This document shows, one piece after another, positions 1 through 64,000 of a stretch of DNA of 64,000 nt. Origin of the DNA: Akkermansia muciniphila (GTDB lineage: Bacteria; Verrucomicrobiota; Verrucomicrobiia; Opitutales; Opitutaceae); NCBI GenBank assembly GCA_945888375.1, contig CAMCZZ010000007.1, forward strand, positions 689 through 64,688. The letters are read 5' to 3'. Positions within the stretch are counted from its first letter, which is position 1. Every line of letters starts with the position of its first letter. Position numbers and translations under genes: made by a program. Under the pieces are notes generated by a model, which saw only the letters and a program-made list of their open reading frames with translations, had not been told where the DNA came from and made no database searches.

Positions 1-177
1 GCACCTGGCAGTTTGTTCGGCGCACGGCTATGCCTGCGCGCGCACCCAACTGCGTGGCTTGATCCGTCCCTGCGCGGACGGAGTCTTGTAGCCTGATTCT
101 GGCCTCGTGCCTCGGACGCCTATGCGCGTCGGTCGCGGCCATTTTGCCCACCCGTGTTCGTCTTTCCCAAACTCACT

Positions 178-1470
178 ATGTCCCTGTTTATCCGCTTATA
201 CCGGCCCTGCCCATCACTCGGCTTGGCCCTTATCCTCACTGCCGTGGGGGTGTCCGCCCAAGAGGCTGCACCGCCACTCCTCTCGCTGAGTGCCGCGCTG
301 CAACGCGCCGCCGAACAAAACCCCGGTCTTGCCGCACAAGGCTATTCCGAACGCGCCGCCGAGGCTTTGATCGAACAAGCCGGCTTCCGTCCAAATCCGA
401 CCTTGGACGTTTCGCTGGAAAACTTCGCCGGCACCGGCGCGTTTCGGGCTTTGGATGGCGTCGAAACCACCGTGGGTGCCAGCCAAGTCATCGAACGCGG
501 GGGGAAACGCGCCAAACGAGTTGCCCTCGCCGGTCGTGAACGCGAGGCCACCGCCAAGGAGTTCGCGGTGCATCGCGCGGAAATCCTCGCTGCCTCCGCC
601 GCCGCCTACATCGACGTGCTCGTCGCCCAGCAACGCCTCGCGCTCGCCGGCGAGCCCTTGAAGCTGGCGCGCGAAACGGTCGCTGCTGTTGACACCCGTG
701 TGAAGGCCGCCGTGGCCTCCCCGGCCGAAGCCGCCCGTTCCCGCGCCGCGCTCGCGTCCTCTCAGGCGGACTACGCGCGCGCCGAGGCCGGTTTGGTCAA
801 TGCCCGCGCCGCGCTCGCCGCGACGTGGGGTGGCAGCACCGCCGACGTTTCGACCGTCGCGGGCACGCTACAAATCCCGTCCGAGTTGCCTTCTGAAGAC
901 GCGTTCCTCGCCAAGCTCGCCGCGCATCCGCGCTTTGAGCTCCAGCAAGCGGTCATCGCCGGTCGTCGCGCCTCGCTTGAATTGGCGCGTTCTCAGGCCA
1001 CGCAGGATGTTACCGTAAGCGGTGGCGTGCGCTTTCTCCGCGAGGGCAGCGATGCCGCGTTTGTCGCGGGCGTTTCCGTGCCGATTCCGTTTCGTAATAA
1101 AAACCAAGGCAACATCCGCGCCGCTCGCGAAATGTTGGCCGGCGCAGAACAGTCCGTTCGCACCGTAGAGGTAGAGTTGCGCGTCGCGTTCACCGCCGCG
1201 TGGCAGGATCTCGCCGCCGCGCACGCCGCCGCGCTAAATCTCCGTCGCGAGGCGTTGCCCGCGACGGAGGAAGCCTACGCCGCCGTGCGCTCCGCTTACG
1301 AGCAGGGCCAGCTTCCGCTAATCGACGTGCTCGACGCCCAGCGCTCTCTCGTCGCGCTACGTCGCGAATTACTCGACGCCGAGGCCGCCTATGCCGCCGC
1401 CCTGGCCCGCGCGGAGGCGCTCACCGATCCGTCTTTCACCGCGCTCACCGCGCTTATCACCCGTTCCTAA
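178..1470 (+). CDS. czcC: Outer-membrane efflux factor, TolC/CzcC family
   Basis: Signal-peptide-like N-terminus (MSLFIRLYRPCPSLGLALILTAVGVSAQE). Alanine-rich two-repeat coiled composition typical of OMF proteins. First gene of a C-B-A heavy-metal RND operon. ATG at 178 preferred over the GTG at 154. Confidence 0.8.
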   Translation: MSLFIRLYRPCPSLGLALILTAVGVSAQEAAPPLLSLSAALQRAAEQNPGLAAQGYSERAAEALIEQAGFRPNPTLDVSLENFAGTGAFRALDGVETTVGASQVIERGGKRAKRVALAGREREATAKEFAVHRAEILAASAAAYIDVLVAQQRLALAGEPLKLARETVAAVDTRVKAAVASPAEAARSRAALASSQADYARAEAGLVNARAALAATWGGSTADVSTVAGTLQIPSELPSEDAFLAKLAAHPRFELQQAVIAGRRASLELARSQATQDVTVSGGVRFLREGSDAAFVAGVSVPIPFRNKNQGNIRAAREMLAGAEQSVRTVEVELRVAFTAAWQDLAAAHAAALNLRREALPATEEAYAAVRSAYEQGQLPLIDVLDAQRSLVALRRELLDAEAAYAAALARAEALTDPSFTALTALITRS

Positions 1471-1493
1471 TCTTTTTAACCACGCCTCATTTT

Positions 1494-2789
1494 ATGAAAT
1501 TCAAACTTCCTCTCACTATCCTCGCGGTCCTCGCCCTCGGCGGTGGCCTTGCCTATTATCTTATCAAAAGCGGTGACAGCCATGCTGAAACCGCCGGTGG
1601 TCACGATGACCACGCCGGAGAAGCCCCCGGTGCCCACGGGGGCGAAGAAGGCGAAGAAGGCAAAAAAGGCCCTCATGGCGGACGCCTCCTCGAAGACGGC
1701 GATTTCGCCGTCGAACTCGCCATCGCCGAAGAAGGTATCCCGCCCGAGTTCCGCGCCTGGTTCACACAAGGTGGCAAAACCGTCGTTAACTCTGCGGTGA
1801 AACTTACCGTCGTGCTCAAGCGCCCAGGCAATGTCACCGACACCTACACGTTTACTCCCGAAGGCGATTACCTGCGCGGAAATGCCGAGGTCTATGAGCC
1901 GCACTCCTTCGCCTACACCGTCGTCGCCGAGCACGCCGGTCGCACTCACCGCTGGGAATTCGACGCGCCCGAGATGCAAGTGACGATCACCGCCGATGCC
2001 GCCACGCGCGCCGGAGTCGTCGCCGAGGTCTCCGGCCCCGCCACCTTGGATGAAACGCTCTCCGTTTACGGCCAGGTGAAGCTCAACGCCAACCAAGTCG
2101 CCCGCGCCGTGCCGCGTTTCGGCGGTATCATCCGCGAGGCTCGCAAGGCCCTCGGCGATTCCGTGAAGGCCGGCGAAGTCGTCGCCATTCTCGAAACGAA
2201 CCAGTCGCTCGCCACCATCGAAGTGAAATCGCCCATCGCGGGCATCATCGTGGAGCGTGACGTGAACGCCGGGGAAACCGTCACTGATGGAGCTGTGCTT
2301 TACACCATCGCCGACCTCTCCGACGTGTGGGTCGATCTAAACGTCCCGAAGCGTGACCAAGCCCGTGTGAAGGTCGGCCAGTCCGCCGTCATTCATGCGG
2401 ATGACAGCGGCACCGATGCCACCGGCACCGTCTCATGGATTTCGCCGATCAGCTCCGCCGAGGCGCAAACCCTCGTCGCCCGCGTCGTCCTCCCCAACGC
2501 CGATCAACGCTGGCGTCCGGGCCTCTTTGTGAAGGCCAAAATCACCCTCGCGCAGGAAACCGTCCCCGTCGCCGTGAAGGAGTCCGCTATTCAGACGCTG
2601 TTCGATTTCACTGTGGTGTTCTCGCAGCACGACGAACTCTACCAAGCGCGTCCGCTTGAACTCGGCCGCCGTGGCGGTGGCTTCGTCGAAGTGCTCAAGG
2701 GACTCAATCCCGGCGAGCGCTACGTCACCGAAAACAGCTTCCTCATCAAGGCCGACATCGGGAAGTCCGGTGCCTCGCACGATCATTGA
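1494..2789 (+). CDS. czcB: RND efflux membrane-fusion (periplasmic adaptor) protein, CzcB/HlyD family, with an extra His/Glu-rich N-terminal domain
   Basis: ATG at 1494 is in frame with the 1200..2789 ORF and gives an N-terminal membrane anchor (MKFKLPLTILAVLALGGGLAYYL). Barrel-sandwich/lipoyl-like motifs are present (VKAGEVVAILE, PIAGIIVERDVNAGETV). Lies between the OMF and RND pump genes. Confidence 0.85.
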   Translation: MKFKLPLTILAVLALGGGLAYYLIKSGDSHAETAGGHDDHAGEAPGAHGGEEGEEGKKGPHGGRLLEDGDFAVELAIAEEGIPPEFRAWFTQGGKTVVNSAVKLTVVLKRPGNVTDTYTFTPEGDYLRGNAEVYEPHSFAYTVVAEHAGRTHRWEFDAPEMQVTITADAATRAGVVAEVSGPATLDETLSVYGQVKLNANQVARAVPRFGGIIREARKALGDSVKAGEVVAILETNQSLATIEVKSPIAGIIVERDVNAGETVTDGAVLYTIADLSDVWVDLNVPKRDQARVKVGQSAVIHADDSGTDATGTVSWISPISSAEAQTLVARVVLPNADQRWRPGLFVKAKITLAQETVPVAVKESAIQTLFDFTVVFSQHDELYQARPLELGRRGGGFVEVLKGLNPGERYVTENSFLIKADIGKSGASHDH

Positions 2790-2820
2790 TCCGTCACCCA
2801 ACCACCAAGGAGACCACATC

Positions 2821-3162
2821 ATGAAAGAAATCACCGCCATCATCCAGCCGCACACCTTGTCGCGCGTCATGCACGCGCTGCACGCGTTGCCACACTTCCC
2901 CGGCGTCACCCTGCTCGATGCCCACGGCCAAGGCCGCGGTCGCGGCACGGGTGGGGCCTTCCGCCCCACCGAGGATAACTTCACCTTCCACAAAAAAGCC
3001 GTGCTTCTCGTCACCTGCGCTGCCGAGCAAGCCGACTCCATCGTCGCCGCCATCGTGCAATCCGCCCGCACCGGCAACAAAGGCGACGGCGTCGTCACCA
3101 TCAAAGACGTTTCCAGCGTCATCCGCATCCGCAGCGGCGAAACCGCCCGCGAAGCCCTCTAA
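2821..3162 (+). CDS. P-II (GlnB-like) family small signalling protein embedded in the czc operon
   Basis: ATG at 2821 is preceded by AAGGAG. The 113 aa product (MKEITAIIQPHTLSRVMHAL...GDGVVTIKDVSSVIRIRSGE) matches the P-II fold pattern (beta-alpha-beta repeats, GDGKIF-like motif, RIRTGE-like C-terminus). Confidence 0.7.
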   Translation: MKEITAIIQPHTLSRVMHALHALPHFPGVTLLDAHGQGRGRGTGGAFRPTEDNFTFHKKAVLLVTCAAEQADSIVAAIVQSARTGNKGDGVVTIKDVSSVIRIRSGETAREAL

Positions 3163-6378
<3,216 letters not shown>

Positions 6379-6393
6379 GTTCTTCGTCTGCCC

Positions 6394-6981
6394 ATGGACA
6401 GCACGGAATCTGATTTCTGGGAGCAACGCTACCTAAGCGGTCGCACCCCTTGGGATTTCCAAGGGGTGCCACCGCCGCTGCTGGACTACCTGCGCAAAGC
6501 TTCCGGAGCGGGTTCCGTGCTCATCCCCGGCTGCGGCTCCGGCTACGAGGTGAAAGCGTTTCACGAATGCGGCTGGCGTCCGCTGGCCATTGATTTTTCC
6601 CCGGCCGCCGTGCGACGTGCGCGCGAGGTGCTGGGGCTGCTGGCTCCTGCCGTGCGGCAGGCCGATTTTTTCGCCGGCTCCTTGGATTGTCCTTATGATC
6701 TGATCTATGAACGCACGTTCCTCTGCTCGCTCCCACCCGAACGATGGCCCGACTACGCCACGCGCATCGCGCAGTTGCTCCGCCCTGGCGGCGCACTGAC
6801 CGGCATTTTCTATTACGGCACCGATCCCGAAGGCCCGCCGTTTCCAATCCGCGAAGACGAGGCACGCGCCCTGTTCGAAGCGTTTGAACTGATCGAGGAT
6901 TATGCCATTCCCGCCGATCAATCACTACCCCTCTTCGCAGGGCATGAGCGCTGGCAAACCTGGCGGCTAACTCCGCGCTAG
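6394..6981 (+). CDS. SAM-dependent methyltransferase, thiopurine/halide-thiol S-methyltransferase (TPMT) family
   Basis: FWEQRYLSGRTPWDF N-terminal motif, SAM motif I (VLIPGCGSGYEV), YDLIYERTFLCSLPPERW, LLRPGGAL. Confidence 0.7.
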   Translation: MDSTESDFWEQRYLSGRTPWDFQGVPPPLLDYLRKASGAGSVLIPGCGSGYEVKAFHECGWRPLAIDFSPAAVRRAREVLGLLAPAVRQADFFAGSLDCPYDLIYERTFLCSLPPERWPDYATRIAQLLRPGGALTGIFYYGTDPEGPPFPIREDEARALFEAFELIEDYAIPADQSLPLFAGHERWQTWRLTPR

Positions 6982-7081
6982 TTCCGCAATCCATCGCCCC
7001 CCCACGAGCATGATCCACAAAACCAGTTTCCGCCGATGGTTGGGCCGGGTCTGCTCAAGCCACGGCAGCACGGGCTCCATT

Positions 7082-7366
7082 TCAGTCCACGTAGCGCTTC
7101 AACATCTGCGCAACCTCTCGTAACTGGCGTTTGCCCTGTTCGGACGAGGCCGGGGCCGTCAGGCAATGCTCCAAGTGTTCGTGAATGATCTTTTCGGCCA
7201 GCGATTTTATTGCCCGGCGTGCGGAAACCAACTGGTTCAGCACCTCGGCGCACTCGTAGTCTCCCTCGATCATGGTCTCGATGCCCTTGAGTTGGCCGGC
7301 CACTTTCCTGAGCCGTAGCTGAAGCGCGCGCCGGTCGGCCTCGGGGTGTTCGGAAAAATGGGACAT
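7082..7366 (-). CDS. CsoR/RcnR-family metal-sensing transcriptional repressor (H-C-H-C type, InrS-like fingerprint)
   Basis: 94 aa. LRKVAGQLKGIETMIEGDYECAEVLNQL...HEHLEHC is the family signature. Candidate ligands by hand count are His3/His7, Cys39, His64 and Cys68. Divergent from the rcnA-like gene. Confidence 0.85.
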   Translation of the reverse strand: MSHFSEHPEADRRALQLRLRKVAGQLKGIETMIEGDYECAEVLNQLVSARRAIKSLAEKIIHEHLEHCLTAPASSEQGKRQLREVAQMLKRYVD

Positions 7367-7425
7367 ATCCTAGCCCTATGCACGAACGGCTCGGGTTCAA
7401 CTGCTAGTTTTATCCTTGCTTCTTG

Positions 7426-7443
7426 TATGGGGGTAGGGGGTAT
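7426..7443. promoter_or_regulatory. Candidate repressor operator: tandem G-tracts flanked by TA (TATGGGGGTAGGGGGTAT)
   Basis: Lies in the 86-nt divergent intergenic region, 10 nt upstream of the exporter ATG. RcnR-type operators are G-tracts flanked by short AT-rich inverted repeats. Confidence 0.4.
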
Positions 7444-7452
7444 GGTCCTATA

Positions 7453-8655
7453 ATGGAAATCAACCAGTTGATTCAACAAGGCTCCGCCCATGCGTGGCTC
7501 TACATCCCCACGGCGGTGCTCATCGGCGCGTTGCACGGCATGGAGCCCGGCCATTCGAAAACGATGATGGCCGCCTTCATCATCGCGGTGCGCGGCACCG
7601 TCTGGCAGGCAGTCTTGCTGGGGCTCTCGGCGGCCCTCTCCCACTCGCTGGTCATCTGGATACTGGCCGCAGTCGCGCTGCACTATGGCTCGTCCTGGAA
7701 TGCCGAGACCACCGAGCCCTACTTCCAGGTCGCCTCCGGCATCATCATCATCGCCCTCGCGCTTTGGATGTTCTGGCGCACCCGGCGCGATAACAAAGCC
7801 GCCGCCGCACATGGCCACGACGACGAGGGGCCACATGGCGGCAAGCTAATCGACACCGGTCACGGTCTGGTCGAAGTGTCCGTTTTTGAAACCGGCGTGC
7901 CGCCGCGTTTCCGGCTCTATTTTTTCAAGGAAAAGGGGGTCGCAATGAAGCCATATCCCTCGGGCAGCGTGACAATCGCGACGATCCGGCCGGAGGGCGC
8001 GAACCAGACCTTCACCTTCAAAGCCGAGGACGGTTACCTGGAAGCGCAAGATGAGCTTCCTGAGCCGCATGAGTTCAAGGCTACGCTTCTGCTGGCGCAC
8101 GGCGACCACTCGCACACCTACGCATTCCAGTTCAGCGAGAGCGACCACCACCACGGCCATGCCCACGGGCATACGCATGAGGGTGCGGATGCTCACGAGC
8201 ACGCGCACGACAATTCCCATGGCCACGATCATGCGCACGGCTCCGAGGCCAAGGGGTTGGACGTATCCGACGGCGATTTTCAGGACGCGCACGAGCGCGC
8301 TCATGCGAGCGACATCGCGAAGCGTTTTGCGAACCGCACCGTCACCACGCCGCAGATTATTCTTTTCGGCCTCACGGGTGGCCTGCTGCCCTGCCCGGCG
8401 GCGTTCACTATTCTGCTGGTGTGCCTACAAGTGAAGCAGGTCACGCTCGGGTTTGTGCTCGTGCTGTGTTTTAGCCTCGGTCTGGCCCTGACCTTGGTCG
8501 CCACCGGAGCGGCGGCGGCCTGGGGTGTGCGCCACGCCTCGAAACGTATCAAAGGCTTCGGCGAGTTCGCGCGTAAGGCCCCGTATTTCTCCAGCGCCTT
8601 GCTGGTGTTGATGGGGGCCTACATCGCGATTCAAGGATGGCGTCACCTGAGCTGA
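7453..8655 (+). CDS. rcnA: Nickel/cobalt efflux permease, RcnA/NiCoT-like, with a large inserted loop domain and His-rich tract
   Basis: MEINQLIQQGSAHAWLYIPTAVLIGALHGMEPGHSKTMMAAFI matches the RcnA N-terminus and HxxxxD/GHSKT signature. His-rich loop (HHHGHAHGHTHEGADAHEHAHDNSHGHDHAHG). C-terminal GLLPCPAA motif. ATG at 7453 preferred over the TTG at 7423. Confidence 0.88.
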   Translation: MEINQLIQQGSAHAWLYIPTAVLIGALHGMEPGHSKTMMAAFIIAVRGTVWQAVLLGLSAALSHSLVIWILAAVALHYGSSWNAETTEPYFQVASGIIIIALALWMFWRTRRDNKAAAAHGHDDEGPHGGKLIDTGHGLVEVSVFETGVPPRFRLYFFKEKGVAMKPYPSGSVTIATIRPEGANQTFTFKAEDGYLEAQDELPEPHEFKATLLLAHGDHSHTYAFQFSESDHHHGHAHGHTHEGADAHEHAHDNSHGHDHAHGSEAKGLDVSDGDFQDAHERAHASDIAKRFANRTVTTPQIILFGLTGGLLPCPAAFTILLVCLQVKQVTLGFVLVLCFSLGLALTLVATGAAAAWGVRHASKRIKGFGEFARKAPYFSSALLVLMGAYIAIQGWRHLS

Positions 8656-8747
8656 CCCCAGCGGAGCGTTAAAACTAACAAAAAACGGCCAGCCCCCCTT
8701 TGTGCTGCCTAAGGCAGTTGCGGGTTACATGTCACGGGCTCTAATCA

Positions 8748-11534
8748 TCAACCGTTATTACGCTTTATAAGACCCGGTATGTCGGCTGGCGAAAACGACA
8801 CGTCCGCCGCCCAGGAGCCGAACCCGCCCTTGTTGTTCACGGCCTGAATCCATTCCCCGAGCGCTTGGCGCTTGGCTTGGTTTTGCTGCGAATCCTCACC
8901 CTTCACCTCAAGGATGAGGTGCTTTCCGGTTTTCAGCCGAATGAGGAAGTCGGGGATGTATTTCCGCTTCGAGCCGTTCCAGAGGTAGAAAACATGGAAA
9001 CCGAGGTGATCATTTTTGGCGTAGGATGATACCAAGTTATTGTGCTCGATCTCGTAGGCTTCGCACGCCTCCCAGGTAGAATCGAAAACGCAATGGCTGA
9101 TGTGGGATTTGATCGTGGGTGCCGCCGCTTTGGTGGTATACCAAGTCATCATGTCACCCGTGGACGCGATGGGGCGGTCGGTGTTAAAGATTGGCTCCAG
9201 TTCGCTCAGGTTTTGTTCCCGCAGGTGCTGGAAGAGGTGCTGCACCGTCTTGTCGATATTGAGCGCGAAGAGCACGCGGCGGCGCAGGTCGTCCTGGTGG
9301 AAGAGATCGGGGATGTGAACCTTGTTGGTTTTCCAGAAGGCTTCGACGAGCTTCACCAACTGGAGAAACAGGAACTCGGGGTTGCTCTTGAACCGGTTCT
9401 TGCCGAATTGCTCAAAGGCTTTGCGCGCGCCGAGAAACAGGAGCCGTTGCAAGCGGAACTGGTTCTCGAAGCGTAGAAGGTCGATTTCGGTCACCTTGCC
9501 GAGGTCGGTTTGGCCGCCGAGCGCCGCCGCCATCTCGGCTGAGATGGGGCTGTTGGCTGGGTCGAGTTCGATGGACGGCACCTTGGCCCAATCAATGGTG
9601 AGCTTCGCCTTGAGCACGGTGTCTATGCGCTCGATGTTCGGCCAAGTAATCTCATAGGCGACGCGATCGGCCATGACTTCGATTTGCGTGGACGGTTTTG
9701 GCGGTGGCGGGGGCGTGCCGCCGTCCTCTACGTCTTGGAAAATCGAGAGCGGCACGCCGAACACGTTCACGTATTCGGGTAAAAACAGGCCGTCCGCGTC
9801 GGTCTCATAGGACACGCGCCGCAAGCCGCGCCCGATTACCTGCTCACAGAGCAACTGCGACGTGAACGCGCGCAGGCCCATGATGTGAGTCACGTTCTTT
9901 GCGTCCCAGCCCTCGGAGAGCATGGCCACCGAGATGACGTTTTGCAGGCCTTGGCCGGCGCGGCCGACCTTGCCTACCGTGTCCACGATTTCGCGGAGTA
10001 ATTCCTCCTTTTTGCGCTCGTTGAGTTCTTCCTGTTTCTGCTCGGGCAAGCCCGAGGTGCGGACGATCTCGGCCAGCCGCTCCTCGTAGTCTTTGTCGGT
10101 CGTGGCCTTCTCGCCGACCTCGGCTTTTTCCAACACCTTGGAATCCACCCGTAGCGTGCGACCGGGAGCGCGGGTGCCCTCGATCAAGCAATCGCCTTGG
10201 TTGAAAAATCGCTCCACGCGAGCGGCGGTCTCTGTGCGATTGCAGACCGTGAGCATGACGGGCGGACTCAGGTGCCCGGCTTTTTTCCAACTCTGGGCGG
10301 CCTCCAGCCAATCTGCCGCGAGCAGTGTATAACCTTTCTGCACGAGATCAGGCAATGGCTCCTCCGGCTCGGCCTTCCGGTTCAAATCTTCGCTTACCTC
10401 GGGGTTGTTGTAGATGTGATAGAGTTTGGAGCGATAGGTCTTGGCGTCGGCCAAGGCGCTGTCGCGCACGACGACGCGGGGCGTCTTTACCAAGCCCCCC
10501 TCGATTGCGTCGTTGAGGCCAAAGTCGGAAATGATCCAGTCGAACAAACCTTGCTCGCTATTGCGCTTGCCGGTGGGCGCGAAGGGAGTGGCCGAGAGGT
10601 CGAAACAACGCTGGATGCGGCGCGTTTTGTGGATGCGGTCTAGGCCTTCGATCCAGCGCGTGGCCTCCTCCAGATTTACGCCGTCTTCCTCGGCCTGCTT
10701 GCGGCTTATCTTGATGTCGGCCGGCACGCGGTAAGCGTGGTGGGCTTCGTCGTTGATGATGATGATGTCCTTGCGAGTGGCGAGCGGGCCGAGCACGCGG
10801 ATGGTAAAGGCCTCATCGCTCTCGGGCCCTTTTTTGACCACGGAGCGCTCCGGCTCCTCCTGCGGCATGAGTGTGTGCCAGTTTTCGATGATGATCTCGG
10901 CCTGATTGAGCCGCTGGCGCAGGCTCTCATTGGGGCAGATGTTAAACTGGTCGTAGTAGTTCTCCGGGTGGCCGGGTTTCAGCACTTGCAAGCGCTCGCG
11001 CACCGTGAGGCCGGGGGCGACCATGAACACGGCGGACGAAAAATCCTTCCGCTTCGGGTAAGTGAGCGCGTTGAGCGACTGCCACGCCACGATCATGGCC
11101 ATGACGGCGGTCTTGCCGGTGCCGGTGGCCATTTTGTTGCACAAGCGCTCCCATGCGCCGCCGTCGCCCGGTAGTTGGACGCCCTGCTTAAAATCAGCCG
11201 GGGCCTCGATCCACCACATGAGCGATTCGATGGCTTCGAGTTGGCAGAAATAGAACGGGTGCGTGCGCGCCGTGCGGTCATGCCAATGCTCTATCAGCGA
11301 GCGGCTGACGCTGGTGAGACCGGGCCGCCCGGCCTGCTGCCAGGCTTCGAGGCGGGTGCGGATTTCGTTTACGCGGTCGAGCGTGACGGTGCGCTTGGTG
11401 TGGCTGCGCGGATCGAAGATTTCGTAGCCCGCCGGACGGCGCTCCTCTTTAAGCGCGAGCGGCGTGTTGGGGCGTGGCTCCACCCAATGACGACCGGGGC
11501 GCGCATAGGGGGAGTTGATGATGAGGGATTTCAT
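8748..11534 (-). CDS. res: Type III restriction enzyme Res subunit (SF2 DEAH helicase plus C-terminal PD-(D/E)xK nuclease)
   Basis: Walker A region KMATGTGKTAVMA, DEAH box (IIINDEAHHAY), helicase motif VI-like QVIGRGLRR, C-terminal nuclease-like YIPDFLIRL...LILEVKGED. Its start overlaps the stop of the upstream gene (ATGA). Confidence 0.85.
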   Translation of the reverse strand: MKSLIINSPYARPGRHWVEPRPNTPLALKEERRPAGYEIFDPRSHTKRTVTLDRVNEIRTRLEAWQQAGRPGLTSVSRSLIEHWHDRTARTHPFYFCQLEAIESLMWWIEAPADFKQGVQLPGDGGAWERLCNKMATGTGKTAVMAMIVAWQSLNALTYPKRKDFSSAVFMVAPGLTVRERLQVLKPGHPENYYDQFNICPNESLRQRLNQAEIIIENWHTLMPQEEPERSVVKKGPESDEAFTIRVLGPLATRKDIIIINDEAHHAYRVPADIKISRKQAEEDGVNLEEATRWIEGLDRIHKTRRIQRCFDLSATPFAPTGKRNSEQGLFDWIISDFGLNDAIEGGLVKTPRVVVRDSALADAKTYRSKLYHIYNNPEVSEDLNRKAEPEEPLPDLVQKGYTLLAADWLEAAQSWKKAGHLSPPVMLTVCNRTETAARVERFFNQGDCLIEGTRAPGRTLRVDSKVLEKAEVGEKATTDKDYEERLAEIVRTSGLPEQKQEELNERKKEELLREIVDTVGKVGRAGQGLQNVISVAMLSEGWDAKNVTHIMGLRAFTSQLLCEQVIGRGLRRVSYETDADGLFLPEYVNVFGVPLSIFQDVEDGGTPPPPPKPSTQIEVMADRVAYEITWPNIERIDTVLKAKLTIDWAKVPSIELDPANSPISAEMAAALGGQTDLGKVTEIDLLRFENQFRLQRLLFLGARKAFEQFGKNRFKSNPEFLFLQLVKLVEAFWKTNKVHIPDLFHQDDLRRRVLFALNIDKTVQHLFQHLREQNLSELEPIFNTDRPIASTGDMMTWYTTKAAAPTIKSHISHCVFDSTWEACEAYEIEHNNLVSSYAKNDHLGFHVFYLWNGSKRKYIPDFLIRLKTGKHLILEVKGEDSQQNQAKRQALGEWIQAVNNKGGFGSWAADVSFSPADIPGLIKRNNG

Positions 11535-12073
11535 GCGGCGGGCGCTGTAGCGGGCGGAGGTTCAGGCGTTGCTACTGCGTTGACTGCGGCTAGCGCTTCA
11601 CGTGAGGAGTAAATCTCGATTGCCCCAGCGCCGTGCCGTCGAGCGCATTTCCTCAATTCACCTCGTTGATTGTTTAAATGGCGCGGGTTGTTCGATGCCA
11701 GATGGCAGCCTTTCGCTGCCGCCACATATACAAATACTTGGTCGGAGCGCTCTCCGCCACGGACGTTACCTGAAATACAGTTTCCTAGCCCATCACCGAG
11801 ATTAACCTCAACTTGCTGACCCGCCTCTAGGGCCCTAGTGAGGATCCATTTAAGGTAGATAAGCTCATTACCAGTTTGATCGCTTCGAGCTATTTCGGGG
11901 CTAAGCTGGTGTTTGTATTCTCCCCAGATGCGCCCACCGGCATCCATACCGATTTCGATTTTGTTACGAGTCCAAGAGGATACCAGGAGGGTTATGTGAC
12001 CATCGCCGTTCCACTCAGGACTCGTGTTAAACATGTGCTTGAGAATATTGGTATCGATTACCCAAGTGTTCAT
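11531..12073 (-). CDS. Hypothetical protein, PIN-like predicted nuclease
   Basis: 180 aa. N-terminal VIDTNIL (Asp7), mid acidic residues (Glu40/Asp44), and SDQVFVYVAAAKGCHLASNN resembling the third and fourth PIN motifs, with Asn in place of the last Asp. ATGA overlaps with both neighbours. GC is lower than in flanking DNA. Confidence 0.45.
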   Translation of the reverse strand: MNTWVIDTNILKHMFNTSPEWNGDGHITLLVSSWTRNKIEIGMDAGGRIWGEYKHQLSPEIARSDQTGNELIYLKWILTRALEAGQQVEVNLGDGLGNCISGNVRGGERSDQVFVYVAAAKGCHLASNNPRHLNNQRGELRKCARRHGAGAIEIYSSREALAAVNAVATPEPPPATAPAA

Positions 12074-13407
12074 GGTGCTTCGGAGCCGAATTCCAATGCC
12101 TCTAAGACTTCAGCCCCGAAAAATTCCATGGGAAGACCCTTATCGAGTGCTCCGTTTGCGTTAATCGAGAGATTGCGAACTACCACCTTGGCGCCGGCCG
12201 CGCCCTCGGGCTGTTCTGTGGTGAAGAACGCGACGCTTACATCCTCGGCCTTGAGTTTTCCCTGAGAGATCAAACGCCGCAGTCGCAGCAGGATGTTCGA
12301 GCTATGGGTCTCGACGATGCTCGGGATGCCGCGTTCCGTCCAAAGATCGGCGAAGAACGACCCAAGAGCCAACTGCGCCGTCGGGTGGATTTGCGCCTCG
12401 GGTTGCTCCACCATGAGCGTTTCGCCCGCCTTCATGAGCGTGCCCTGAACCAAAATCGGCAGTGCTTGGCTAACACCAAAACCGAAATCGGAAAGATATG
12501 AACGGGACTTGGTGTGCTTATTTGTGGCGAGGACTTCGGTCAGCATCTTACGGCCAGAGCGTTTGAAAATCAGCTTGTCGATGTCAGTTACCGCCTCGAT
12601 GTGCTTGGCCAAGAAATCGCGGCGGGCCTTATCTTTGCTCCGGTCGAGTAGTTCGACCATGTGTGGAATTGCGAATTCGCCGCGATGCCCAACCCAGCCT
12701 GGCGGAGGGCTGCCGCTCTGAATCGTATGCTCGGACTCCTCTCGCACCGGGGAAAGGTGACGTAGGCGCAGAATTTCTTTGCGGAGTGGTTCAAGAAACT
12801 GCTCGGCAGTGAAGTTGCGTAGCTGACTCTCGAAACTGCTACCGCCTTGGACGAAATCGAGAAACTTCACCCGCACGAGTTTATCTTCGGTGAGTTCGAA
12901 AATCACCTTGTCGCCCTGTTTGCCCGTAACCGTATGCGTGCCGGTGTTTCGTTTATGTCCGTAACCTACGTTTCCCTTAATAACGAAATCAGTGAGGGGA
13001 TCGACGCCCACTTTGGCTTCGGTCAACGCTGCGGGGAGGTTTATGCGAATTTCCTGCGCGCCCCCAATCGTCTGCACGAAACCTCGTTTATGGCTTTCAG
13101 CCCATAGTTGCTGAATTTGGGTCGGAGGGAGTTCGTCGGTTTGTAGCGAGATTGAGTATCGGAAGTTATTCTTCTTCGTCTGCGAATTTTTTAGCTCTCT
13201 CCACCGGCCCAACATGACGTGGCTGCCCTCGGTAACGAAAAAACGATCCCCCGCCGACTCGATGGTCTGCTGTAGCATGAGCAGGAACTTGAGCAGCGTA
13301 GATTTACCCGCGCTGTTACGCCCAATCAACACCGTGATCGGCGCTAGGCGCACGGTAACAGAATCGTTGTAAGCCCGGAAGTTTTCGAGGGTGATTTCTT
13401 TCAGCAT
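12070..13407 (-). CDS. AAA/ABC-type ATPase of the AAA15/21 + DUF3696 kind
   Basis: Walker A (LIGRNSAGKSTLLK), Walker B (LMVEQPEAQIHP), ETHSSNILLRLRRLI, C-terminal LPMEFFGAE tail typical of DUF3696 proteins. Nested between mod and res. Confidence 0.75.
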   Translation of the reverse strand: MLKEITLENFRAYNDSVTVRLAPITVLIGRNSAGKSTLLKFLLMLQQTIESAGDRFFVTEGSHVMLGRWRELKNSQTKKNNFRYSISLQTDELPPTQIQQLWAESHKRGFVQTIGGAQEIRINLPAALTEAKVGVDPLTDFVIKGNVGYGHKRNTGTHTVTGKQGDKVIFELTEDKLVRVKFLDFVQGGSSFESQLRNFTAEQFLEPLRKEILRLRHLSPVREESEHTIQSGSPPPGWVGHRGEFAIPHMVELLDRSKDKARRDFLAKHIEAVTDIDKLIFKRSGRKMLTEVLATNKHTKSRSYLSDFGFGVSQALPILVQGTLMKAGETLMVEQPEAQIHPTAQLALGSFFADLWTERGIPSIVETHSSNILLRLRRLISQGKLKAEDVSVAFFTTEQPEGAAGAKVVVRNLSINANGALDKGLPMEFFGAEVLEALEFGSEAP

Positions 13408-13417
13408 CGGGCGGGCT

Positions 13418-16405
13418 TTATTCGAGGTTGATGACTTTCAGTGATTCGATGCCTCGGTCGTCGATGACTTTGACCGCGACTCGGCGGTGCTTGCCGGGTT
13501 CGAAGGGCAAGGAGATTGTGCCGCGAAAGGCTTCCAGTTTTTCCTCGTCGAGCTGGGCGCGGAGTTCTTTGGACAAGCGCGACCAGCCTTCTTTTTCGCC
13601 CGCCATCGGGAAAAAGATCTGCTGCGGGAAAACTGCTCGGCCGTCGTAGTCGGGGTCGAGCAGCCACATGGCGATGTTGCCCGCGCCGCCGCTCTCCAGG
13701 TCGCCCGTCTTGGTATTAAAATAGTCGAAGCCGTTGACCTCGACTTCCCACTTGCCCTTGTCGTCGCCGGAACGGATGGGGCGCACCACCACGTCAGGCT
13801 GGCCCATGAGCCAGAAGGATTCGTTGCTGGCGCGGCCTTTTTTGAGGTCTTCGGTCAAGAGGTCGGGGTTCATCTGCGCTTTGAGCAGGGTGACGCCGGG
13901 CCAGTTGGTTTCATCAATGTCCTTGGCGGCCTCGGAATCGAAGGCGAAGGAGGCGAAGACGACGAACTTGGGCTTGGGCACTAGTTTGTTGGCCTCCTCC
14001 AGCGCAAGCGCGACCTGGCGTTGCTCCAACGGGGCGTGTTCGGGGCCGAAGGAGATGGCGGCGGGCTGGCCCTCCACGGTGGAGCCGATGGCGTGGAGGT
14101 AACGCGTGCCGGGCACGGGTTCGAGGTCGGCGAACTGGACTTTCTGGCCGCCCTTGCCGCGGATGCCGGTCTTCACCAATTCGTCGCGCCACTGGTGCTG
14201 GCGCGAGGTGGCGCCGCTGCGGGCGACGGCCGTGGTGGCGTCGGGCGGCTGGTGGGCCTCGTCGAGCGATTGCACGGTGGGGAAGGGCGTGGCCTCGACG
14301 GTGAAGGGGCCGGTGACGCGCACCTTGTTTTTATCTACCTGCGGGCGGTCGTATAGAATCTTGGGATCAGCGTGGGCGGCGATTTTGGCATCCATCTGCG
14401 CCTGCATGGTCTGCCTGGTCTTGTGAAACGCATCAAAGGGTGCACGCGCGGCGGCGGGCCAAGCCTCGGGAAAGGCGAATGGCACGTCCCAATCCTGCAA
14501 CTTGGGCTGCTTGGCGGCGGTCTTAAGCTTTTCGAGCGCGGCGAGGATGGCGGGGTGCAGGCGGGCGTGGATTTCGGCGATCTCGGGATTGTTGGCGATG
14601 GTTTCTAATTTGATGTGCGGAACGGTCTCGTTGATGAAGCCGGAGCGCACGCCCTCGTTGGGGTATTTGAGCGCGTAGTAATCGAAACTCGCGGTCATCA
14701 GCCGTTGCTTGGCCAGCGTGAGCGCGACGCGGGAGGTGTCGCAGGTGATCCAGCGGCGACCCCATTTTTCGGCGACAAAGGCAGTTGTGCCGGAACCGCA
14801 GGTGATGTCCATGACCAGATCGCCTGGATCGGTCACCATCAGTAAACAACGCTGAACGATTTGTTCATTGGTCTGCACGACGTAAACGGGATCACTTGCA
14901 CCGCCTAAGCCGTCCCACCAATTAGTTATAGTCTTAAATGGGAAGTCACTGTGATACCTGACGCCGTCCAGAGCTGAACGTCCCGCAATCAACCGGTTTG
15001 CATACCCTAGACACTCCATCGGCGTTGGTTCGGTGCCCAGCTTTTTACTCCGAAAAGACCAGCATCGGTTTAGCGGTGGAGTAAATGCCTGCCCCCTACA
15101 TTTGACCGCGTCCATTTGATTAGCGCGGATGCCACCATTGGTGATTGGCCACGGACGAAAAATCCGAGCTGTTGGGTAATCGACCTTCAATCGCGCAGGG
15201 CTAAGTCGATAATCAAAGACCTCACCTGAGGGGGTGGTTGCCCGAGTTAAATTGAACCGGTCGCCATTTGGTAATTCGACCATGCTAAATTCGCTTAACG
15301 TTTCGGAGTCCCAAGCTCTCTCTTCGTAGAGATGCTTCATCTTTAACTTTCCACTTTCACGTGGTGAACGCCCATACCAAACGAGGTAGTCGTTTACCGG
15401 GTCGATCATGGTGCTTTTTTGTGAGCCCTTCTTCTTAACGAGAATATCGACGACATGATTCTCCACCCCGAAAATCTCATCCATGAGATTACGGACGAGG
15501 TGAACGTTTTCATCGGAAATCTGGACGAAGACGGAACCGGATTCGCTCAAGAGTTCGCGCGCCAAGAGCAGGCGGTCGCGAAGGTAGGTGAGGTAGGAGT
15601 GGATGCCGAGTTCCCAAGTGTCGCGGAAGGCTTTGATCATCTCCGGTTCCTGGGTGAGGTCGGAGTCGGTGCGGTCTTTGACGTCGCGCTTATTGACGAA
15701 GGGCTGGAAGTTGGAGCCGTATTTGATGCCGTAGGGCGGATCGAAATAAAACATCTGCACCTGCCCGGCCATGCCCTCCTTGCGGAGGAGGGAGTTCATG
15801 ACGAGGAGGGAGTCTCCGGCAACGAGGCGGTTGGCCCAGCCGCGCTCGTGTTTGTAGAAATCGACAGCCTCGCGCAGGGATTCCTGCTTGAAGGCGTGGT
15901 CAAATAAATCGCCCTGCACGGGGCCGGCCTTGGCCTCCTCGGAGCGGAGCGTCTGCACGACGCGGGCGGAGTCGATCTTCTCGTGGACGTGGAGCGAGAC
16001 GGTATCGACCTCGAAGGACGTGCGCTCGGCCTTGCCCGTCCAGGCAAGGAAGGGGGCTTGGAGTTTTTTGAGCTTTTCGGTGGCGCCGACAAGCCGGGCG
16101 CGGGTAGCTCTCATTTCATCCGCCGCCCCGAGGACGGCGAGTTCGCCGAGTCTGGCGCTCTCGGACTGAATATCCGCAATCAGCGTCTCAACCTGCTGGC
16201 GGATGCCCTGCGAATCGAATTTTAGTTCTGGGGCGAGGTGGGGATCGAAGGCCCAAGTGGTCTTGCCCGCCTCGGGATCGGTGTCGGGGGTGACGAGGCC
16301 GACCTCGGGGTTGTTCTTACGTTTGGACGCGTATTCGTAAGCGGCGACTTCCTTGGGTGCAAAATCTGAGGATGTGGGAGCGGGGGATTTCGACTTCTTC
16401 GCCAT
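13418..16405 (-). CDS. mod: Type III-like N6-adenine DNA methyltransferase Mod subunit (beta-class, 995 aa)
   Basis: Motif IV (FYFDPPYGIKYGSNF) precedes motif I (VMDITCGSGTTAFVAEKWGRRWI), with a variable TRD-like block between them. DFYKHERGWANRLVAGDSLLVMNSL is a typical Mod N-terminal region. Confidence 0.85.
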   Translation of the reverse strand: MAKKSKSPAPTSSDFAPKEVAAYEYASKRKNNPEVGLVTPDTDPEAGKTTWAFDPHLAPELKFDSQGIRQQVETLIADIQSESARLGELAVLGAADEMRATRARLVGATEKLKKLQAPFLAWTGKAERTSFEVDTVSLHVHEKIDSARVVQTLRSEEAKAGPVQGDLFDHAFKQESLREAVDFYKHERGWANRLVAGDSLLVMNSLLRKEGMAGQVQMFYFDPPYGIKYGSNFQPFVNKRDVKDRTDSDLTQEPEMIKAFRDTWELGIHSYLTYLRDRLLLARELLSESGSVFVQISDENVHLVRNLMDEIFGVENHVVDILVKKKGSQKSTMIDPVNDYLVWYGRSPRESGKLKMKHLYEERAWDSETLSEFSMVELPNGDRFNLTRATTPSGEVFDYRLSPARLKVDYPTARIFRPWPITNGGIRANQMDAVKCRGQAFTPPLNRCWSFRSKKLGTEPTPMECLGYANRLIAGRSALDGVRYHSDFPFKTITNWWDGLGGASDPVYVVQTNEQIVQRCLLMVTDPGDLVMDITCGSGTTAFVAEKWGRRWITCDTSRVALTLAKQRLMTASFDYYALKYPNEGVRSGFINETVPHIKLETIANNPEIAEIHARLHPAILAALEKLKTAAKQPKLQDWDVPFAFPEAWPAAARAPFDAFHKTRQTMQAQMDAKIAAHADPKILYDRPQVDKNKVRVTGPFTVEATPFPTVQSLDEAHQPPDATTAVARSGATSRQHQWRDELVKTGIRGKGGQKVQFADLEPVPGTRYLHAIGSTVEGQPAAISFGPEHAPLEQRQVALALEEANKLVPKPKFVVFASFAFDSEAAKDIDETNWPGVTLLKAQMNPDLLTEDLKKGRASNESFWLMGQPDVVVRPIRSGDDKGKWEVEVNGFDYFNTKTGDLESGGAGNIAMWLLDPDYDGRAVFPQQIFFPMAGEKEGWSRLSKELRAQLDEEKLEAFRGTISLPFEPGKHRRVAVKVIDDRGIESLKVINLE

Positions 16406-16534
16406 GATTGGCCGGCGAGATTTGGCGTAAGGCGTTTGGACTGCAACTGTTCGTTAACAAGCCCAAGGGATAAATCTTCGGATGCACATGGCTGAATCTT
16501 ACAGATTAATGCTCCTTAGCTTTGATCGATGGAT

Positions 16535-16567
16535 AAAAAAAGCCCCGGCGCGATGAGCGGCCGGGGC
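16535..16567 (-). terminator. Rho-independent terminator downstream of the capsid gene
   Basis: On the minus strand: GCCCCGGC-(10 nt)-GCCGGGGC stem followed by a 7-U run. Located 26 nt after the capsid stop codon. Confidence 0.75.
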
Positions 16568-16592
16568 GGAGTGCCGAGGAATGAAGGGGAAC

Positions 16593-17495
16593 TTAGCTGC
16601 CGGTGACCTTGCGGGCGCAGACGGAGGACGTGACGCGGATGTCTTCCGACCAATCGACCGCGAGGATGTCGGAACGGGCGGAGTCCTCGCGATACATGCG
16701 AACCACGTCCACGCCGCCACGGCGCAGGCGGAAGGTTTTCATGAAGCTGGGATCGTAGAGCGTGGGGCTCTGGCTGGCGTGGAAGATCACCAATTGCTGG
16801 CCGATGATGTTCACGTTGGCCTTGGCCGCGCCGAGCTTGGCGGTGTCCTTGGCGAGGATGCCGACGCGGATGTCGATACTCGGGTTGAGCAGGAGCGAAG
16901 AGAACTGCGACATGGTGACGCCGACGGAGGCCGCGCCGGGGAAACGGGCGATGACCTTGGCGTTGTTGCGGAGCTTGTTCCAAAGCGGCAGGCCAATGAC
17001 GAGGCGGTTGGGCATGCGACCGGTGTCAGTGGCGAGGGCCTCGATCTGCTCGTCGAGCTTCGCAATGGGGTCGTCGCTCGCGAGGGTGATGTTGGCCGAC
17101 GCGGTGAGCGCGGAGACGATGCCGAAGACCTTGGCCTCGTGCGAAGTGATGGCGGACGAGACGAGGGTCTGGGTCTTGGCCTCCTCCAGGCGGAGGGGAT
17201 CGTTCTGCCCGGCCTCGTCGCGCTCGTGGTCGTCGATGGCGATTTCGAGCGCCTGCGGGAGACAGTTGTAAGTCGGATCGCTGGCGGCGAACTCAAGGCG
17301 CTTGGCGGGGCCGCCCACGGCGCGGGAGGTGTCGATGACCTGAAACGTATTCTTGTCGTCGAAGCTCTTGTATTGGCCGGTGGCGGCGGCAACGACGACC
17401 TCCGGCGCGAGGAAGGTGGCGAGCGAAGCGGAGATGTCCTGCGCGAGACCGCGCGCGTAGTTGGTCAGCGTGACGTTGTATTTGGAAGAAGACAT
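16593..17495 (-). CDS. Phage major capsid protein (HK97-fold, lambda gpE / Mu gpT-like size class)
   Basis: 300 aa. Last gene of the head module, directly after a DUF2190-type decoration gene and a protease/scaffold gene. The sequence has the general character of E-type capsid proteins. Confidence 0.7.
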   Translation of the reverse strand: MSSSKYNVTLTNYARGLAQDISASLATFLAPEVVVAAATGQYKSFDDKNTFQVIDTSRAVGGPAKRLEFAASDPTYNCLPQALEIAIDDHERDEAGQNDPLRLEEAKTQTLVSSAITSHEAKVFGIVSALTASANITLASDDPIAKLDEQIEALATDTGRMPNRLVIGLPLWNKLRNNAKVIARFPGAASVGVTMSQFSSLLLNPSIDIRVGILAKDTAKLGAAKANVNIIGQQLVIFHASQSPTLYDPSFMKTFRLRRGGVDVVRMYREDSARSDILAVDWSEDIRVTSSVCARKVTGS

Positions 17496-17541
17496 GGAGG
17501 GAAAGGAGTGACGGCGGTTTGGCTGGGCGTGGTGAAAACGA

Positions 17542-17937
17542 TCACGTGAGCGTTACGGGGCGGAAGAGGACGGCCTCGATGAGTTCATCGACGGCTCCGG
17601 CTTCGATGGACTGGGCGACGATGACGCGGGCACCGCTGCCGGCGTCGGTCTGGGTGCGACCGTCGGCGGTGAGTTGCAGGTCGGTGCCGGGATTGGCGAC
17701 GGCGGCGGCGAGTTTCACGCGGATGACTCCGGCGAGACCGCCCGCGCCGACGGCGACGGTGACGCGTTCACCGGCCTTGCCGTCGGTTTGGAGGACGCCG
17801 AAGGGCTTTTGTGCGGCGGAGCTGACAAGGGCGACCTTGCCGGCGGTGAGAACGACGAAGCGGCCGACGTGGCCGGTGAGGTCGGCGGCGGCCTCGAAGG
17901 GGAGGATGGCGTTGGTGCGAGCGAGAGAAGTCTTCAT
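17542..17937 (-). CDS. Head decoration / capsid cement protein (DUF2190-like)
   Basis: 131 aa Gly/Ala/Val-rich beta protein (GRFVVLTAGKVALVSSAAQKPFGVLQTDGKAGERVTVAVGAG). Lies between the scaffold/protease and capsid genes, as in many Mu-like and lambda-like heads. Confidence 0.6.
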   Translation of the reverse strand: MKTSLARTNAILPFEAAADLTGHVGRFVVLTAGKVALVSSAAQKPFGVLQTDGKAGERVTVAVGAGGLAGVIRVKLAAAVANPGTDLQLTADGRTQTDAGSGARVIVAQSIEAGAVDELIEAVLFRPVTLT

Positions 17938-17975
17938 GGGAAGAGGGCGTTAAAAGTGGGTGATTCGGGGCGGGT

Positions 17976-18965
17976 TCAGCGGAACAGCTCAGGGCTCTCG
18001 GCCTTGGCCTTCGCGTAGATGCTGGGGAAATCCGCGCCGGGGTTGGCGGCGCGCACGGCGGCGAGCTTTTGCTCCTGCCGGGTGATGAGGTGGGACGGGT
18101 CGGCGACGGGATCGCCGCCGGGAGTGAGGCGGGCGAGCACCGGGTTGACCGCGAGGGCGTCGAGCGCCTTCACGGCCTTGGCTTCGTCGCGGATCAGGGC
18201 ATCGACCCAGAAGCCGCGTGCGTCGGTGTCCTTGGCGGGTAGACGGCCGGCGTGGACGGCGGCATCAACCAGCGACTCGGCACGCTGGCGGGCCTGAGTG
18301 GCGAGCGAGGCCTGAAGGTCGGAGACTTGTGACTTGAGGGCGGAGACGGTGCGCGAGACCTGCGAAACGAGGTCGGCCTCTTCGGTGGCGGAAGCCTCGA
18401 CTAGCGAGAGCGAGCGGAGCGTGGAGATGAGAGTTTGCATGAGCGGTTGCTCGTGCACCGTGTCAACGGGGGCAGCGGCGAATAGGGGCGCGATGCGCTT
18501 GAAGGCGGCGCGATTGACGAGGCCGCCCATGTTGATCTCGGAGCCGGTGACGTGGCCGGAGGCGTCGAGATGAAAGGTCGGGGAAAAGCGGCGGAAGGTG
18601 CGACCCTCGACGGCGCGTTTGCCGGCGTCAGACCACTCGATGCGGGCGCGCACGCCGCCGGTCTGTGGATCTTCACCGGCCCAGTAGAACTCGGTGGGCC
18701 ACGCGGAGGCCTCGCGGTCTTCGTGATTGAAATCGAAGAAGGGCCGATCTTCGCGGCCTTCGGCGGCGGCGGTCATTTTCGCCGCAAGGAAGGATTGAAG
18801 AACTGAGGCGGTGGACGCGCTGACGGCGACCTCGACCGACACGGGTTTGCCGCCTTGGGAGGCGCGGATGCGATGCCGACCGGGCGGCATGTATTGGATG
18901 TCGGCCGGGAGCGCGGAGCCCTCGGCGAGGGCGTTGGAGAAAGCGGCGTGGAGCGGCTGGGTCAT
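17976..18965 (-). CDS. Phage head maturation protease / scaffold (Mu gpI-like)
   Basis: 329 aa. The N-terminal half (FFDFNHEDREASAWPTEFYWAGED...RRFSPTF) resembles the Mu-like prophage protease family. The C-terminal half is coiled-coil and Ala-rich, as in nested scaffolds. Position is portal-proximal. Confidence 0.6.
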   Translation of the reverse strand: MTQPLHAAFSNALAEGSALPADIQYMPPGRHRIRASQGGKPVSVEVAVSASTASVLQSFLAAKMTAAAEGREDRPFFDFNHEDREASAWPTEFYWAGEDPQTGGVRARIEWSDAGKRAVEGRTFRRFSPTFHLDASGHVTGSEINMGGLVNRAAFKRIAPLFAAAPVDTVHEQPLMQTLISTLRSLSLVEASATEEADLVSQVSRTVSALKSQVSDLQASLATQARQRAESLVDAAVHAGRLPAKDTDARGFWVDALIRDEAKAVKALDALAVNPVLARLTPGGDPVADPSHLITRQEQKLAAVRAANPGADFPSIYAKAKAESPELFR

Positions 18966-18980
18966 GCCGCTGGCGGGGTG

Positions 18981-20600
18981 TCAATCGGGAGACTGGTAGC
19001 TGGCCTTGGGCACGCGGATCAAAACGCTGCGGCAGTTGTAGTGCGCGGGTGGCGGAGAAAACCAACCGTCACCCCAGCGCCGACCGTGGCGGCCTTGGCA
19101 AAGGGGCGTGGTGCGGTTGTCGAGGGTCGCATCCCAAACGAGGTATTCATCGGCGGCGTTGGCCTCGGCGACCTGCTGTGGGAACGCGGCCTGTGCGGCG
19201 GCTTGGCGGGCGGACAGTTCGGCGGAGCTTTCGGAGGTCGCGTCAATCGGCGTGGCACAGCCGCACGCGCAGGATTTCGCCGTGGCCGGTGCGGTCTCGG
19301 GAGGCACGGCTTTTGCGACGGGTTTGGTAGGGATGAAGAGCGCGACGCCCGCGTCGGGGGTCGGCACTTTATGGCGTTCGTAGAGGTATTGGAGCGAGAC
19401 CGGCAGACCCATTTCTACGAAGAGGGTTTTGTCTCGGGCAGCCATGTCCTGTTCGCGACCGGGGCGCGAAATCTCTACCTCAACAAAGGGGATTTCCTCG
19501 GCGCTGCCCCAGTTGAGCGCGATCAACTGCGGGATGAGTTGGTCGTTAAGGATGGCGACGATGAACTCGGCGTATGTCTCGAACAGATCCAACTCGACCT
19601 CGCGATGAACCTCGCTGGCGGCGCGACTGCCCTGGCCGTTGTGTTCAACTGACAGGTTCTGACCGAGTAGCATGATGTCGCATGCGCGGTCGGCGATGCC
19701 CATGAGGCGTTCGCTCGGATCGTTTGGGCCGGACACACCGGGCGTGGTGCCTTGCAGGATTTGCAGATTGGTGCCCTGCGGAAACGCGCCCCAAGAGGCG
19801 GTGCCCATGTTGCGGAGAGCGGCGGTTATGGCGTCGATTTCGGCCTGAGTGGCGGTCGTCGGGTAGTTGGCCCAGCGCAAGGGCGTGCCGAAAAGTTCGG
19901 CCTTCTGAACGAGCCATTCCCAACCGAGCATGTGACCGAGCCAAAGCGGAGCGAGGGCGCGGAGCTGCGCGGCTTCGCCTAGTGCGCCGGATTTGGACTG
20001 AAAAACACCGGTCAGGAATTTGCCGGGGTGTTTGGCGAAGGGCGTGAGTGTAGAGAACGCGGCGGGGTCGAGGCGGAGTGCGAGGGTGCCGTCGGTGTTG
20101 ATACCGAGGTAACGAGACGGGACGCGACGGAAGCCGACCGGGACGACGAAGCCGGTGGTGTCGGTCGTCCAGTCGATCTCGACGACGGACAGGCCTCGCG
20201 CGACGGCGTCCATGAGTTCGTAAACGGCAGAGCCGAGCGGGGCGCGCGTGGTGTCCACGTAGCCGCGTTGGAGATGGAGCGCGGATTCGACGAAGGCGGC
20301 TTTTTCCTGCGCGGACGCGGAGGGCTTGCCGTTCTTGGGAGTGAAGGGCTGCACGTTGAGCGGCAGCTTGCGGATGGCATTCTTGATCTTCTGAAGGTTG
20401 GCGCGGAGGCGCGGCCAGGTGTCCTCCATAAGGTTGAAAAGATCGCTCTGCGCGGCGAGGTCGCCACGGGCGCCGGCGTCGAGCAACGCGCCGACGGCAT
20501 CGGGCGAAAGGCAGCGTCCGAAAAGCTGTGGCTCGAAGTCGCGAGCGGACGGACGAATGACGGGCGCGGCGAGTTTGGCGGGAGACGGTGAATCACTCAT
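18981..20600 (-). CDS. Portal protein (DUF935 / Mu gp29-like) fused to a Mu gpF / SPP1 gp7-like minor head domain
   Basis: 539 aa. The N-terminal ~430 aa is portal-like (LFNLMEDTWPRLRANLQKIKNAI). The C-terminal tail carries TTPLCQGRHGRRW...HYNCRSV, resembling the MuF-family Cys/His motif. Confidence 0.65.
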   Translation of the reverse strand: MSDSPSPAKLAAPVIRPSARDFEPQLFGRCLSPDAVGALLDAGARGDLAAQSDLFNLMEDTWPRLRANLQKIKNAIRKLPLNVQPFTPKNGKPSASAQEKAAFVESALHLQRGYVDTTRAPLGSAVYELMDAVARGLSVVEIDWTTDTTGFVVPVGFRRVPSRYLGINTDGTLALRLDPAAFSTLTPFAKHPGKFLTGVFQSKSGALGEAAQLRALAPLWLGHMLGWEWLVQKAELFGTPLRWANYPTTATQAEIDAITAALRNMGTASWGAFPQGTNLQILQGTTPGVSGPNDPSERLMGIADRACDIMLLGQNLSVEHNGQGSRAASEVHREVELDLFETYAEFIVAILNDQLIPQLIALNWGSAEEIPFVEVEISRPGREQDMAARDKTLFVEMGLPVSLQYLYERHKVPTPDAGVALFIPTKPVAKAVPPETAPATAKSCACGCATPIDATSESSAELSARQAAAQAAFPQQVAEANAADEYLVWDATLDNRTTPLCQGRHGRRWGDGWFSPPPAHYNCRSVLIRVPKASYQSPD

Positions 20601-20615
20601 GCCGTGGGTTCCGTG

Positions 20616-21983
20616 TCATCGCGCCCACGCTCCGCGAAAGCGGGTGAGCGCGGGCCGGTGGTGGCCGTTCATGCCGGTCGGCACGCGGGTTGATGCAAAG
20701 GCTCCCCAACCCGCACCGGGGTTGCGCTGGGCGGCATGGATGGCGAGTGCGAGCGCGGTGGAGCGGTCGGCGTGACCGTCGGCGGTGCGAGCGGCGGCGT
20801 AGCGGATGGTGCCGCCGGGGCTGACTATGCGTTGCATGCTGCCGAGGTCGTCACGGATGACGGCGGCGGCGGGCAGCGCGACGGTGCGAGCCTGCATGGA
20901 TTTCTTGAGCCGCTCGAACAGCTCGCGCTTGCGGTCGCCGGTGAAGGTGACGCCCTCCAAGCGGGTTTCGTCGAGCGCGGCGGCGAGGTGTTCGCTCACC
21001 GGGCCACCGATGCCGGTCGCGTCGATGGCGGTGAACGCTGCGGCCATGACGCGCGGGGCGAGGATGGCCTCTTGCTGAGGGAATGGAATGCGGTCGAGAA
21101 CCAGCACCTCGCGGGTGATGAGTGGGCCGCCGGGCAAACGCTCCAACGTCCAGGCGACGGTAAGGTCGCGTTTGCGGCCAACGTCGATGCCGACGAAGAG
21201 CGCGGGACGGATGCGTGACTCGCGCGAAAACAATTCTTCGGGCGCGTCGAGGGTGGCGTCGTCGGACTCGCAGGCGCGGACAAGATCGGCCGGGAACACC
21301 TGAGACGAGTGCTCCATGAACTGACACTCGAACTCCTGCGCCCAACCGTCGGGATCGGCGAGATTAGCCCGGAGTTCCTCGATGTTGAGCGCGAGGCCGC
21401 TCGCGACGGCGTCGTAAACCGTGGTCTTGTGGCGGGAGAAAGCCGGGGCGTGTTCCCAAAGGTCGAAATACTTGTTGTTGCGACCGGCGGGCGTGGAGAT
21501 GACGCGCAGCTTCAACGCACCGCGCAGTGGGTTGGAGATGATCGGATAAACCGCGCGCCAGATTTCCTCGGGGTTCTCGTGAAACGCGAACTCGTCGAGG
21601 ACGAGGTTGGCGGAGTAGCCGCGTGCGGTGGCGGGGTTCGCCGGGAGAGCGAGGACGCGGGCACCGTTGGGAAAACGAAGCTGCGACTTCTGCACCTCGG
21701 GCCGGTATTCTTTTCCGGTGGAGTAGCTGATGGCGTCGCAGAAGATGGACGCGGCACGTTGCACCTTGTCCATGAACTCAAGGGCCTGCCGTTCGCCCGC
21801 GCTGAGAATTACCCAGTCGCCGCCGGTTTCGAGCGCGTCGGCGACGACCTCGAATGACGCCGCGAGCGAGCCGCCGATCTGGCGGGACTTGAGCCAGATT
21901 TTGAAACGGGCGTCGTCTCGAACCCACGCGAGTTGGTAGGGCAAGAGAAGATCGAGGGGCGTGACCTTGAGCTTCTTGCTCAT
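20616..21983 (-). CDS. terL: Terminase large subunit
   Basis: ATG at 21983 overlaps the terS stop (ATGA). 455 aa. ATPase N-terminal region (PYQLAWVRDDARFKIWLKSRQIGGSLA, Walker-A-like), LVLDEFAF Walker B, and a C-terminal RNase-H-like nuclease region. Confidence 0.75.
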   Translation of the reverse strand: MSKKLKVTPLDLLLPYQLAWVRDDARFKIWLKSRQIGGSLAASFEVVADALETGGDWVILSAGERQALEFMDKVQRAASIFCDAISYSTGKEYRPEVQKSQLRFPNGARVLALPANPATARGYSANLVLDEFAFHENPEEIWRAVYPIISNPLRGALKLRVISTPAGRNNKYFDLWEHAPAFSRHKTTVYDAVASGLALNIEELRANLADPDGWAQEFECQFMEHSSQVFPADLVRACESDDATLDAPEELFSRESRIRPALFVGIDVGRKRDLTVAWTLERLPGGPLITREVLVLDRIPFPQQEAILAPRVMAAAFTAIDATGIGGPVSEHLAAALDETRLEGVTFTGDRKRELFERLKKSMQARTVALPAAAVIRDDLGSMQRIVSPGGTIRYAAARTADGHADRSTALALAIHAAQRNPGAGWGAFASTRVPTGMNGHHRPALTRFRGAWAR

Positions 21984-22501
21984 GGTGACGCTTCCTTGGC
22001 CGGGGGCGCGGGCTCGACGGCACCGAGGCGTGAGCGCCAATCGCGCATGATGTCTTTTTCGCGGTCGGCGGTGATGTTGACTTGGGTGGCGACAACCGTG
22101 GCCGGTTTGTCGGAATAGACCTCCGGCTTATGGGCCTTCAGAAAGAAGATGAGACAGGCGTCGGAGTAGCGGCGGCGTTCTCCGCACAGCTGGCCCTTCG
22201 CGTCGAAAACCGGCTCCGTCCAACCGTCGATGCCACGGCGTTTCAACTCTTGTTCGGCATCCTCGATGCGAGACGCGTTCCGCACGCGGTCGCGTTCGAG
22301 CTGGGCGGATTGGAGCACCGGCACAAGATCGGGCTGGCGCTGCAAGTGGCGGTAGAACGTGGAATGGTCGATACCCTGCTTCTCGATTGCGGTCGCAGTC
22401 GGTGCGCCGTCGCGGATGTCGGCCACGACTCGCTCGAACAAGGCCGTGCTGAACTTGGACAGCCGTCCGGGTTTGTCGGACTTGGGAACCGTGATGGGCA
22501 T
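21980..22501 (-). CDS. terS: Terminase small subunit-like DNA-binding protein
   Basis: 173 aa with an N-terminal HTH-like segment and the RRYSDACLIFFLKAHKPEVY motif common in small terminases. Immediately upstream of and coupled to terL. Confidence 0.55.
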   Translation of the reverse strand: MPITVPKSDKPGRLSKFSTALFERVVADIRDGAPTATAIEKQGIDHSTFYRHLQRQPDLVPVLQSAQLERDRVRNASRIEDAEQELKRRGIDGWTEPVFDAKGQLCGERRRYSDACLIFFLKAHKPEVYSDKPATVVATQVNITADREKDIMRDWRSRLGAVEPAPPAKEASP

Positions 22502-24099
22502 TCCCGGCGCGGGGTGTCAATCGGTGCGCGCGGGCGAATTTGGCGACGGTCTAAAACGCGCGTGAACAGTTGGGGTTGCAGTGGCGGGCGTCAGCCCGCC
22601 GCAACGAGTGGGCGGCTTCCGCCGCCGCCGAGGCGCAGGAGGGCCGACGCGCGGCTCGGCGCGCCCGGCCCGACGGAGGCGGAGCCCGTCGCCCGCTGGT
22701 TCGGCGCGAAGCGCGCGGGCGACCGGGCGGAGCAGCGCGCCAGAGGCGCGCAAGCCCGCCGCCGGCCAGCGAAGCTAGGCCGGGCGGGACGGGCGGGGCC
22801 ACCGCCCTGCTTGGGTGGCGGGGGGAAGCTCCCCAGTGAACGAGCGAAGCGAGAGAACGATGGGGGCGCGTGGCGACGGCAGAACAGACGATGGCTTGCG
22901 AGCGAGGTGGCAGCGGGGACAAGGCACCGCCAACGGACGGCCAGGGCGGGCGCGGGGGAACCTATCATTGCGCGAAGCGCCGCTAGAATCTTCGTCGAAG
23001 GGCGGCGAAGCCGCGGTGACCTTGATTCGCGCGCCGCAGACTGGAGAGGCCCGAAGCTCGCCGCCGGCCCGAGCGCACTACTCCACCTTATGTCGAAAAT
23101 GCCTCCGGCGGGTGCCCTGACAGGGTGCCGGACATGCTCCGAAGGAGGGCATCTTCGGTATAAGGTAAGTAGTGCGCGGAGGGGAAAGCAGGTCGCATGA
23201 CGGCAGAGCGGGACGAGAAGGGTTCACCGACATGACTCGGACGATGGACGCGGGACACGACGCAGCCCGAGCGCGGGGGGCTGCCGCAGTGCCAGCGCCT
23301 TCGCCGTGAGGGAGGAGAACCCGGATCGCCTGCTATGCGGGCGGGCGACCTGCCCGGTGGCGAGCGGAGGGCTTTCCGCTTATTGGCGCGCGTTCGCGTT
23401 GGGTCGTGAGTGAGCTTTGCGAACGAACCGCACACCTTGTTCGAGGGGCGTTGTTCCGCCCCGAGCATCAAAGCCCCCGGCGCATGAGGCGGAACCGAGC
23501 GAGCTTTGCGAGCGGGGGCCGGAGTCGTTGTGGCCCGGCGAGTCTGCGGCGCTCGGTGAGCACCCGCCTTGGCGGGCGCGGAATCGAGTGACGCTGTCTC
23601 GACGCGCTGGAATTGGTTTGGGGCGGGAGACGTTGTGAGCCGGACAGTCGAGCAGTCGGTGACGGTCGGGCGACTGGAATGAAGCGGAGGGCGGACGTGG
23701 AGCCGAAGGTGCGACGGCGACGCCGGGTCGGGGATCAGCCGCGACGACCGCAGCCCCGTTCGCGAAGCGAGACGGCGCGGTTCTCGGCTCGACGAGATCC
23801 GTGACGGCAGGGGCGAAGGGCGTTGCGGCCCCCGACTGGGCGGAGTCGGCGCACCGTAGGCGGAACGGTAGCGCGGAGCGGAATGGAGGGAGGCCGAGCG
23901 GCACCGTCTGCGGGCGAATTGTCGAGGACGTGGCGACGGAGCGCGTTAGCGGCGTTCGCCAAGGGAGCGGAGCGACCGCAGGCGTTGAGGGTAGCGACCA
24001 ACGGGAGCGGGCGAAGGAGGACGGCGAGGCGTGTTGTTGGGGGGAGTGGCGAAGACGCGGGAGCGATACGCCAAGCGAACGGAGTGAGCGCAGGCGTTG
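22502..24099. other. 1.6 kb ORF-free, purine-skewed, hairpin-rich region: candidate large ncRNA, pac/cos region, or regulatory region of the island
   Basis: All six frames give only Arg/Pro/Ala/Gly-rich nonsense ORFs that overlap each other. One hand-counted line had 28 G vs 13 C on the plus strand. Short motifs recur (GAGCTTTGCGA x2, GCAGGCGTTG x2, GCGAAGCG-type) and there are many GC hairpins. Confidence 0.4.
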
Positions 24100-24618
24100 T
24101 CAGGCGGCGAGGTCGTCGTGGAGCTTCTTGAACCAAGCGAGTTCGTTGCGGAGGAGACGGCGGGCTTGAGGCGACCATTTCGACAAGGGCTCTTCCTCGA
24201 TGCGTTGATGGAACCAGCGGCGGAATTGGTCGAGGCCACGAACGTAGTTTACGGTCGGGGTGTTGGCGTCGGGTTCGCGACGTTGACGGGGCGAATCCGG
24301 CAATACCCCCGTGGCCATGTAGGCTTGGCGGAGACCGGCGGCGTCATCGAGCACGGTGTCGGGCGCGTGCTTGGCGAGCTTCATGTAGCGGCGGGCGGTC
24401 GGGGCGGAGATGGCGGGACAATGGGCGGCCAGCCAGTCCTGCCAGGTGCCATGTGGGAGGGCATCCTTTTGGAGATTGAGGAGGCGACCACATTCGAGGG
24501 CGCGGGCGACGGCTTGGCGGGCGTTAAGGGTGGCAGCGGCGGCGGTAGCGCTGACCTCGGAAAAGGCGGCGTTGATCTCGGGGGCGAGATTGAGGGAGAG
24601 GGCGGAATCAGTGGACAT
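24100..24618 (-). CDS. DUF3102-like phage/plasmid protein
   Basis: 172 aa. CGRLLNLQKDALPHGTWQDWLAAHCPAISAPTARRYMKLAKH matches the characteristic DUF3102 core. Confidence 0.55.
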   Translation of the reverse strand: MSTDSALSLNLAPEINAAFSEVSATAAAATLNARQAVARALECGRLLNLQKDALPHGTWQDWLAAHCPAISAPTARRYMKLAKHAPDTVLDDAAGLRQAYMATGVLPDSPRQRREPDANTPTVNYVRGLDQFRRWFHQRIEEEPLSKWSPQARRLLRNELAWFKKLHDDLAA

Positions 24619-25387
24619 GATGGGCGGTGGATTTGAGTTTTGAGAGGTGGTTTAGGCGGGACTTGCGATAGGACTGGCGGGCGCGTTTTGAACGCATCCC
24701 CCGTGAGGGAGGGAGGGCGAAGGTCTGCGACCACTGAACGACGAGGCGGGAAAACGCGGCTCGGGTGACGCCGTGGCGCTTGGCGAGGGCGGTCTCGCTC
24801 AAGCCCTCGATGTCCATGAGGCCCGAGGCGAAACATGCGGCGTCGAAGGCGAGGAGCGGATTGGGGTGGGCTCGGATGCGGGCACAGAACGAGGCGAGGA
24901 TGTCACCGGCCGCGAGGTAGCCCCCCGGTGTTGGGGAGGAGTCGGCGGCGGGAGTGGGAGTGGCGGAGGTGACGGACTGGGCGGCTTGCTTCGCGGCGAA
25001 GGCGCGTTCGTCGTCCTCCTCTACCTGGTCGTCGGGCTGTATGTCCGGCGACTCGGTCAACTCCATGACCGTCTCGTCGTCGTGCTGGGAGGTGTGGCGC
25101 TTGGTGTCGGGCTCGCCGAGACCTTGGGCGGCGAGGCGGGCGCGTTCATCAGGCGGGAGGGTGGCGAGCCAATCGCGGTAGGCGGTGGCGTATTCGGCAT
25201 CCCGTGCGTCCTGAAGATCGGCGGCGGAGAGCTGTTTTGCTCGTAACGATGAGACATGACTTTTCTTTGAGCCCCCAACCCCGACCCTCCGGCCCCTACA
25301 TATAGGGGCCTCGGGGTTCGGGGTAAGGTTAGGGGCGGAACCCCGAATCGGGGTCGAATCGGGGTTAGCTCGGGGTTCGGGGTTCAT
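24608..25387 (-). CDS. Hypothetical protein with C-terminal HTH (sigma-70 region 4-like). The 5' part overlaps the iteron cluster.
   Basis: ATG at 25387 overlaps the helicase stop (ATGA). No other canonical start occurs in frame until Met108. C-terminal LSETALAKRHGVTRAAFSRLVVQW is HTH-like. The start remains uncertain. Confidence 0.45.
   Translation of the reverse strand: MNPEPRANPDSTPIRGSAPNLTPNPEAPICRGRRVGVGGSKKSHVSSLRAKQLSAADLQDARDAEYATAYRDWLATLPPDERARLAAQGLGEPDTKRHTSQHDDETVMELTESPDIQPDDQVEEDDERAFAAKQAAQSVTSATPTPAADSSPTPGGYLAAGDILASFCARIRAHPNPLLAFDAACFASGLMDIEGLSETALAKRHGVTRAAFSRLVVQWSQTFALPPSRGMRSKRARQSYRKSRLNHLSKLKSTAHHVH
25277..25383. repeat. Iteron cluster plus AT-centred palindrome: candidate replication origin of the island
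   Basis: TCGGGGT occurs 6 times in direct orientation (25311, 25318, 25348, 25359, 25370, 25377) and twice inverted (ACCCCGA at 25278 and 25340). The palindrome GGCCCCTA-CATA-TAGGGGCC is at 25291..25310. The cluster lies immediately 3' of the helicase gene. Confidence 0.5.
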
Positions 25388-26475
25388 TGGCCGCCTCCTT
25401 TCACGTAAAGGCCTTTTCCGGCCCAGCGGATGACCCCCAGGCGTTTCATGTCCTTGATCCGTTTTTCTATCGTGCTGGGAACCCCGCCTCGTGCGGATTT
25501 GATGGCCTCCCCAAGTTCCTTCCATCGAAGTTCTGTGCGATTGGCGAAAACCTCATCGGCAATCTCGATCAACTCGGCCCGTCGTTTGTCGTCGGCGGAG
25601 GCAGCCTTGGACTCGGTGCTCAGGAACATTTCCTCCTCGTGGTTCCATTTGAACCGAGGAGCTTTTTCGGCGGTGATTTCCTGCCGCCGCGCGGGTTTGC
25701 AGAGGATCGTGATGATGTCCTCCTCCTTGCGGAGGTTGAAAACGGACTCGGCCTTGCGCTCGATCTGGCTACCCAAGTGACCGCGTGATTTCTCGGAGCC
25801 GGGGTTGAGGTGGAGGGCGACGATGATGACGCAACGGGTCTCGGTCGCGAGTTTGTGGAGCGTGTCCACAGTGGCCGTGGCCTCCTCAAGCGAGTTAACG
25901 TCGAGAGCTAGGTCGGCGACACCATCAATGAAGATTGCAGAGAGGCCACCCGGCTCGGCGGCGGCTTTGCGGGCCATGTGACAAACCGCAATCAAACGGT
26001 CGGCGGGGGATTCTAGCAAAAGGGAGTAGCTGGCGAAACGAGACGGTGCTTGCTCCAGTCCGGCGCGGCGGAGCACGGAAGACATCAAGCGGAAGTGGTC
26101 GCCACGAGATTGCTCAGTGTCGAAAACCAGAATGCTCCCCGTGACCGCAGGATTAGCGGTGAAGCCGAGGTAGTCGCGGGAGGCGTCGCCGATAAGCCCA
26201 CCCATCATTGCCGCCATCGTGGAGGACTTGCCGGATTTGAGGGCTGCGACCACGACGGCGAGGTTACCGGCGTGGAGGCACTCGATGTCGGCTAGCTTGT
26301 AAATCCAAGGCTCTACGGGAGGCGGATTATTGGGGTCGAAACGGGTAGATTCGATTCGAGCAATCAGCTGCTCCTTGAAAGTTTTTTCCTTATCGGCATC
26401 CGTGAACGCGGAACGACGTTCGTCTATGGCGGACGGGGAAGACGGTTTGGGAGAATAGGGTTTCGCAGGCATCAC
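25384..26475 (-). CDS. RecA-fold replicative helicase / AAA_25-type ATPase with C-terminal winged-helix
   Basis: Walker A (AALKSGKSSTMAAMM), Walker B-like (AIFIDGVADL), VIIVALHLNPG. Coupled (ATGA) to the upstream primase gene, a pairing typical of primase-helicase modules in satellites and integrative elements. Confidence 0.65.
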   Translation of the reverse strand: MMPAKPYSPKPSSPSAIDERRSAFTDADKEKTFKEQLIARIESTRFDPNNPPPVEPWIYKLADIECLHAGNLAVVVAALKSGKSSTMAAMMGGLIGDASRDYLGFTANPAVTGSILVFDTEQSRGDHFRLMSSVLRRAGLEQAPSRFASYSLLLESPADRLIAVCHMARKAAAEPGGLSAIFIDGVADLALDVNSLEEATATVDTLHKLATETRCVIIVALHLNPGSEKSRGHLGSQIERKAESVFNLRKEEDIITILCKPARRQEITAEKAPRFKWNHEEEMFLSTESKAASADDKRRAELIEIADEVFANRTELRWKELGEAIKSARGGVPSTIEKRIKDMKRLGVIRWAGKGLYVKGGGQ

Positions 26476-27506
26476 GAGTTTTCCTTGGATAGGCCCTCGA
26501 ACACATCGGCTGGGCAGTTGAGGGATTCCCCGTCAGTGGCGGCGAGGAGGTCGGCGAGATCCTTGATGGGTGCGTCGAAGGTGAAGCCGTCCACGGTGGC
26601 CCCGGCCTCCATGAGTTGAGCCGCCCAACGCTGGCCGGCATCGGAACCGGCGGCGTCGGCGTGCTCGAAGATTCTGACGTGCTTACCGGCGAAAAGCGGT
26701 AGGGCGTCGGGATGAATTGAAGCGGTGGCACCGGGGACGCAGACGACCGCAACCGTGGCGGCGCGTTTGGCGAGCCAAGCGAGGGTGTGGGCGGCAAGGA
26801 AATCAGGAGAACCCTCGCAAAAGAGAACGAGACGGCGGTCGCCGATGTCGGCTGCACCGATGGGCCAACCGGCGATGCTTCCCCCCAGCGTCCAGGCCTT
26901 GGCCTTGTTCCACGCCCACGGCTGGCCGTCCATGCGACGGACTTGGATAGAGCGACGGGCTGAATCGGTGATCGCCCAGGCCGGACGGGAAACCCCGTCG
27001 TCGGTCATGGTGCAACGGTGGAGTAGGCCACGCTGAGTGGCGATTTCGAGCCCGGCAAAAACCGGCCAACCTCGCACGCGCTGAATCTCCGCCAGGTCGC
27101 CGACCGTGGGAACGGTGAAGGCAGGGATGCGGAGAGGCTTTTTGGGCTGGGTGGGACGCGGAGCGGTCGGCGAAGGGGCGAGCGCGGCGATGCGGATCAG
27201 CTCGCGGGCAGCGTCGGCGGCGGAGCAGCCGAGAAGCCGCATGATGACGCCGATGGAGTCGAATGACTCCCCGGTCGCGAAGTCATGCGCGACCATGCCA
27301 TCGGGTCGGATAGAGAAGGAGGGCTTCTTGTCCTCTCTGAACGGGGATGAGATTAGCTGTCGGTCGGTCGCATCGAGAAGCCCGTAGGCTCTCAAGATGA
27401 CGAAGATCGTGGTGGTGGCTTTGGCCCGTTCGAGGGCGGAGGGAGGTGAAGAGGAGGAGGGCTGACGCATTTCTGGCTCAGGCATCTCCATCCCGCGACT
27501 CGGCAC
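26472..27506 (-). CDS. DNA primase (Toprim-domain, phage/plasmid type)
   Basis: The N-terminal segment ISSPFREDKKPSFSIRPDG is typical of primase zinc-binding-like regions. A Toprim-like acidic block is present (LVLFCEGSPDFLAAH ... VRIFEHADAAG). The start could be a few codons downstream. Confidence 0.6.
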   Translation of the reverse strand: MPSRGMEMPEPEMRQPSSSSPPSALERAKATTTIFVILRAYGLLDATDRQLISSPFREDKKPSFSIRPDGMVAHDFATGESFDSIGVIMRLLGCSAADAARELIRIAALAPSPTAPRPTQPKKPLRIPAFTVPTVGDLAEIQRVRGWPVFAGLEIATQRGLLHRCTMTDDGVSRPAWAITDSARRSIQVRRMDGQPWAWNKAKAWTLGGSIAGWPIGAADIGDRRLVLFCEGSPDFLAAHTLAWLAKRAATVAVVCVPGATASIHPDALPLFAGKHVRIFEHADAAGSDAGQRWAAQLMEAGATVDGFTFDAPIKDLADLLAATDGESLNCPADVFEGLSKENS

Positions 27507-27541
27507 CGGCCGTTGCCGCTAGATGGATTTGCCTTCCCAGC

Positions 27542-29728
27542 TCAGGCGCTACTTCCCGCGTAGCGGGGAGCTACTTTTGGCGTAGCGGCTGGATGTGCGG
27601 CGACCAAGGAAGGCGGATCGAAGGCCCAAGAAACATACGGCTCGGGGTCGTAACAATTCTCAACGCCGAGGCGTAGTAGCTTCCGGTTGGCCAAGTGGTT
27701 CGCGAGTGCTTCGTCGTGCTCCCGAATCTCGTCGATAGTTCGGTCGATATTGTTTCGGAGCGCGTCACGCTCCCGCTTTCGAAGATCCTGAAGTTTTCGG
27801 CTTTTGCCGTCGGGGCCTACGTCTTTCCGCACGCGGCGTAATACGTCATCCATCACTTCTTCAATCCGTGCGGCTTCCTCCGGGTTGTTGAACTCTTTCG
27901 CATCACTTAGCAGGTCTCGGAGCTTGCTGAGCTCGTTTCGGTAACTCGCGATTGCGGTCTCATCCACCGCAGCGCCTCCGTCGGCCATCGGTAAACCGTG
28001 GGTCATGGCAAAACCGCTGGTGATCAATTCCTGCTCTGAAATCTGCCCGTCCAAGGCCATGTCGCACGCATCCACGGCGACGGCCGACCGCACCTCTGAA
28101 ACGGATAGAATCTCGCTCTGGGAGCGGAGTATCCGGTGGAGGTAGGCGCAGCCCTTTTCGTGGTGCTGAATAGGGAACGATTTCCCGTTGCTGAAACGAA
28201 TCTCCCAGACGTTGCCGCGACGCCACATGTAGTTTGCGGGCAAGTCTGGAGTTGTTGCCAATGCGTCGGGCGCCTGTGCGGTCATTCGGGTGTCGGTTAC
28301 GATCCGGATGAGGCAGTCGCCGGGTAAGCGCCGGTGGACCACATCAAGGGCATGTTTCTTTACCAGCGATTCAAGTGCCCGCTCAATGTCGCGGCCGTGT
28401 CGTTTATGCAGGTCGAGAAAGCGCTGTGCAGCCTGATCGGGTGACTGGTTGGGAATATACGCGACCGCGCGACCCATTTGGGGGAAGCTAGCCAGCAACT
28501 CATTCTGGGAGGTTATCATGCTCAAGGTGCGAGCACGCTCGATGTAGCCGGCGGTGAGGATGCGGTCGGCGTCTCGGCTCGGGGCTTGGGTGAATATGTC
28601 GAACTTGTAGTGCGAGGCGGGATCGAGGTCCTCGGCACCGATCGCGAACATGGCGAGCCGCCGGTCCAGACACTGCGAGCAGAGCCCGCAATGGGTGTGT
28701 TCGTTCGTGCGCTCCCAAGTATGAGCACAACTGACGGAGCGAGCGATGAGTGGCCCTTTGCCGGCATCAACGATGCGCCTGACAACATCCGCCTTCGTGT
28801 GCCAGAGGTAGGGGTTTTCGACCGTGAAAGTGGCTTCGCTTAGCAACGAGAAGAGTTTTGAAAAGCCGGCGAGAACGCGGGGATGGGTAGTCCGTGTTGC
28901 CCGGCCGCCAACGACCTGGGCGCACAACGGGAGATTCAGGCTGATAACGCCGTTTTCGTAGAAACGCAGCGATTGAAGCCCGACCAGCTTGGCCACCGCC
29001 GCGCCTAGACAGGCGAAGAGGAAGGAGCGGGTTCGTTGGGTGTATTCCTTCCCGAGCGACTTCGCTTTGTTGACCTCCATGCCGACGTGGAGCGGCGGTG
29101 CGGAGGGTCCGGCAAGCTTTGCCAAGTCCTCGCGCAGCCTGCGAATAATACCGATGTTTTTGCTCGTGGGGATGTGGGTGACGAACGCCACGTGGTTTCG
29201 CTCCCGTTCGATCTCGTCGATGGCACCGGCCAAGGAATCTAGACCTCCGGAAAACATCGCGACTTGATTGAAGGGCGCGCCAGTTATTGCCGGAGCCTCA
29301 AGGCCAAGGTATTGCTGTAGCGGCACGGGCTTCTTGGCCGGGTAAAAGTGGAACGTGAAAAAGTGGTCACCCAAAAAGCCCAAGAGATCCGAGAGAGTTG
29401 CTGTGACTTCGGGCCGTTTCCAGAAGTCAGGGCACCGGACCGGAAGGTGAAAGCGTAGTGATTGACGCCACTGCGCACCGAAAGTATCGGTATCCTGGCA
29501 AGAGCGTCGGACGGCTTGATCGGCGGCGTAAACGTAGGCGGCTATTTCGATGAGGTCATGGTAGACCGGGGGCAGTGAGCACGAGACGGATTGAGGCAGG
29601 GCCTCGATGCGGAGGTTCACTTTTTCCTCGGGCGGGCCGTGGAGCAAATGCAAGCGAATGGCATCATCCTCGTTCGTCTTGGCCGGTGCGGTCAGCCCGC
29701 CGCATAGGATGACGTTGTTAGTTCGCAT
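27542..29728 (-). CDS. Large QueC-like PP-loop ATPase (QatC/Cap9-like core) with unassigned N- and C-terminal extensions
   Basis: ATG at 29728 (MRTNNVILCGG). PP-loop SGGLDS within MFSGGLDSLAGAIDE. QueC-type Cys cluster HTHCGLCSQCLDRRL. 728 aa, against ~230 aa for housekeeping QueC. Overlaps the upstream gene by 11 nt. Confidence 0.65.
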   Translation of the reverse strand: MRTNNVILCGGLTAPAKTNEDDAIRLHLLHGPPEEKVNLRIEALPQSVSCSLPPVYHDLIEIAAYVYAADQAVRRSCQDTDTFGAQWRQSLRFHLPVRCPDFWKRPEVTATLSDLLGFLGDHFFTFHFYPAKKPVPLQQYLGLEAPAITGAPFNQVAMFSGGLDSLAGAIDEIERERNHVAFVTHIPTSKNIGIIRRLREDLAKLAGPSAPPLHVGMEVNKAKSLGKEYTQRTRSFLFACLGAAVAKLVGLQSLRFYENGVISLNLPLCAQVVGGRATRTTHPRVLAGFSKLFSLLSEATFTVENPYLWHTKADVVRRIVDAGKGPLIARSVSCAHTWERTNEHTHCGLCSQCLDRRLAMFAIGAEDLDPASHYKFDIFTQAPSRDADRILTAGYIERARTLSMITSQNELLASFPQMGRAVAYIPNQSPDQAAQRFLDLHKRHGRDIERALESLVKKHALDVVHRRLPGDCLIRIVTDTRMTAQAPDALATTPDLPANYMWRRGNVWEIRFSNGKSFPIQHHEKGCAYLHRILRSQSEILSVSEVRSAVAVDACDMALDGQISEQELITSGFAMTHGLPMADGGAAVDETAIASYRNELSKLRDLLSDAKEFNNPEEAARIEEVMDDVLRRVRKDVGPDGKSRKLQDLRKRERDALRNNIDRTIDEIREHDEALANHLANRKLLRLGVENCYDPEPYVSWAFDPPSLVAAHPAATPKVAPRYAGSSA

Positions 29729-30506
29729 CGGCCTCCGCTCTGACTCGCATTTCGGAGCGAATCTTTTCCATCGCATACCATCCAAACCGGGTAGAAGTCT
29801 GTCGGGTGATGTCGCCGCCTCCGGTGAAGCGGTTTTTGGAGAACCATTCGCCGCAGAAGCGTTCGACTATCACACTGGCCTCGCTGGTGTGTTTCGCCAT
29901 CGCCTCCTGAAAATCGGCCACTTGGGCGGTCGTGGCGAAGCGATGGCCGGCGCCAACCCTCGAGTGAAGGGTCTTTGATAAAAAGTATTCGAGGCAACTG
30001 CGGGAAACGCCTTCGAAGAAGGTTCTGGCCACTCCTGAAAACTCGGAGGGCCTGCCAAGCTTCGCGAGAGCGCCATGAACATCCGCAGCGGTGGGGGTAA
30101 AAAGAGGGCCAAGACCGTTTTCCAGGTGGCGAGTTATCGCGCCGACCAATGCATTTTGAGCGACTTCACCGAAATCGGTCTGACTGCCGCGCGCTTGGGT
30201 CTTGGCGTCCAATGTGCGATGAATTGCGCTGGCGACCTCCGCGATGGAGCTTCGCTCCGAAAGGGAAAAACCATGCTTGGCGAGGTGCGCCGATGGATCG
30301 GGTTTCTTGGCGGAAACCGCCAGTTGGGTCAAAAGGGCTGCCGCCTCGGCAAACCCGGGATCCTTTTGGATGCACTCGAAGGCCTTGTCCGCCGCCTGCC
30401 AGGTTGCCTCCGCGACTTGGCCAACGTCGGCACCATCGGCGAGCAGTTCGACGACAGCGCGCCAAGGTCTGGTGGATGGAAGGATACCAAGTCGAACGTG
30501 CCCCAT
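29718..30506 (-). CDS. Hypothetical protein, partner of the QueC-like gene (no recognisable motif)
   Basis: 262 aa from the ATG at 30506, or 267 aa from the TTG at 30521. Translationally coupled to the QueC-like gene. Preceded by an AT-richer 80-nt region. Confidence 0.5.
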   Translation of the reverse strand: MGHVRLGILPSTRPWRAVVELLADGADVGQVAEATWQAADKAFECIQKDPGFAEAAALLTQLAVSAKKPDPSAHLAKHGFSLSERSSIAEVASAIHRTLDAKTQARGSQTDFGEVAQNALVGAITRHLENGLGPLFTPTAADVHGALAKLGRPSEFSGVARTFFEGVSRSCLEYFLSKTLHSRVGAGHRFATTAQVADFQEAMAKHTSEASVIVERFCGEWFSKNRFTGGGDITRQTSTRFGWYAMEKIRSEMRVRAEADAN

Positions 30507-30600
30507 GAATCGTTGGGACAATACAGCAGTAGGGGAGCCAGAAGTTACACAAGCTTAGAGTTTATGCTTATTTTCTAAACCGCGCACGTGATCGTTTTGA

Positions 30601-30834
30601 TCAGCCGCGAGCCGGAATCTTGAGCTTGGTTCGGATGTGAATGCCGACCTCGGCGGCGTCGTAATAGACGAAGTGGCCGACGCGGTGATGGGGAATGCGG
30701 CGGAGCTTCGTCCACTCGCGGAGGGTGCGAATCGAGGGCTCGCGGCCGGTCGGAAAGATGCCGGAGGCGCGGAGACCGACGATGTCGGTGAGCTGGGAGT
30801 TCAGGCAGGGAGCGGAAACAGGAAGAGGATTCAT
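30601..30834 (-). CDS. Excisionase / AlpA-like HTH DNA-binding protein
   Basis: 77 aa. SIRTLREWTKLRRIPHHRVGHFVYYDAAEV matches the MerR-superfamily excisionase-type HTH. Lies adjacent to the integrase. Confidence 0.65.
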   Translation of the reverse strand: MNPLPVSAPCLNSQLTDIVGLRASGIFPTGREPSIRTLREWTKLRRIPHHRVGHFVYYDAAEVGIHIRTKLKIPARG

Positions 30835-30929
30835 GCACTGGGCGCGGTGTCATGGGTTGGCGCATGGGGATGCACGGGGCACGAAAAAGCCCGCGTCGGT
30901 GAGGACGCGGGCGAGTGCGGGTCGGGCGA

Positions 30930-32153
30930 TTAGCTTGCCGCAGCAAGCGACGGGGCCGGACAGGGGAACCGCAGCGCGCCTGTTTCGGCGATGGAGGGCG
31001 CGGCCTCCGTCGGCTGGATTGAGAAAAAGCGCTCCGCCTCGTCCTTGGTTTTCAAGTCGAGGTAGTGCTTGCGGATGATGCTCTCGGAGTTGCCAGCCTG
31101 CAAAGCGGCCTCGCCCATCGAGCGGTATTTGGCGACGTGCATCGAAATGAACGTGTGACGCATGATGTCGTGAGACAGGCCGAAGGTCTTGGCGATGGCG
31201 GCGCGCTCGTGCTGGAGGTTTGGCGCGATGATCGGGAAGCGGTCGAGGGGGTAGGCGCGGAGCCAGGCGGCGAGGTTGGGCTGAATCTCGACGCTGCGTT
31301 TCATGCGAACCTTCGAGACCTCGGGCTCGATCAGGATGACGCCCGTATCGAGACGGATGTCCTCCGGGCGGAGCTTGAGAATCTCGCCGGTGCGGACGCA
31401 CGGCCGGATGCCGGCGAAAAGTGCGAGGGCGAAGAATGGGACGAGTGCGCCGCCGTCGATCTGCTCGACGTGCCGCATGAGCTTCGCGGACTGCTCGGCG
31501 CTCAAGGTCTTGGCGGAGCCGCGACGATGGGCGACGCGAAGATGGGGCACCTTTTCGAGCGGATTGGCCGCGACCCAGTCTTGGCAGAACGCGAATTTGA
31601 GAAAGGTGAAGAGAATGCCGCGACGGTTGTTGAAGGTCTTCGGCTTCGGGTTGCCGCGCTGGCAATGCTGGGCCAAGGCCTCGCGGGAGAGCGTGGAGAG
31701 AACGCGACCGGGGAAAGCCTCGTCGAGGTCTTCGAGACGAAGGCGGATGTCCTTCAACTGGCAGGCGGAGAGCAAACCGCGCTCGTGCTCCTGCTTCTTG
31801 GTGGCGAGGTAAGCGGCCGTGGCCAGCTCGACCGTGATCTCGCGCTCGGGCGGGCGGTAGTTGGCTAGGGCGTAATCGAGGTAGAACGAGAGCGACTTGG
31901 GCGCGCCGTCGAGGCGACGGAACACGGACTCCGCCTCGCGGAGCTGGTCGTCGGAGAGGAAGGTCGAAGCGGCGCGGACGTTGGAGATGGCCTGCGCGGC
32001 CTTCGCCTCAAGGGCGGCTTTCTCTACGGCGGCCTCCTCGCGGGACTTGAAGTTTTTGCGGATGCGGACGCCGTGGAGCCAACCAGAGATGCGCCACGAG
32101 ATGACGCCGTTACGATTTTCAAAGCGGGAAACGTCGAATGAATTGTCAGGCAT
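30930..32153 (-). CDS. int: Tyrosine recombinase / phage-type integrase
   Basis: ATG at 32153. The longer track ORF runs into the tRNA and was trimmed. The catalytic region contains LFAGIRPC (Arg), HDIMRHTFISM (His-x-x-Arg) and IIRKHYL (Tyr). Lies next to the 3' end of the tRNA. Confidence 0.85.
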   Translation of the reverse strand: MPDNSFDVSRFENRNGVISWRISGWLHGVRIRKNFKSREEAAVEKAALEAKAAQAISNVRAASTFLSDDQLREAESVFRRLDGAPKSLSFYLDYALANYRPPEREITVELATAAYLATKKQEHERGLLSACQLKDIRLRLEDLDEAFPGRVLSTLSREALAQHCQRGNPKPKTFNNRRGILFTFLKFAFCQDWVAANPLEKVPHLRVAHRRGSAKTLSAEQSAKLMRHVEQIDGGALVPFFALALFAGIRPCVRTGEILKLRPEDIRLDTGVILIEPEVSKVRMKRSVEIQPNLAAWLRAYPLDRFPIIAPNLQHERAAIAKTFGLSHDIMRHTFISMHVAKYRSMGEAALQAGNSESIIRKHYLDLKTKDEAERFFSIQPTEAAPSIAETGALRFPCPAPSLAAAS

Positions 32154-32222
32154 TTTAGGTTGCCATGCCAAGTGGCAACCTAGCTGAACCGTTTCCGTAA
32201 GTCGCTCTTGTGGAGCGGTTAA

Positions 32223-32312
<90 letters not shown>

Positions 32313-32545
32313 AGGTTGCTGAATCGTCGCGGGCCGCGAGGCCTTTGGCGATGGGCGAAGGAAAAGAAAAACGCTTCTGCCTAGCCTAGGTCAATGGCGA
32401 AAATAATTCCAACCGCATCCTTTTCCAGCGTCCTGACCTTTTCGTTGGGCCGGGTTGGGAAATGCTGCTTGCGCGGCCTTGGTCCCATGCTTCTTTCTCG
32501 CCGCTCACTCACGCCCACTTTCCACGCCCAACGCCGCATTCCACC

Positions 32546-33058
32546 ATGGTAACTCCGAATTCCGAGCTGGCCTATAACACTAAGATCGAGGGCGACATCG
32601 TCGTGACCAGAGTTGACGCCGTGATCAACTGGCTACGCTCCAGCTCCGTCTGGCCCATGCCCATGGGCCTGGCTTGTTGCGCGATCGAACTGATGGCCAC
32701 CGCCTCCAGTCGCTTCGACATCGCTCGTTTCGGCGCCGAGGTCTTCCGCTTTTCCCCCCGCCAGGCCGACTGCATGATCGTCGCCGGGACCGTCACCTAC
32801 AAGATGGCCCCTCACCTCCGGCGCATTTACGACCAGATGGCTGAGCCCAAGTGGGTCATCGCGATGGGTGCCTGCGCTTCCTCCGGTGGCATGTATCGCA
32901 GCTACGCCACCCTTCAGGGCGTGGACCGCATCGTTCCGGTTGACGTCTATATCTCCGGCTGCCCCCCGCGGCCCGAGGCGTTGCTCGACGCCTTGATCAA
33001 GCTGCAGGACAAGATGACCCGCAACGGCGGCACCGCCAAACAACTCCTCTCGGCCTGA
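32546..33058 (+). CDS. nuoB: NADH-quinone oxidoreductase subunit B
   Basis: ATG at 32546. [15 protein letters not shown], and the [10 protein letters not shown] cluster-N2 cysteine motifs. Confidence 0.93.
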
Positions 33059-33101
33059 GCGCCGCTCCGGCCTTCCCGTTTCCGAATCTCGCCTCCCGCT
33101 C

Positions 33102-33746
33102 ATGTCCTCCCCCGCCGCCGCTCCCGCGACCGATCTGCTCGCCGTCTTGCAAGCCCGGTTTCCCGCCGCCGTCGCGCGCCCCAGTGGCGACCATCCCGCC
33201 TTCAATCTGCCCATGGCCGAGGTGCCCGCCGCCCTGCGTCTGCTGAGGGATGAACACGGCTACGATCTCCTGATCGACGTCACCGCCGTGGACTGGGACG
33301 TCGAGGCGAGCCCGCGTTTTTCCGTCGTCTGGCATCTGCTCTCCTCCACCGCCCATGGGTATGTCCGTATCGTGGCGGCTTGCGCCGACGACGCCGAACC
33401 CACCGCGCCGAGCGTGGTTTCTCTGTGGGCCGGGGCCAATTGGCACGAGCGCGAGACTTTCGACCTGATGGGTATCCGCTTCACCGATCACCCCGATCTG
33501 CGGCGTATTTTAATGTGGGACGGCTATCCCTTCCACCCCCTTCGAAAGGATTTCCCGCTGGCTGGGATCGAGACCCCGCTACCCGACCTCGAGGTCGCCG
33601 ATATCACCAAGGCCACCGTCCTCCCCGCCCCCATGATGGGCGGCCCCTTTGTCGCCTCCACCGGCGAGATGAACCTCACCGAAGCCGAGCCGCGCGCCAA
33701 GGACGAGTCCTGGAACGAACGCAACGCCAAGCCCGCCGTCCTCTGA
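33102..33746 (+). CDS. nuoC: NADH-quinone oxidoreductase subunit C
   Basis: ANWHERETFDLMGIRFTDHPDLRRIL signature. Confidence 0.9.
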   Translation: MSSPAAAPATDLLAVLQARFPAAVARPSGDHPAFNLPMAEVPAALRLLRDEHGYDLLIDVTAVDWDVEASPRFSVVWHLLSSTAHGYVRIVAACADDAEPTAPSVVSLWAGANWHERETFDLMGIRFTDHPDLRRILMWDGYPFHPLRKDFPLAGIETPLPDLEVADITKATVLPAPMMGGPFVASTGEMNLTEAEPRAKDESWNERNAKPAVL

Positions 33747-33778
33747 GCCCTGCCTCGCAACCCGCAAACTTTCCCTCC

Positions 33779-35017
33779 GTGCCTACCGATTACGCTTTCC
33801 CTGACAGCGCCGCGAAGACCGCGAACGCCATCGAGGCTCCCGAGTTCCAGACCGAGAAGATGTCCCTCTCGATGGGGCCATCCCATCCCTCGACCCACGG
33901 CGTGCTCCGCCTCCAGCTCGAGCTCGACGGTGAGATCGTGACGGGTTGCGACCCGGTCCTCGGCTACCTCCACCGCGGTGACGAAAAGATCGCCGAGAAC
34001 ATGACCTACAACCAGTTCGTGCCCTACACGGACCGGTTGGATTACCTCGCCCCGCTGGCCAACAACGTCGCCTACGCCTGCGCCGTCGAGCGCCTTGCCA
34101 AACTCGAGGTGCCCGAGCGATGCCAGGCCATCCGCGTGATCTGCTCCGAGATGGCGCGCGTTTCCGCCCACCTCCTCGGCCTCGGCGCCTATGGTATCGA
34201 CGTAGGCGCCTGGGCCATTTTCCTCTACACCTTCACCGAGCGCGAAAAGCTTTATAAACTCTTCGAGGAGCTCACCGGCGCCCGCTTCACCACCAGTTAC
34301 ACCCGTATCGGCGGGGTCGCCCGCGATGTGCCCGAGGGCTGGGTCGAGAAAGTGGACGCCTTCTGCGATCAGTTCCTGCCGATTTTGGAGAACATCCTTA
34401 ATCTCCTGACTCGCAACAAGATCTTCATCGACCGCACCCAGGGTGTGGGCATCATCTCGAAGGCTGACGCCCTGGCCTACGGCCTTACCGGCCCCAATCT
34501 GCGCGGCTCCGGCGTCCCGCTCGATCTGCGCAAGGACAAGCCCTACTCCGGCTATGAGCGCTACGAGTTCGACGTCGCCATCGGCGCGCACGGCGACTGT
34601 TTCGACCGCTACATGGTGCGCGGCGAGGAGATGCGCCAGTCGGTGCGCATCATCAAGCAGGCCATCAAGAGTTTCCCCAAGGGCGACTGGTATTCCAAGG
34701 ATGCCGTGCGCATCTTCGCGCCGCGCAAGGACAAGGTCCTCACCAGCATGGAGGAGTTGATCAACAACTTCATGATCACCACCGAGGGCCCCCAGATGCC
34801 TTCCGGCGAGGTTTACTTCGAGGCCGAGGTGCCAAAGGGCGCGCTGGGCTTCTTCATCGTCAGCAAGGGTGGGGGAGTGCCCTACCGCATGAAGATCCGC
34901 AGCCCCAGCTTCTGCAACCTCTCCATCCTGCCCAAGGTCTGCCAAGGCAACCTTGTCTCCGACGTCGTCTCCATTCTCGGTTCCCTCGACTTCGTGATGG
35001 GCGAGTGCGACCGGTGA
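33779..35017 (+). CDS. nuoD: NADH-quinone oxidoreductase subunit D
   Basis: An in-frame GTG at 33779 gives 412 aa. MGPSHPSTHGVLRL near the N-terminus and the C-terminal LGSLDFVMGECDR motif. Confidence 0.9.
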   Translation: MPTDYAFPDSAAKTANAIEAPEFQTEKMSLSMGPSHPSTHGVLRLQLELDGEIVTGCDPVLGYLHRGDEKIAENMTYNQFVPYTDRLDYLAPLANNVAYACAVERLAKLEVPERCQAIRVICSEMARVSAHLLGLGAYGIDVGAWAIFLYTFTEREKLYKLFEELTGARFTTSYTRIGGVARDVPEGWVEKVDAFCDQFLPILENILNLLTRNKIFIDRTQGVGIISKADALAYGLTGPNLRGSGVPLDLRKDKPYSGYERYEFDVAIGAHGDCFDRYMVRGEEMRQSVRIIKQAIKSFPKGDWYSKDAVRIFAPRKDKVLTSMEELINNFMITTEGPQMPSGEVYFEAEVPKGALGFFIVSKGGGVPYRMKIRSPSFCNLSILPKVCQGNLVSDVVSILGSLDFVMGECDR

Positions 35018-35033
35018 ATTCGAAACCGAATTT

Positions 35034-35123
35034 CCCACGAAACACACGAAAACACACGAAAAAACAATCCATCGCCCGACCCGCCGAATCTGACCTTTTG
35101 TGTCATTTCGTGTGTTTCGTGGG
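35034..35123. repeat. Intercistronic inverted-repeat element, family A copy 1 (nuoD/nuoE gap)
   Basis: Left arm CCCACGAAACACACGAAAACACACGAAAAAA, right arm TTTTGTGTCATTTCGTGTGTTTCGTGGG. 18 nt are perfectly complementary. Spacer ~32 nt. Confidence 0.85.
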
Positions 35124-35150
35124 CACCAATCTTCCTCCCTTTAGACTTCC

Positions 35151-35639
35151 GTGAATCTCAAGCCCGAAACCTTCCAGCGTATTGACGAAGTCATCACGCA
35201 TTATCCGGTTAAGCGCAGCGCCACCCTGCCGCTCCTGCACCTCGTGCAGGAGGATGCCGGCTACATCTCCGAGGAGGCCATTCTCTGGATCGCGCAAAAG
35301 CTCGAACTCCAGCCGATCAACGTCCTCGAGGTCGTGACGTTCTACCCGATGTTCCGCCGCGCCCCCATCGGTCGCCGTCACATCAAGGTCTGCCGCACCC
35401 TTTCCTGCGCCCTCCTCGGCGGCTACAAGACCTGCGAGACCTTCCAGGAGGAGTTCAAGACCACCCTCGGCGCCACTTCGCCCTGCGGCGAGGTCACGGT
35501 CGATTTTGTCGAGTGCCTCGCCTCCTGCGGCACCGCCCCAGTCGTTCTGATCGACGAAGTTCTCCACGAGAAGGTGGATGCGACCAAGGCCCGCCAGATT
35601 AGCGCCCAGATCCGCGCCGAAGCCGCCGCCCGCCAGTAG
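35151..35639 (+). CDS. nuoE: NADH-quinone oxidoreductase subunit E (2Fe-2S)
   Basis: Thioredoxin-like 2Fe-2S Cys pattern (KVCRTLSC ... ECLASCGTAPV). GTG start at 35151. Confidence 0.88.
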   Translation: MNLKPETFQRIDEVITHYPVKRSATLPLLHLVQEDAGYISEEAILWIAQKLELQPINVLEVVTFYPMFRRAPIGRRHIKVCRTLSCALLGGYKTCETFQEEFKTTLGATSPCGEVTVDFVECLASCGTAPVVLIDEVLHEKVDATKARQISAQIRAEAAARQ

Positions 35640-35644
35640 TCTCT

Positions 35645-35667
35645 CCTACTCGCTACCCGCTACTCAC
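35645..35667 (+). repeat. Shared pyrimidine-rich leader repeat, family D copy 1 (nuoE/nuoF gap)
   Basis: CCTACTCGCTACCCGCTACTCAC is identical over 23 nt to the nuoJ/nuoK gap copy. It follows the stop codon context GTAGTC in both places. Confidence 0.8.
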
Positions 35668-35688
35668 CACTCGCCCCTTTTTTCTCCG

Positions 35689-37047
<1,359 letters not shown>

Positions 37048-37054
37048 AGACCTT

Positions 37055-37146
37055 GCCCACGAAACACACGAAATCACACGAAAACCAAACCCGCGCACCC
37101 GATTCTCCGATTCCGACTTTCGTGTCTTTTCGTGTGTTTCGTGGGC
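37055..37146. repeat. Intercistronic inverted-repeat element, family A copy 2 (nuoF/nuoG gap)
   Basis: Left arm GCCCACGAAACACACGAAATCACACGAAAA, right arm CTTTCGTGTCTTTTCGTGTGTTTCGTGGGC. Same arm sequence as copy 1. Confidence 0.85.
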
Positions 37147-37178
37147 CCAAATTTCCGTCCCGTCTTTAATTCTTCGCA

Positions 37179-38867
37179 ATGATCGCCGCTCCCAAACCCG
37201 ACCTCGTCACCGTCAACATCGACGGCGTGGACATCGCCGTGCCGAAGGGCACCAACGTCATCGAGGCCGCCAAGCAGCTCCAAAAGGACGTCCCGCACTA
37301 CTGCTATCACCCGAAGCTCACCGTCGCCGGCAACTGCCGTATGTGTATGGTGGAGATGGGTATGCCCGCCGTGGACCCCGCCACCAAGGCCCCGGTGATG
37401 GACGCCGCCACCGGCAAGCAGAAGATCAACTGGATCCCCCGCCCCCAGATCGGCTGCGGCACCACCGTCGCCCCGGGCATGCACATCAAGACGTCCTCGC
37501 CCATGGTGAAGGACGCCCGCGAAGGCGTGATGGAGTTCCTCCTCGTCAACCACCCGCTCGATTGCCCGATCTGCGACCAGGCCGGCGAGTGCAAACTCCA
37601 GGAGCAGGCCACCGGCTACGGTCGCGGCTACTCCCGCTTCATCGAGGAGAAAAACGTCAAACCCAAGCGCACCCAGCTCGGGCCCCGCGTCACCCTCGAC
37701 GACGAGCGCTGCATCCTCTGCTCCCGTTGCGTGCGTTTCTCCAAGGAGATCGCCCAGGACGACGTGCTCGGCTTCGTCGACCGCGGCAGCTACTCGACCC
37801 TCACCTGCCACCCCGGCAAGAAGCTGGAGAACAACTACTCCCTCAACACGGTGGACATCTGCCCGGTCGGCGCCCTCACCAGCACCGATTTCCGCTTTAA
37901 GATGCGCGTCTGGTTCCTGAAGCAGACCAACACCATCGACATCGAGTCCTCCGTCGGCGTGAACGCCATGGTCTGGTCGCGCGAGGGCGTGATTTACCGC
38001 CTTACCCCGCGGCGCAACGACGAGGTCAACGACACCTGGATGGCTGATTCCGGCCGCCTGCTCTACAAGCAGGTCGCCGCCGCCGACCGTCTCGGTGCCG
38101 TCGCCGTCAATGGCGCCGCATCCAGCCACGATAGCGCGATTAACGCCGCCGCCGAGTTGCTCAAGGCCGGCTCGGTCGCCCTCGTGGGTTCCGGTCGCGC
38201 CTCGGTGGAGGAGCAATTCCTCCTCAAGAAGCTCGCCGACCAGCTCGGCGTGAATGCGTCCCTCGTGGCCCGCACCGCTGCGGGCGACAAGTTGCTCATC
38301 TCCGCCGACCGCAACCCGAACGTCCGCGGAGCCCTCGTGACCGGCCTCGTTTCCGCGCTGCCCGCCGCCCAGCTGACCCAGCTCGCGGCCGACATCGACG
38401 CCGGTAAGGTGAAGACCGTCCTTTCCCACGGCGAAGACCTCGTTGCCGCCGGCCTCACCGCCGCGCAGCTCGCCAAGGTTTCGATCATCTACCTCGGCAC
38501 CCACGTCAACCCCACCAGCGCCGCCGCGAAGGTCGTGGTGCCCACCCTGCACACGTTCGAGAAGGCCGGCACCTTCGTGAACCAGCAGTTCCGCATCCAG
38601 AAGTTCGCCGCCGCCGTCCCCGGTCCGCAGGGCGCGAGCAACGACCTCATGGTCCTGGCCAAGCTCCTCTCCGCCCTCGGTGCCGCCGCACCCGCCAGCG
38701 ACGTCCACGGTCTCTGGACCACCCTCGCCGCCGCCGTCCCCGCCTTGGCCACGATGCTCTACAAGAACATCCCCGAGACCGGCCTCCTGCTCGACGCTAC
38801 CCCGTGGGCCGGCCTGCCCTTCGTCGAAGGTGAGACCCTGAAATTCAAACCGGCGGCCGCCGCCTGA
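37179..38867 (+). CDS. nuoG: NADH-quinone oxidoreductase subunit G (short form)
   Basis: N-terminal 2Fe-2S and 4Fe-4S motifs (CYHPKLTVAGNCRMCMVE, HPLDCPICDQAGECKLQ, CILCSRCVRF). Confidence 0.9.
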   Translation: MIAAPKPDLVTVNIDGVDIAVPKGTNVIEAAKQLQKDVPHYCYHPKLTVAGNCRMCMVEMGMPAVDPATKAPVMDAATGKQKINWIPRPQIGCGTTVAPGMHIKTSSPMVKDAREGVMEFLLVNHPLDCPICDQAGECKLQEQATGYGRGYSRFIEEKNVKPKRTQLGPRVTLDDERCILCSRCVRFSKEIAQDDVLGFVDRGSYSTLTCHPGKKLENNYSLNTVDICPVGALTSTDFRFKMRVWFLKQTNTIDIESSVGVNAMVWSREGVIYRLTPRRNDEVNDTWMADSGRLLYKQVAAADRLGAVAVNGAASSHDSAINAAAELLKAGSVALVGSGRASVEEQFLLKKLADQLGVNASLVARTAAGDKLLISADRNPNVRGALVTGLVSALPAAQLTQLAADIDAGKVKTVLSHGEDLVAAGLTAAQLAKVSIIYLGTHVNPTSAAAKVVVPTLHTFEKAGTFVNQQFRIQKFAAAVPGPQGASNDLMVLAKLLSALGAAAPASDVHGLWTTLAAAVPALATMLYKNIPETGLLLDATPWAGLPFVEGETLKFKPAAAA

Positions 38868-38877
38868 TCTCAGAATT

Positions 38878-38964
38878 AAGCGCAAAGACGCAAAGAAGCT
38901 AAGTTCAAACCCAAGATTTCCTCCCTACTTTTTTCGACCTTCGCGACTTCGCGTCTTCGCGCTT
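38878..38964. repeat. Intercistronic inverted-repeat element, family B copy 1 (nuoG/nuoH gap)
   Basis: Left arm AAGCGCAAAGACGCAAAGAAGCTAAG, right arm CTTCGCGACTTCGCGTCTTCGCGCTT. Confidence 0.85.
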
Positions 38965-38978
38965 CAACTCTTTCCGAC

Positions 38979-40166
38979 ATGTTCGACTTCTACTTCGAGC
39001 TCCCGCTCCTCGTCCGCCTGCTCCTCCAGGGCACGGTGGTGATTCTTGTGCTCTTCCCGCTCGCCGCCGCCTGCTCCATGGCCGAGCGCAAGATCTCCGC
39101 GTGGATCCAGGGCCGCCCCGGCCCCAACCGCACGAAGCCGCCACTCGCCGGCTTCCTCGCCCCGCTAGGTCTCGTTGCCAGTATTCCCGTGCTGGGCACT
39201 CTGCTCCAGAAGCTCGGCATTTTCCAACTCGCGGCTGACGGTGGTAAATTCACCTTCAAGGAAGACCCGGTCCCCGGGCACGTGAACAAGTTCTATTTCA
39301 TCCTCGCGCCCATCGCCTCGATGATCCCGGCCCTCTCGACCGTCGCCTTCGTGCCGTTTGGGGCTTATTTTGACGCCGCCGGAGAACTCGTCCCGGTCGC
39401 GCTCGCCAATGTCGACGTCGGCCTGCTCGCCGTCTTCGCCCTTGGTTCCCTCGGTGTCTATTCCCTCATCCTCGCCGGGTGGGCCTCCAATTCGAAGTAT
39501 CCCTTCCTTGGCGGCGTCCGCGCCTCCGCCCAGCTCATTTCCTACGAGCTCTCCATGACCCTCTCGGTCCTGCCGGTTTTTCTCTGGGTCAACGCCCCCG
39601 GCGGCCAGGGCACGCTCAGCCTTTTTGACGTCGTGCAAAGCCAGAGCCAGCCCGGCTTCTGGGGCGGCACGTGGTATGTCATGACCATGCCGGTTTCGGC
39701 GTTTATCTTCCTGATCGCCCTCTTCGCTGAGACCAACCGCCAGCCCTTTGACATGCCCGAGTCCGAGGCCGACCTCGTCGGCGGCTTCCATACCGAATAC
39801 GGCGCCTTCAAGTGGTCGCTCTTTTTCGTCGCCGAATACGCCCACATGATCGTCGGCTCCGGGATCTTCTGCCTGCTCTTCCTCGGCGGCTGGAATCCTC
39901 TGCCCTGGGTGCCGCTGGCCACGGTGATCGACTGGCTCGGTTTCCTTCCCTTCGCCGCCCACCCGCTCTTTGTCGGCCTGCTTTCCATCACGCTGTTTTT
40001 GGGAAAAGTCGGCTTCTTCATCTTCTTCTTCATGTGGGTGCGCTGGACGCTGCCCCGTTTCCGCTACGACCAAGTGATGACCCTCGGCTGGAAAAAGCTC
40101 CTCCCGCTTTCCATCGCCAATCTCATCGTCTATGCCCTCGGCATCGCCTGGCTCCAGACCCGCTGA
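38979..40166 (+). CDS. nuoH: NADH-quinone oxidoreductase subunit H
   Basis: AERKISAWIQGRPGPNR, AETNRQPFDMPESEADLVGGFHTEY. Confidence 0.92.
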   Translation: MFDFYFELPLLVRLLLQGTVVILVLFPLAAACSMAERKISAWIQGRPGPNRTKPPLAGFLAPLGLVASIPVLGTLLQKLGIFQLAADGGKFTFKEDPVPGHVNKFYFILAPIASMIPALSTVAFVPFGAYFDAAGELVPVALANVDVGLLAVFALGSLGVYSLILAGWASNSKYPFLGGVRASAQLISYELSMTLSVLPVFLWVNAPGGQGTLSLFDVVQSQSQPGFWGGTWYVMTMPVSAFIFLIALFAETNRQPFDMPESEADLVGGFHTEYGAFKWSLFFVAEYAHMIVGSGIFCLLFLGGWNPLPWVPLATVIDWLGFLPFAAHPLFVGLLSITLFLGKVGFFIFFFMWVRWTLPRFRYDQVMTLGWKKLLPLSIANLIVYALGIAWLQTR

Positions 40167-40208
40167 CCGGGATTAACCTCAACCTTTCAACTTAAACTTT
40201 AGCCCTCC

Positions 40209-40760
40209 ATGGCCGTCGTCACCGTCGAACGAAAACCGCTCACCTTTCTGGAGCGCACCTACCTGCCCAACATCGCCGCCGGGCTTGCGACTACCTTCAA
40301 GCGCATGGTCCAGCCGGTCGAGACCCTCGAATACCCCGAGCAGCGCCCGGCCATCCCCGCCGGCTATCGCGGCGTGCCCACCCTTGTTTACGATCCCAAC
40401 GGTCGCGAAAAGTGCGTGTCCTGCCAGCTTTGCGAATTCGTCTGCCCGCCCAAGGCCATCCGCATCACCCCCGGCGAAATCGCCCACGACGACGCCAACG
40501 CCCACGTTGAAAAGCGTCCCGAGGAGTTCAAAATCGATATGCTTCGCTGCATTTACTGCGGCCTATGCCAGGAAGTCTGCCCCGAGGAGGCCATCTGGCT
40601 ACAAAACCAATACTCCATGACCGGCTACACCCGCGAGGAGATGGTCAACGACAAGAAACGCCTCTACGAACTCGGCGGCACCCTGCCCGACACCCACTTC
40701 AAGTGGGACAAGAAAAAGGCCGCCGAGGAGGCCGCCGCGCACGGCGGAGCACATCATTGA
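40209..40760 (+). CDS. nuoI: NADH-quinone oxidoreductase subunit I (2x 4Fe-4S)
   Basis: CVSCQLCEFVCP and CIYCGLCQEVCP ferredoxin motifs. Confidence 0.92.
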   Translation: MAVVTVERKPLTFLERTYLPNIAAGLATTFKRMVQPVETLEYPEQRPAIPAGYRGVPTLVYDPNGREKCVSCQLCEFVCPPKAIRITPGEIAHDDANAHVEKRPEEFKIDMLRCIYCGLCQEVCPEEAIWLQNQYSMTGYTREEMVNDKKRLYELGGTLPDTHFKWDKKKAAEEAAAHGGAHH

Positions 40761-40777
40761 TGCGCTGTTCAAGCCGT

Positions 40778-40902
40778 CCCAAGTCAAAGGTCTGAAAGTC
40801 CAAAGTAGCCACCTTCGCTTCGCTCAAAACCGACACCAATAGGGGACGCCCCAGCGCCCCGGACTCGACCTTCCGACCTTAAACCTTTCGACCTTCGACT
40901 TT
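40778..40902. repeat. Intercistronic inverted-repeat element, family C copy 1 (nuoI/nuoJ gap)
   Basis: Left arm CCCAAGTCAAAGGTCTGAAAGTCCAAAGT, right arm CCTTTCGACCTTCGACTTT. Conserved centre CACCTTCGCTTCGCTCAAAACC. Confidence 0.8.
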
Positions 40903-40910
40903 AATTCAGC

Positions 40911-41426
40911 ATGTCCGACCTCCTTTTCCACCTTTTTGCCCTCCTTTCCGTGGCCTGCGCCCTCGGCGTGGTGTTTAACAAGAACGCCGTCGCCTCCGCG
41001 CTCTGCTTCCTCCTCAGCCTCGTGGGCGTGGCCGGCCTCTTCGTGCTGCTCGACGCCTTCCTTCTCGCGGTCCTCCTGGTCCTGGTCTACGCCGGCGCGG
41101 TCGTCGCCTTGTTCCTCTTCATCATCATGTTGCTGGATATGCAGGGCGGTGACCGCAAACGGTTCACCAAGGCCACCCTCCTTTCCTCGACGGTCGCCGC
41201 CGGGTTGTTGGTGACGGGCTTGGTTTCCTTTGCCTCGCACGGCCTGGTCGAGACCGCCGACCCCGCCACGGTCAAGGTCGTGGGCTCCAGCCTTCGCGCC
41301 TATGCCGAACAGTTGTTTACGGTGTATCTCTTGCCGGTGCAAATCGTTGGTTTTCTTCTGCTTATCGCCATGCTTGGCGTGATCGTCCTGAGCAAAAAGT
41401 TCGAGGGCCTCGAAGACGTGAAGTAG
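40911..41426 (+). CDS. nuoJ: NADH-quinone oxidoreductase subunit J
   Basis: 171 aa, 5-TM hydrophobic protein with [19 protein letters not shown]. Position in the operon. Confidence 0.85.
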
Positions 41427-41436
41427 TCGGACCCGA

Positions 41437-41467
41437 CCTACTCGCTACCCGCTACTCACTACCCGCT
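41437..41467 (+). repeat. Shared pyrimidine-rich leader repeat, family D copy 2 (nuoJ/nuoK gap)
   Basis: CCTACTCGCTACCCGCTACTCAC followed by TACCCGCT (an internal CTAC(C)CGCT reiteration). Confidence 0.8.
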
Positions 41468-41484
41468 CCTTTTCCCTTTCCGCC

Positions 41485-41826
41485 ATGTCCCCCCTTCCGC
41501 TCGCCGCGCTGTCCGGTCCCTTCGCCGTCTCGCTCAACGCCTACCTTTATCTCGCCGCCGTGCTATTCGCGGTCGGGTTCTTCGGTGTGTTGCTGCGGAA
41601 AAATACCCTCGTGATCTACATGTGCCTCGAGCTCATGCTGGTCGCCAGCACGGTGGCCCTGGTCGCCTTTTCCCGCTACAACGGCGTGCTCGATGGCAAC
41701 GTCTTCGTGTTTTTCATCCTGACCGTCGCCGCCGCCGAAGTCGCGGTCGGCCTCGCCATCATCGTGGCCCTCTTCCGCCGTCGCCAGACGGTGCAGGTCG
41801 AGGAGCTGAATGCCCTGAAGAACTGA
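41485..41826 (+). CDS. nuoK: NADH-quinone oxidoreductase subunit K
   Basis: 113 aa, 3-TM protein. [35 protein letters not shown]. Confidence 0.88.
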
Positions 41827-41848
41827 GTTTTCGCTCCGACCAAAACCT

Positions 41849-41944
41849 AAGCGCGAAGACGCAAAGACGCTAAGTTAAACCCGTTCAACAGTATCCCAAT
41901 TACTTCCCGTCATCCGACCTTAGCGCCTTAGCGTCTTCGCGCTT
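41849..41944. repeat. Intercistronic inverted-repeat element, family B copy 2 (nuoK/nuoL gap)
   Basis: Left arm AAGCGCGAAGACGCAAAGACGCTAAG, right arm CTTAGCGCCTTAGCGTCTTCGCGCTT. The flanks (TAAGTT..AAACCC, GCGCTTCAA.TCTTT) are also shared with copy 1. Confidence 0.85.
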
Positions 41945-41971
41945 CAATTCTTTTCTCCGCTCCCTTTTCCG

Positions 41972-43858
41972 ATGTTCCAGAATCCGACCCAGCTCGCCCA
42001 ACTCGTGTTCCTGCTGCCGCTCGCCTCGGCCGCCGTGATCGCGCTCACCCTCCGCCGCCAGGGCAACATCGCCGCGCTGGTCTCCACCTTCACGGCCGCG
42101 CTTATCGCCGCCGGCGGCCTGTTCCTCGCCTTTACCGGTGCGCGCTTCACCGCCTCCACCGAGTGGCTGACCCTCGGTTCGTTTACCCTCTCGCTCGGCC
42201 TCAAGTTCGACGATTTGTCTGCCCTCATGCTGAGCATCGTCGGCGTCATCGGACTGTGCGTCCACGTGTTCTCGCTTGGCTACATGCACGATGACGACGC
42301 CAAGGCCCGCTACTTTGGCGGCTTGTCCCTCTTCATGTTCGCCATGCTGGGCATCGTTTTCGCGGACAATCTGTTCATGATGTTCATTTTCTGGGAGCTG
42401 GTCGGCCTCGGCTCCTACGTCTTGATCAACCACTATCACTTCAAGGCCAGCGCCGCCGACGCGGCCAAGAAGGCCTTCATCGTCAACCGCGTGGGTGATT
42501 TCGGTTACCTGTGCGGCATTCTGCTCTGCTACCACTTCTATGGCACGGTGAACCTGACCGAGCTGGCCAACCATTCCGCGTCCGGCGCCATGCCGGTGCA
42601 CAACCTCATCCCGCTCCTGCTCTTCTGTGGCGCGGTCGGCAAATCCGCCCAGGTGCCCTTGCATGTCTGGTTACCGGATGCGATGGAGGGCCCGACGCCA
42701 GTCTCCGCGCTCATTCACGCGGCCACGATGGTTGCGGCCGGCATTTTTATGCTGTGCCGGATCGAGCCGCTCTTCGCCCTCGCACCCCAGGCCTTGACCA
42801 TTGTCATGTGGGTCGGCGCCGGCACCGCGCTCTACGCCGCGCTCTGCGCCGTCACCCAGAGCGACATCAAAAAGGTCCTAGCGTATTCGACTCTCTCGCA
42901 GCTCGGCTACATGGTCGCGGCCTTTGGTCTCGGTTCGCTCAAGGTCGCCCAGGGGGAGGCCGGCGCGCCCGAGGTATTGCTTACCGCCGGAGTCGGTGCG
43001 GCGATGTTCCACCTCACCACCCACGCCTTCTTCAAGGCCCTGATGTTCCTCGGCTCCGGCTCCGTCATCCACGGCTGCCACCACGAGCAGGACATCTTCA
43101 AAATGGGCGGCCTGTCCAAGAAGATGCCCCTGACCTTCGCGACCTTCACCCTTGGTGTGCTCGCCATCATCGGTTTCCCCGGGCTCGCCGGTTTCTTCTC
43201 CAAGGACGCCATCCTCTATCTCGCGATGGAGAAGAACACCGCCGTCTTTGCCATCCTCTGCCTTACTGCCGTGCTCACCGCCTTCTACATGGTGCGCCTC
43301 TGGAAGCTGGTTTTCCTCGGCTCCGCCCGCTCCGACGCCGCCGCCCACGCTCATGAGGGCGGCCTTAGCATGAGCCTCCCCCTGGTAGTGCTCGCGATTC
43401 TCTCGGTTATCGGCGGTTACGAGGCGATTTACGGCGGCCACTTTGAGGGGGTCCTTAGCCAGATCGCCCACCCACACGGTTCCGCCCACACGATTATATT
43501 CGGGGTTTCCCTCGCTGTCATGGCGCTCGGCGCGGGTGCGGCCTATTTCTTTTATCAGACCAAAACCGAAGATACGCTGGCCACCAAGGTTCCCGCTGCC
43601 TTCGTCGGGCTCGTCGCCCTGCAAAAATCCTTCGACGCCGCTTACGATTACTATGTGGCCAAGATCCAGCAGCGTTTTGCGTTGGTGCTCAACTATATCG
43701 ACCTCATTGGTATCTCCGGTGTGATCGTCCGCGGCAGCGCCGGGGTCGCCGGCCTGTTCGGCCTGGCCGCCCGCGCCCTGCATACGGGCAGCATTCACGC
43801 CTACGTTTACTGGTTCCTTGGCGGCTCCGTGGTCCTCTGGTTCTTCGCCACCCGCTGA
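41972..43858 (+). CDS. nuoL: NADH-quinone oxidoreductase subunit L
   Basis: 628 aa antiporter-like subunit. GKSAQVPLHVWLPDAMEGPTPVSALIHAATMV. Confidence 0.92.
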   Translation: MFQNPTQLAQLVFLLPLASAAVIALTLRRQGNIAALVSTFTAALIAAGGLFLAFTGARFTASTEWLTLGSFTLSLGLKFDDLSALMLSIVGVIGLCVHVFSLGYMHDDDAKARYFGGLSLFMFAMLGIVFADNLFMMFIFWELVGLGSYVLINHYHFKASAADAAKKAFIVNRVGDFGYLCGILLCYHFYGTVNLTELANHSASGAMPVHNLIPLLLFCGAVGKSAQVPLHVWLPDAMEGPTPVSALIHAATMVAAGIFMLCRIEPLFALAPQALTIVMWVGAGTALYAALCAVTQSDIKKVLAYSTLSQLGYMVAAFGLGSLKVAQGEAGAPEVLLTAGVGAAMFHLTTHAFFKALMFLGSGSVIHGCHHEQDIFKMGGLSKKMPLTFATFTLGVLAIIGFPGLAGFFSKDAILYLAMEKNTAVFAILCLTAVLTAFYMVRLWKLVFLGSARSDAAAHAHEGGLSMSLPLVVLAILSVIGGYEAIYGGHFEGVLSQIAHPHGSAHTIIFGVSLAVMALGAGAAYFFYQTKTEDTLATKVPAAFVGLVALQKSFDAAYDYYVAKIQQRFALVLNYIDLIGISGVIVRGSAGVAGLFGLAARALHTGSIHAYVYWFLGGSVVLWFFATR

Positions 43859-43876
43859 GCTGGTTTCTCCAACCGT

Positions 43877-43997
43877 CTCAAGTCCAAGGTCAAAAGTCCC
43901 AAGTCGTCACCTTCGCCACGCTCAAACCTCATTCGCCAATTGGCCGCACCGGCGGCCCGCCCCGACCTTTAGCCCTTAGCCTTTTCGACCTTCGACT
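43877..43997. repeat. Intercistronic inverted-repeat element, family C copy 2 (nuoL/nuoM gap)
   Basis: Left arm CTCAAGTCCAAGGTCAAAAGTCCCAAGTCG, right arm CCTTTTCGACCTTCGACT. Centre CACCTTCGCCACGCTCAAACC matches copy 1. Confidence 0.8.
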
Positions 43998-44024
43998 CTC
44001 GTTTTCCTCCTCTTTCTTCCCGCC

Positions 44025-45515
44025 GTGCCCGACCTCCTTCTCCTCTCCATCCTCGCGCCTCTGGCTGCCGCCCTCCTGCTGCTGGTCCCTGCGCCCCTCG
44101 CCGCGCGCAAGTTTATTGCCGGCGTTGGCTTTGCCATCCCCGCTTTGATCGCGCTCTATCTCTGGAGCCAGTTTAACCCCACGGGCGGGGCCAGTTACCA
44201 TTTTGTGAGCCGATACGATACCGGCCTGAAGGATGCCCTGGGTATCACGCTTTACCTCGGGCTCAACGGCATCGCTCTGCCCTTGTTTGTGCTTGCTGGG
44301 GTGGTCGGTCTGGCCGCCGGGCTCTACGCCATCCAGTCCAAGGCCGAGCGTCTGCCGCTCTATCTGGGGCTCCTGCTCGTCATGCAGGCCGGCCTGATGG
44401 GCGTTTTTGCCAGCATGGATGTCTTCTTCTTCTACTTCTTCCACGAGCTCGCGCTCATTCCGACCTTTATCATGGTTGGCGTCTGGGGTGGACGGGATCG
44501 CGGTTACGCTGCGATGAAGCTCACTATCTACCTGACCCTAGGCGCGATGCTTTCCTTGATCGGCCTTATCGCCATCTATCAGCAGAGTGGAGCCGAGACC
44601 TTTGATCTTCTGGCGCTGCGCCAGGAGCTCGCCCATGGCTCGCTCGCCGCCGGTGAGCAAAAGACGATTTTCGGCCTGTTGCTGGTGGGCTTCGGCATTT
44701 TGGTGTCGCTCTTCCCCTTTCATACGTGGGCTCCGCTTGGCTATGGCGCCGCGCCAAGTTCGGCCGCGATGCTGCACGCTGGTGTTTTGAAAAAGTTTGG
44801 CCTCTACGGTCTCATCCAGATCGCCCTGCCTCTACTTCCCGAGGGTGTAGGCCACTGGGTCGGTTGGCTGGCTTTGCTCGCGGTCGGCGGCAACGTCCTC
44901 TACATCGGGTTTGTGACTATCGCCCAGCGCGACCTGAAGCAGATGATCGGTTACAGCTCGGTTATGCACATGGGCTATGCCTTCCTTGGTATTGCCGCCT
45001 ATAACACCATCGGGCTCGGCGGGGTTGTCTTGATGATGGTCGCCCACGGGCTTTCGGTCGCTCTTTTGTTTCTGCTCTCGACCAGCATTTATCACCGCAC
45101 CCAGACCTTCGACATGGATGACATGGGCGGTCTCGCGCAAAAGGCTCCGGTCCTGGCGGCCTTCTTTGTCACCGCGACCATGGCCAGCATCGGACTGCCT
45201 GGCTTGGCTAACTTTTGGGGTGAACTCGCGATCTTCGTCGGTGCGTGGAAGTTCTCCGCGGTTTACACTACGCTTGCCGTTTCCGGGGTGATCATCTCCG
45301 CCGTCTATGGTCTGCGTTCGGTGGCCCGGATTTTCTTCGGCCCGGTGACGCCGGCCTTTGCCAAGGTCTCGGCTGAGAAGGCCCCGGCCGATCTGGCCTG
45401 GGGAGAGAAAATGCCCGCCCTCCTCCTGCTTGTCGCGCTGTTGGCGATCGGTTTCTGGCCAAAGAGTCTCTCCACCCCGGTCGATACCGCCATCACCGCC
45501 ACTTTCCGCAAGTAA
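44025..45515 (+). CDS. nuoM: NADH-quinone oxidoreductase subunit M
   Basis: 496 aa. FFFYFFHELALIPTFIMVGVWGG, FPFHTWAPLGYGAAPSSAAMLHAGVLKK. GTG start at 44025. Confidence 0.9.
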   Translation: MPDLLLLSILAPLAAALLLLVPAPLAARKFIAGVGFAIPALIALYLWSQFNPTGGASYHFVSRYDTGLKDALGITLYLGLNGIALPLFVLAGVVGLAAGLYAIQSKAERLPLYLGLLLVMQAGLMGVFASMDVFFFYFFHELALIPTFIMVGVWGGRDRGYAAMKLTIYLTLGAMLSLIGLIAIYQQSGAETFDLLALRQELAHGSLAAGEQKTIFGLLLVGFGILVSLFPFHTWAPLGYGAAPSSAAMLHAGVLKKFGLYGLIQIALPLLPEGVGHWVGWLALLAVGGNVLYIGFVTIAQRDLKQMIGYSSVMHMGYAFLGIAAYNTIGLGGVVLMMVAHGLSVALLFLLSTSIYHRTQTFDMDDMGGLAQKAPVLAAFFVTATMASIGLPGLANFWGELAIFVGAWKFSAVYTTLAVSGVIISAVYGLRSVARIFFGPVTPAFAKVSAEKAPADLAWGEKMPALLLLVALLAIGFWPKSLSTPVDTAITATFRK

Positions 45516-45560
45516 ACCGGCCGCGTTTCCCTTTCGCTCACCTTTCTTCCCTTTCGGCCC

Positions 45561-47084
45561 ATGACTATTGACCAACTTCAAGCCGCCGCCGCCAACAATC
45601 TCTGGGCTGCGATCACTCCCGAGATCGCGCTCGGCGTGCTCGCGCTCCTGCTGCTCGGCCTTGAGATGCTCCTACCCAAGGCCCGCCATGCCATCATCCC
45701 GGCCTGCGCCATCGCCGGCCAGCTCGGTATCCTCGCCGCCCTCGCCCTGAACTTTACCGCGACGCCCTACCTCGACCGCGACACCTTCAACGGCCTGCTC
45801 CACCACTCCCGTGACGGCCAATACCTGCGCGCCTTTTTCTTGGTCAGCTCCATCCTTGTCTCGATCCTCGGGGTGGTCGCGCTGGCCAGGCAGAAGATGC
45901 CCCGGGTGGAGTTTTTCCATATCGTGCTGGTCGTCACCGCCGCGATGATGTTGCTGGCCCAGTCGGCCAACTTTGTCCTGCTCTTTGTCGCCCTCGAGAC
46001 CATTACGGTCGGTTTCTACATCCTCGTCAGCTACACCCGCGCCAACCCGCTCTCGCTTGAGGCCGGCCTGAAATACCTCGTTCTCGGCGCGCTCAGTTCC
46101 GCCATTCTGCTTTTCGGCATCGTTTTGCTCTACGGCGTGTCCGGTAACCCCAATGCGCTCGGCTCCACTGACGCTCCCATGAGCTACGCGGGCGTGCACC
46201 AGTTTCTTAAGGCCAATCCCGACAATTTCCTCGCTTCCGTGGGCATCGTGTTCGTCCTGGCCGGTATCGCCTTCAAGATCGGTGCCGTGCCCTTCCAGAT
46301 CTGGATCCCTGATGTTTACCAAGGCGCACCGACTCCCGTCACCGCCTTCTTGGCCGTAGCTTCCAAGGCTGCCGGTTTCGCCGTGCTGATCGGCCTGTTG
46401 CCGGTCTTCCAGCCCTACGCCGGACTCGTTACCACCGTGCTCTCGATCATGGCCGGCGCGACCATTCTCTTTGGCAACCTCGCCGCCCTTACCCAGCACA
46501 ACGTTAAGCGTTTGTTGGGACTTTCCGGTGTGTCCCACGCCGGCTACTTGCTGATGGGGGTCGTCGCCGCCCAGACCCTGCCTCAAGCCGTTGGGGCAAT
46601 CTATTTCTACCTGTTTGCCTACTTGTTGGCCTCCTTCGCGGTGTTTGCCGTCATGACGCATGTCGCCGGGGTGAATGATGCTGAACAGGATCTCGACCAC
46701 TACGCCGATTTTGCCAAAAAACGACCCTACCTCGCCGGGGTTTTGGCCATCGGTCTCGGTTCGCTCGCCGGCATTCCTCCACTGGCCGGCTTCATGGGTA
46801 AATTGCTGGTCTTTATCGCCGCCTTCAAGGCCGGTCTGTATCCCTTGTTGGCCATCGCGATTGTGGGTGTCGTGCTCTCGATTTACTATTATTTCGGCTG
46901 GATCAAGGCCGCCTATTTCAGCTCCTGGCGCCCGCCCCTTGCGCCCGGGGAGGCGGAACCCGCCGAGGCCGCCGTGACCCCGGTCGGCTTGTCCGCGGGT
47001 ATCGCTCTCGGCGCGCTTGCGGTTGGCAGTGTGGTGCTGGGTTTTTTCCAGGGCCCGATCGCCACTTGGCTGCTTTCGCGCTAG
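45561..47084 (+). CDS. nuoN: NADH-quinone oxidoreductase subunit N
   Basis: 507 aa antiporter-like subunit. FKIGAVPFQIWIPDVYQGAPTPVTAFLAV. Last gene of the operon. Confidence 0.9.
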   Translation: MTIDQLQAAAANNLWAAITPEIALGVLALLLLGLEMLLPKARHAIIPACAIAGQLGILAALALNFTATPYLDRDTFNGLLHHSRDGQYLRAFFLVSSILVSILGVVALARQKMPRVEFFHIVLVVTAAMMLLAQSANFVLLFVALETITVGFYILVSYTRANPLSLEAGLKYLVLGALSSAILLFGIVLLYGVSGNPNALGSTDAPMSYAGVHQFLKANPDNFLASVGIVFVLAGIAFKIGAVPFQIWIPDVYQGAPTPVTAFLAVASKAAGFAVLIGLLPVFQPYAGLVTTVLSIMAGATILFGNLAALTQHNVKRLLGLSGVSHAGYLLMGVVAAQTLPQAVGAIYFYLFAYLLASFAVFAVMTHVAGVNDAEQDLDHYADFAKKRPYLAGVLAIGLGSLAGIPPLAGFMGKLLVFIAAFKAGLYPLLAIAIVGVVLSIYYYFGWIKAAYFSSWRPPLAPGEAEPAEAAVTPVGLSAGIALGALAVGSVVLGFFQGPIATWLLSR

Positions 47085-47121
47085 GTCATTTACGATTTCA
47101 TTCTAAGTCCTTCAGATTTTG

Positions 47122-47188
47122 ACCGCAGATTCCGCGCATCAACGCGGACGATCTTTCAGTATCCGTGAACGTCAGCTTAGTCTGCGGT
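47122..47188 (+). terminator. Nested hairpin downstream of nuoN (possible operon terminator or REP-like element)
   Basis: Outer stem ACCGCAGA/TCTGCGGT (47122..47129 with 47181..47188). Inner hairpin TCCGCG-CATCAA-CGCGGA (47131..47148). Only a weak T-tract. TATAAT follows at 47189..47194. Confidence 0.3.
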
Positions 47189-47301
47189 TATAATGCCGGC
47201 GCGGAGCGTCCGGTGGCTTAGAAAGTTGTTCGGAAAGCCCTTGTGGCCTTTGCGGTTCGCCCGGCGGTGGGGAAACTTGAACTTGCGCCAGTTTGCCCTC
47301 G

Positions 47302-48126
47302 ATGCCCTCACCCGCTCCATTTGCGTCCTCCGCCTCGACCCTGCTCCTTGCCGGTGTCGATCTGGCCTGGGGGGAGAAAAACGGGGATGGCGTCTGCCTG
47401 ATCGAGTATCGCCACGCGACCACAGTGGATCCCGCCACTGCGCGCATCTTGGCACACGACCACGTGCGAGGGGACGACGCCCTGTTCCGCGTCCTCGAAT
47501 CCCCGTGCGCCCTTCTGCCCTGCGCGACGGTGGAGTCGCCGGTCCAGCGGTTTTTCGCTTTCGACGCCCCCTTGGTTTGCGCCAACGCCACGGGCCGCCG
47601 TCCGGTTGATGGCTTGGTCAGCGCGGCCTTTCGCGAACAGCACGCGGGTTGTTACCCGGTAAATCTCCGCCTCGCGCCTCGCCCGCTGCGTATTGCCGCC
47701 CGGATGGCGTCCGCCGGGTTTTTGCTCTCTCCTGCTTTACCCACTGCGGCGACGCCCTGGGTGGCGGCGGAGGTGTTTCCCCATCCGGCCTTGGTCCGCT
47801 GGCTCGGTCTCGAACGTATCTTGGAATACAAACGCAAGGCGGGCCGCTCCCGGGCGCGTAGCGATGCCGAGTTTACCCGATTGCAGCGTTCCTTGGCCGG
47901 CTTGTGCGCCTCGCATTTTCCCTACCTGGCCTGGCACGCTGACTCGCCTGCGCTGCTATCTGCGGCGTGGCGCAAGCCGGTCGAGGATCAGTTGGATGCC
48001 TGGGTTTGCGCGCTCATCGCGCTCTGGCATGTCCACCATGCCGGCCGCCGCAGCGAGGTCTTTGGCGATACTGTCACTGGTTTTGTGCTGACGCCAAGCA
48101 GGGGTGCGAACACGGCATCCGGCTAG
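47302..48126 (+). CDS. DUF429-like protein (predicted RNase H-fold)
   Basis: LLLAGVDLAWGEKNG near the N-terminus, FAFDAPLVCANATGRRPVD, EVFPHPALV, EDQLDAWVCALIA: the motif order remembered for DUF429. The start could also be the TTG at 47293. Confidence 0.5.
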   Translation: MPSPAPFASSASTLLLAGVDLAWGEKNGDGVCLIEYRHATTVDPATARILAHDHVRGDDALFRVLESPCALLPCATVESPVQRFFAFDAPLVCANATGRRPVDGLVSAAFREQHAGCYPVNLRLAPRPLRIAARMASAGFLLSPALPTAATPWVAAEVFPHPALVRWLGLERILEYKRKAGRSRARSDAEFTRLQRSLAGLCASHFPYLAWHADSPALLSAAWRKPVEDQLDAWVCALIALWHVHHAGRRSEVFGDTVTGFVLTPSRGANTASG

Positions 48127-48220
48127 GGCGCGACGCCAACGACCAGACGGCTCAACAACGTGCGCGATACACTGCCAGGATAGTCGCGTTATCCGGGCTT
48201 AAACCAAAGGGTAACTGGTA

Positions 48221-49543
48221 TCAGAGGTGCAGTTTCAGGCCTTGGCGGAGGTAGGTGGGCACGTCGAGGTCCTGGCCTTCAAACAGATTGCGGTCGCTCT
48301 TTTCGAAAGTGCCACGCGTCTCGTGTTCGCCGAGAGTCAGTTCCACTTGATCGGCGGAGGTGGTGAGGGGGGCGATGGACCGCTCGCGGGAGGAGGATTT
48401 TTTTTCCGCTGGGGTAGAAAAGCCTGCGAGTGGTTCATCCGTGCGCACGGCGGCTGAGGCGACGGGACCGGTCAACGGCAGACCCTCGGCCGGCGTGGGC
48501 TCCGGGTTGCCCTGCGGGCGGTTTCTCGCGGTATTCCGGCGCGGGGTGAAAACGCGGGAGCCTGAGTCGCTCGTGCCGAGGACCATCAGTTCTACCCGGC
48601 CATGGCTGGTTTCGTCGATAACCGCACCCATCACGACGTGCGCTTCCCGGCCGAACTGCTCGGTCACGGCGGTCATGATTTCGTTGACCCGGGGCAGGGT
48701 GAGATCGGTGCCGCCCACGATGTTGACTAGGAGGCGATCAGCCTTGCGGGCAAATTCGGGCGTGGCGAGCAGGGGGCATAGTTTCAGGCTTTCCAGAGCC
48801 TCGCCCACGGGATTTTCGCCGGCACCGGTGCCCAGGCCAAAAAGGGTTTTTCCGCCGCGGGTGTGGAAGGACTGGCGCAGGGTGGCGAAGTCCAGATTGA
48901 TCAAGCCGGTGCGGAACATCATGGACCAGATCGATTTGACTCCGCGTCCTATCCACTCGTCGGCGCGGGCGAAAGAGTCGAGCACGGTCTCTCCGTCGGC
49001 GCCCTCTTGGAGGAGCAGATCATTGGAAAGCGGGATGACGGCATCGCAGGTTTTGCGCAGGGCGATCAGGCCTTCATCGGCTTGTTTGGCGCGGCGGCCG
49101 CCTTCGAAGCTGAAAGGCAGCGTGACGAAGGCGATGACCAGCGCGCCTTGCTCGGCGGCGATCTCGGCGACGGTGGGTGCGGCCCCGGAACCGGTGCCGC
49201 CGCCCATGCCTGCGAGCAGGAAGACCAGATCGCAGTCCTTCATCACGGCGGCGATTTTCTCGCGATCGGCCTCGGCGGCTTGCCGTCCGAGGTCGGGGTC
49301 GGCGCCGGCGCCGAGGCCTCGGGTCACCGATGCCCCGATCAGCACTTTGTCTTGAACGGGTGAGGTCGCGAGGGCCTGGGCGTCGGTATTGATCACGGCC
49401 ATCTGGAGACGGTCGAGATTCTCCATTTTCAGGCGGTCAACGGCATTGGCCCCGGCACCGCCCAAGCCGATGACCTTAATCGCGATGCGGCGATCGGTAA
49501 AAAGGTCGTCGGAGGCAGGCGATTCATTCTCGGCGGAGGACAT
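48221..49543 (-). CDS. ftsZ: Cell division protein FtsZ
   Basis: [17 protein letters not shown] and the tubulin signature [16 protein letters not shown] at 49543 preferred over the TTG at 49558. Confidence 0.95.
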
Positions 49544-49691
49544 GGTAAAAAGAGTCAACAGGCTGAGTTGAGGAGTCGGAAGGAGAAGGGGGCTGCCACC
49601 GGCATCCGGCGGGCGGCACGCGATTGCGGAAGAGAGGGGGGAAAGCGGAGCAGGTGGGGCCGGTTCCGGGGGCTGGTTCGCATTTCTCTCG

Positions 49692-50915
49692 TTATACCGA
49701 GGCGATACGGTCGAAGAAGTGTTTAACCTTGGCGCCGAGGCCGGCCGGGGGGAGCTGGCTGTTCACTTCATGTTGCTGGGAGATGCCTTGGTAAAGCAGG
49801 CCTAGCGCGGTGCTGTAAGAGGGGTGGCGCAGTGACTCGATGACTTGAACGTGAGGGGTGCCGATGCGGGCGGGCACTTCGAAAACCCGGGAGGCGGCGT
49901 CCTCGATCCCGGGCAGGGCGGAGGCTCCGCCGGTGAGCACCACCCCGGCGAGGGTCTCGCCGGGGGTGTAGAGTGCACCGAGTTTTTTCCGGACGACTTC
50001 GAGGGTCTCGCGTGTGCGGGCGGCGGCGATCTGCTCGATCGTCATGCGGGGAAAGCGGCGGTCGCCTATGCCCATGTCGCCATTCAGCCAGACGGAATCC
50101 GAGCGGTCCTTGGCCGTGATGGTGGCGCGGGCGTAGAGCAGTTTCATTTTCTCGGCCTGGCTCTCGGTGATGCGCAGCCCCAGCGCTAGGTCGTTGGTGA
50201 GGTGGGACCCGCCGACTGCAACGACACCGGCGAGGCAGGCGCGGCCCTGGCGATAGTAGGCGAAGTCGGTGGTGCCTCCGCCGAGGTCGATCACCAGCAC
50301 CCCGTGCTGGCGCTCCTCTTGGTCGGTCAGGATGTTGCCGGCGGCGAGACCGGAGAGGACGAGCTCGCTGACGGGCAGGTTGAAGTTTCGGATGATGTGC
50401 ACGCTATCGGCGATGCGATGCTGGTCGCCGTGCACGTGCCAGACGCCGACAGAAAGGCGGTCTCCGCGGATGTCTTCGGGGGAAGGGCTGAGCGCGCCAT
50501 CGAGGTAGTAGGGACGGCGGAGGAAGTGGACAATACACCGGCCGGGGGGCAGGGCTTTTTGTTTCGCCACGCGGTAGACTTCATCGATGTCGAGTTGGCT
50601 CACGCGACCTTCGAGACCGCCCACGTTTACGGTCGCTTCGTGGTAAAAGCCGTCGATATGGGCCCCGCTGTGCGCGAGGAACACCTGCTGAAGGCGGGCG
50701 CCGGCGGTTTTTTCGGCTCCGTCGATGGCTCGGTGGGTGGCCTCACCGGCGGCCTGGCTATCCACAATCGTGCCTTTCACCACGCCCCGGGAGGGGAACT
50801 CGCCGAAACCGATGACATTCAAGCCGGAGCCGGCCAACTCGCCGACCAGCACGGTTACCTTGGTGGTGCCGATTTCTATGGCGCCGACGATGCGGGATTT
50901 TGAGAAGGTGGCCAC
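49692..50915 (-). CDS. ftsA: Cell division protein FtsA
   Basis: A GTG at 50915 gives 407 aa and avoids overlap with ftsQ. Actin-fold motifs IEIGTTKVTVLVGE and VIDLGGGTTDFA. Confidence 0.88.
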   Translation of the reverse strand: MATFSKSRIVGAIEIGTTKVTVLVGELAGSGLNVIGFGEFPSRGVVKGTIVDSQAAGEATHRAIDGAEKTAGARLQQVFLAHSGAHIDGFYHEATVNVGGLEGRVSQLDIDEVYRVAKQKALPPGRCIVHFLRRPYYLDGALSPSPEDIRGDRLSVGVWHVHGDQHRIADSVHIIRNFNLPVSELVLSGLAAGNILTDQEERQHGVLVIDLGGGTTDFAYYRQGRACLAGVVAVGGSHLTNDLALGLRITESQAEKMKLLYARATITAKDRSDSVWLNGDMGIGDRRFPRMTIEQIAAARTRETLEVVRKKLGALYTPGETLAGVVLTGGASALPGIEDAASRVFEVPARIGTPHVQVIESLRHPSYSTALGLLYQGISQQHEVNSQLPPAGLGAKVKHFFDRIASV

Positions 50916-50952
50916 GGTGCGGTAGGGTGGGCGGAGGGCTCCGGCGGGAAGG

Positions 50953-51963
50953 TCAGGGGTGGAAGAAAATACGGGGTGCGCGGGGGGCTTCGGTTGCCCG
51001 CGGAGCCTGGCGCGACGCGGCGGGTTTGGGCGCCGTTGGCGCGTCTTCGAAGGCGACAGGCACTTGGCGGCCGCCGACCGAAAGATCGATGGAGCGAATC
51101 GGTGCCGCGCCGGCGGGGCGGGCACGGAGTTGTTCTAGGATGTAGTCGAGGCGGGCGAGCTGGAGGTAAAAATCATCACGTGTGCCAAACGCGATCTCGG
51201 CTACTTCGGGAGTGCGGACGAGAATGACGCCGTCGCGGGCGAAGCGGGCGAGGGATACTACCTGAAAATCCTTGGCGAGGGCGGGGGCCGAGGAGCGAGC
51301 GGTGCCGAGCAGGGAGGCGACTGGCTCCATGCCTTCGATCAGGGCAAAGCCGTGTCCAGCGGGATTGCGCTCCGGGGTGATACCGGCGAGGAGAGGCAGG
51401 TTTTCGACGAGGTGGGCCGGGTAGAGTTCGCCGGAAAAGAGGAAACCATCCCTTGCGACATAGAGCTGGTCGTGACCGGCGGCCGCGTTCTCCACCCCGG
51501 GCCGGATGTGCGCACGCAGCACGGGGCTGCGCTCCTCGATGATGACGGCGAGGACGTCAGGAAAACGGCGGGCCAGCACGGCGGTGCGGATCTGGCCGGA
51601 TTGGAGCAGGCGGTCGCGCAGGGCGGCGAGGTCGAGCTTCATCAGGCCGGCCTGGCGGTCGATGTTGAGCGTCTGCTCCACCCAGGCGCGGGTGAGCACG
51701 CCGTCGGTGCGCAGGGCGATCTCCCGCACCGGACTGGAAGAGGCGGGGGCGGCGAGCACCGCCGGGTTGTCACGCCAGGCGCGCCAGCCGATGTATCCGA
51801 AAATCACGCACGCAGCGGCCGCGCCGATCGCGGCCCAGTGGCGCACGCTGGCCAGTGCCAGACGGCGCCGGGTCGCGCCGTGACGCGGCCGCGGGGGCGT
51901 GTCTTGGATAACGACATCCCTCCACGTAGGAGCGGTTTGCCTGATGTGGGGAGCTTGGTTCAC
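50953..51963 (-). CDS. ftsQ: Cell division protein FtsQ (POTRA-containing)
   Basis: Single N-terminal TM (WAAIGAAAACVIFGYIGW) followed by a periplasmic domain. Position between ddl and ftsA. Its GTG start overlaps the ddl stop. Confidence 0.75.
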   Translation of the reverse strand: MNQAPHIRQTAPTWRDVVIQDTPPRPRHGATRRRLALASVRHWAAIGAAAACVIFGYIGWRAWRDNPAVLAAPASSSPVREIALRTDGVLTRAWVEQTLNIDRQAGLMKLDLAALRDRLLQSGQIRTAVLARRFPDVLAVIIEERSPVLRAHIRPGVENAAAGHDQLYVARDGFLFSGELYPAHLVENLPLLAGITPERNPAGHGFALIEGMEPVASLLGTARSSAPALAKDFQVVSLARFARDGVILVRTPEVAEIAFGTRDDFYLQLARLDYILEQLRARPAGAAPIRSIDLSVGGRQVPVAFEDAPTAPKPAASRQAPRATEAPRAPRIFFHP

Positions 51964-52904
51964 GAATGTTGGGAAAGTAGTCTCTCCTGGAAACGGCGCA
52001 CAGCGGGACCGACCAATCCTTTGACTAACTCCGTGAAATCCAGCCCCGCACAGCGCGCGCTCATCGGGAGGAGACTGGTTTCTTTCATGCCGGGAAGCGT
52101 GTTGATTTCCAGCAGATAAAACTCCTTGGCTGAAATTAGAATAAAGTCCGCGCGGGCATAGTCACGGCAGCCGCACGCCGCAAAGGCGCGCTCGGCGGCA
52201 AGGCGCACGGCGGTGGCGGCTTCTTCCGGCAGCGGGGCGGGCGCGAAATACTCGGTGGCGCCTTTCATGTATTTGCTGACGAAATCATAGACGCCGGAGC
52301 GAGGCCGGATCTCCACCACGCCCAGGGCGGAGCCGTTCAGCACCCCCACGGAAAGCTCGCGTCCGATCAGGCGGGGCTCCGCCAGCCATGAACCGGGGGT
52401 GAGGGCGGCGAGCGCGGAGGCAAGGGCGGCTCGGCCTTCAGGTAGCGCGAGCCCCACCGAGGAGCCCTGGTCGTTGGGTTTGAGCACCAGGTTCTCCGTG
52501 CCGAGTGCGGTGATCAGGGCGTCGGCCCCGGGTAACTCTCCGGGCACCTGGAAGGTGGCGTCTGCAGCCACCCGGACGCCCGCGGCGGAGGCGGCGCGTT
52601 TGGTGGCAGCCTTGTCCATGGTGAGAGCGGAGGAGGCGGCATCGCAACCGGCGTAGACGATGCCGGCGGCATCAAGCAGCCGTTGCATGCCGCCGTCTTC
52701 GCCGAAGGTGCCGTGCAGCGTGGAGAAAATAATGTCGCGGGCGGGATCCAGCCCGGGCGGCAGGCTGGCCGCGGTGACGTCGAGCAAGCGGGTGGGCCAG
52801 AGTCTGGCAAGGGCGGCGGCGGAGGCGGCGCCGGAGCCGAGCGAGACTTCGCGCTCAGAGGAAACTCCGCCGGCAAGCACGGTTATGCGGAAGGGATGGG
52901 ACAT
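51960..52904 (-). CDS. ddl: D-alanine--D-alanine ligase
   Basis: ITVLAGGVSSEREVSLGSG, HGTFGEDGGMQRLLD, LLEINTLPGM. Confidence 0.92.
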   Translation of the reverse strand: MSHPFRITVLAGGVSSEREVSLGSGAASAAALARLWPTRLLDVTAASLPPGLDPARDIIFSTLHGTFGEDGGMQRLLDAAGIVYAGCDAASSALTMDKAATKRAASAAGVRVAADATFQVPGELPGADALITALGTENLVLKPNDQGSSVGLALPEGRAALASALAALTPGSWLAEPRLIGRELSVGVLNGSALGVVEIRPRSGVYDFVSKYMKGATEYFAPAPLPEEAATAVRLAAERAFAACGCRDYARADFILISAKEFYLLEINTLPGMKETSLLPMSARCAGLDFTELVKGLVGPAVRRFQERLLSQHS

Positions 52905-53002
52905 GAAAAAAGGCAGGTTGGAGCGGGTGGTGGGTTAAGGCAGCCCCTAGTCCGAGGCGGGCGGCGGATCTTTAGTTTAGCGGTCTGGCCGTGGGCCGGG
53001 GT

Positions 53003-55336
53003 TTACAGCACGTCCTTCCATTCGCGACCGTAGAGCAGGACTTCGGGTTCGAGGCGGATACCATGGGTTTTTTCGACGCTGGCCCGGACGCGGCGGATCA
53101 GGGTGATGACATCCGTGGCGCTGGCGTGCTCGTGATTGACGATAAAATTCGCGTGGACGGGCGAGACCTCGGCAGCGCCCTCCCGCGTGCCCTTCAGCCC
53201 GGCAGCGTCGATCAGACGGCCGGCCGAGTCACCGGTCGGGTTTTTGAAAATACACCCGGCGGAGGGTTGCCGGGGTTGGGATTTTTTTCGTTTTTCGCGG
53301 TAGACCTCGATTTGGTGGGACACGCTCTCGCTTGGAATGGAGGCGGCGGGCTGGAGGATGGCGGCGGTAGCGATGGCGTTTTCCAGTTCGGCACAGTGAC
53401 GATAATCTACGTGCATTGCCGACTTCGGCAGCGTGCGGACCTCGCCTTCGAGGGTGATGAATTCGACGCTCTCCACCACGTCGAACATCCAGCCGCCCAT
53501 CGCGCCCGCGTTCATGCGCAGGGCTCCGCCGATGTTGCCGGGGATGCCTTCGAGAAACTCAAAGCCGCCGAGACCCGCCTTGCTGGCGAGACCGCAAAGA
53601 TTTTTCAGCCGGAGGCCGGCGCCGACCCTGACTCTGCCGTCCGGCAGGGGGGTAAAGCTTTCCCAGGATGGATGGCGGAGGCTGACGACCAAGGCGTCCA
53701 CGCCGGCGTCAGGCACGAGCAGGTTGGAGCCGCGCCCGAGCGGGAGCAGGCGGATACCGAGCGTGTGCGCGGCGCGAACCAAGTGGAGGAGGTCCTCTGG
53801 GTGGGCGGGTTCGGCGTAGAGACGGGCGGCGCCGCCGACCTTCAGGGTGGTGCGGGTGGCCAGCGGGGCTTCGCGCAAGAGCGGGGTGGACGGGGAGACG
53901 GTGGCGGCAAGGGACGCGGCCACCCGATCCCACCAGTGGGCGGCATCCCGGTTGGCGAGCCAAACACGGGCGGAGACGTCGAGGTCGCCCGCGCCGATAA
54001 GCGCCACGAGGTCGCCCGGGCATAGTTCGGCGGAGAGGCGGGCAAAGGACTCGGCCTGCCCGCCGGGCAGATAGGTGAGAGAAAGCGAGGGGTGCGCGGC
54101 CGCGAGGTCGGCGGCGAGATCGGCACTGGTGCCGCCGGGCAAGGGGCTTTCGCCCGCGCCATAGACGTCGAGCAGGGTCACGGCATCGGCCCGGGCAAGG
54201 GCGGAGACGAAGGCCGGGCGAAAGCGCTCGGTCCGGCTGAAGCGATGCGGTTGGAAAACGACCCGCAGACGACCCTTGGCGGGCACGCGGGAGCGGAGAC
54301 TGGCGAGCAGGGCGGCGATCTCAGCCGGGTGGTGGGCGTAATCCTCGATCACCACCAAACCGGCATTGCTCTCCAAAATACCCTGGCGCCGGCGGACTCC
54401 AGGATAGCGGGCGAGCAGGCTGCCCTGAAGGGGGGCGCCGAGCAGGGCGGTGGCGGCCAGAGCGGCGGTGGCGTTGAGGGCGTTAAAATCCCCCAAGGCG
54501 CGCACCTTGGCCACGGCCAGGGCGGGCAGAAACCTTCCGCCCAAGTTTAGGGTGAGTCCGAGGGGGCCGTCGTTTTGGTGGGAAAGCAGGGCGTAGTCAC
54601 CTCCTTGGCCGAAGGTGGATACCTCGGGCCGTTCCTTGGCAAGCGCGAGGGAACGCGGGCAGGCGGCGTTGAGCAAAACCGGGCCGGAGGTGCGCGCGAC
54701 GAGGGCGGAGAAGGCGGCGAGCAGGTCCGCTTCGGCCGGGTAATGATCCGGGTGATCCCAGTCCAAATTGACCACTAAACAAAGGCTGGGTGCGAACTCC
54801 TTGATGGTGCCATCGCTCTCGTCGATCTCGGCCACCAGCCAGGGGTCGCGTCCGGCGGCGGCAGGCGGCACGGAGTCGTCGCCAAACAGTCCGCCCCCCA
54901 CATAACCGGGCTCCTGGCCGGCGGCGCGCAGAGCGGTGATGAGCATCGCGGTGGTGGTGGTCTTCCCGTGGGAACCGCACACGGCGACCAGGCGGCGGTG
55001 ACGGGCCAACTCCGCCAGCAGTTCTCCCCGGCGCACCGCCGGCAGACCCCTTGCCCGGGCGGCGGCGAGGCCGGGGTGTGCCTCGGGAATGGCCGAGGAA
55101 AACACGATCAAGTCCGTCTCTTCTGGAAGTATGTCGGCCGCACCCAAGATGACGCCGGCACTAGCCAAGTGGGCGGCCATGGCGCCGGCCGGGCCATCAT
55201 CCGCGCCGGTCACGTTGAAACCGAGGCCGGCGGCGTAGATAGCGAGGGGGCCTAGGCCCATGCCGGCCACGCCGATGCAATGCAAGTTGCGCACGGGGCG
55301 TCCGAAAAGCGGGGGCAGGGGGCTGGTGGCGTTCAT
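53003..55336 (-). CDS. murC: Bifunctional MurC (UDP-MurNAc--L-Ala ligase) / MurB (UDP-GlcNAc-enolpyruvate reductase) fusion
   Basis: 777 aa. The N-terminal part has HCIGVAGMGLGPLA and the VCGSHGKTTTTAM P-loop (MurC). The C-terminal ~300 aa has TTLKVGGAARLYAEP...LPLGRGSNLLV FAD-binding (MurB) and the NHEHASATDVITLI tail. Confidence 0.85.
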   Translation of the reverse strand: MNATSPLPPLFGRPVRNLHCIGVAGMGLGPLAIYAAGLGFNVTGADDGPAGAMAAHLASAGVILGAADILPEETDLIVFSSAIPEAHPGLAAARARGLPAVRRGELLAELARHRRLVAVCGSHGKTTTTAMLITALRAAGQEPGYVGGGLFGDDSVPPAAAGRDPWLVAEIDESDGTIKEFAPSLCLVVNLDWDHPDHYPAEADLLAAFSALVARTSGPVLLNAACPRSLALAKERPEVSTFGQGGDYALLSHQNDGPLGLTLNLGGRFLPALAVAKVRALGDFNALNATAALAATALLGAPLQGSLLARYPGVRRRQGILESNAGLVVIEDYAHHPAEIAALLASLRSRVPAKGRLRVVFQPHRFSRTERFRPAFVSALARADAVTLLDVYGAGESPLPGGTSADLAADLAAAHPSLSLTYLPGGQAESFARLSAELCPGDLVALIGAGDLDVSARVWLANRDAAHWWDRVAASLAATVSPSTPLLREAPLATRTTLKVGGAARLYAEPAHPEDLLHLVRAAHTLGIRLLPLGRGSNLLVPDAGVDALVVSLRHPSWESFTPLPDGRVRVGAGLRLKNLCGLASKAGLGGFEFLEGIPGNIGGALRMNAGAMGGWMFDVVESVEFITLEGEVRTLPKSAMHVDYRHCAELENAIATAAILQPAASIPSESVSHQIEVYREKRKKSQPRQPSAGCIFKNPTGDSAGRLIDAAGLKGTREGAAEVSPVHANFIVNHEHASATDVITLIRRVRASVEKTHGIRLEPEVLLYGREWKDVL

Positions 55337-56463
55337 GCGGCGGCGGCCGTGCGGGCGGCGGGGCGGGGGGCGACCAGGGCGTCTAGATCTTCGAGGATAA
55401 AATCCAAGGCGGGGCGGACAGCCAGACGGGCGAGGGCGGCGCGGTGGGCGGAGAGAATGCCGGGTCCGGCCAGCAATGCGACTGCGCGCGGGGTCAGTTG
55501 CGCGAGGGCGTCCTGTTCGAGCACCACGCCCCCGCCCTGGGCGGCGAACCAGGCGGCGTTTGCCCGCTGGTGGTCATCGGCGGCCTGGGGGTAGGGCACG
55601 AGAATCGCGGGCGAGCCGATGCGGGCGAACTCGGCCAGACTGCCCGCGCCGGCGCGGGCGACAACGAGATCGGCGGCGGAGAGAAGCGCGGCCACGTCGT
55701 CGCAAAACGGTATCCAAACTGCACGCACAGGTTGTCCGTCGGGGCCGGTGGCGGTGGTGATTTCGGCGTCGCCTTTACCCAGGCCCGTTACACAGGCGAG
55801 TTGCACGTTGCGGGCGGCCAGTTCCCCCGCTGCGGCGCGGGCCCACGCATTCAGCGGGGTCGCGCCTTGGCTGCCGCCAAACACCACAAGGATTTTTCTG
55901 GCTGGGTCGAGGCCGAGCCGGGCGGCGGCCCCGGAGCGCGGCAGGGCGGTGATTTCGGCGCGCACGGGCAGGCCGGCGGCGCGGACCTTGGTGGTGGGCA
56001 CGCCGGGTAAGGTGACGCCGGGCGGCAGGTAAACCCGTCGGGCGAGACGGGCGAGATGCCGGACGGCTTTGCCGGGCACACGGTTGGCTTCATGCAGGGC
56101 GACGGGCACACCGTGCAGGGCGCCGGCCAGGATCACGCTCGCGGTGGTGAAGCCCCCGAACCCGATGATCGCGGCGGGGCGGAGCGTGCGCACCAGCCCG
56201 AGACCGGCGGCAAAGCCCTTTGACTGGGTGAAGAGGAAACGCGCCAGCACTCTGGGCGAGGCGCCGAGGGGCGAGCCGGGGATGGGGGTAAAGTGCAGGG
56301 CGGGGTATTTGGCCGCCAGCCGGGCATCCACCTGCTTTTCGCTGATTAGGAGCACCGCCCGGTCACCGCGCGCGACGAGACCCTCGGCCAGAGCAATGCC
56401 CGGGGACAGGTGACCGCCGGTGCCGCCACACGAGAGCAGGTAAGTGCGCGGGTTTGCGGTCAT
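55333..56463 (-). CDS. murG: UDP-GlcNAc:lipid I GlcNAc transferase MurG
   Basis: SCGGTGGHLSPGIALAE, VFGGSQGA. Confidence 0.92.
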   Translation of the reverse strand: MTANPRTYLLSCGGTGGHLSPGIALAEGLVARGDRAVLLISEKQVDARLAAKYPALHFTPIPGSPLGASPRVLARFLFTQSKGFAAGLGLVRTLRPAAIIGFGGFTTASVILAGALHGVPVALHEANRVPGKAVRHLARLARRVYLPPGVTLPGVPTTKVRAAGLPVRAEITALPRSGAAARLGLDPARKILVVFGGSQGATPLNAWARAAAGELAARNVQLACVTGLGKGDAEITTATGPDGQPVRAVWIPFCDDVAALLSAADLVVARAGAGSLAEFARIGSPAILVPYPQAADDHQRANAAWFAAQGGGVVLEQDALAQLTPRAVALLAGPGILSAHRAALARLAVRPALDFILEDLDALVAPRPAARTAAAA

Positions 56464-57617
56464 CAGCTGAAATCACGGTTGCCGGGGAGCACGTCTTCGC
56501 GGAGCCAGGCGCGTCTGGTGTTGATGAGCAGTCCGACGATTATCCCCATCAGCACCAGATTAGACATCCCGGCGCTGACGAAGGGAAGGGACATGCCCTT
56601 GGTGGGCAGGCGGCCGACCACTACCCCTAGATTAATGATGGCTTGCAGCGCCACGATCAGAAGAGCGCCGGCCACCAGCAGAAACTGGAATTGGTTGGGG
56701 GCGCGACGCAGATGGAGCACACCGCAGACGAAAAAGAGGAGAAAGGTCAGCACGGTTGCCAGCGTGACGACTAGGCCCAGTTCCTCGCCGACGACGGCGA
56801 AGATAAAGTCGGTGTGGGCTTCGGGCAGGAAATACACCTGCTGGCGCCCCTGGCCGAGGCCGGCCCCGGTAAGTCCCCCGGCGGCGAACCCGAGGAAGCT
56901 TTGATAAACTTGGTAGGTGCCGGCCTGTTTGTTGCCCTCCACGTCAAGGAAGGCGGTGAGGCGGGTGAGGCGATTGGGGTTGAGCGCGACGGCTACGGCC
57001 AAGAGTGCAGCCATGCCGGTGATCGAGGTTGTGATGTAGCGCCAGCGGGCGCCGGCTAGGAAGAGCAGGGCGACGCCGACCGCGCCTACCAGGGCGGTGG
57101 TGCCGAAGTCCGGTTGCAGCATGATGGGGCCGGCGATGCCTCCGATAATCAAGATCGGCAGGACGAAGCCACGCTTCAGGTTTCCCATCAGCGACTGATT
57201 CAGCGCCAGATAGTGGGCGAGGACGAAAACGATTCCGATTTTCGCCAACTCGGAGACTTGGAACCGGATGGGCCCCAACCCCAGCCAGCGGCGGGAGCCG
57301 TTCACGCTGATACCGATGTGCGGGATCGCGACGAGCACGAGGAGGCCGACCACACCCCACGCGAGCAGCCAAACATAGCGACGGCAGAGCTCCAGATCGA
57401 TGCGGGCGACCGTCCAGGCGGTGCCGACGCCGATACCAATGCCCAGCACCTGCTTCCAGAAAAAGGCGGAAGACTTGTAGGCCGTCGCGCTGAACACGGC
57501 GATCAACCCTAGGGTGCAGAGGGCGGCGACGCACACCAACATCACCGCAACCGGGTTGAAGCCCACGCGAGGGCCCGGGGCGGAGGGATCCGGCAAATCT
57601 AAATCGCGTGCGGTCAC
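56463..57617 (-). CDS. ftsW: SEDS-family peptidoglycan polymerase FtsW
   Basis: 10-TM SEDS pattern. RRWLGLGPIRFQVSELAKI, LPEAHTDFIFAVVGEELG, GRLPTKGMSLPFVSAG. Confidence 0.9.
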   Translation of the reverse strand: MTARDLDLPDPSAPGPRVGFNPVAVMLVCVAALCTLGLIAVFSATAYKSSAFFWKQVLGIGIGVGTAWTVARIDLELCRRYVWLLAWGVVGLLVLVAIPHIGISVNGSRRWLGLGPIRFQVSELAKIGIVFVLAHYLALNQSLMGNLKRGFVLPILIIGGIAGPIMLQPDFGTTALVGAVGVALLFLAGARWRYITTSITGMAALLAVAVALNPNRLTRLTAFLDVEGNKQAGTYQVYQSFLGFAAGGLTGAGLGQGRQQVYFLPEAHTDFIFAVVGEELGLVVTLATVLTFLLFFVCGVLHLRRAPNQFQFLLVAGALLIVALQAIINLGVVVGRLPTKGMSLPFVSAGMSNLVLMGIIVGLLINTRRAWLREDVLPGNRDFS

Positions 57618-57649
57618 GGGAGTTAAGGTGCAGCCGGCTGGACCGGTAT

Positions 57650-58684
57650 TCAGTCGATGCGGATAACGGGCACGGGCATCGACTCGATGGCGCCCGGAAC
57701 GGGCTCGACCGGGGTGATCGGGGTGCTGACGGGGGCCGGTTCGGCGGCTCCGCCCGCGCTCGGGGTCGTCACGGTTTTGGCGGGTGCGGTCGTTTTGGCG
57801 CCCGCAGGCAATTTCAGGACCTGCCCGACGCGGAGTTTGGCGGGGTCGGTGATGTTATTGAGCAAGGCGAGTTCGCCGACCTTGACACCGGCCTTGCGGG
57901 CGATGGAGCCGAGGGTGTCGCCCGGAATCACCGTGTGGCTGCCGGAGCCGGCTTTGGGGGCGGGCGTGGGGGCGGGGGCGGACGCGGCCTCGGCGGAGGC
58001 GGGCGGGGTGGCGTTCCCCGGGATCACCAGCTTCTGGCCGATGCGCAGGACATCCCCTGAAAGATTATTGGCGGTCCGCAGGTTGGCGATGGTAGTGCCT
58101 TGTTTGCGGGCGATGGAGCCGAGGGTATCGCCGGATTTCACCGCATAGGTGTTGTTGGCTTCGGGCGCGGCGGCGGCGGCTTTGCTCGGGACGAGGAGGG
58201 ACTGGCCGAGGCGCAGGGTGGCGGAAGGAGCGAGTTGGTTCGCGGCGGAGAGTTCGGCCACGGACACGCCGTATTTCCTGGCGATGGACCACAGGCTGTC
58301 GCCTTTGGCCACGACATGGCTGGACGGGGAGGCGGGAACCGGCGCGGGTGCGGCCTCGACGATGGCCGCGGGCCGGCCGGGGGCGAAGCGCACGGCGACA
58401 TCGACTGAGGCAGGGGTGCTTGCGGTGTTCTCCACCGGAGTGACTGGGGTGACGGGCGTGCTGGCGAGGGGGGGAGCACCGGCGTTGATGTCGTTATTGC
58501 TCATCGGGGCGACGGGGGTGGCCTCGATCGCTTCGCCCTGACTGGCGGTGGGCCCGGCGGCGAGGGTGTCCTCGGGTTTGGGCTTGGGCTTGCCAGTGGA
58601 GCGGCAGCCGGGCGTGGACATGAGGATGGTGAGGACGGCGACGTGGGCGCCGACGACGATACCGAATACTTTTTGTAGTTTCAT
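57650..58684 (-). CDS. Lipoprotein with three LysM peptidoglycan-binding repeats
   Basis: Lipobox-like LMSTPGC. Three LysM units (HVVAKGDSLWSIARKYGVSVAELSAAN, YAVKSGDTLGSIARKQGTTIANLRTAN, HTVIPGDTLGSIARKAGVKVGELALLN) separated by Ala/Pro linkers. Confidence 0.8.
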   Translation of the reverse strand: MKLQKVFGIVVGAHVAVLTILMSTPGCRSTGKPKPKPEDTLAAGPTASQGEAIEATPVAPMSNNDINAGAPPLASTPVTPVTPVENTASTPASVDVAVRFAPGRPAAIVEAAPAPVPASPSSHVVAKGDSLWSIARKYGVSVAELSAANQLAPSATLRLGQSLLVPSKAAAAAPEANNTYAVKSGDTLGSIARKQGTTIANLRTANNLSGDVLRIGQKLVIPGNATPPASAEAASAPAPTPAPKAGSGSHTVIPGDTLGSIARKAGVKVGELALLNNITDPAKLRVGQVLKLPAGAKTTAPAKTVTTPSAGGAAEPAPVSTPITPVEPVPGAIESMPVPVIRID

Positions 58685-58738
58685 AGAGTGGGATGGTTCG
58701 GGTCCAAGGGGTTTTGGGGAGGATGCAGCGGCGGGCGT

Positions 58739-60064
58739 TCAGGGCTTTTCGGTGGCAGCTGGGAGGGCGTGGACGAAGGCGGTGAATTGGTCGCCGCGAT
58801 CGGCGTAGCTCCGGAATTGGTCTAGGCTGGCGAAGCCGGGGCTGAGCAGGGCGTGATCGCCGGTGCGGGCGATGGCGGCGAGGATCTGCACGGCCTCGGA
58901 CAGGTTCAGGCAAAGGGTGTGGGCCAGACCGGACTCGACGCAAGCCGCGGCGAGGATTTCGCGTGTTTCGCCAATCAGGGCGACATGGCGGACGCGGGGG
59001 CTGATGCGGTGGATGAAGCCGCGGAGATCGCCGCCCTTGGATTTGCCTCCGGCGATCAGCAGCACGGGGTTTTGAAAACGAGCCAGCGCGGCCTCGGCGG
59101 CGTGAAAATTGGTCGCCTTGGAATCATTCCACCAAGTGACTCCGCCGCGTGCGCCGAGGTTTTCCAGTCGGTGGCGCGAAGGGGCGAAGGTGCGGGCGGC
59201 GGTGTAGAGCACGGACTCGCGGAGGCCGGCGGCGCGCCACCAGGCGGAGACGAGCAGGAAGTTTTCGCGCTGGGGGTAGTCGGCGAAGACCGTGTTTTGC
59301 AGCAGCAGGTCGCCGGGCTCGTTTTCGGAGGCAACGCAAGCCTCGGCCGGTAGCGACTGGCCAAAGCGGGCGGCGTGGCTTTGGACGCTGGCGCCGACAT
59401 GCACGTGGCCGCCTACGCACCGTTCAAGCAAGTGCCATTTGGCTTCGAAATAGGCAGCCAGCCCCGGGTGTCGTTCGAGGTGATCCTCGGCGAAATTGGT
59501 CCAGATGACGCTGTCGGCGCGGAAGTGGCGGAAGGTCTCGGCCTGGAAGGAGCTGACTTCGCACACGGCGGTGCAATCGGGGCCGCCGCCGGCCCGGTCG
59601 ACAACGAGTTGGGCGAGCGGGAAACCGATGTTACCGGTGGCGACCGCGTCCCTGCCGGCGGCCAAGAGGGCGTGGGTAAGGAACTCGGTGGTCGAGGTTT
59701 TGCCGTTGGTTCCGGTGATGGCTACCAGTTCTCCGCGCCAGAAAAGCGAGGCGAAATCGAGTTCGCCGAGACAGAGCGCGCCGCAGGTGCGGGCGAGAGA
59801 AAGCCAGGGATGGGTGGGGGCAAAGCCGGGGGAAAACAGCACCAGTCCGCAGGTTTGGGCGTCGTCCGCGGAAAAAAGCGGGGCCGGGTGCGGCGCTTGG
59901 TCGCCAGGGGGCGGGGAAGATGAAGCTGAGGAGGCGTCGAAAAGGCGGGGCTCGGCGCCCAGGGCCCGGACGAGGTTAGCCAGGGCGCGACCGCTCACGC
60001 CGGCACCGAGAATGGCGACGGGGCGGGTGAGCAGCGGGCGGAGGAACTCGGGCGGGCGGAGCAT
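58739..60064 (-). CDS. murD: UDP-MurNAc-L-Ala--D-Glu ligase MurD
   Basis: VAILGAGVSGRALA, ITGTNGKTSTTEF. Position between mraY and ftsW. Confidence 0.88.
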   Translation of the reverse strand: MLRPPEFLRPLLTRPVAILGAGVSGRALANLVRALGAEPRLFDASSASSSPPPGDQAPHPAPLFSADDAQTCGLVLFSPGFAPTHPWLSLARTCGALCLGELDFASLFWRGELVAITGTNGKTSTTEFLTHALLAAGRDAVATGNIGFPLAQLVVDRAGGGPDCTAVCEVSSFQAETFRHFRADSVIWTNFAEDHLERHPGLAAYFEAKWHLLERCVGGHVHVGASVQSHAARFGQSLPAEACVASENEPGDLLLQNTVFADYPQRENFLLVSAWWRAAGLRESVLYTAARTFAPSRHRLENLGARGGVTWWNDSKATNFHAAEAALARFQNPVLLIAGGKSKGGDLRGFIHRISPRVRHVALIGETREILAAACVESGLAHTLCLNLSEAVQILAAIARTGDHALLSPGFASLDQFRSYADRGDQFTAFVHALPAATEKP

Positions 60065-60104
60065 GATTTTGAAAGGGCGCGGCGGGGTCGGCCTTCGGGC
60101 CTGG

Positions 60105-61229
60105 TCAGCGTAGTTTTAGGGTGGCGAGACCGGCGAGGGCGCACATCAGGGAGATCACCCAAAAGCGCAGCACGACCTTGGTCTCGGGCCAGCCGAGCTT
60201 CTGGAAGTGGTGGTGGATTGGGGCCATTTTGAAGAACCGCCTGCCTTCGCCGGTCGGACTGAGGCGTTTCGTGTATTTAAAATACCCGACTTGGATCATT
60301 ACCGACAGGGTCTCGGCCACAAAGACGCCTCCGACGATCAATAGGGTGAAGGGCTGCTGGACCATGAAGGCGATGACGCCGATCAAGCCGCCAAGGGCCA
60401 GTGAACCGGTATCGCCCATGAAGACCTCGGCCGGGTGCGAGTTATACCAAAGAAAGGCCAGGCCGGCGCCGACGAGCGCGGCGCAGACCACGGCGAGTTC
60501 ACCGGTGCCGGGCACGAAAGAGATCAGCAGGTAGCCGGCGATCTTGGCGTTGCCGGCGGCGTAGGCCATGATGCCATAGACGAGGGCCACGGTGATCGTG
60601 CAGCCGATGGCGAGGCCGTCCAGACCGTCGGTGAGGTTGATCGCATTGGAAAAGCCGACGATCCAGAAAAACATCAACACGAACAGGCCGACCAGGCCGA
60701 GACCCGCCCCGAAGACAAAGACGGGCTCCTTCAGAAAGGGCACCCAGAGCTCGCGGATTTTTTCGTGGCTAGTGGGATGCAACACGAGCGCGACCAGCGC
60801 GATCACGGTTACGAGGGTCTGGCAGATGATTTTTTCGCGCGAGCTGATGCCGTCTTTGTTTTTTCGAAGGACTTTCAGGTAGTCATCCCTAAAGCCGACG
60901 GCGGTGAGGGCGGCGTAGACGAAGAGTGCGACAAGCACCCAGATATTGGGCTCGGCCCAGAGCAGGGTGCTGAGAAAAACGGAACCGAAGATCAGCAGGC
61001 CGCCCATGGTGGGGGTGTGGCGCTTGTCGAACCGGGTGGCCAGGTCGCCGACGCGGGGGTCGTGATTTTCCCCGAATTTTAAGCGGCGAAGGCGGGTGAT
61101 GAGCCAAGGCCCGATCACGAAGCCGATGATGGTCGCGGTCAGCGCGGCGAGGAGCGCGCGGAAGGTGATGAAGCGCAGGAGGCGGAGCGGGCCCCAGAGG
61201 TTTTCGTAATCGGCGAGGAAGGAAAGCAC
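60105..61229 (-). CDS. mraY: Phospho-MurNAc-pentapeptide translocase MraY
   Basis: KRHTPTMGG, NAINLTDGLDGLA, FMGDTGSLALGG, APIHHHF. Confidence 0.95.
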   Translation of the reverse strand: MLSFLADYENLWGPLRLLRFITFRALLAALTATIIGFVIGPWLITRLRRLKFGENHDPRVGDLATRFDKRHTPTMGGLLIFGSVFLSTLLWAEPNIWVLVALFVYAALTAVGFRDDYLKVLRKNKDGISSREKIICQTLVTVIALVALVLHPTSHEKIRELWVPFLKEPVFVFGAGLGLVGLFVLMFFWIVGFSNAINLTDGLDGLAIGCTITVALVYGIMAYAAGNAKIAGYLLISFVPGTGELAVVCAALVGAGLAFLWYNSHPAEVFMGDTGSLALGGLIGVIAFMVQQPFTLLIVGGVFVAETLSVMIQVGYFKYTKRLSPTGEGRRFFKMAPIHHHFQKLGWPETKVVLRFWVISLMCALAGLATLKLR

Positions 61230-61249
61230 GGCGGAGGAGGGAGAATGGT

Positions 61250-62635
61250 TTACAACGAGGTGCCGGGGAGGTCGGCCACGGTGACGTTGGGTAAAAGCAG
61301 GGATTCTAGCTGATAGCGGCGGGAACCCTTGATAAAGACGGCGCCGCGGTGGGTTTCGAAGCGGCTGCGGAGGGATGCCAGATCCCCGGCGGTGACGTCA
61401 GGGTGGTCGGCGCCGTTGACCACGGCTGCGGCGGCCTCGCGGCCCGCGAGCACCAGGGCGGAGTCGCCGCTGCGCAGGGTGCCGGCCAAGGCTACGCCAA
61501 GCTTGCGGTGGTAGGCGATGGCTTCTTCGCCCAGCTCCTCCATGCCGCCGATCAGAAAAAGGCGCGGTTGATTGGCCGGGGCCATGCCGGCGAAGGCGGT
61601 CAGGGCGTCGTGCATGGAGGCGGGGTTGGCGTTGTAGCAATCCACGTAGAGCCAGCGGCCCGCGTGGTCGCGGCAGATTTCGCCACGCAGGGCGGCGGGT
61701 TCCCAGTCGAGCAGACGGCGCTGGGCGTCGCCGGGAGAGACGCCGAGTTGCAGGGCGGCGGCGAGGGCCAGGGCGACGTTCCGGGCCATGCCATCGGAGA
61801 CACGTCGGCAGGTAAAAAAGACTTCCCCGGCGGTGGCGGGATCGAGATGGGGCGGGGTAAAGCGGAGGGTGGTGCCCTCCGAGCCGTGCCGGATCTTGGG
61901 GTCTAGGGCGATAGCGGGGGCGGGGAGCTGGCGGAAGGCGGCGTAATCCAGGCAGAATTGGGGGAAAAATTTCGCAGAACCGGCTCGGGCGCGGGCCAGC
62001 AAAATGGACTTTTCGCGGGCCACGTTTTCCAGCGACCCCAGGGCTTCGAGGTGGGCCGGGCCGACGTGGGTAACCAGCGCCAGATCGGGCTCGATCATTC
62101 GAGCGAGGACCTCCATCTCGCCGGGGCCGCCGATACCGGCCTCGATCACGGCATAGCGGTGCGTGGTGTGGTTGAGCTTGGTGAGCGTCAGGGGGACGCC
62201 GAGGTGATTGTTAAGATTACCACTGGTGGCGAGCACGTCGCCCGGAGCGGTGGAGAGAAGCCGGGCGAGCAGTTCCTTGGTGGAGGTCTTCCCCACGCTG
62301 CCGGTCACGCCGATGACGATGCCGGGGAAATCTCGGCGGTGGGCGGCGGCGATGGCTTGCAAGGCGGCGAGGGGGTCGTCGACCACGAGCTGGGGCAGGT
62401 CGATCGCTGGATCGGCGCGCGAGACGAGGGCGGCGCCGGCGCCGGCGGCCTGCGCTGCGGCCAGATAGTCGTGCCCGTCCCGGCGGGCGGTTTTCAAGGC
62501 GACGAAGCAGTGACCGGGCACGAGCTCGCGCGTGTCTATGCCGAAGCCGGTGACGCAGGCGCCCGCTGCGGGCTCGCGGGTCCACCGGCCGCGAGCGGCA
62601 TAGGCGAGGTAAATATGGGGGAATTCCGTATTCAC
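61250..62635 (-). CDS. murF: UDP-MurNAc-tripeptide--D-Ala-D-Ala ligase MurF
   Basis: GVTGSVGKTSTKEL P-loop and a Mur ligase middle domain. Lies upstream of mraY. Confidence 0.88.
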   Translation of the reverse strand: MNTEFPHIYLAYAARGRWTREPAAGACVTGFGIDTRELVPGHCFVALKTARRDGHDYLAAAQAAGAGAALVSRADPAIDLPQLVVDDPLAALQAIAAAHRRDFPGIVIGVTGSVGKTSTKELLARLLSTAPGDVLATSGNLNNHLGVPLTLTKLNHTTHRYAVIEAGIGGPGEMEVLARMIEPDLALVTHVGPAHLEALGSLENVAREKSILLARARAGSAKFFPQFCLDYAAFRQLPAPAIALDPKIRHGSEGTTLRFTPPHLDPATAGEVFFTCRRVSDGMARNVALALAAALQLGVSPGDAQRRLLDWEPAALRGEICRDHAGRWLYVDCYNANPASMHDALTAFAGMAPANQPRLFLIGGMEELGEEAIAYHRKLGVALAGTLRSGDSALVLAGREAAAAVVNGADHPDVTAGDLASLRSRFETHRGAVFIKGSRRYQLESLLLPNVTVADLPGTSL

Positions 62636-64000
62636 GGTTGGGGGCGGAGGCGTTTAAGGCGGATGAGTTCGCGCAGGATCTGGCGGTCATCGAAGGGCGT
62701 TATGGTGTCCGCGAATTCCTGATACGTTTCGTGGCCTTTGCCGGCGACGAGGAGGCAGTCGCCCGGACGGCAGAGGTCCAGGGCCAGGCTCAGGGCGCGG
62801 CGGCGATCCTCGATCCAGGTGAACTTTTCCGGACGGGTGACGCCGGCGCGCATGTCCTCGAAGATGGCGGAAACGGTTTCGCCGCGAGGGTTGTCGGCGG
62901 TGACCAGGGCGAGGTCGGCGTGCTCCTCGACGGCGCGGGTCATCAGCGGTCGCTTGGTGCGGTCTCGGTTGCCCCCGCAGCCAAAGACGCAGATCACGCG
63001 GCCGGGGGTGATCGGGCGGAGCATGCCGAGGGCATTCCGCAGGGCGTCATCGGTGTGGGCGTAATCGACCAGAACGTTGAAGGCTTGGTCTTCCTCGACC
63101 CGCTCCATGCGGCCGGGCACGCCGGGAAACAGGGCGAGGCGGGCGAGGAAGGCGTGCGGATTGCGGCCCAGCCCGTAGGCGACTGCGGCGGCGGCAAGCA
63201 CGTTGGCCACGTTATAGCGCCCGAGCAACGGGGAGCGGACGCGGGCGCGGCCTTCGGGCCAGACTACGGTGAAGGTGGTTTCCTTGAAGCCGAGTTCGAT
63301 TTGTTCGGCGCGGAAATCGGCGGTGGCGGATTCGCCAAAGGTGATCACGCGGGAGGCGCCGGCGGGGATGAGGGTGGCGAGGCGGCGCCCGTGGGCATCG
63401 TCGGCGTTGAGCACGGACACGGGCGGGATAGGTCCGCTGGCCCCGGTGAAGAGGCGGGACTTGACTTCGAAATAGGCCTCGAGGGTCCCGTGGTAGTCGA
63501 GGTGGTCCTGGGTAAGGTTGGTGAAGACGGCGGCGGCGAAGCCCAGCCCGAGCACGCGGCGCTGGTCGATCCCGTGCGAACTCACCTCCATCACGGCCTC
63601 CCGGCAACCGGCCTCGCGCATCTGGGCGAGCATGCCGAAGATATCGGGCGCCTCGGGGGTGGTTTTAAAGGAGGGCACCACGCGGGCGCCAAGATCGTAG
63701 GTGATGGTGCCGAGCAGGCCGACGCGGTGGTTTTCTTCGAGGAAAAGTTTGGCGAGGTGCGTGACGGTGGTTTTGCCGTTGGTTCCGGTGACGCCAACCA
63801 CGTTCAGAGCGGCGTCGGGCTCGCGGTGGAGACGGCGGGCGGCGCGGGCGAGGGCGGCGCGGGGATCAGGGACTTGGATAAAAGTTACTTTCGCGGGGGC
63901 GGCGGCGGGCTCGGTGGCGGATACGATGGCGACGGCGCCGCGGCTGACGGCCTCGGCCACGTGTATGGCGCCGTCGGTGCGAAGGCCGGGAAGGGCGAAA
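62632..64000 (-). CDS. murE: UDP-MurNAc-L-Ala-D-Glu--2,6-diaminopimelate ligase MurE (5' end beyond the window)
   Basis: GVTGTNGKTTVTHL P-loop and DNPRGE motif. The frame stays open to 64000 (FALPGLRTDGAIHVAEAVSRGA), so the N-terminus is truncated by the window edge. Confidence 0.88.
   Translation of the reverse strand, partial: FALPGLRTDGAIHVAEAVSRGAVAIVSATEPAAAPAKVTFIQVPDPRAALARAARRLHREPDAALNVVGVTGTNGKTTVTHLAKLFLEENHRVGLLGTITYDLGARVVPSFKTTPEAPDIFGMLAQMREAGCREAVMEVSSHGIDQRRVLGLGFAAAVFTNLTQDHLDYHGTLEAYFEVKSRLFTGASGPIPPVSVLNADDAHGRRLATLIPAGASRVITFGESATADFRAEQIELGFKETTFTVVWPEGRARVRSPLLGRYNVANVLAAAAVAYGLGRNPHAFLARLALFPGVPGRMERVEEDQAFNVLVDYAHTDDALRNALGMLRPITPGRVICVFGCGGNRDRTKRPLMTRAVEEHADLALVTADNPRGETVSAIFEDMRAGVTRPEKFTWIEDRRRALSLALDLCRPGDCLLVAGKGHETYQEFADTITPFDDRQILRELIRLKRLRPQP

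Follow-up and report, generated by a model that had tools for sequence, protein, structure and literature searches.

A conserved, base-paired non-coding element upstream of the packaging genes of an Opitutaceae island probably encodes a large structured RNA

In the window, by which we mean the whole 64-kb stretch of DNA analysed here, the gap at 22502-24099 holds an element that is non-coding, selected, base-paired and strand-asymmetric. Our best explanation, to which we assign a probability of roughly 0.65, is that positions 22580-24099 encode a non-coding RNA of ~1.5 kb and four domains, read from the + strand and fixed just upstream of the packaging genes. We infer its transcription as one RNA, and likewise the position of its ends and its role. 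The preliminary description of this DNA had raised the possibility of a large structured non-coding RNA in a prophage-like element, and our analysis supports this reading, as the sequence is conserved above neutral sites, contains nested, long-range covarying helices and has no coding signature.

The element lies in an integrated island of ~23.6 kb, at about 8.7-32.3 kb of the window, which is flanked by host efflux and NicO genes on one side and by tRNA-Ser and nuo genes on the other. Along the minus strand, the island encodes an integrase, a QueC-like protein, a primase, an AAA_25 helicase, a 305-aa protein with no assigned function and a DUF3102 protein, followed by the gap and then by TerS, TerL, a Mu-type portal fused to a Mu F domain, a protease, a scaffold and the major capsid protein, and finally by a 995-aa DNA methylase, an AAA_15 ATPase and a ResIII helicase. 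The gap spans from the ATG of TerS at one end to the stop codon of DUF3102 at the other and, as originally described, separates the replication and packaging modules, with primase and helicase on one side and TerL, portal, protease and major capsid on the other. The features that anchor this setting are:

21980-22501, minus strand: small terminase (TerS) gene, PHROG 4044 (E = 9e-17), the constant neighbour on one side of the gap
24100-24618, minus strand: DUF3102 gene (Pfam PF11300), the neighbour usually found on the other side, in convergent orientation to the proposed RNA
25384-26475, minus strand: gene for the AAA_25 helicase
26472-27506, minus strand: primase gene
32225-32312: tRNA-Ser, the only tRNA of the window, ~8 kb from the gap, at the island edge

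No tail or lysis genes were found in the island, which therefore resembles a tail-less, capsid-forming satellite more than a complete prophage, and the host element has the appearance of a phage-satellite-like island of an Opitutaceae-like bacterium. Between the end of tRNA-Ser and the left island border, no att direct repeat of at least 12 nt was found. The DUF3102 gene is present in all loci with that flank and comes in two sequence types (96-99% or 68-69% amino acid identity) that do not track the element.

The gap is the sole long non-coding stretch in the window. It had been described as lacking a credible ORF, and indeed its codon-phase GC is flat (spread of 0.00-0.17, versus 0.3-0.4 in the flanking genes), while the reading frames noted in all six frames are present as mechanical ORFs. 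The gap is also the longest stretch of low periodicity in the 64 kb, extending over 1.65-1.8 kb versus at most 615 nt elsewhere. The reported purine richness of the + strand is borne out by its composition of 677 G, 454 C, 272 A and 195 T (59.4% purine versus ~54% in the flanks), and the 60-nt line counted by hand as having 28 G and 13 C is matched exactly at 23640. The G>C skew of the gap, at 0.197, is common to the whole island (0.14-0.19); specific to the gap are an A>T skew of +0.165 (versus -0.03 to -0.07) and a higher GC content of 70.8%. Both of the recurring motif pairs that had been pointed out are real, the pair near 23411 and 23500 occupying 23408-23425 and 23497-23514, and the pair near 23979 and 24090 being a 31-nt repeat at 23957-23987 and 24069-24099. 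Of the 28 matches to the word GCGAAGC on the two strands of the window, six lie in the gap, all of them on the + strand.

Relatives of the element were recovered by searching with the TerS protein sequence and with DNA words that are conserved. Their sources are genomes and MAGs of Opitutaceae (Rariglobus, and strain IMCC26134, with one copy near 2.79 Mb and another near 3.20 Mb of genome CP011265) as well as contigs of viral or metagenomic origin, including viral contigs of IMG/VR, and clustering at 98.5% yields 30 non-redundant close homologues. When genome contigs were scanned with 17-mers, most matches were due to chance and lay in unrelated phyla, and only six loci proved real; a blastn search in distant mode against 50,697 phage records returned no match to the element. 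The synteny of DUF3102, element and TerS is kept in every flanked locus with the exception of L149, in which domain I is followed by a type I restriction R subunit, and a cargo gene is occasionally inserted in the locus, such as the Nmad3 gene in L004. Identity to the window is 78-95% in the element versus 37-75% at the four-fold sites of the adjacent TerS and TerL, a difference that indicates purifying selection on the element and excludes both a decayed gene and a neutral spacer. In the homologue alignment, variable columns are distributed by phase as 316/324/327, with no three-base periodicity, and the lengths of internal indels are distributed modulo 3 as 75/300/66, such that 83% are not multiples of three. 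The signs of a protein-coding gene or pseudogene, namely codon-phase composition, an excess of third-position substitutions and triplet indels, were therefore not found.

A second, more distant group of islands (group 2) was found via TerL, with TerL 64-67% and TerS 51-59% identical. As in the window, the DNA immediately upstream of TerS in these islands lacks codon periodicity over 1.4-2.5 kb, and their elements are 52-73% identical among themselves. With nhmmer, we observe weak collinear matches to domains IV and I, the best of which has E = 2e-7 (L177). A covariance model, R1, built from the domain I core at 22733-22884, matches seven group 2 loci (L177, L179, L181, L182, L183, L186 and L190) in the collinear place and on the antisense strand, each match being marginal (E of 0.02-0.4). 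In relatives with TerL at 44-47% identity, such a gap is absent.

Aligning the homologues and analysing covariation, which had been suggested as a check, revealed both sequence conservation and covarying helices. With the full alignment, RNAalifold predicts 443 pairs on the minus strand and 484 on the + strand, of which 269 are common to both; among these common pairs, 90% of cells are Watson-Crick, and 83 pairs display compensation from one Watson-Crick pair to another. In the global + strand fold, 146 of the 484 pairs covary, where the counts are uncorrected for phylogeny and the close homologues represent a narrow clade. In this GC-rich sequence, an all-against-all search for short helices suffered from too much noise, which subsided after restriction to longer, wobble-poor helices. 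The predicted + strand fold consists of four domains, closed by long-range helices and followed by a variable tail, with helices that span at most 415 nt:

22580-23004, + strand: domain I, the sequence-conserved core (RNAalifold with 24 sequences: 56 pairs, 13 compensatory)
22584-22601 (loop GUCA), 22600-22635, 22638-22674 and 22684-22728: first four hairpins of domain I
22735-22751, 22754-22794, 22791-22807 (loop GGCCA) and 22819-22836 (GGGGGG-AAGCU-CCCC): other hairpins of domain I
~22938-22958: G-tract run of domain I, GGGCGGGCGCGGGGG
23005-23420, + strand: domain II (A3 alignment of 22 sequences: 47 pairs, 23 compensatory; MFE z of -7.3)
23005-23037/23386-23420 and 23049-23067/23354-23372: closing helices of domain II
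23073-23106/23144-23177: arm 1 of domain II, a long stem containing A and U
23188-23231/23311-23353: arm 2 of domain II, with an inner hairpin at 23236-23269/23280-23308
23438-23650, + strand: domain III, with hairpins at 23438-23467 (loop UUGUU), 23474-23517, 23536-23604 and 23605-23650
23560-23579: apical hairpin within 23536-23604 of domain III, with loop CUUG (7 pairs, 3 compensatory)
23652-23911, + strand: domain IV, a rod of ~260 nt (A1 alignment of 19 sequences: 68 pairs, 23 compensatory)
23652-23675/23888-23911: closing helix of domain IV
23708-23733/23830-23855 and 23738-23749/23818-23829: outer nested helices of domain IV
23753-23757/23810-23814 and 23771-23786/23793-23808: inner nested helices of domain IV
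23912-24099, + strand: variable 3' tail, with the two copies of the 31-nt direct repeat, adjoining the DUF3102 stop codon

In domains II and IV, the two that we tested with shuffle controls, none of 500 column shuffles reaches the observed covariation. In domain II, 96.5% of cells are paired, versus 84.2% in the shuffles and 31-46% in slid controls, and the covariation score is 0.353 versus 0.137 in the shuffles. Its long stem occurs in three sequence versions that all keep the pairing (GCGCACUAC/GUAGUGCGC, GCGUAUAA/UUAUACGC and GCACAAU/AUUGUGC). In domain IV, 97.1% of cells are paired, versus 33-49% in slid controls, and the internal loops are purine-rich and invariant (GGAAUGGAGCGGAG and GGAGCGGAAUGGAGGGAGG). 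Domain III provides the compensatory series that was noticed earliest (CCCGCC/GGCGGG, CCCGCU/AGCGGG and CCCGGC/GCCGGG), and its helix at 23536-23557/23583-23604 contains 19 pairs, 10 of them compensatory. Domain I has long invariant blocks and several C(GAA)G triloop hairpins, and its lower covariation follows from its greater sequence conservation. Hairpins of the C(GNA)G type, which are formed by the GCGAAGC word, number 8 versus 2.9 +/- 1.6 in shuffles.

The four hairpins that had been named (near 22584, 22790, 23442 and 23473/23512) are all present, and compensatory changes are found in homologues at the hairpins 22584-22601 and 22791-22807 and at the stem 23445-23462; the region at 23474-23517 is paired with little covariation. 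The preliminary description had also called the region as a whole highly structured. Judged by folding energy against dinucleotide shuffles, this holds for domains II (MFE z of -7.3) and IV (-6.6) but not for domains I and III or the tail, which lie at about -1 (-1.1 for the tail), with coding controls at about 0. In several homologues, the tail has one copy of the 31-nt repeat, and the intervening 112 nt are absent.

To assign a strand, we compared only those pairs that are predicted for the + and the minus strand alike, which keeps the fold algorithm from biasing the test. Written in minus-strand letters, 57 pairs vary only to A.C versus 22 only to G.T, and A.C in these letters is G.U on the + strand; a mutational control from unpaired columns gives an expected ratio of ~1.2:1. 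The same wobble test in group 2, which is independent and more divergent, again favours the + strand (20 versus 4). Domain IV stands out on the + strand alone, with an MFE z of -6.6 (minus strand, -0.9) and a consensus energy of -103.1 kcal/mol (minus strand, -71.5). As the wobble asymmetry in two sets and the strand difference of domain IV both place the RNA on the + strand, we consider it quite likely that the RNA, given that one exists, is read from this strand, antisense to all of its neighbours. The purine richness would then belong to the transcript itself, and the unpaired columns are 74% purine on the + strand, as unpaired positions usually are in structured RNAs.

The same observations bear on an alternative in which the element is a cis-acting part of a minus-strand mRNA, namely a long structured spacer (early-operon 3' UTR or terminase/late-operon leader) that insulates the late genes from early transcription, for example with C-rich Rho sites between the stems, until a factor of the island permits read-through. 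All neighbours are on the minus strand, and thus read-through transcription of that strand is expected. The unpaired columns read in minus-strand letters (C 235, T 179, A 98 and G 43) have the C/U-rich, G-poor composition that Rho prefers, and domain II is very stable on this strand as well, with an MFE z of -6.4. Against this stand the two independent wobble asymmetries, the unremarkable folding of domain IV on the minus strand, and the A.C mismatches that in the minus-strand reading break helices supported by covariation. Moreover, conservation is highest in the unpaired stretches of the element, whereas Rho sites do not depend on an invariant sequence. We therefore regard a cis-acting minus-strand role as unlikely.

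Returning to a + strand RNA, its helices vary in sequence while pairing is held, which suggests that it would work as a folded molecule. Because the loops are invariant while the helices vary, the purine-rich internal loops and some of the hairpin loops are likely contact surfaces, whose partners could be a protein, another RNA or further copies of the same RNA. Invariant loops carried on covarying helices would be the pattern of an RNA that acts through its shape, unlike that of an antisense regulator or a protein-binding DNA site. With respect to function, the slot beside TerS, TerL and portal is kept where the replication genes differ: in all nine loci that have a helicase, this protein is 53-61% identical, and the element is 62-95% identical (rho of -0.12). 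Identity of the element shows a trend with that of the portal (rho of 0.55, p of 0.06), and the correlations with TerL and TerS are not significant. The retention of the slot despite swapped replication genes, together with the portal trend, leads us to favour, tentatively, an RNA that acts during the late or packaging phase of the transfer cycle of the island. Within this view, a single four-domain RNA of ~1.5 kb made late in the cycle of the satellite might contribute to capsid assembly or DNA packaging as a structural or motor part, either by itself or within an RNP, though we consider this specific proposal doubtful. If it is true, the RNA would exceed every structured non-ribosomal RNA so far seen in bacterial mobile elements, and would be a far larger analogue of a packaging RNA or of the cages formed by GOLLD and ROOL.

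A role in replication can also be envisaged, in which a G-rich pre-primer forms a persistent hybrid with its C-rich template and is processed to prime DNA synthesis at an RNA-primed origin. ColE1 RNA II and the RNA-based origins of some mycobacteriophage prophages act by this mechanism. The element adjoins the primase/helicase module, no initiator protein was recognised, and the + strand transcript is G-rich, with a G skew that climbs to 0.27-0.31 near its proposed 3' end. The conserved G-tract run is common to group 2, and there is a phage precedent in the prophage origins of cluster A mycobacteriophages, where a non-coding RNA is transcribed against its neighbours (PMC7157519). Like these origins and ColE1 RNA II, the element would be a structured non-coding RNA directed against neighbouring genes and located by replication or maintenance genes (PMC7157519). 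Unlike them, at a few hundred nucleotides, it measures 1.5 kb with four conserved domains, which is far above the known size of a pre-primer, and it does not seem to travel with the replication module. The helicase and element identities given above suggest that this module is exchanged without the element, although RNA-primed origins need no cognate initiator. There is also no switch of GC skew at the element, and the G-tract lies ~380 nt from the proposed 5' end rather than at the 3' end. An RNA-primed origin is thus an improbable account of the element, about as improbable as a minus-strand spacer.

The preliminary description had further offered a packaging (pac/cos) and late-promoter region. 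In the strict form of this proposal, the whole gap acts as DNA, bound by terminase or regulators, with no role for an RNA. The gap is directly upstream of TerS, where cos or pac sites are usually found, and the part nearest to TerS has features that would suit such a site:

22502-22579: TerS-proximal conserved block, outside the folded core, a candidate control region (promoters or packaging site)
22556-22563, minus strand: palindrome ACGCGCGT, inside the single-copy 12-mer ACGCGCGTTTTA at 22552-22563
22520-22515, minus strand: TTGACA, 13 nt ahead of the TerS ATG

The 12-mer ACGCGCGTTTTW, which contains the palindrome, has a single copy in the window and a single copy in each island across 39 loci drawn from both groups; in every case it lies upstream of TerS, and so is conserved even in distant relatives. 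However, the block that holds it is separable from the remainder of the gap: L008 has an insertion between the corresponding block and TerS, and L001 has one between the block and domain I. Given these insertions, we treat 22502-22579 as a separate control or packaging module. The pac/cos and late-promoter option thus fits at most the ~80 nt by TerS and not the rest of the gap, which exceeds the few hundred base pairs that known packaging regions reach at most. Protein-binding sites also need neither nested intrastrand complementarity over 100-415 nt nor strand-specific tolerance of wobble pairs, and we consider a purely DNA-level function of the whole gap very improbable. Searches of both strands of 21900-24700 found no sigma-70-type promoter, for which the consensus may not fit this phylum or island, and no usable intrinsic terminator, the one terminator-like site being inside TerS. 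Inspection of the TerS-proximal block by hand for sigma-70, sigma-54, ECF and Bacteroidetes-type promoters gave nothing convincing.

Single-stranded DNA of + polarity would be expected to show the same pairing and G.T pattern as the RNA, a reading that we raise because the d(GCGAAGC) mini-hairpin is very stable in DNA, but which has no supporting biology in this island. Finally, a decayed or frameshifted protein-coding gene, once suggested by way of explanation and superficially in keeping with long mechanical ORFs in all frames (e.g., 22082-23200 on the + strand, 372 aa), is rejected as having a negligible probability, since the gap has no codon-phase GC signal, no substitution periodicity, mostly non-triplet indels and a conservation above neutral sites that is unexpected for a pseudogene.

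We next consider how the putative RNA compares with known families. At the gathering score, Rfam reports nothing but a tRNA (32228-32312) in the window, with neither GOLLD, ROOL nor any other family in the gap, and Rfam 15 models that include OLE, HEARO, raiA, group I and II introns, RNase P, tmRNA, 6S and rRNA have no match in the gap. When matches with E up to 10 were admitted over 22300-24300, the single result was a chance-level 28-nt match to CRISPR-DR29 (E of 8.1), and ten homologous loci likewise gave no Rfam match. Membership in GOLLD or ROOL, which had been mentioned as examples of such RNAs, is therefore not borne out, as neither covariance model matches. Full-text literature searches found no description of the element. 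A group II intron, prompted by the GUGCG at 22524-22528, was rejected as there is no domain V match. A GGCC kissing loop at 22797-22801 was considered as a sign of oligomerisation and dropped, as group 2 has GGCAA or GGCA.

Large ornate RNAs are seldom found in bacteria, and what they do is a long-standing question. GOLLD and ROOL have recently been shown to form RNA-only cages, and we know of no explanation for why phages carry them. Both are encoded in phages and prophages; GOLLD is more than 800 nt long, and its expression goes up during phage-induced lysis (PMC12286853). The predicted RNA resembles these RNAs in being very large, multi-domain and non-coding, in having covariation and invariant loops, and in its phage-like carrier. 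It has properties by which large ornate phage-borne non-coding RNAs are recognised, namely more than 500 nt of non-coding sequence with a multi-domain covarying structure and carriage by a phage-like element with integrase, terminase, portal and capsid genes, and departs from them in lacking the adjacency to tRNA islands that is frequent for GOLLD and ROOL. Instead, it has a constant position, antisense to its surroundings, with the early operon on one side and TerS on the other, and it differs also in being found in Verrucomicrobia (Opitutaceae) and in being roughly twice as long as GOLLD. A third phage-associated RNA, larger than these two and unrelated to them, would help explain the role of such RNAs. 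The element would also extend structured RNAs of kilobase scale beyond the well-sampled phyla, and it identifies a family of tail-less islands in Verrucomicrobia that encode capsids. With a fixed slot by the packaging genes, a small gene set and the cultured strain IMCC26134 with its two copies, it would offer a tractable system for asking about the function of such RNAs.

Among packaging-related RNAs, the pRNA of phi29 is a phage-encoded structured RNA of the DNA-packaging motor. It has a length of ~120-170 nt and is found in phages that replicate by protein priming and have no small terminase, and the parallel with the element, fixed by terminase and portal, is one of position only. A survey of structured RNAs in phages, which draws on the same IMG/VR data, describes motifs that average 67 nt, some of them upstream of terminase genes (PMC10690425). 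In the parts of that survey available to us, a multi-domain RNA of 1.5 kb is absent from its description (PMC10690425), and single hairpins of the element may be among its motifs.

Within the window, the island that carries the proposed plus-strand structured RNA is bounded on both sides by host genes. Genes for an integrase, replication, terminase, portal, protease, scaffold and capsid lie between its borders (8700-32312), and no tail or lysis genes were found in this interval. Two copies of the island from IMCC26134 are represented by IMG/VR contigs of just 22.3 and 22.8 kb. Judged by its gene content, the island looks like a member of a capsid-forming, tail-less phage satellite family of Opitutaceae.

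Features of the island in the window
8700-32312: island; left border at host RND efflux, TPMT and NicO genes, right border at nuo genes plus tRNA-Ser
within 8748-16405: N6/N4 DNA methylase, 995 aa
within 8748-16405: AAA_15 ATPase, 445 aa
within 8748-16405: ORF, 180 aa
within 8748-16405: ResIII helicase, 928 aa
27542-29785: protein with a QueC-like domain, 747 aa

The cargo past the capsid gene (8748-16405) is defence-like, and its ResIII helicase has a C-terminus that weakly matches endonuclease and head-closure families. On the other side of the island, the QueC-like domain, together with a gene for Nmad3 (nucleotide modification associated) in some relatives, hints at DNA base modification. 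This Nmad3 gene (3609-4481 in the homologous locus L004) is an insertion between DUF3102 and the RNA element, and the junction looks like a hotspot where cargo inserts.

The metagenome contig L149 (1-4791) begins within domain I of the element (22580-23004 in the window). Past this domain, where TerS, the small terminase, lies in the window, it instead encodes the R subunit of a type I restriction system (ResIII + EcoEI_R_C) and has a gene with an FRG domain. In the more divergent islands of group 2 (L178-L184), the TerL and portal genes are 1.1-3.5 kb apart; the same two genes are adjacent in the window.

Strikingly many metagenomic and viral contigs start or stop within the element, at differing positions (e.g., L012, L013, L015, L024, L025, L026, L151, L154, L160 and L161). 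These ends are likely assembly breaks, where a conserved segment lies between mosaic sequence, or the result of poor coverage of GC-rich structured DNA, though they may be real genome ends.

Inside domain I, a run of G-tracts at 22938-22958 (GGGCGGGCGCGGGGG; GGGCGGGGGCGGGG in most relatives) is kept in both the close and distant groups and might form a G-quadruplex, either in the RNA or in displaced DNA. At the TerS-proximal end, insertions of ~250-270 nt flank the conserved 12-mer block in two relatives, on opposite sides (about 5690-5935 in L001 and about 5730-5990 in L008). The former contains many inverted repeats, such as GTGAACCACGTTG...CAACGTGGTTCAC, and looks MITE-like, and the latter seems to enclose a small ORF that reads in the opposite direction. 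The block region of the window also contains a perfect TTGACA on the minus strand (22515-22520), which precedes the annotated ATG of TerS by only 13 nt and is kept in the close group; if this were a -35 element, transcription would start within the annotated TerS ORF, which puts in doubt either the TerS start or the role of the hexamer. At the opposite end of the element, a 31-nt direct repeat (both copies within 23957-24099) varies in number, with some relatives carrying one copy and others two. Because the gain or loss of a copy adds or removes exactly one 112-nt unit, this pattern suggests that the 3' tail has changed by repeat-mediated deletion or duplication.

Follow-up and report, generated by a model that had tools for sequence, protein, structure and literature searches.

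An integrated mobile element of Akkermansia muciniphila carries a widespread, undescribed two-gene relative of the Qat system. The two genes, here called B and C, were analysed within a 64,000-nucleotide stretch of DNA (the window), and their features are collected in Table 1. With a probability of about 0.6, B–C is a self-contained relative of the QatB–QatC core of the QatABCD anti-phage system, carried as accessory cargo by an element that is integrated at tRNA-Ser. By analogy with that system, we infer an anti-phage function for the pair.

Table 1. Coordinates of genes B and C, their parts and the surrounding element (positions counted from the first nucleotide of the window)
Feature	Position	Strand	Basis or remark
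Replication module: primase-like gene (26472-27506) and AAA_25/DnaB-like helicase (25384-26475)	25384..27506	-	Starts 35 nt past the stop of gene C
Gene C, 728-aa QatC-type QueC-family PP-loop enzyme with C-terminal extension	27542..29728	-	PADLOC, PDB, BLASTP
Helical hairpin and conserved basic helix, C aa 590-700	27629..27961	-	AF2 pLDDT 90-97
Winged-helix-like beta-beta-beta-alpha-alpha domain (tentative), C aa 497-560	28049..28240	-	AF2 pLDDT ~90
Helical region, C aa 366-460	28349..28633	-	BLASTP and tblastn alignments extend as far as the end of canonical QatC; AF2
Zinc-binding Cys cluster, C334 ... C347-G-x-C350-x-x-C353-x-D-R-R	28670..28729	-	HTHCGLCSQC; alignment
TRTTHP motif, C aa 278-283	28880..28897	-	Family-invariant; aligned with STRTTHP of QatC
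SGGLDS pyrophosphate-binding PP-loop motif, C aa 160-165	29234..29251	-	Motif within MFSGGLDSLAGAIDE; alignment
QatC-specific N-terminal domain, C aa 1-150	29279..29728	-	Aligned with QatC residues 60-150
B/C overlap	29718..29728	-	ATGCGAACTAA; B stop TAA at 29718-29720, inside the start of C
Gene B, 262-aa all-helical partner, QatB analogue	29718..30506	-	N-terminus MGHVRLGILPSTRPW; homologues, AF2
AT-rich intergenic stretch 5' of gene B, candidate promoter region	30507..30600	-	43.6% GC
Excisionase/AlpA-like HTH protein, 77 aa	30601..30834	-	Pfam HTH_17, weak and under the cutoff (E = 0.019)
Tyrosine integrase	30930..32224	-	PHROG integrase, E = 1e-18; weak Pfam Phage_integrase match
tRNA-Ser(GGA), likely integration site	32225..32312	-	ARAGORN

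Both genes lie on the minus strand and, as the first-pass annotation of this DNA had described, overlap by 11 nt. Among the 78 genome loci with B upstream, most show this same −11 geometry, as do 59 of 80 viral loci, and the 11-nt overlap implies that B and C are translationally coupled. Gene C begins at ATG 29728 and stops at 27544-27542. For gene B, a product of ~265 aa from TTG 30521 had been proposed; since its homologues are nearly all 257–265 aa long and begin with MGH, the start is almost certainly ATG 30506 (262 aa), rather than TTG 30521 (267 aa). The 1,669 clusters of B and the at least 545 places of C show that both ORFs are genuine genes and did not arise by chance. The AT-rich region reported upstream of the pair is also present, with 43.6% GC against 63.5% for the whole window. 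Its role as a promoter is presumptive, since a simple consensus scan of 30507..30600 found no sigma-70 site. The GC content of the pair itself, 59.2%, is lower as had been claimed, but just mildly so (8.5th percentile of same-length sliding windows). At the other end, just 35 nt lie between the stop of gene C and the start of the primase gene. A terminator was not detected there, so that B–C is possibly co-transcribed with the replication genes.

On its sequence, the region of C spanning residues 1–460 is a complete QatC-type PP-loop enzyme in which all QatC signature motifs are kept. The PADLOC QatC model matches C at E = 1e-52, the PDB QatC entry 9vlk matches it at E = 3e-30, and BLASTP aligns aa 58–459 of C with aa 58–445 of a 446-aa canonical QatC at 29% identity. 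The NCBIfam QatC model NF041925 gives 194.4 bits over profile positions 11–334 of 398, which is under the 280-bit equivalog cutoff and separates C from canonical QatC. The identity of C to canonical QatC is 25–33%, which makes the B–C lineage a distinct one. The similarity of C to QueC in Pfam and TIGRFAM spans aa 287–359; the Pfam QueC match, which had been expected at aa ~175–420, is confined to aa 291–359 (25 bits), and TIGR00364 (QueC), whose cutoff is 150, reaches 18.5 bits.

The family-invariant elements of C are SGGxDS, RxRSF, ExG, TRTTHP, P(x)4TK and the CGxCxxCxDRR zinc site, together with D58, D70, R75, W87 and R88 in the N-terminal domain. Both motifs picked out at first pass in this 728-aa protein were found, i.e., SGGLDS and HTHCGLCSQC, the latter holding Cys 347, 350 and 353, to which Cys 334 is added. 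The QatC counterpart of SGGLDS, S156/D160/S161, is essential for defence (PMC13279940), and the Cys cluster of C fits the QatC pattern C(x)19CGxCxxRR (PMC13329287). In addition, a QatC-type Thr-x-Thr in C replaces the Tyr/Asp residues with which QueC and Cap9 bind 7-deazaguanine; PMC13279940 describes the part played by T278/T280. The QueC motifs YxQxHxxE, VPxRN and YPDC are absent, as they are from the QatC cluster (PMC13329287). Helices are predicted by AF2 at aa 385–478, and aa 366–460 are the counterpart of the C-terminal extension of canonical QatC, which there serves as the QatB-binding platform. The flanks of C had been called unassignable; the N-terminal ~150 aa and the ~95 aa after the Cys cluster proved typical of QatC, whereas aa ~461–728 are indeed extra.

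Only these ~270 residues go beyond QatC, and this extension, whose novelty relative to QatC had been pointed out before, is conserved across the family. In the AF2 model, its first part resembles a winged helix, and a helical domain comes after it. The top Foldseek matches of the extension are OmpR/PhoB-type DNA-binding domains, all at E ≥ 0.75. The extension of the window's C protein has no Pfam match, one C family member matches Trans_reg_C at E = 3.5e-4, and five variant relatives carry a genuine Pfam Trans_reg_C domain at the same position (31–40 bits vs. a cutoff of 26.2). When the extension was compared with these genuine Trans_reg_C tails by hhalign, the two aligned in register at a probability of 0.4%, which is not significant. 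The winged-helix assignment of the window's C protein is thus statistically unsupported. Within the helical domain, G641, R644, K651, D655, R663, H678, Y693 and W701 are conserved, and no informative structural or Pfam match was obtained for aa 590–700.

The partner protein B is modelled by AF2 (pLDDT 82, pTM 0.84) with ten helices and a disordered stretch of 11 aa at its start. Its N-terminus, MGHVRLGxLPxTRxW, is nearly invariant among homologues, and an MGH start is found in 73 of the 78 B proteins from genome loci and in 67 of the 76 from viral loci. The family comprises 1,669 clusters at 50% identity (E ≤ 1e-3). B has no Pfam, PADLOC QatB, NCBIfam or PHROG match; comparison with QatB by hhalign returned a probability of 0.6%, i.e., no detectable sequence homology, and the B family profile did not match QatB among the PDB sequences. 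The top PDB TM-score for B in Foldseek is to QatB 9y02_A (0.43/0.50), a weak match at E = 0.85, while the other listed PDB matches have TM-scores of 0.28 or less. The first-pass description of a minimal QatB/QatC-like pair stands for C, which is QatC-type by PADLOC, PDB and BLASTP; for B, the likeness to QatB is limited to position, size, the class of fold and the exposed Met-Gly at the N-terminus, and does not extend to sequence.

B–C and QatABCD share a partner gene that lies directly upstream of, and overlaps, a qatC-type gene, and residues 1–460 of C have the N-terminal domain, SGGxDS, the Thr-x-Thr pocket with its preceding loop, the zinc ribbon and the helical C-terminal extension of QatC. 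B and QatB are both proteins of ~260 aa, all-helical with ten helices, that start with Met-Gly followed by a conserved Pro/Trp segment. In QatB, defence requires both Gly2 and the Pro/Trp segment (PMC13279940, PMC13639016), LC-MS/MS has detected an NDG-modified peptide from its N-terminus (PMC13639016), and canonical QatBC by itself protects against some phages, phage lambda among them (PMC13279940). However, the N-terminus reads MGTS...PLxPxW in QatB and MGH(V/I)RLG in B, and the disordered N-terminal tail is 30–90 aa long in QatB and ~12 aa in B. Further differences are that B–C has neither QatA (a KAP NTPase) nor QatD (a TatD nuclease), here and essentially family-wide, that B shows no sequence homology to QatB, that C bears the winged-helix-like and helical extension, and that about half of the B–C loci include a 77-aa LexA/MarR-type HTH gene, which is not in this window.

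Type IV CBASS likewise pairs a QueC-family enzyme with a protein that has an exposed N-terminal glycine acceptor, an arrangement that is proposed for B–C. There, Cap9 conjugates 7-amido-7-deazaguanine to the N-terminal glycine of the CD-NTase in an ATP-dependent manner (bioRxiv 10.1101/2025.04.06.647259). However, Cap9 is minimal (~185 aa) and keeps the canonical Tyr/Asp substrate residues of QueC, whereas C is QatC-type; type IV CBASS also needs the TGT-like Cap10 and an effector and has a nucleotidyltransferase as its substrate, none of which occurs at B–C. C has the PP-loop ATP pyrophosphatase fold of canonical QueC (PF06508 cluster 1) and, like it, a C-terminal Cys cluster that binds zinc, but the similarity is marginal, C is three times longer, and queD/queE neighbours are lacking.

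Relatives of C occur at no fewer than 545 places in a one-genome-per-species collection (tblastn-confirmed, E ≤ 1e-3). Conserved co-occurrence of the two genes, the lack of which had been set beforehand as a refutation test, was found in other genomes: C has B immediately upstream in 78 of 80 bacterial species genomes and on 76 of 80 viral contigs (IMG/VR), an adjacency that spans at least seven phyla plus the viral contigs, and a natural B–C fusion (P0342) is also present. QatA and QatD, said at first pass to be missing nearby, are indeed missing. HMMs from seven canonical Qat operons detected no QatA, QatD or canonical QatB in the 64-kb window; the QatD model, from seven sequences, found nothing at 160 related loci (80 genome and 80 viral), and the QatA model, also from seven sequences, found nothing at the 80 viral loci. 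At 1 of the 80 genome loci, the QatA model hit an unrelated-looking KAP NTPase fragment, 3.6 kb off and on the opposite strand. Neighbours of B–C are often recombinases of integrated elements, e.g., a serine recombinase with DUF2924, or known defence genes, and AbiE, GmrSD, SIR2, Hma, type IIG R-M, PtuA and Cas3 genes adjoin the pair elsewhere. PADLOC 2.0.0 models recognise QatC alone in the pair, and no profile search placed B–C inside a catalogued complete system, in line with the earlier suggestion.

In the window, B–C sits between the int/xis genes and the replication genes of the integrated element. The first-pass view of cargo between integration and replication modules holds in that int/xis and the primase flank the pair, although the element also has a head-morphogenesis module. 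The listed integrase ORF runs into the tRNA gene, so that the true start is further downstream, and no att repeat of at least 12 nt was found for the tRNA-Ser element. The ORFs scanned from the tRNA to 8.7 kb belong to integration, replication, head or R-M functions or have no match; no CD-NTase or TGT is among them, as had been stated.

By analogy with Cap9/CD-NTase and QatC/QatB, C most likely attaches a group of the 7-deazaguanine type to B at Gly2. Met1 of B would be removed, and the short, flexible N-terminus of B would enter the active site of C. There, C would activate a carboxylate with ATP. The likeliest one is 7-carboxy-7-deazaguanine, supplied by the host's queuosine pathway, although the Thr-x-Thr pocket may instead point to a related compound. 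C would then ligate the activated group to the alpha-amine of Gly2. The chemistry proposed for canonical QatC is itself provisional: attempts to reconstitute it in vitro failed, and a different substrate may occupy the Thr-x-Thr pocket (PMC13279940). More speculatively, the extra 270 residues of C, with their winged-helix-like and basic helical domains, may bind nucleic acid and, within a single protein, may take over the sensing or targeting for which four-gene Qat systems have the DNA-binding QatA and the nuclease QatD; infection would then trigger or redirect the B–C complex, and phage propagation would be blocked. For the question of how QatBC acts against phages, B–C, without QatA and QatD and with its own DNA-binding-like domain and a different partner family, is a simpler test system, in which one can ask whether N-terminal deazaguanylation is the common mechanism, what triggers it and how the modified partner acts.

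A bolder proposal, which we hold tentatively and with less than even odds, is that B–C is a distinct, widespread and unnamed defence family that combines sensor, writer and substrate within two proteins. The nucleic-acid-binding extension of C would recognise phage DNA or a replication intermediate, and this recognition would gate nucleobase conjugation to Gly2 of a partner family with no sequence relation to QatB. If so, the tails, swappable between winged helix plus helical domain, plain Trans_reg_C and metallophosphoesterase, would be the sign of a modular 'QatC-writer' superfamily that reaches far beyond QatABCD.

The DNA-binding-like domain of C also fits a regulatory module of mobile elements, in which the winged-helix enzyme would control transcription, replication or induction of the element and B would be a modified co-regulator. 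The pair lies in the lysogeny/regulation region, beside int/xis here and serine recombinases elsewhere, the primase gene is only 35 nt from C, and half of the loci add the LexA/MarR-type HTH gene. However, some copies of the cassette lie apart from phage genes, between housekeeping genes (L011) or in defence islands (L001, L005), it moves among unrelated elements with differing integrases and replication modules, and its nearest characterised relative is an immunity module; we regard this explanation as rather unlikely. Quite unlikely, in our estimate, is a toxin–antitoxin-like or addiction module, in which one partner would inhibit growth, the other would restrain it, and any anti-phage effect would be secondary, via abortive infection. 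Consistent with it are the tight coupling of the two genes in an operon on mobile DNA, to which a small HTH regulator is optionally added, the frequent adjacency of AbiE-type modules, and split or decayed copies of C (L001, L002). Against it, B and C bear no resemblance to known toxins or antitoxins, apart from a weak AbiEi match of B in PADLOC (E = 0.004), and every catalytic residue of C is kept, suggesting an enzymatic writer rather than a simple neutraliser. This explanation overlaps with a defence role and does not exclude it.

Public annotation calls the homologues of C '7-cyano-7-deazaguanine synthase' and the partner 'hypothetical protein', and together with the QueC similarity at aa 287–359 this name would point to a nucleobase-pathway enzyme, acting in queuosine/preQ0 synthesis or in 7-deazaguanine DNA modification by the element. 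Such a role is highly improbable: the QueC matches are marginal, the substrate residues of QueC are replaced by the QatC-type TRTTHP, and a queC deletion is not complemented by E. coli QatC (PMC13329287). Moreover, when 150 neighbouring proteins were scanned with Pfam, the 25 families listed as most frequent did not include queD, queE, TGT or DpdA, and the scanned ORFs of the window gave none; an ordinary queuosine enzyme with queD/queE partners had been named beforehand as a refuting outcome. We give next to no credence to the idea that the pair is what is left of a decayed four-gene QatABCD operon after the loss of qatA and qatD. Their absence is the sole point in its favour, and it is effectively refuted by the conservation data, i.e., by a two-gene architecture, a partner family and a 270-aa extension of its own that are conserved under selection, and by the size of both families. 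Just about one third of QatC-cluster genes adjoin qatA and qatD (PMC13329287), and the B–C family would account for part of those without such neighbours.

When the minus strand of the window was re-read, two overlapping open reading frames were seen as the first-pass annotation had described them. The downstream one, gene C, runs from an ATG at 29728 to a stop codon at 27542–27544 and encodes a 728-aa protein that contains both a PP-loop (MFSGGLDSLAGAIDE) and a Cys cluster (HTHCGLCSQC), whereas the gene directly upstream, gene B, ends with a TAA at 29718–29720, giving an 11-nt overlap with gene C (ATGCGAACTAA). The start of gene B had been placed at TTG 30521 (267 aa), as it also is in a mechanical ORF list; because its homologues (77 from a word-indexed search and 150 representatives listed from an exhaustive search) are almost all 257–265 aa long with an MGH start, it was moved to ATG 30506 (262 aa). 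The intergenic stretch at 30507–30600 has a GC content of 43.6%, and a sigma-70 promoter scan of the region upstream of gene B returned no site; the host may use other promoter types. The low GC content claimed earlier for the pair is real (59.2% vs. 63.5% for the window), but modest, lying at the 8.5th percentile among sliding windows.

Gene C matches the PADLOC QatC profile over aa 51–372 (E = 1e-52), the NCBIfam QatC profile over aa 55–381 (194 bits, under the 280-bit equivalog cutoff) and two solved QatC structures (E = 3e-30 and 1e-21). By BLASTP, its aa 58–459 align with aa 58–445 of a canonical 446-aa QatC from a Roseivivax plasmid, with 29% identity and E = 8e-36. This end-to-end alignment shows that two stretches considered unassignable in the first-pass annotation, 150 aa at the N-terminus and some 95 aa past the Cys cluster, are QatC's own extensions. 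Gene C is a full QatC with about 270 extra residues. The Pfam QueC match, expected at about aa 175–420, was found at aa 291–359 only, with 25 bits. In a non-redundant set of 37 members of the gene C family, the invariant residues are D58, D70, R75, W87/R88, the PP-loop S160-G-G-x-D164-S165, R232-x-R234-S-F, E258-x-G260, T278-R-T280-T-H-P283, P306...T311-K312 and the Cys cluster C334/C347/C350/C353-x-D-R-R. Libby et al. (PMC13329287) list these motifs as specific to QatC. Among them is the Thr-x-Thr pair, which stands in place of the Tyr/Asp residues that bind deazaguanine and which Qat defence requires (PMC13279940).

The partner, gene B, has no match in Pfam, NCBIfam or PHROG and only a weak AbiEi match in PADLOC. 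At the N-terminus, the aligned members of its family are nearly invariant (MGHVRLGxLPxTRxW). In the AF2 model (pLDDT 82, pTM 0.84), ten helices follow a disordered stretch of eleven residues. A Foldseek search of this model against the PDB gave no significant match; the highest TM-scores were those of the QatB chains 9y02_A (0.43/0.50, probability 0.77) and 9y01_A (0.41/0.47), both from P. aeruginosa QatBC crystals, well ahead of the other matches listed (TM ≤ 0.28). Neither the single sequence nor the family profile retrieved QatB among PDB sequences, the best matches being spurious helical proteins, and profile–profile comparison of the gene B family with seven canonical QatB proteins from annotated plasmid Qat operons returned a probability of 0.6%. 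The N-terminus of these seven reads MGTSxSSxGP...PLxPxW. Gene B thus has six features in common with QatB: its position relative to the enzyme gene, its overlap with that gene, its length, the number of helices, an exposed Met-Gly and a Pro/Trp segment close by. The tail, however, is 30–90 aa in QatB and about 12 aa in gene B, and homology between the two cannot be demonstrated. Gene B is probably QatB-like in role, not in sequence.

The pair forms a conserved and widely distributed unit. At all nine independent metagenomic or genomic places with a B or C homologue, B (261–262 aa) is followed by C (675–724 aa), with the same 11-nt overlap in eight; a few C copies are split. With one genome per GTDB species, tblastn (E ≤ 1e-3) located gene C relatives at at least 545 places in Verrucomicrobiota, Planctomycetota, Pseudomonadota, Desulfobacterota, Acidobacteriota and others. 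In local HMM searches, 78 of the best 80 of these genome loci have B immediately upstream of C in the same orientation, and a contig end cuts one of the two exceptions; the spacing is exactly −11 nt in most of the 78, and 73 have the MGH start. Gene C relatives also occur on 163 IMG/VR viral contigs, with B upstream in 76 of the best 80, so the two genes do recur as neighbours elsewhere, and both homology and gene linkage of the pair are direct observations. An exhaustive search for gene B relatives gave 1,669 clusters at 50% identity with E ≤ 1e-3, 477 of them with E ≤ 1e-30. Among the IMG/VR loci, a few B starts deviate from MGH, namely those of L174 and L178 (apparently IGH), L175 (MGT) and L169 (MGN). 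Plasmid records contained canonical QatC only (25–33% identity) and phage records two Listeria phage QueC-like genes, with no long-form C in either.

A 77-aa gene encoding a LexA_DNA_bind/MarR-type winged-helix protein is present in 41 of the best 80 genome loci and 42 of the best 80 viral loci. In every one of these 41 genome loci it is the gene just before B, forming a three-gene cassette with B and C in Pseudomonadota and Desulfobacterota; copies lie at 6956–7189 in L009 and 6954–7187 in L011. The corresponding HMM did not find this gene in the window, where the same position is taken by an unrelated 77-aa HTH_17 excisionase-like protein.

The extension of gene C (aa ~461–728) is conserved across relatives in full-length searches. 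A search with aa 381–728 alone retrieved three proteins, all split-gene fragments, a number that reflects the word prefilter rather than true rarity. In the AF2 model of aa 365–728 (pLDDT 77), aa 385–478 are predicted helices equivalent to the C-terminal extension of QatC; a confident beta-beta-beta-alpha-alpha unit (aa 500–560) is followed by a poorly predicted linker, a predicted helical hairpin (aa 590–636) and a confident helical segment (aa 649–693) with the conserved basic motif GGRxRKxxDxRKNxRDAxRN. Foldseek with the extension gave nothing significant, the top matches being OmpR/PhoB-type DNA-binding domains (SaeR, PhoP, ToxR, GlnR and CadC, E = 0.75–3). Comparison of its profile with PDB sequences gave coiled-coil noise only, and that of its model with viral structures (BFVD) nothing informative.

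About sixteen relatives on viral contigs, with B upstream, carry different tails past aa ~480. Genuine Pfam Trans_reg_C was found above the curated cutoff in five of ten variant tails tested. The B-associated QatC-like proteins with such tails (IMG/VR L156, L157, L165, L174, L175 and L178) are about 600–680 aa long, five being assigned by Pfam and L178 by sequence similarity only. With hhalign, the long-form winged-helix region aligns in register with genuine Trans_reg_C tails, not significantly. Further IMG/VR variants (L152, L160, L162/L166, L171 and L177/L179) carry other, unassigned tails. In P0342, a 1,079-aa metagenomic protein, a B-like domain is naturally fused to a QatC-like enzyme; this domain opens MHPVRFGSLPRTRSW, without Gly2, and the tail carries what appears from its motifs (DxH, GD, GNHD, GH) to be a calcineurin-like metallophosphoesterase set in place of the winged-helix/helical extension. 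Given such alternatives, what follows the QatC body is a variable slot, often holding a winged helix. For gene C of the window, the winged-helix assignment is tentative.

How should the pair be classified? HMMs of QatA and QatD (seven sequences each) matched nothing in the 64-kb window and, in the best 80 genome and best 80 viral loci, only one opposite-strand KAP-NTPase fragment, in agreement with the absence of both genes reported in the first-pass annotation. About a third of QatC-cluster genes adjoin qatA and qatD (Libby et al., PMC13329287). Of the four Qat genes, qatA and qatD are missing and a qatB homologue cannot be demonstrated, and gene C scores under the curated QatC equivalog threshold; for these reasons the pair is better not classed as Qat. 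Two other readings, a decayed QatABCD operon for the pair and a queuosine-pathway enzyme for gene C, were rejected for reasons of conservation or motifs. By analogy, B-C most plausibly works like QatBC. In the full-text literature searched, neither a QatC-type enzyme carrying this ~270-aa extension nor the MGH partner family or a two-gene B-C family is described.

In the published QatBC work, the complex of QatB and QatC has a 1:1 stoichiometry and is sufficient for protection against lambda, with QatB Gly2 and the PP-loop and Thr-x-Thr residues of QatC being essential (PMC13279940), and a QatB N-terminal peptide with an NDG modification has been detected (PMC13639016). The related Cap9 attaches 7-carboxy-7-deazaguanine to its CD-NTase at Gly2 (bioRxiv 10.1101/2025.04.06.647259). 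Given that the QatC catalytic set is fully conserved and the Met-Gly of gene B invariant, the simplest account is that C would modify Gly2 of B. B-C may then serve as a self-standing immunity module, in which the fused nucleic-acid-binding-like extension of C could stand in for QatA and QatD. We infer this modification, its trigger and a defence phenotype.

Features of the window around the pair, in order from the tRNA gene
Feature	Coordinates	Strand	Remark
tRNA-Ser(GGA)	32225–32312	−	
Integrase	30930–32224	−	
77-aa HTH_17-like protein	30601–30834	−	
B	29718–30506	−	
C	27542–29728	−	
Primase-like gene	26472–27506	−	
AAA_25 helicase	25384–26475	−	
DUF3102 protein	24100–24618	−	
Small terminase	21980–22501	−	
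Large terminase	20616–22040	−	
Portal	18981–20600	−	
Protease	17976–18965	−	
Scaffold	17542–17937	−	
Major head protein	16593–17495	−	
Type III R-M-like cluster with ABC-type ATPase	8748–16405	−	directly after head genes

The longest integrase ORF reaches into the tRNA gene, so the true start lies further downstream. Immediately past the tRNA, translations of 32462–37047 (+) read as NADH:quinone oxidoreductase proteins (NuoB-, NuoC-, NuoD-, NuoE- and NuoF-like), which would mark the chromosomal flank of the element. No repeat of at least 12 nt of the tRNA-Ser end was found at lower coordinates, and the left end was not located. No tail or lysis genes were recognised ahead of the R-M cluster; with terminase, portal, protease, scaffold and head genes present, the element has the look of a satellite that forms capsids, or of a prophage remnant, and goes beyond a minimal island of integration and replication genes. 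The R-M cluster, a second locus of defence type, has the lowest GC content of the window (0.56–0.60). It encodes a type III-like DNA methyltransferase of 995 aa (PADLOC MTase_III, E = 4e-152), an ABC/AAA ATPase of 445 aa similar to NsnB, PDC-M55A, HEC-03B and AriA, and two further proteins of 180 aa and 928 aa, the larger of which weakly matches a type III restriction enzyme.

Elsewhere, B-C is found at the ends of prophage-like elements next to a serine recombinase and DUF2924, flanked by housekeeping genes (L011), or amid AbiE, GmrSD, SIR2, PLD-SNF2 and RloB/AAA_21 genes. The defence island around loci L001, L002 and L003 contains SIR2, RadC, AbiEi/AbiEii, DUF87 and a 1,438-aa AAA protein. 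The 150 immediate neighbours taken from 38 genomes most often belong to the Pfam families DUF2924 (10), Resolvase/Recombinase (9) and SNase (6), and their PADLOC matches include Hma, type IIG R-M, PDC-M01, PtuA and Cas3. These neighbour tallies, which are not a formal enrichment test, are suggestive of a mobile defence cassette. Gene C is split into two to three ORFs in L001 (7066–9170), L002 (7248–8786) and L003 (8818–10846, with a run of N), which are possibly pseudogenes or assembly errors. A contig of an uncultured Bifidobacterium MAG (L061) holds a cassette of the Pseudomonadota-copy type, 41% identical to that of the window, which could stem from a binning error or from horizontal transfer in the recent past.
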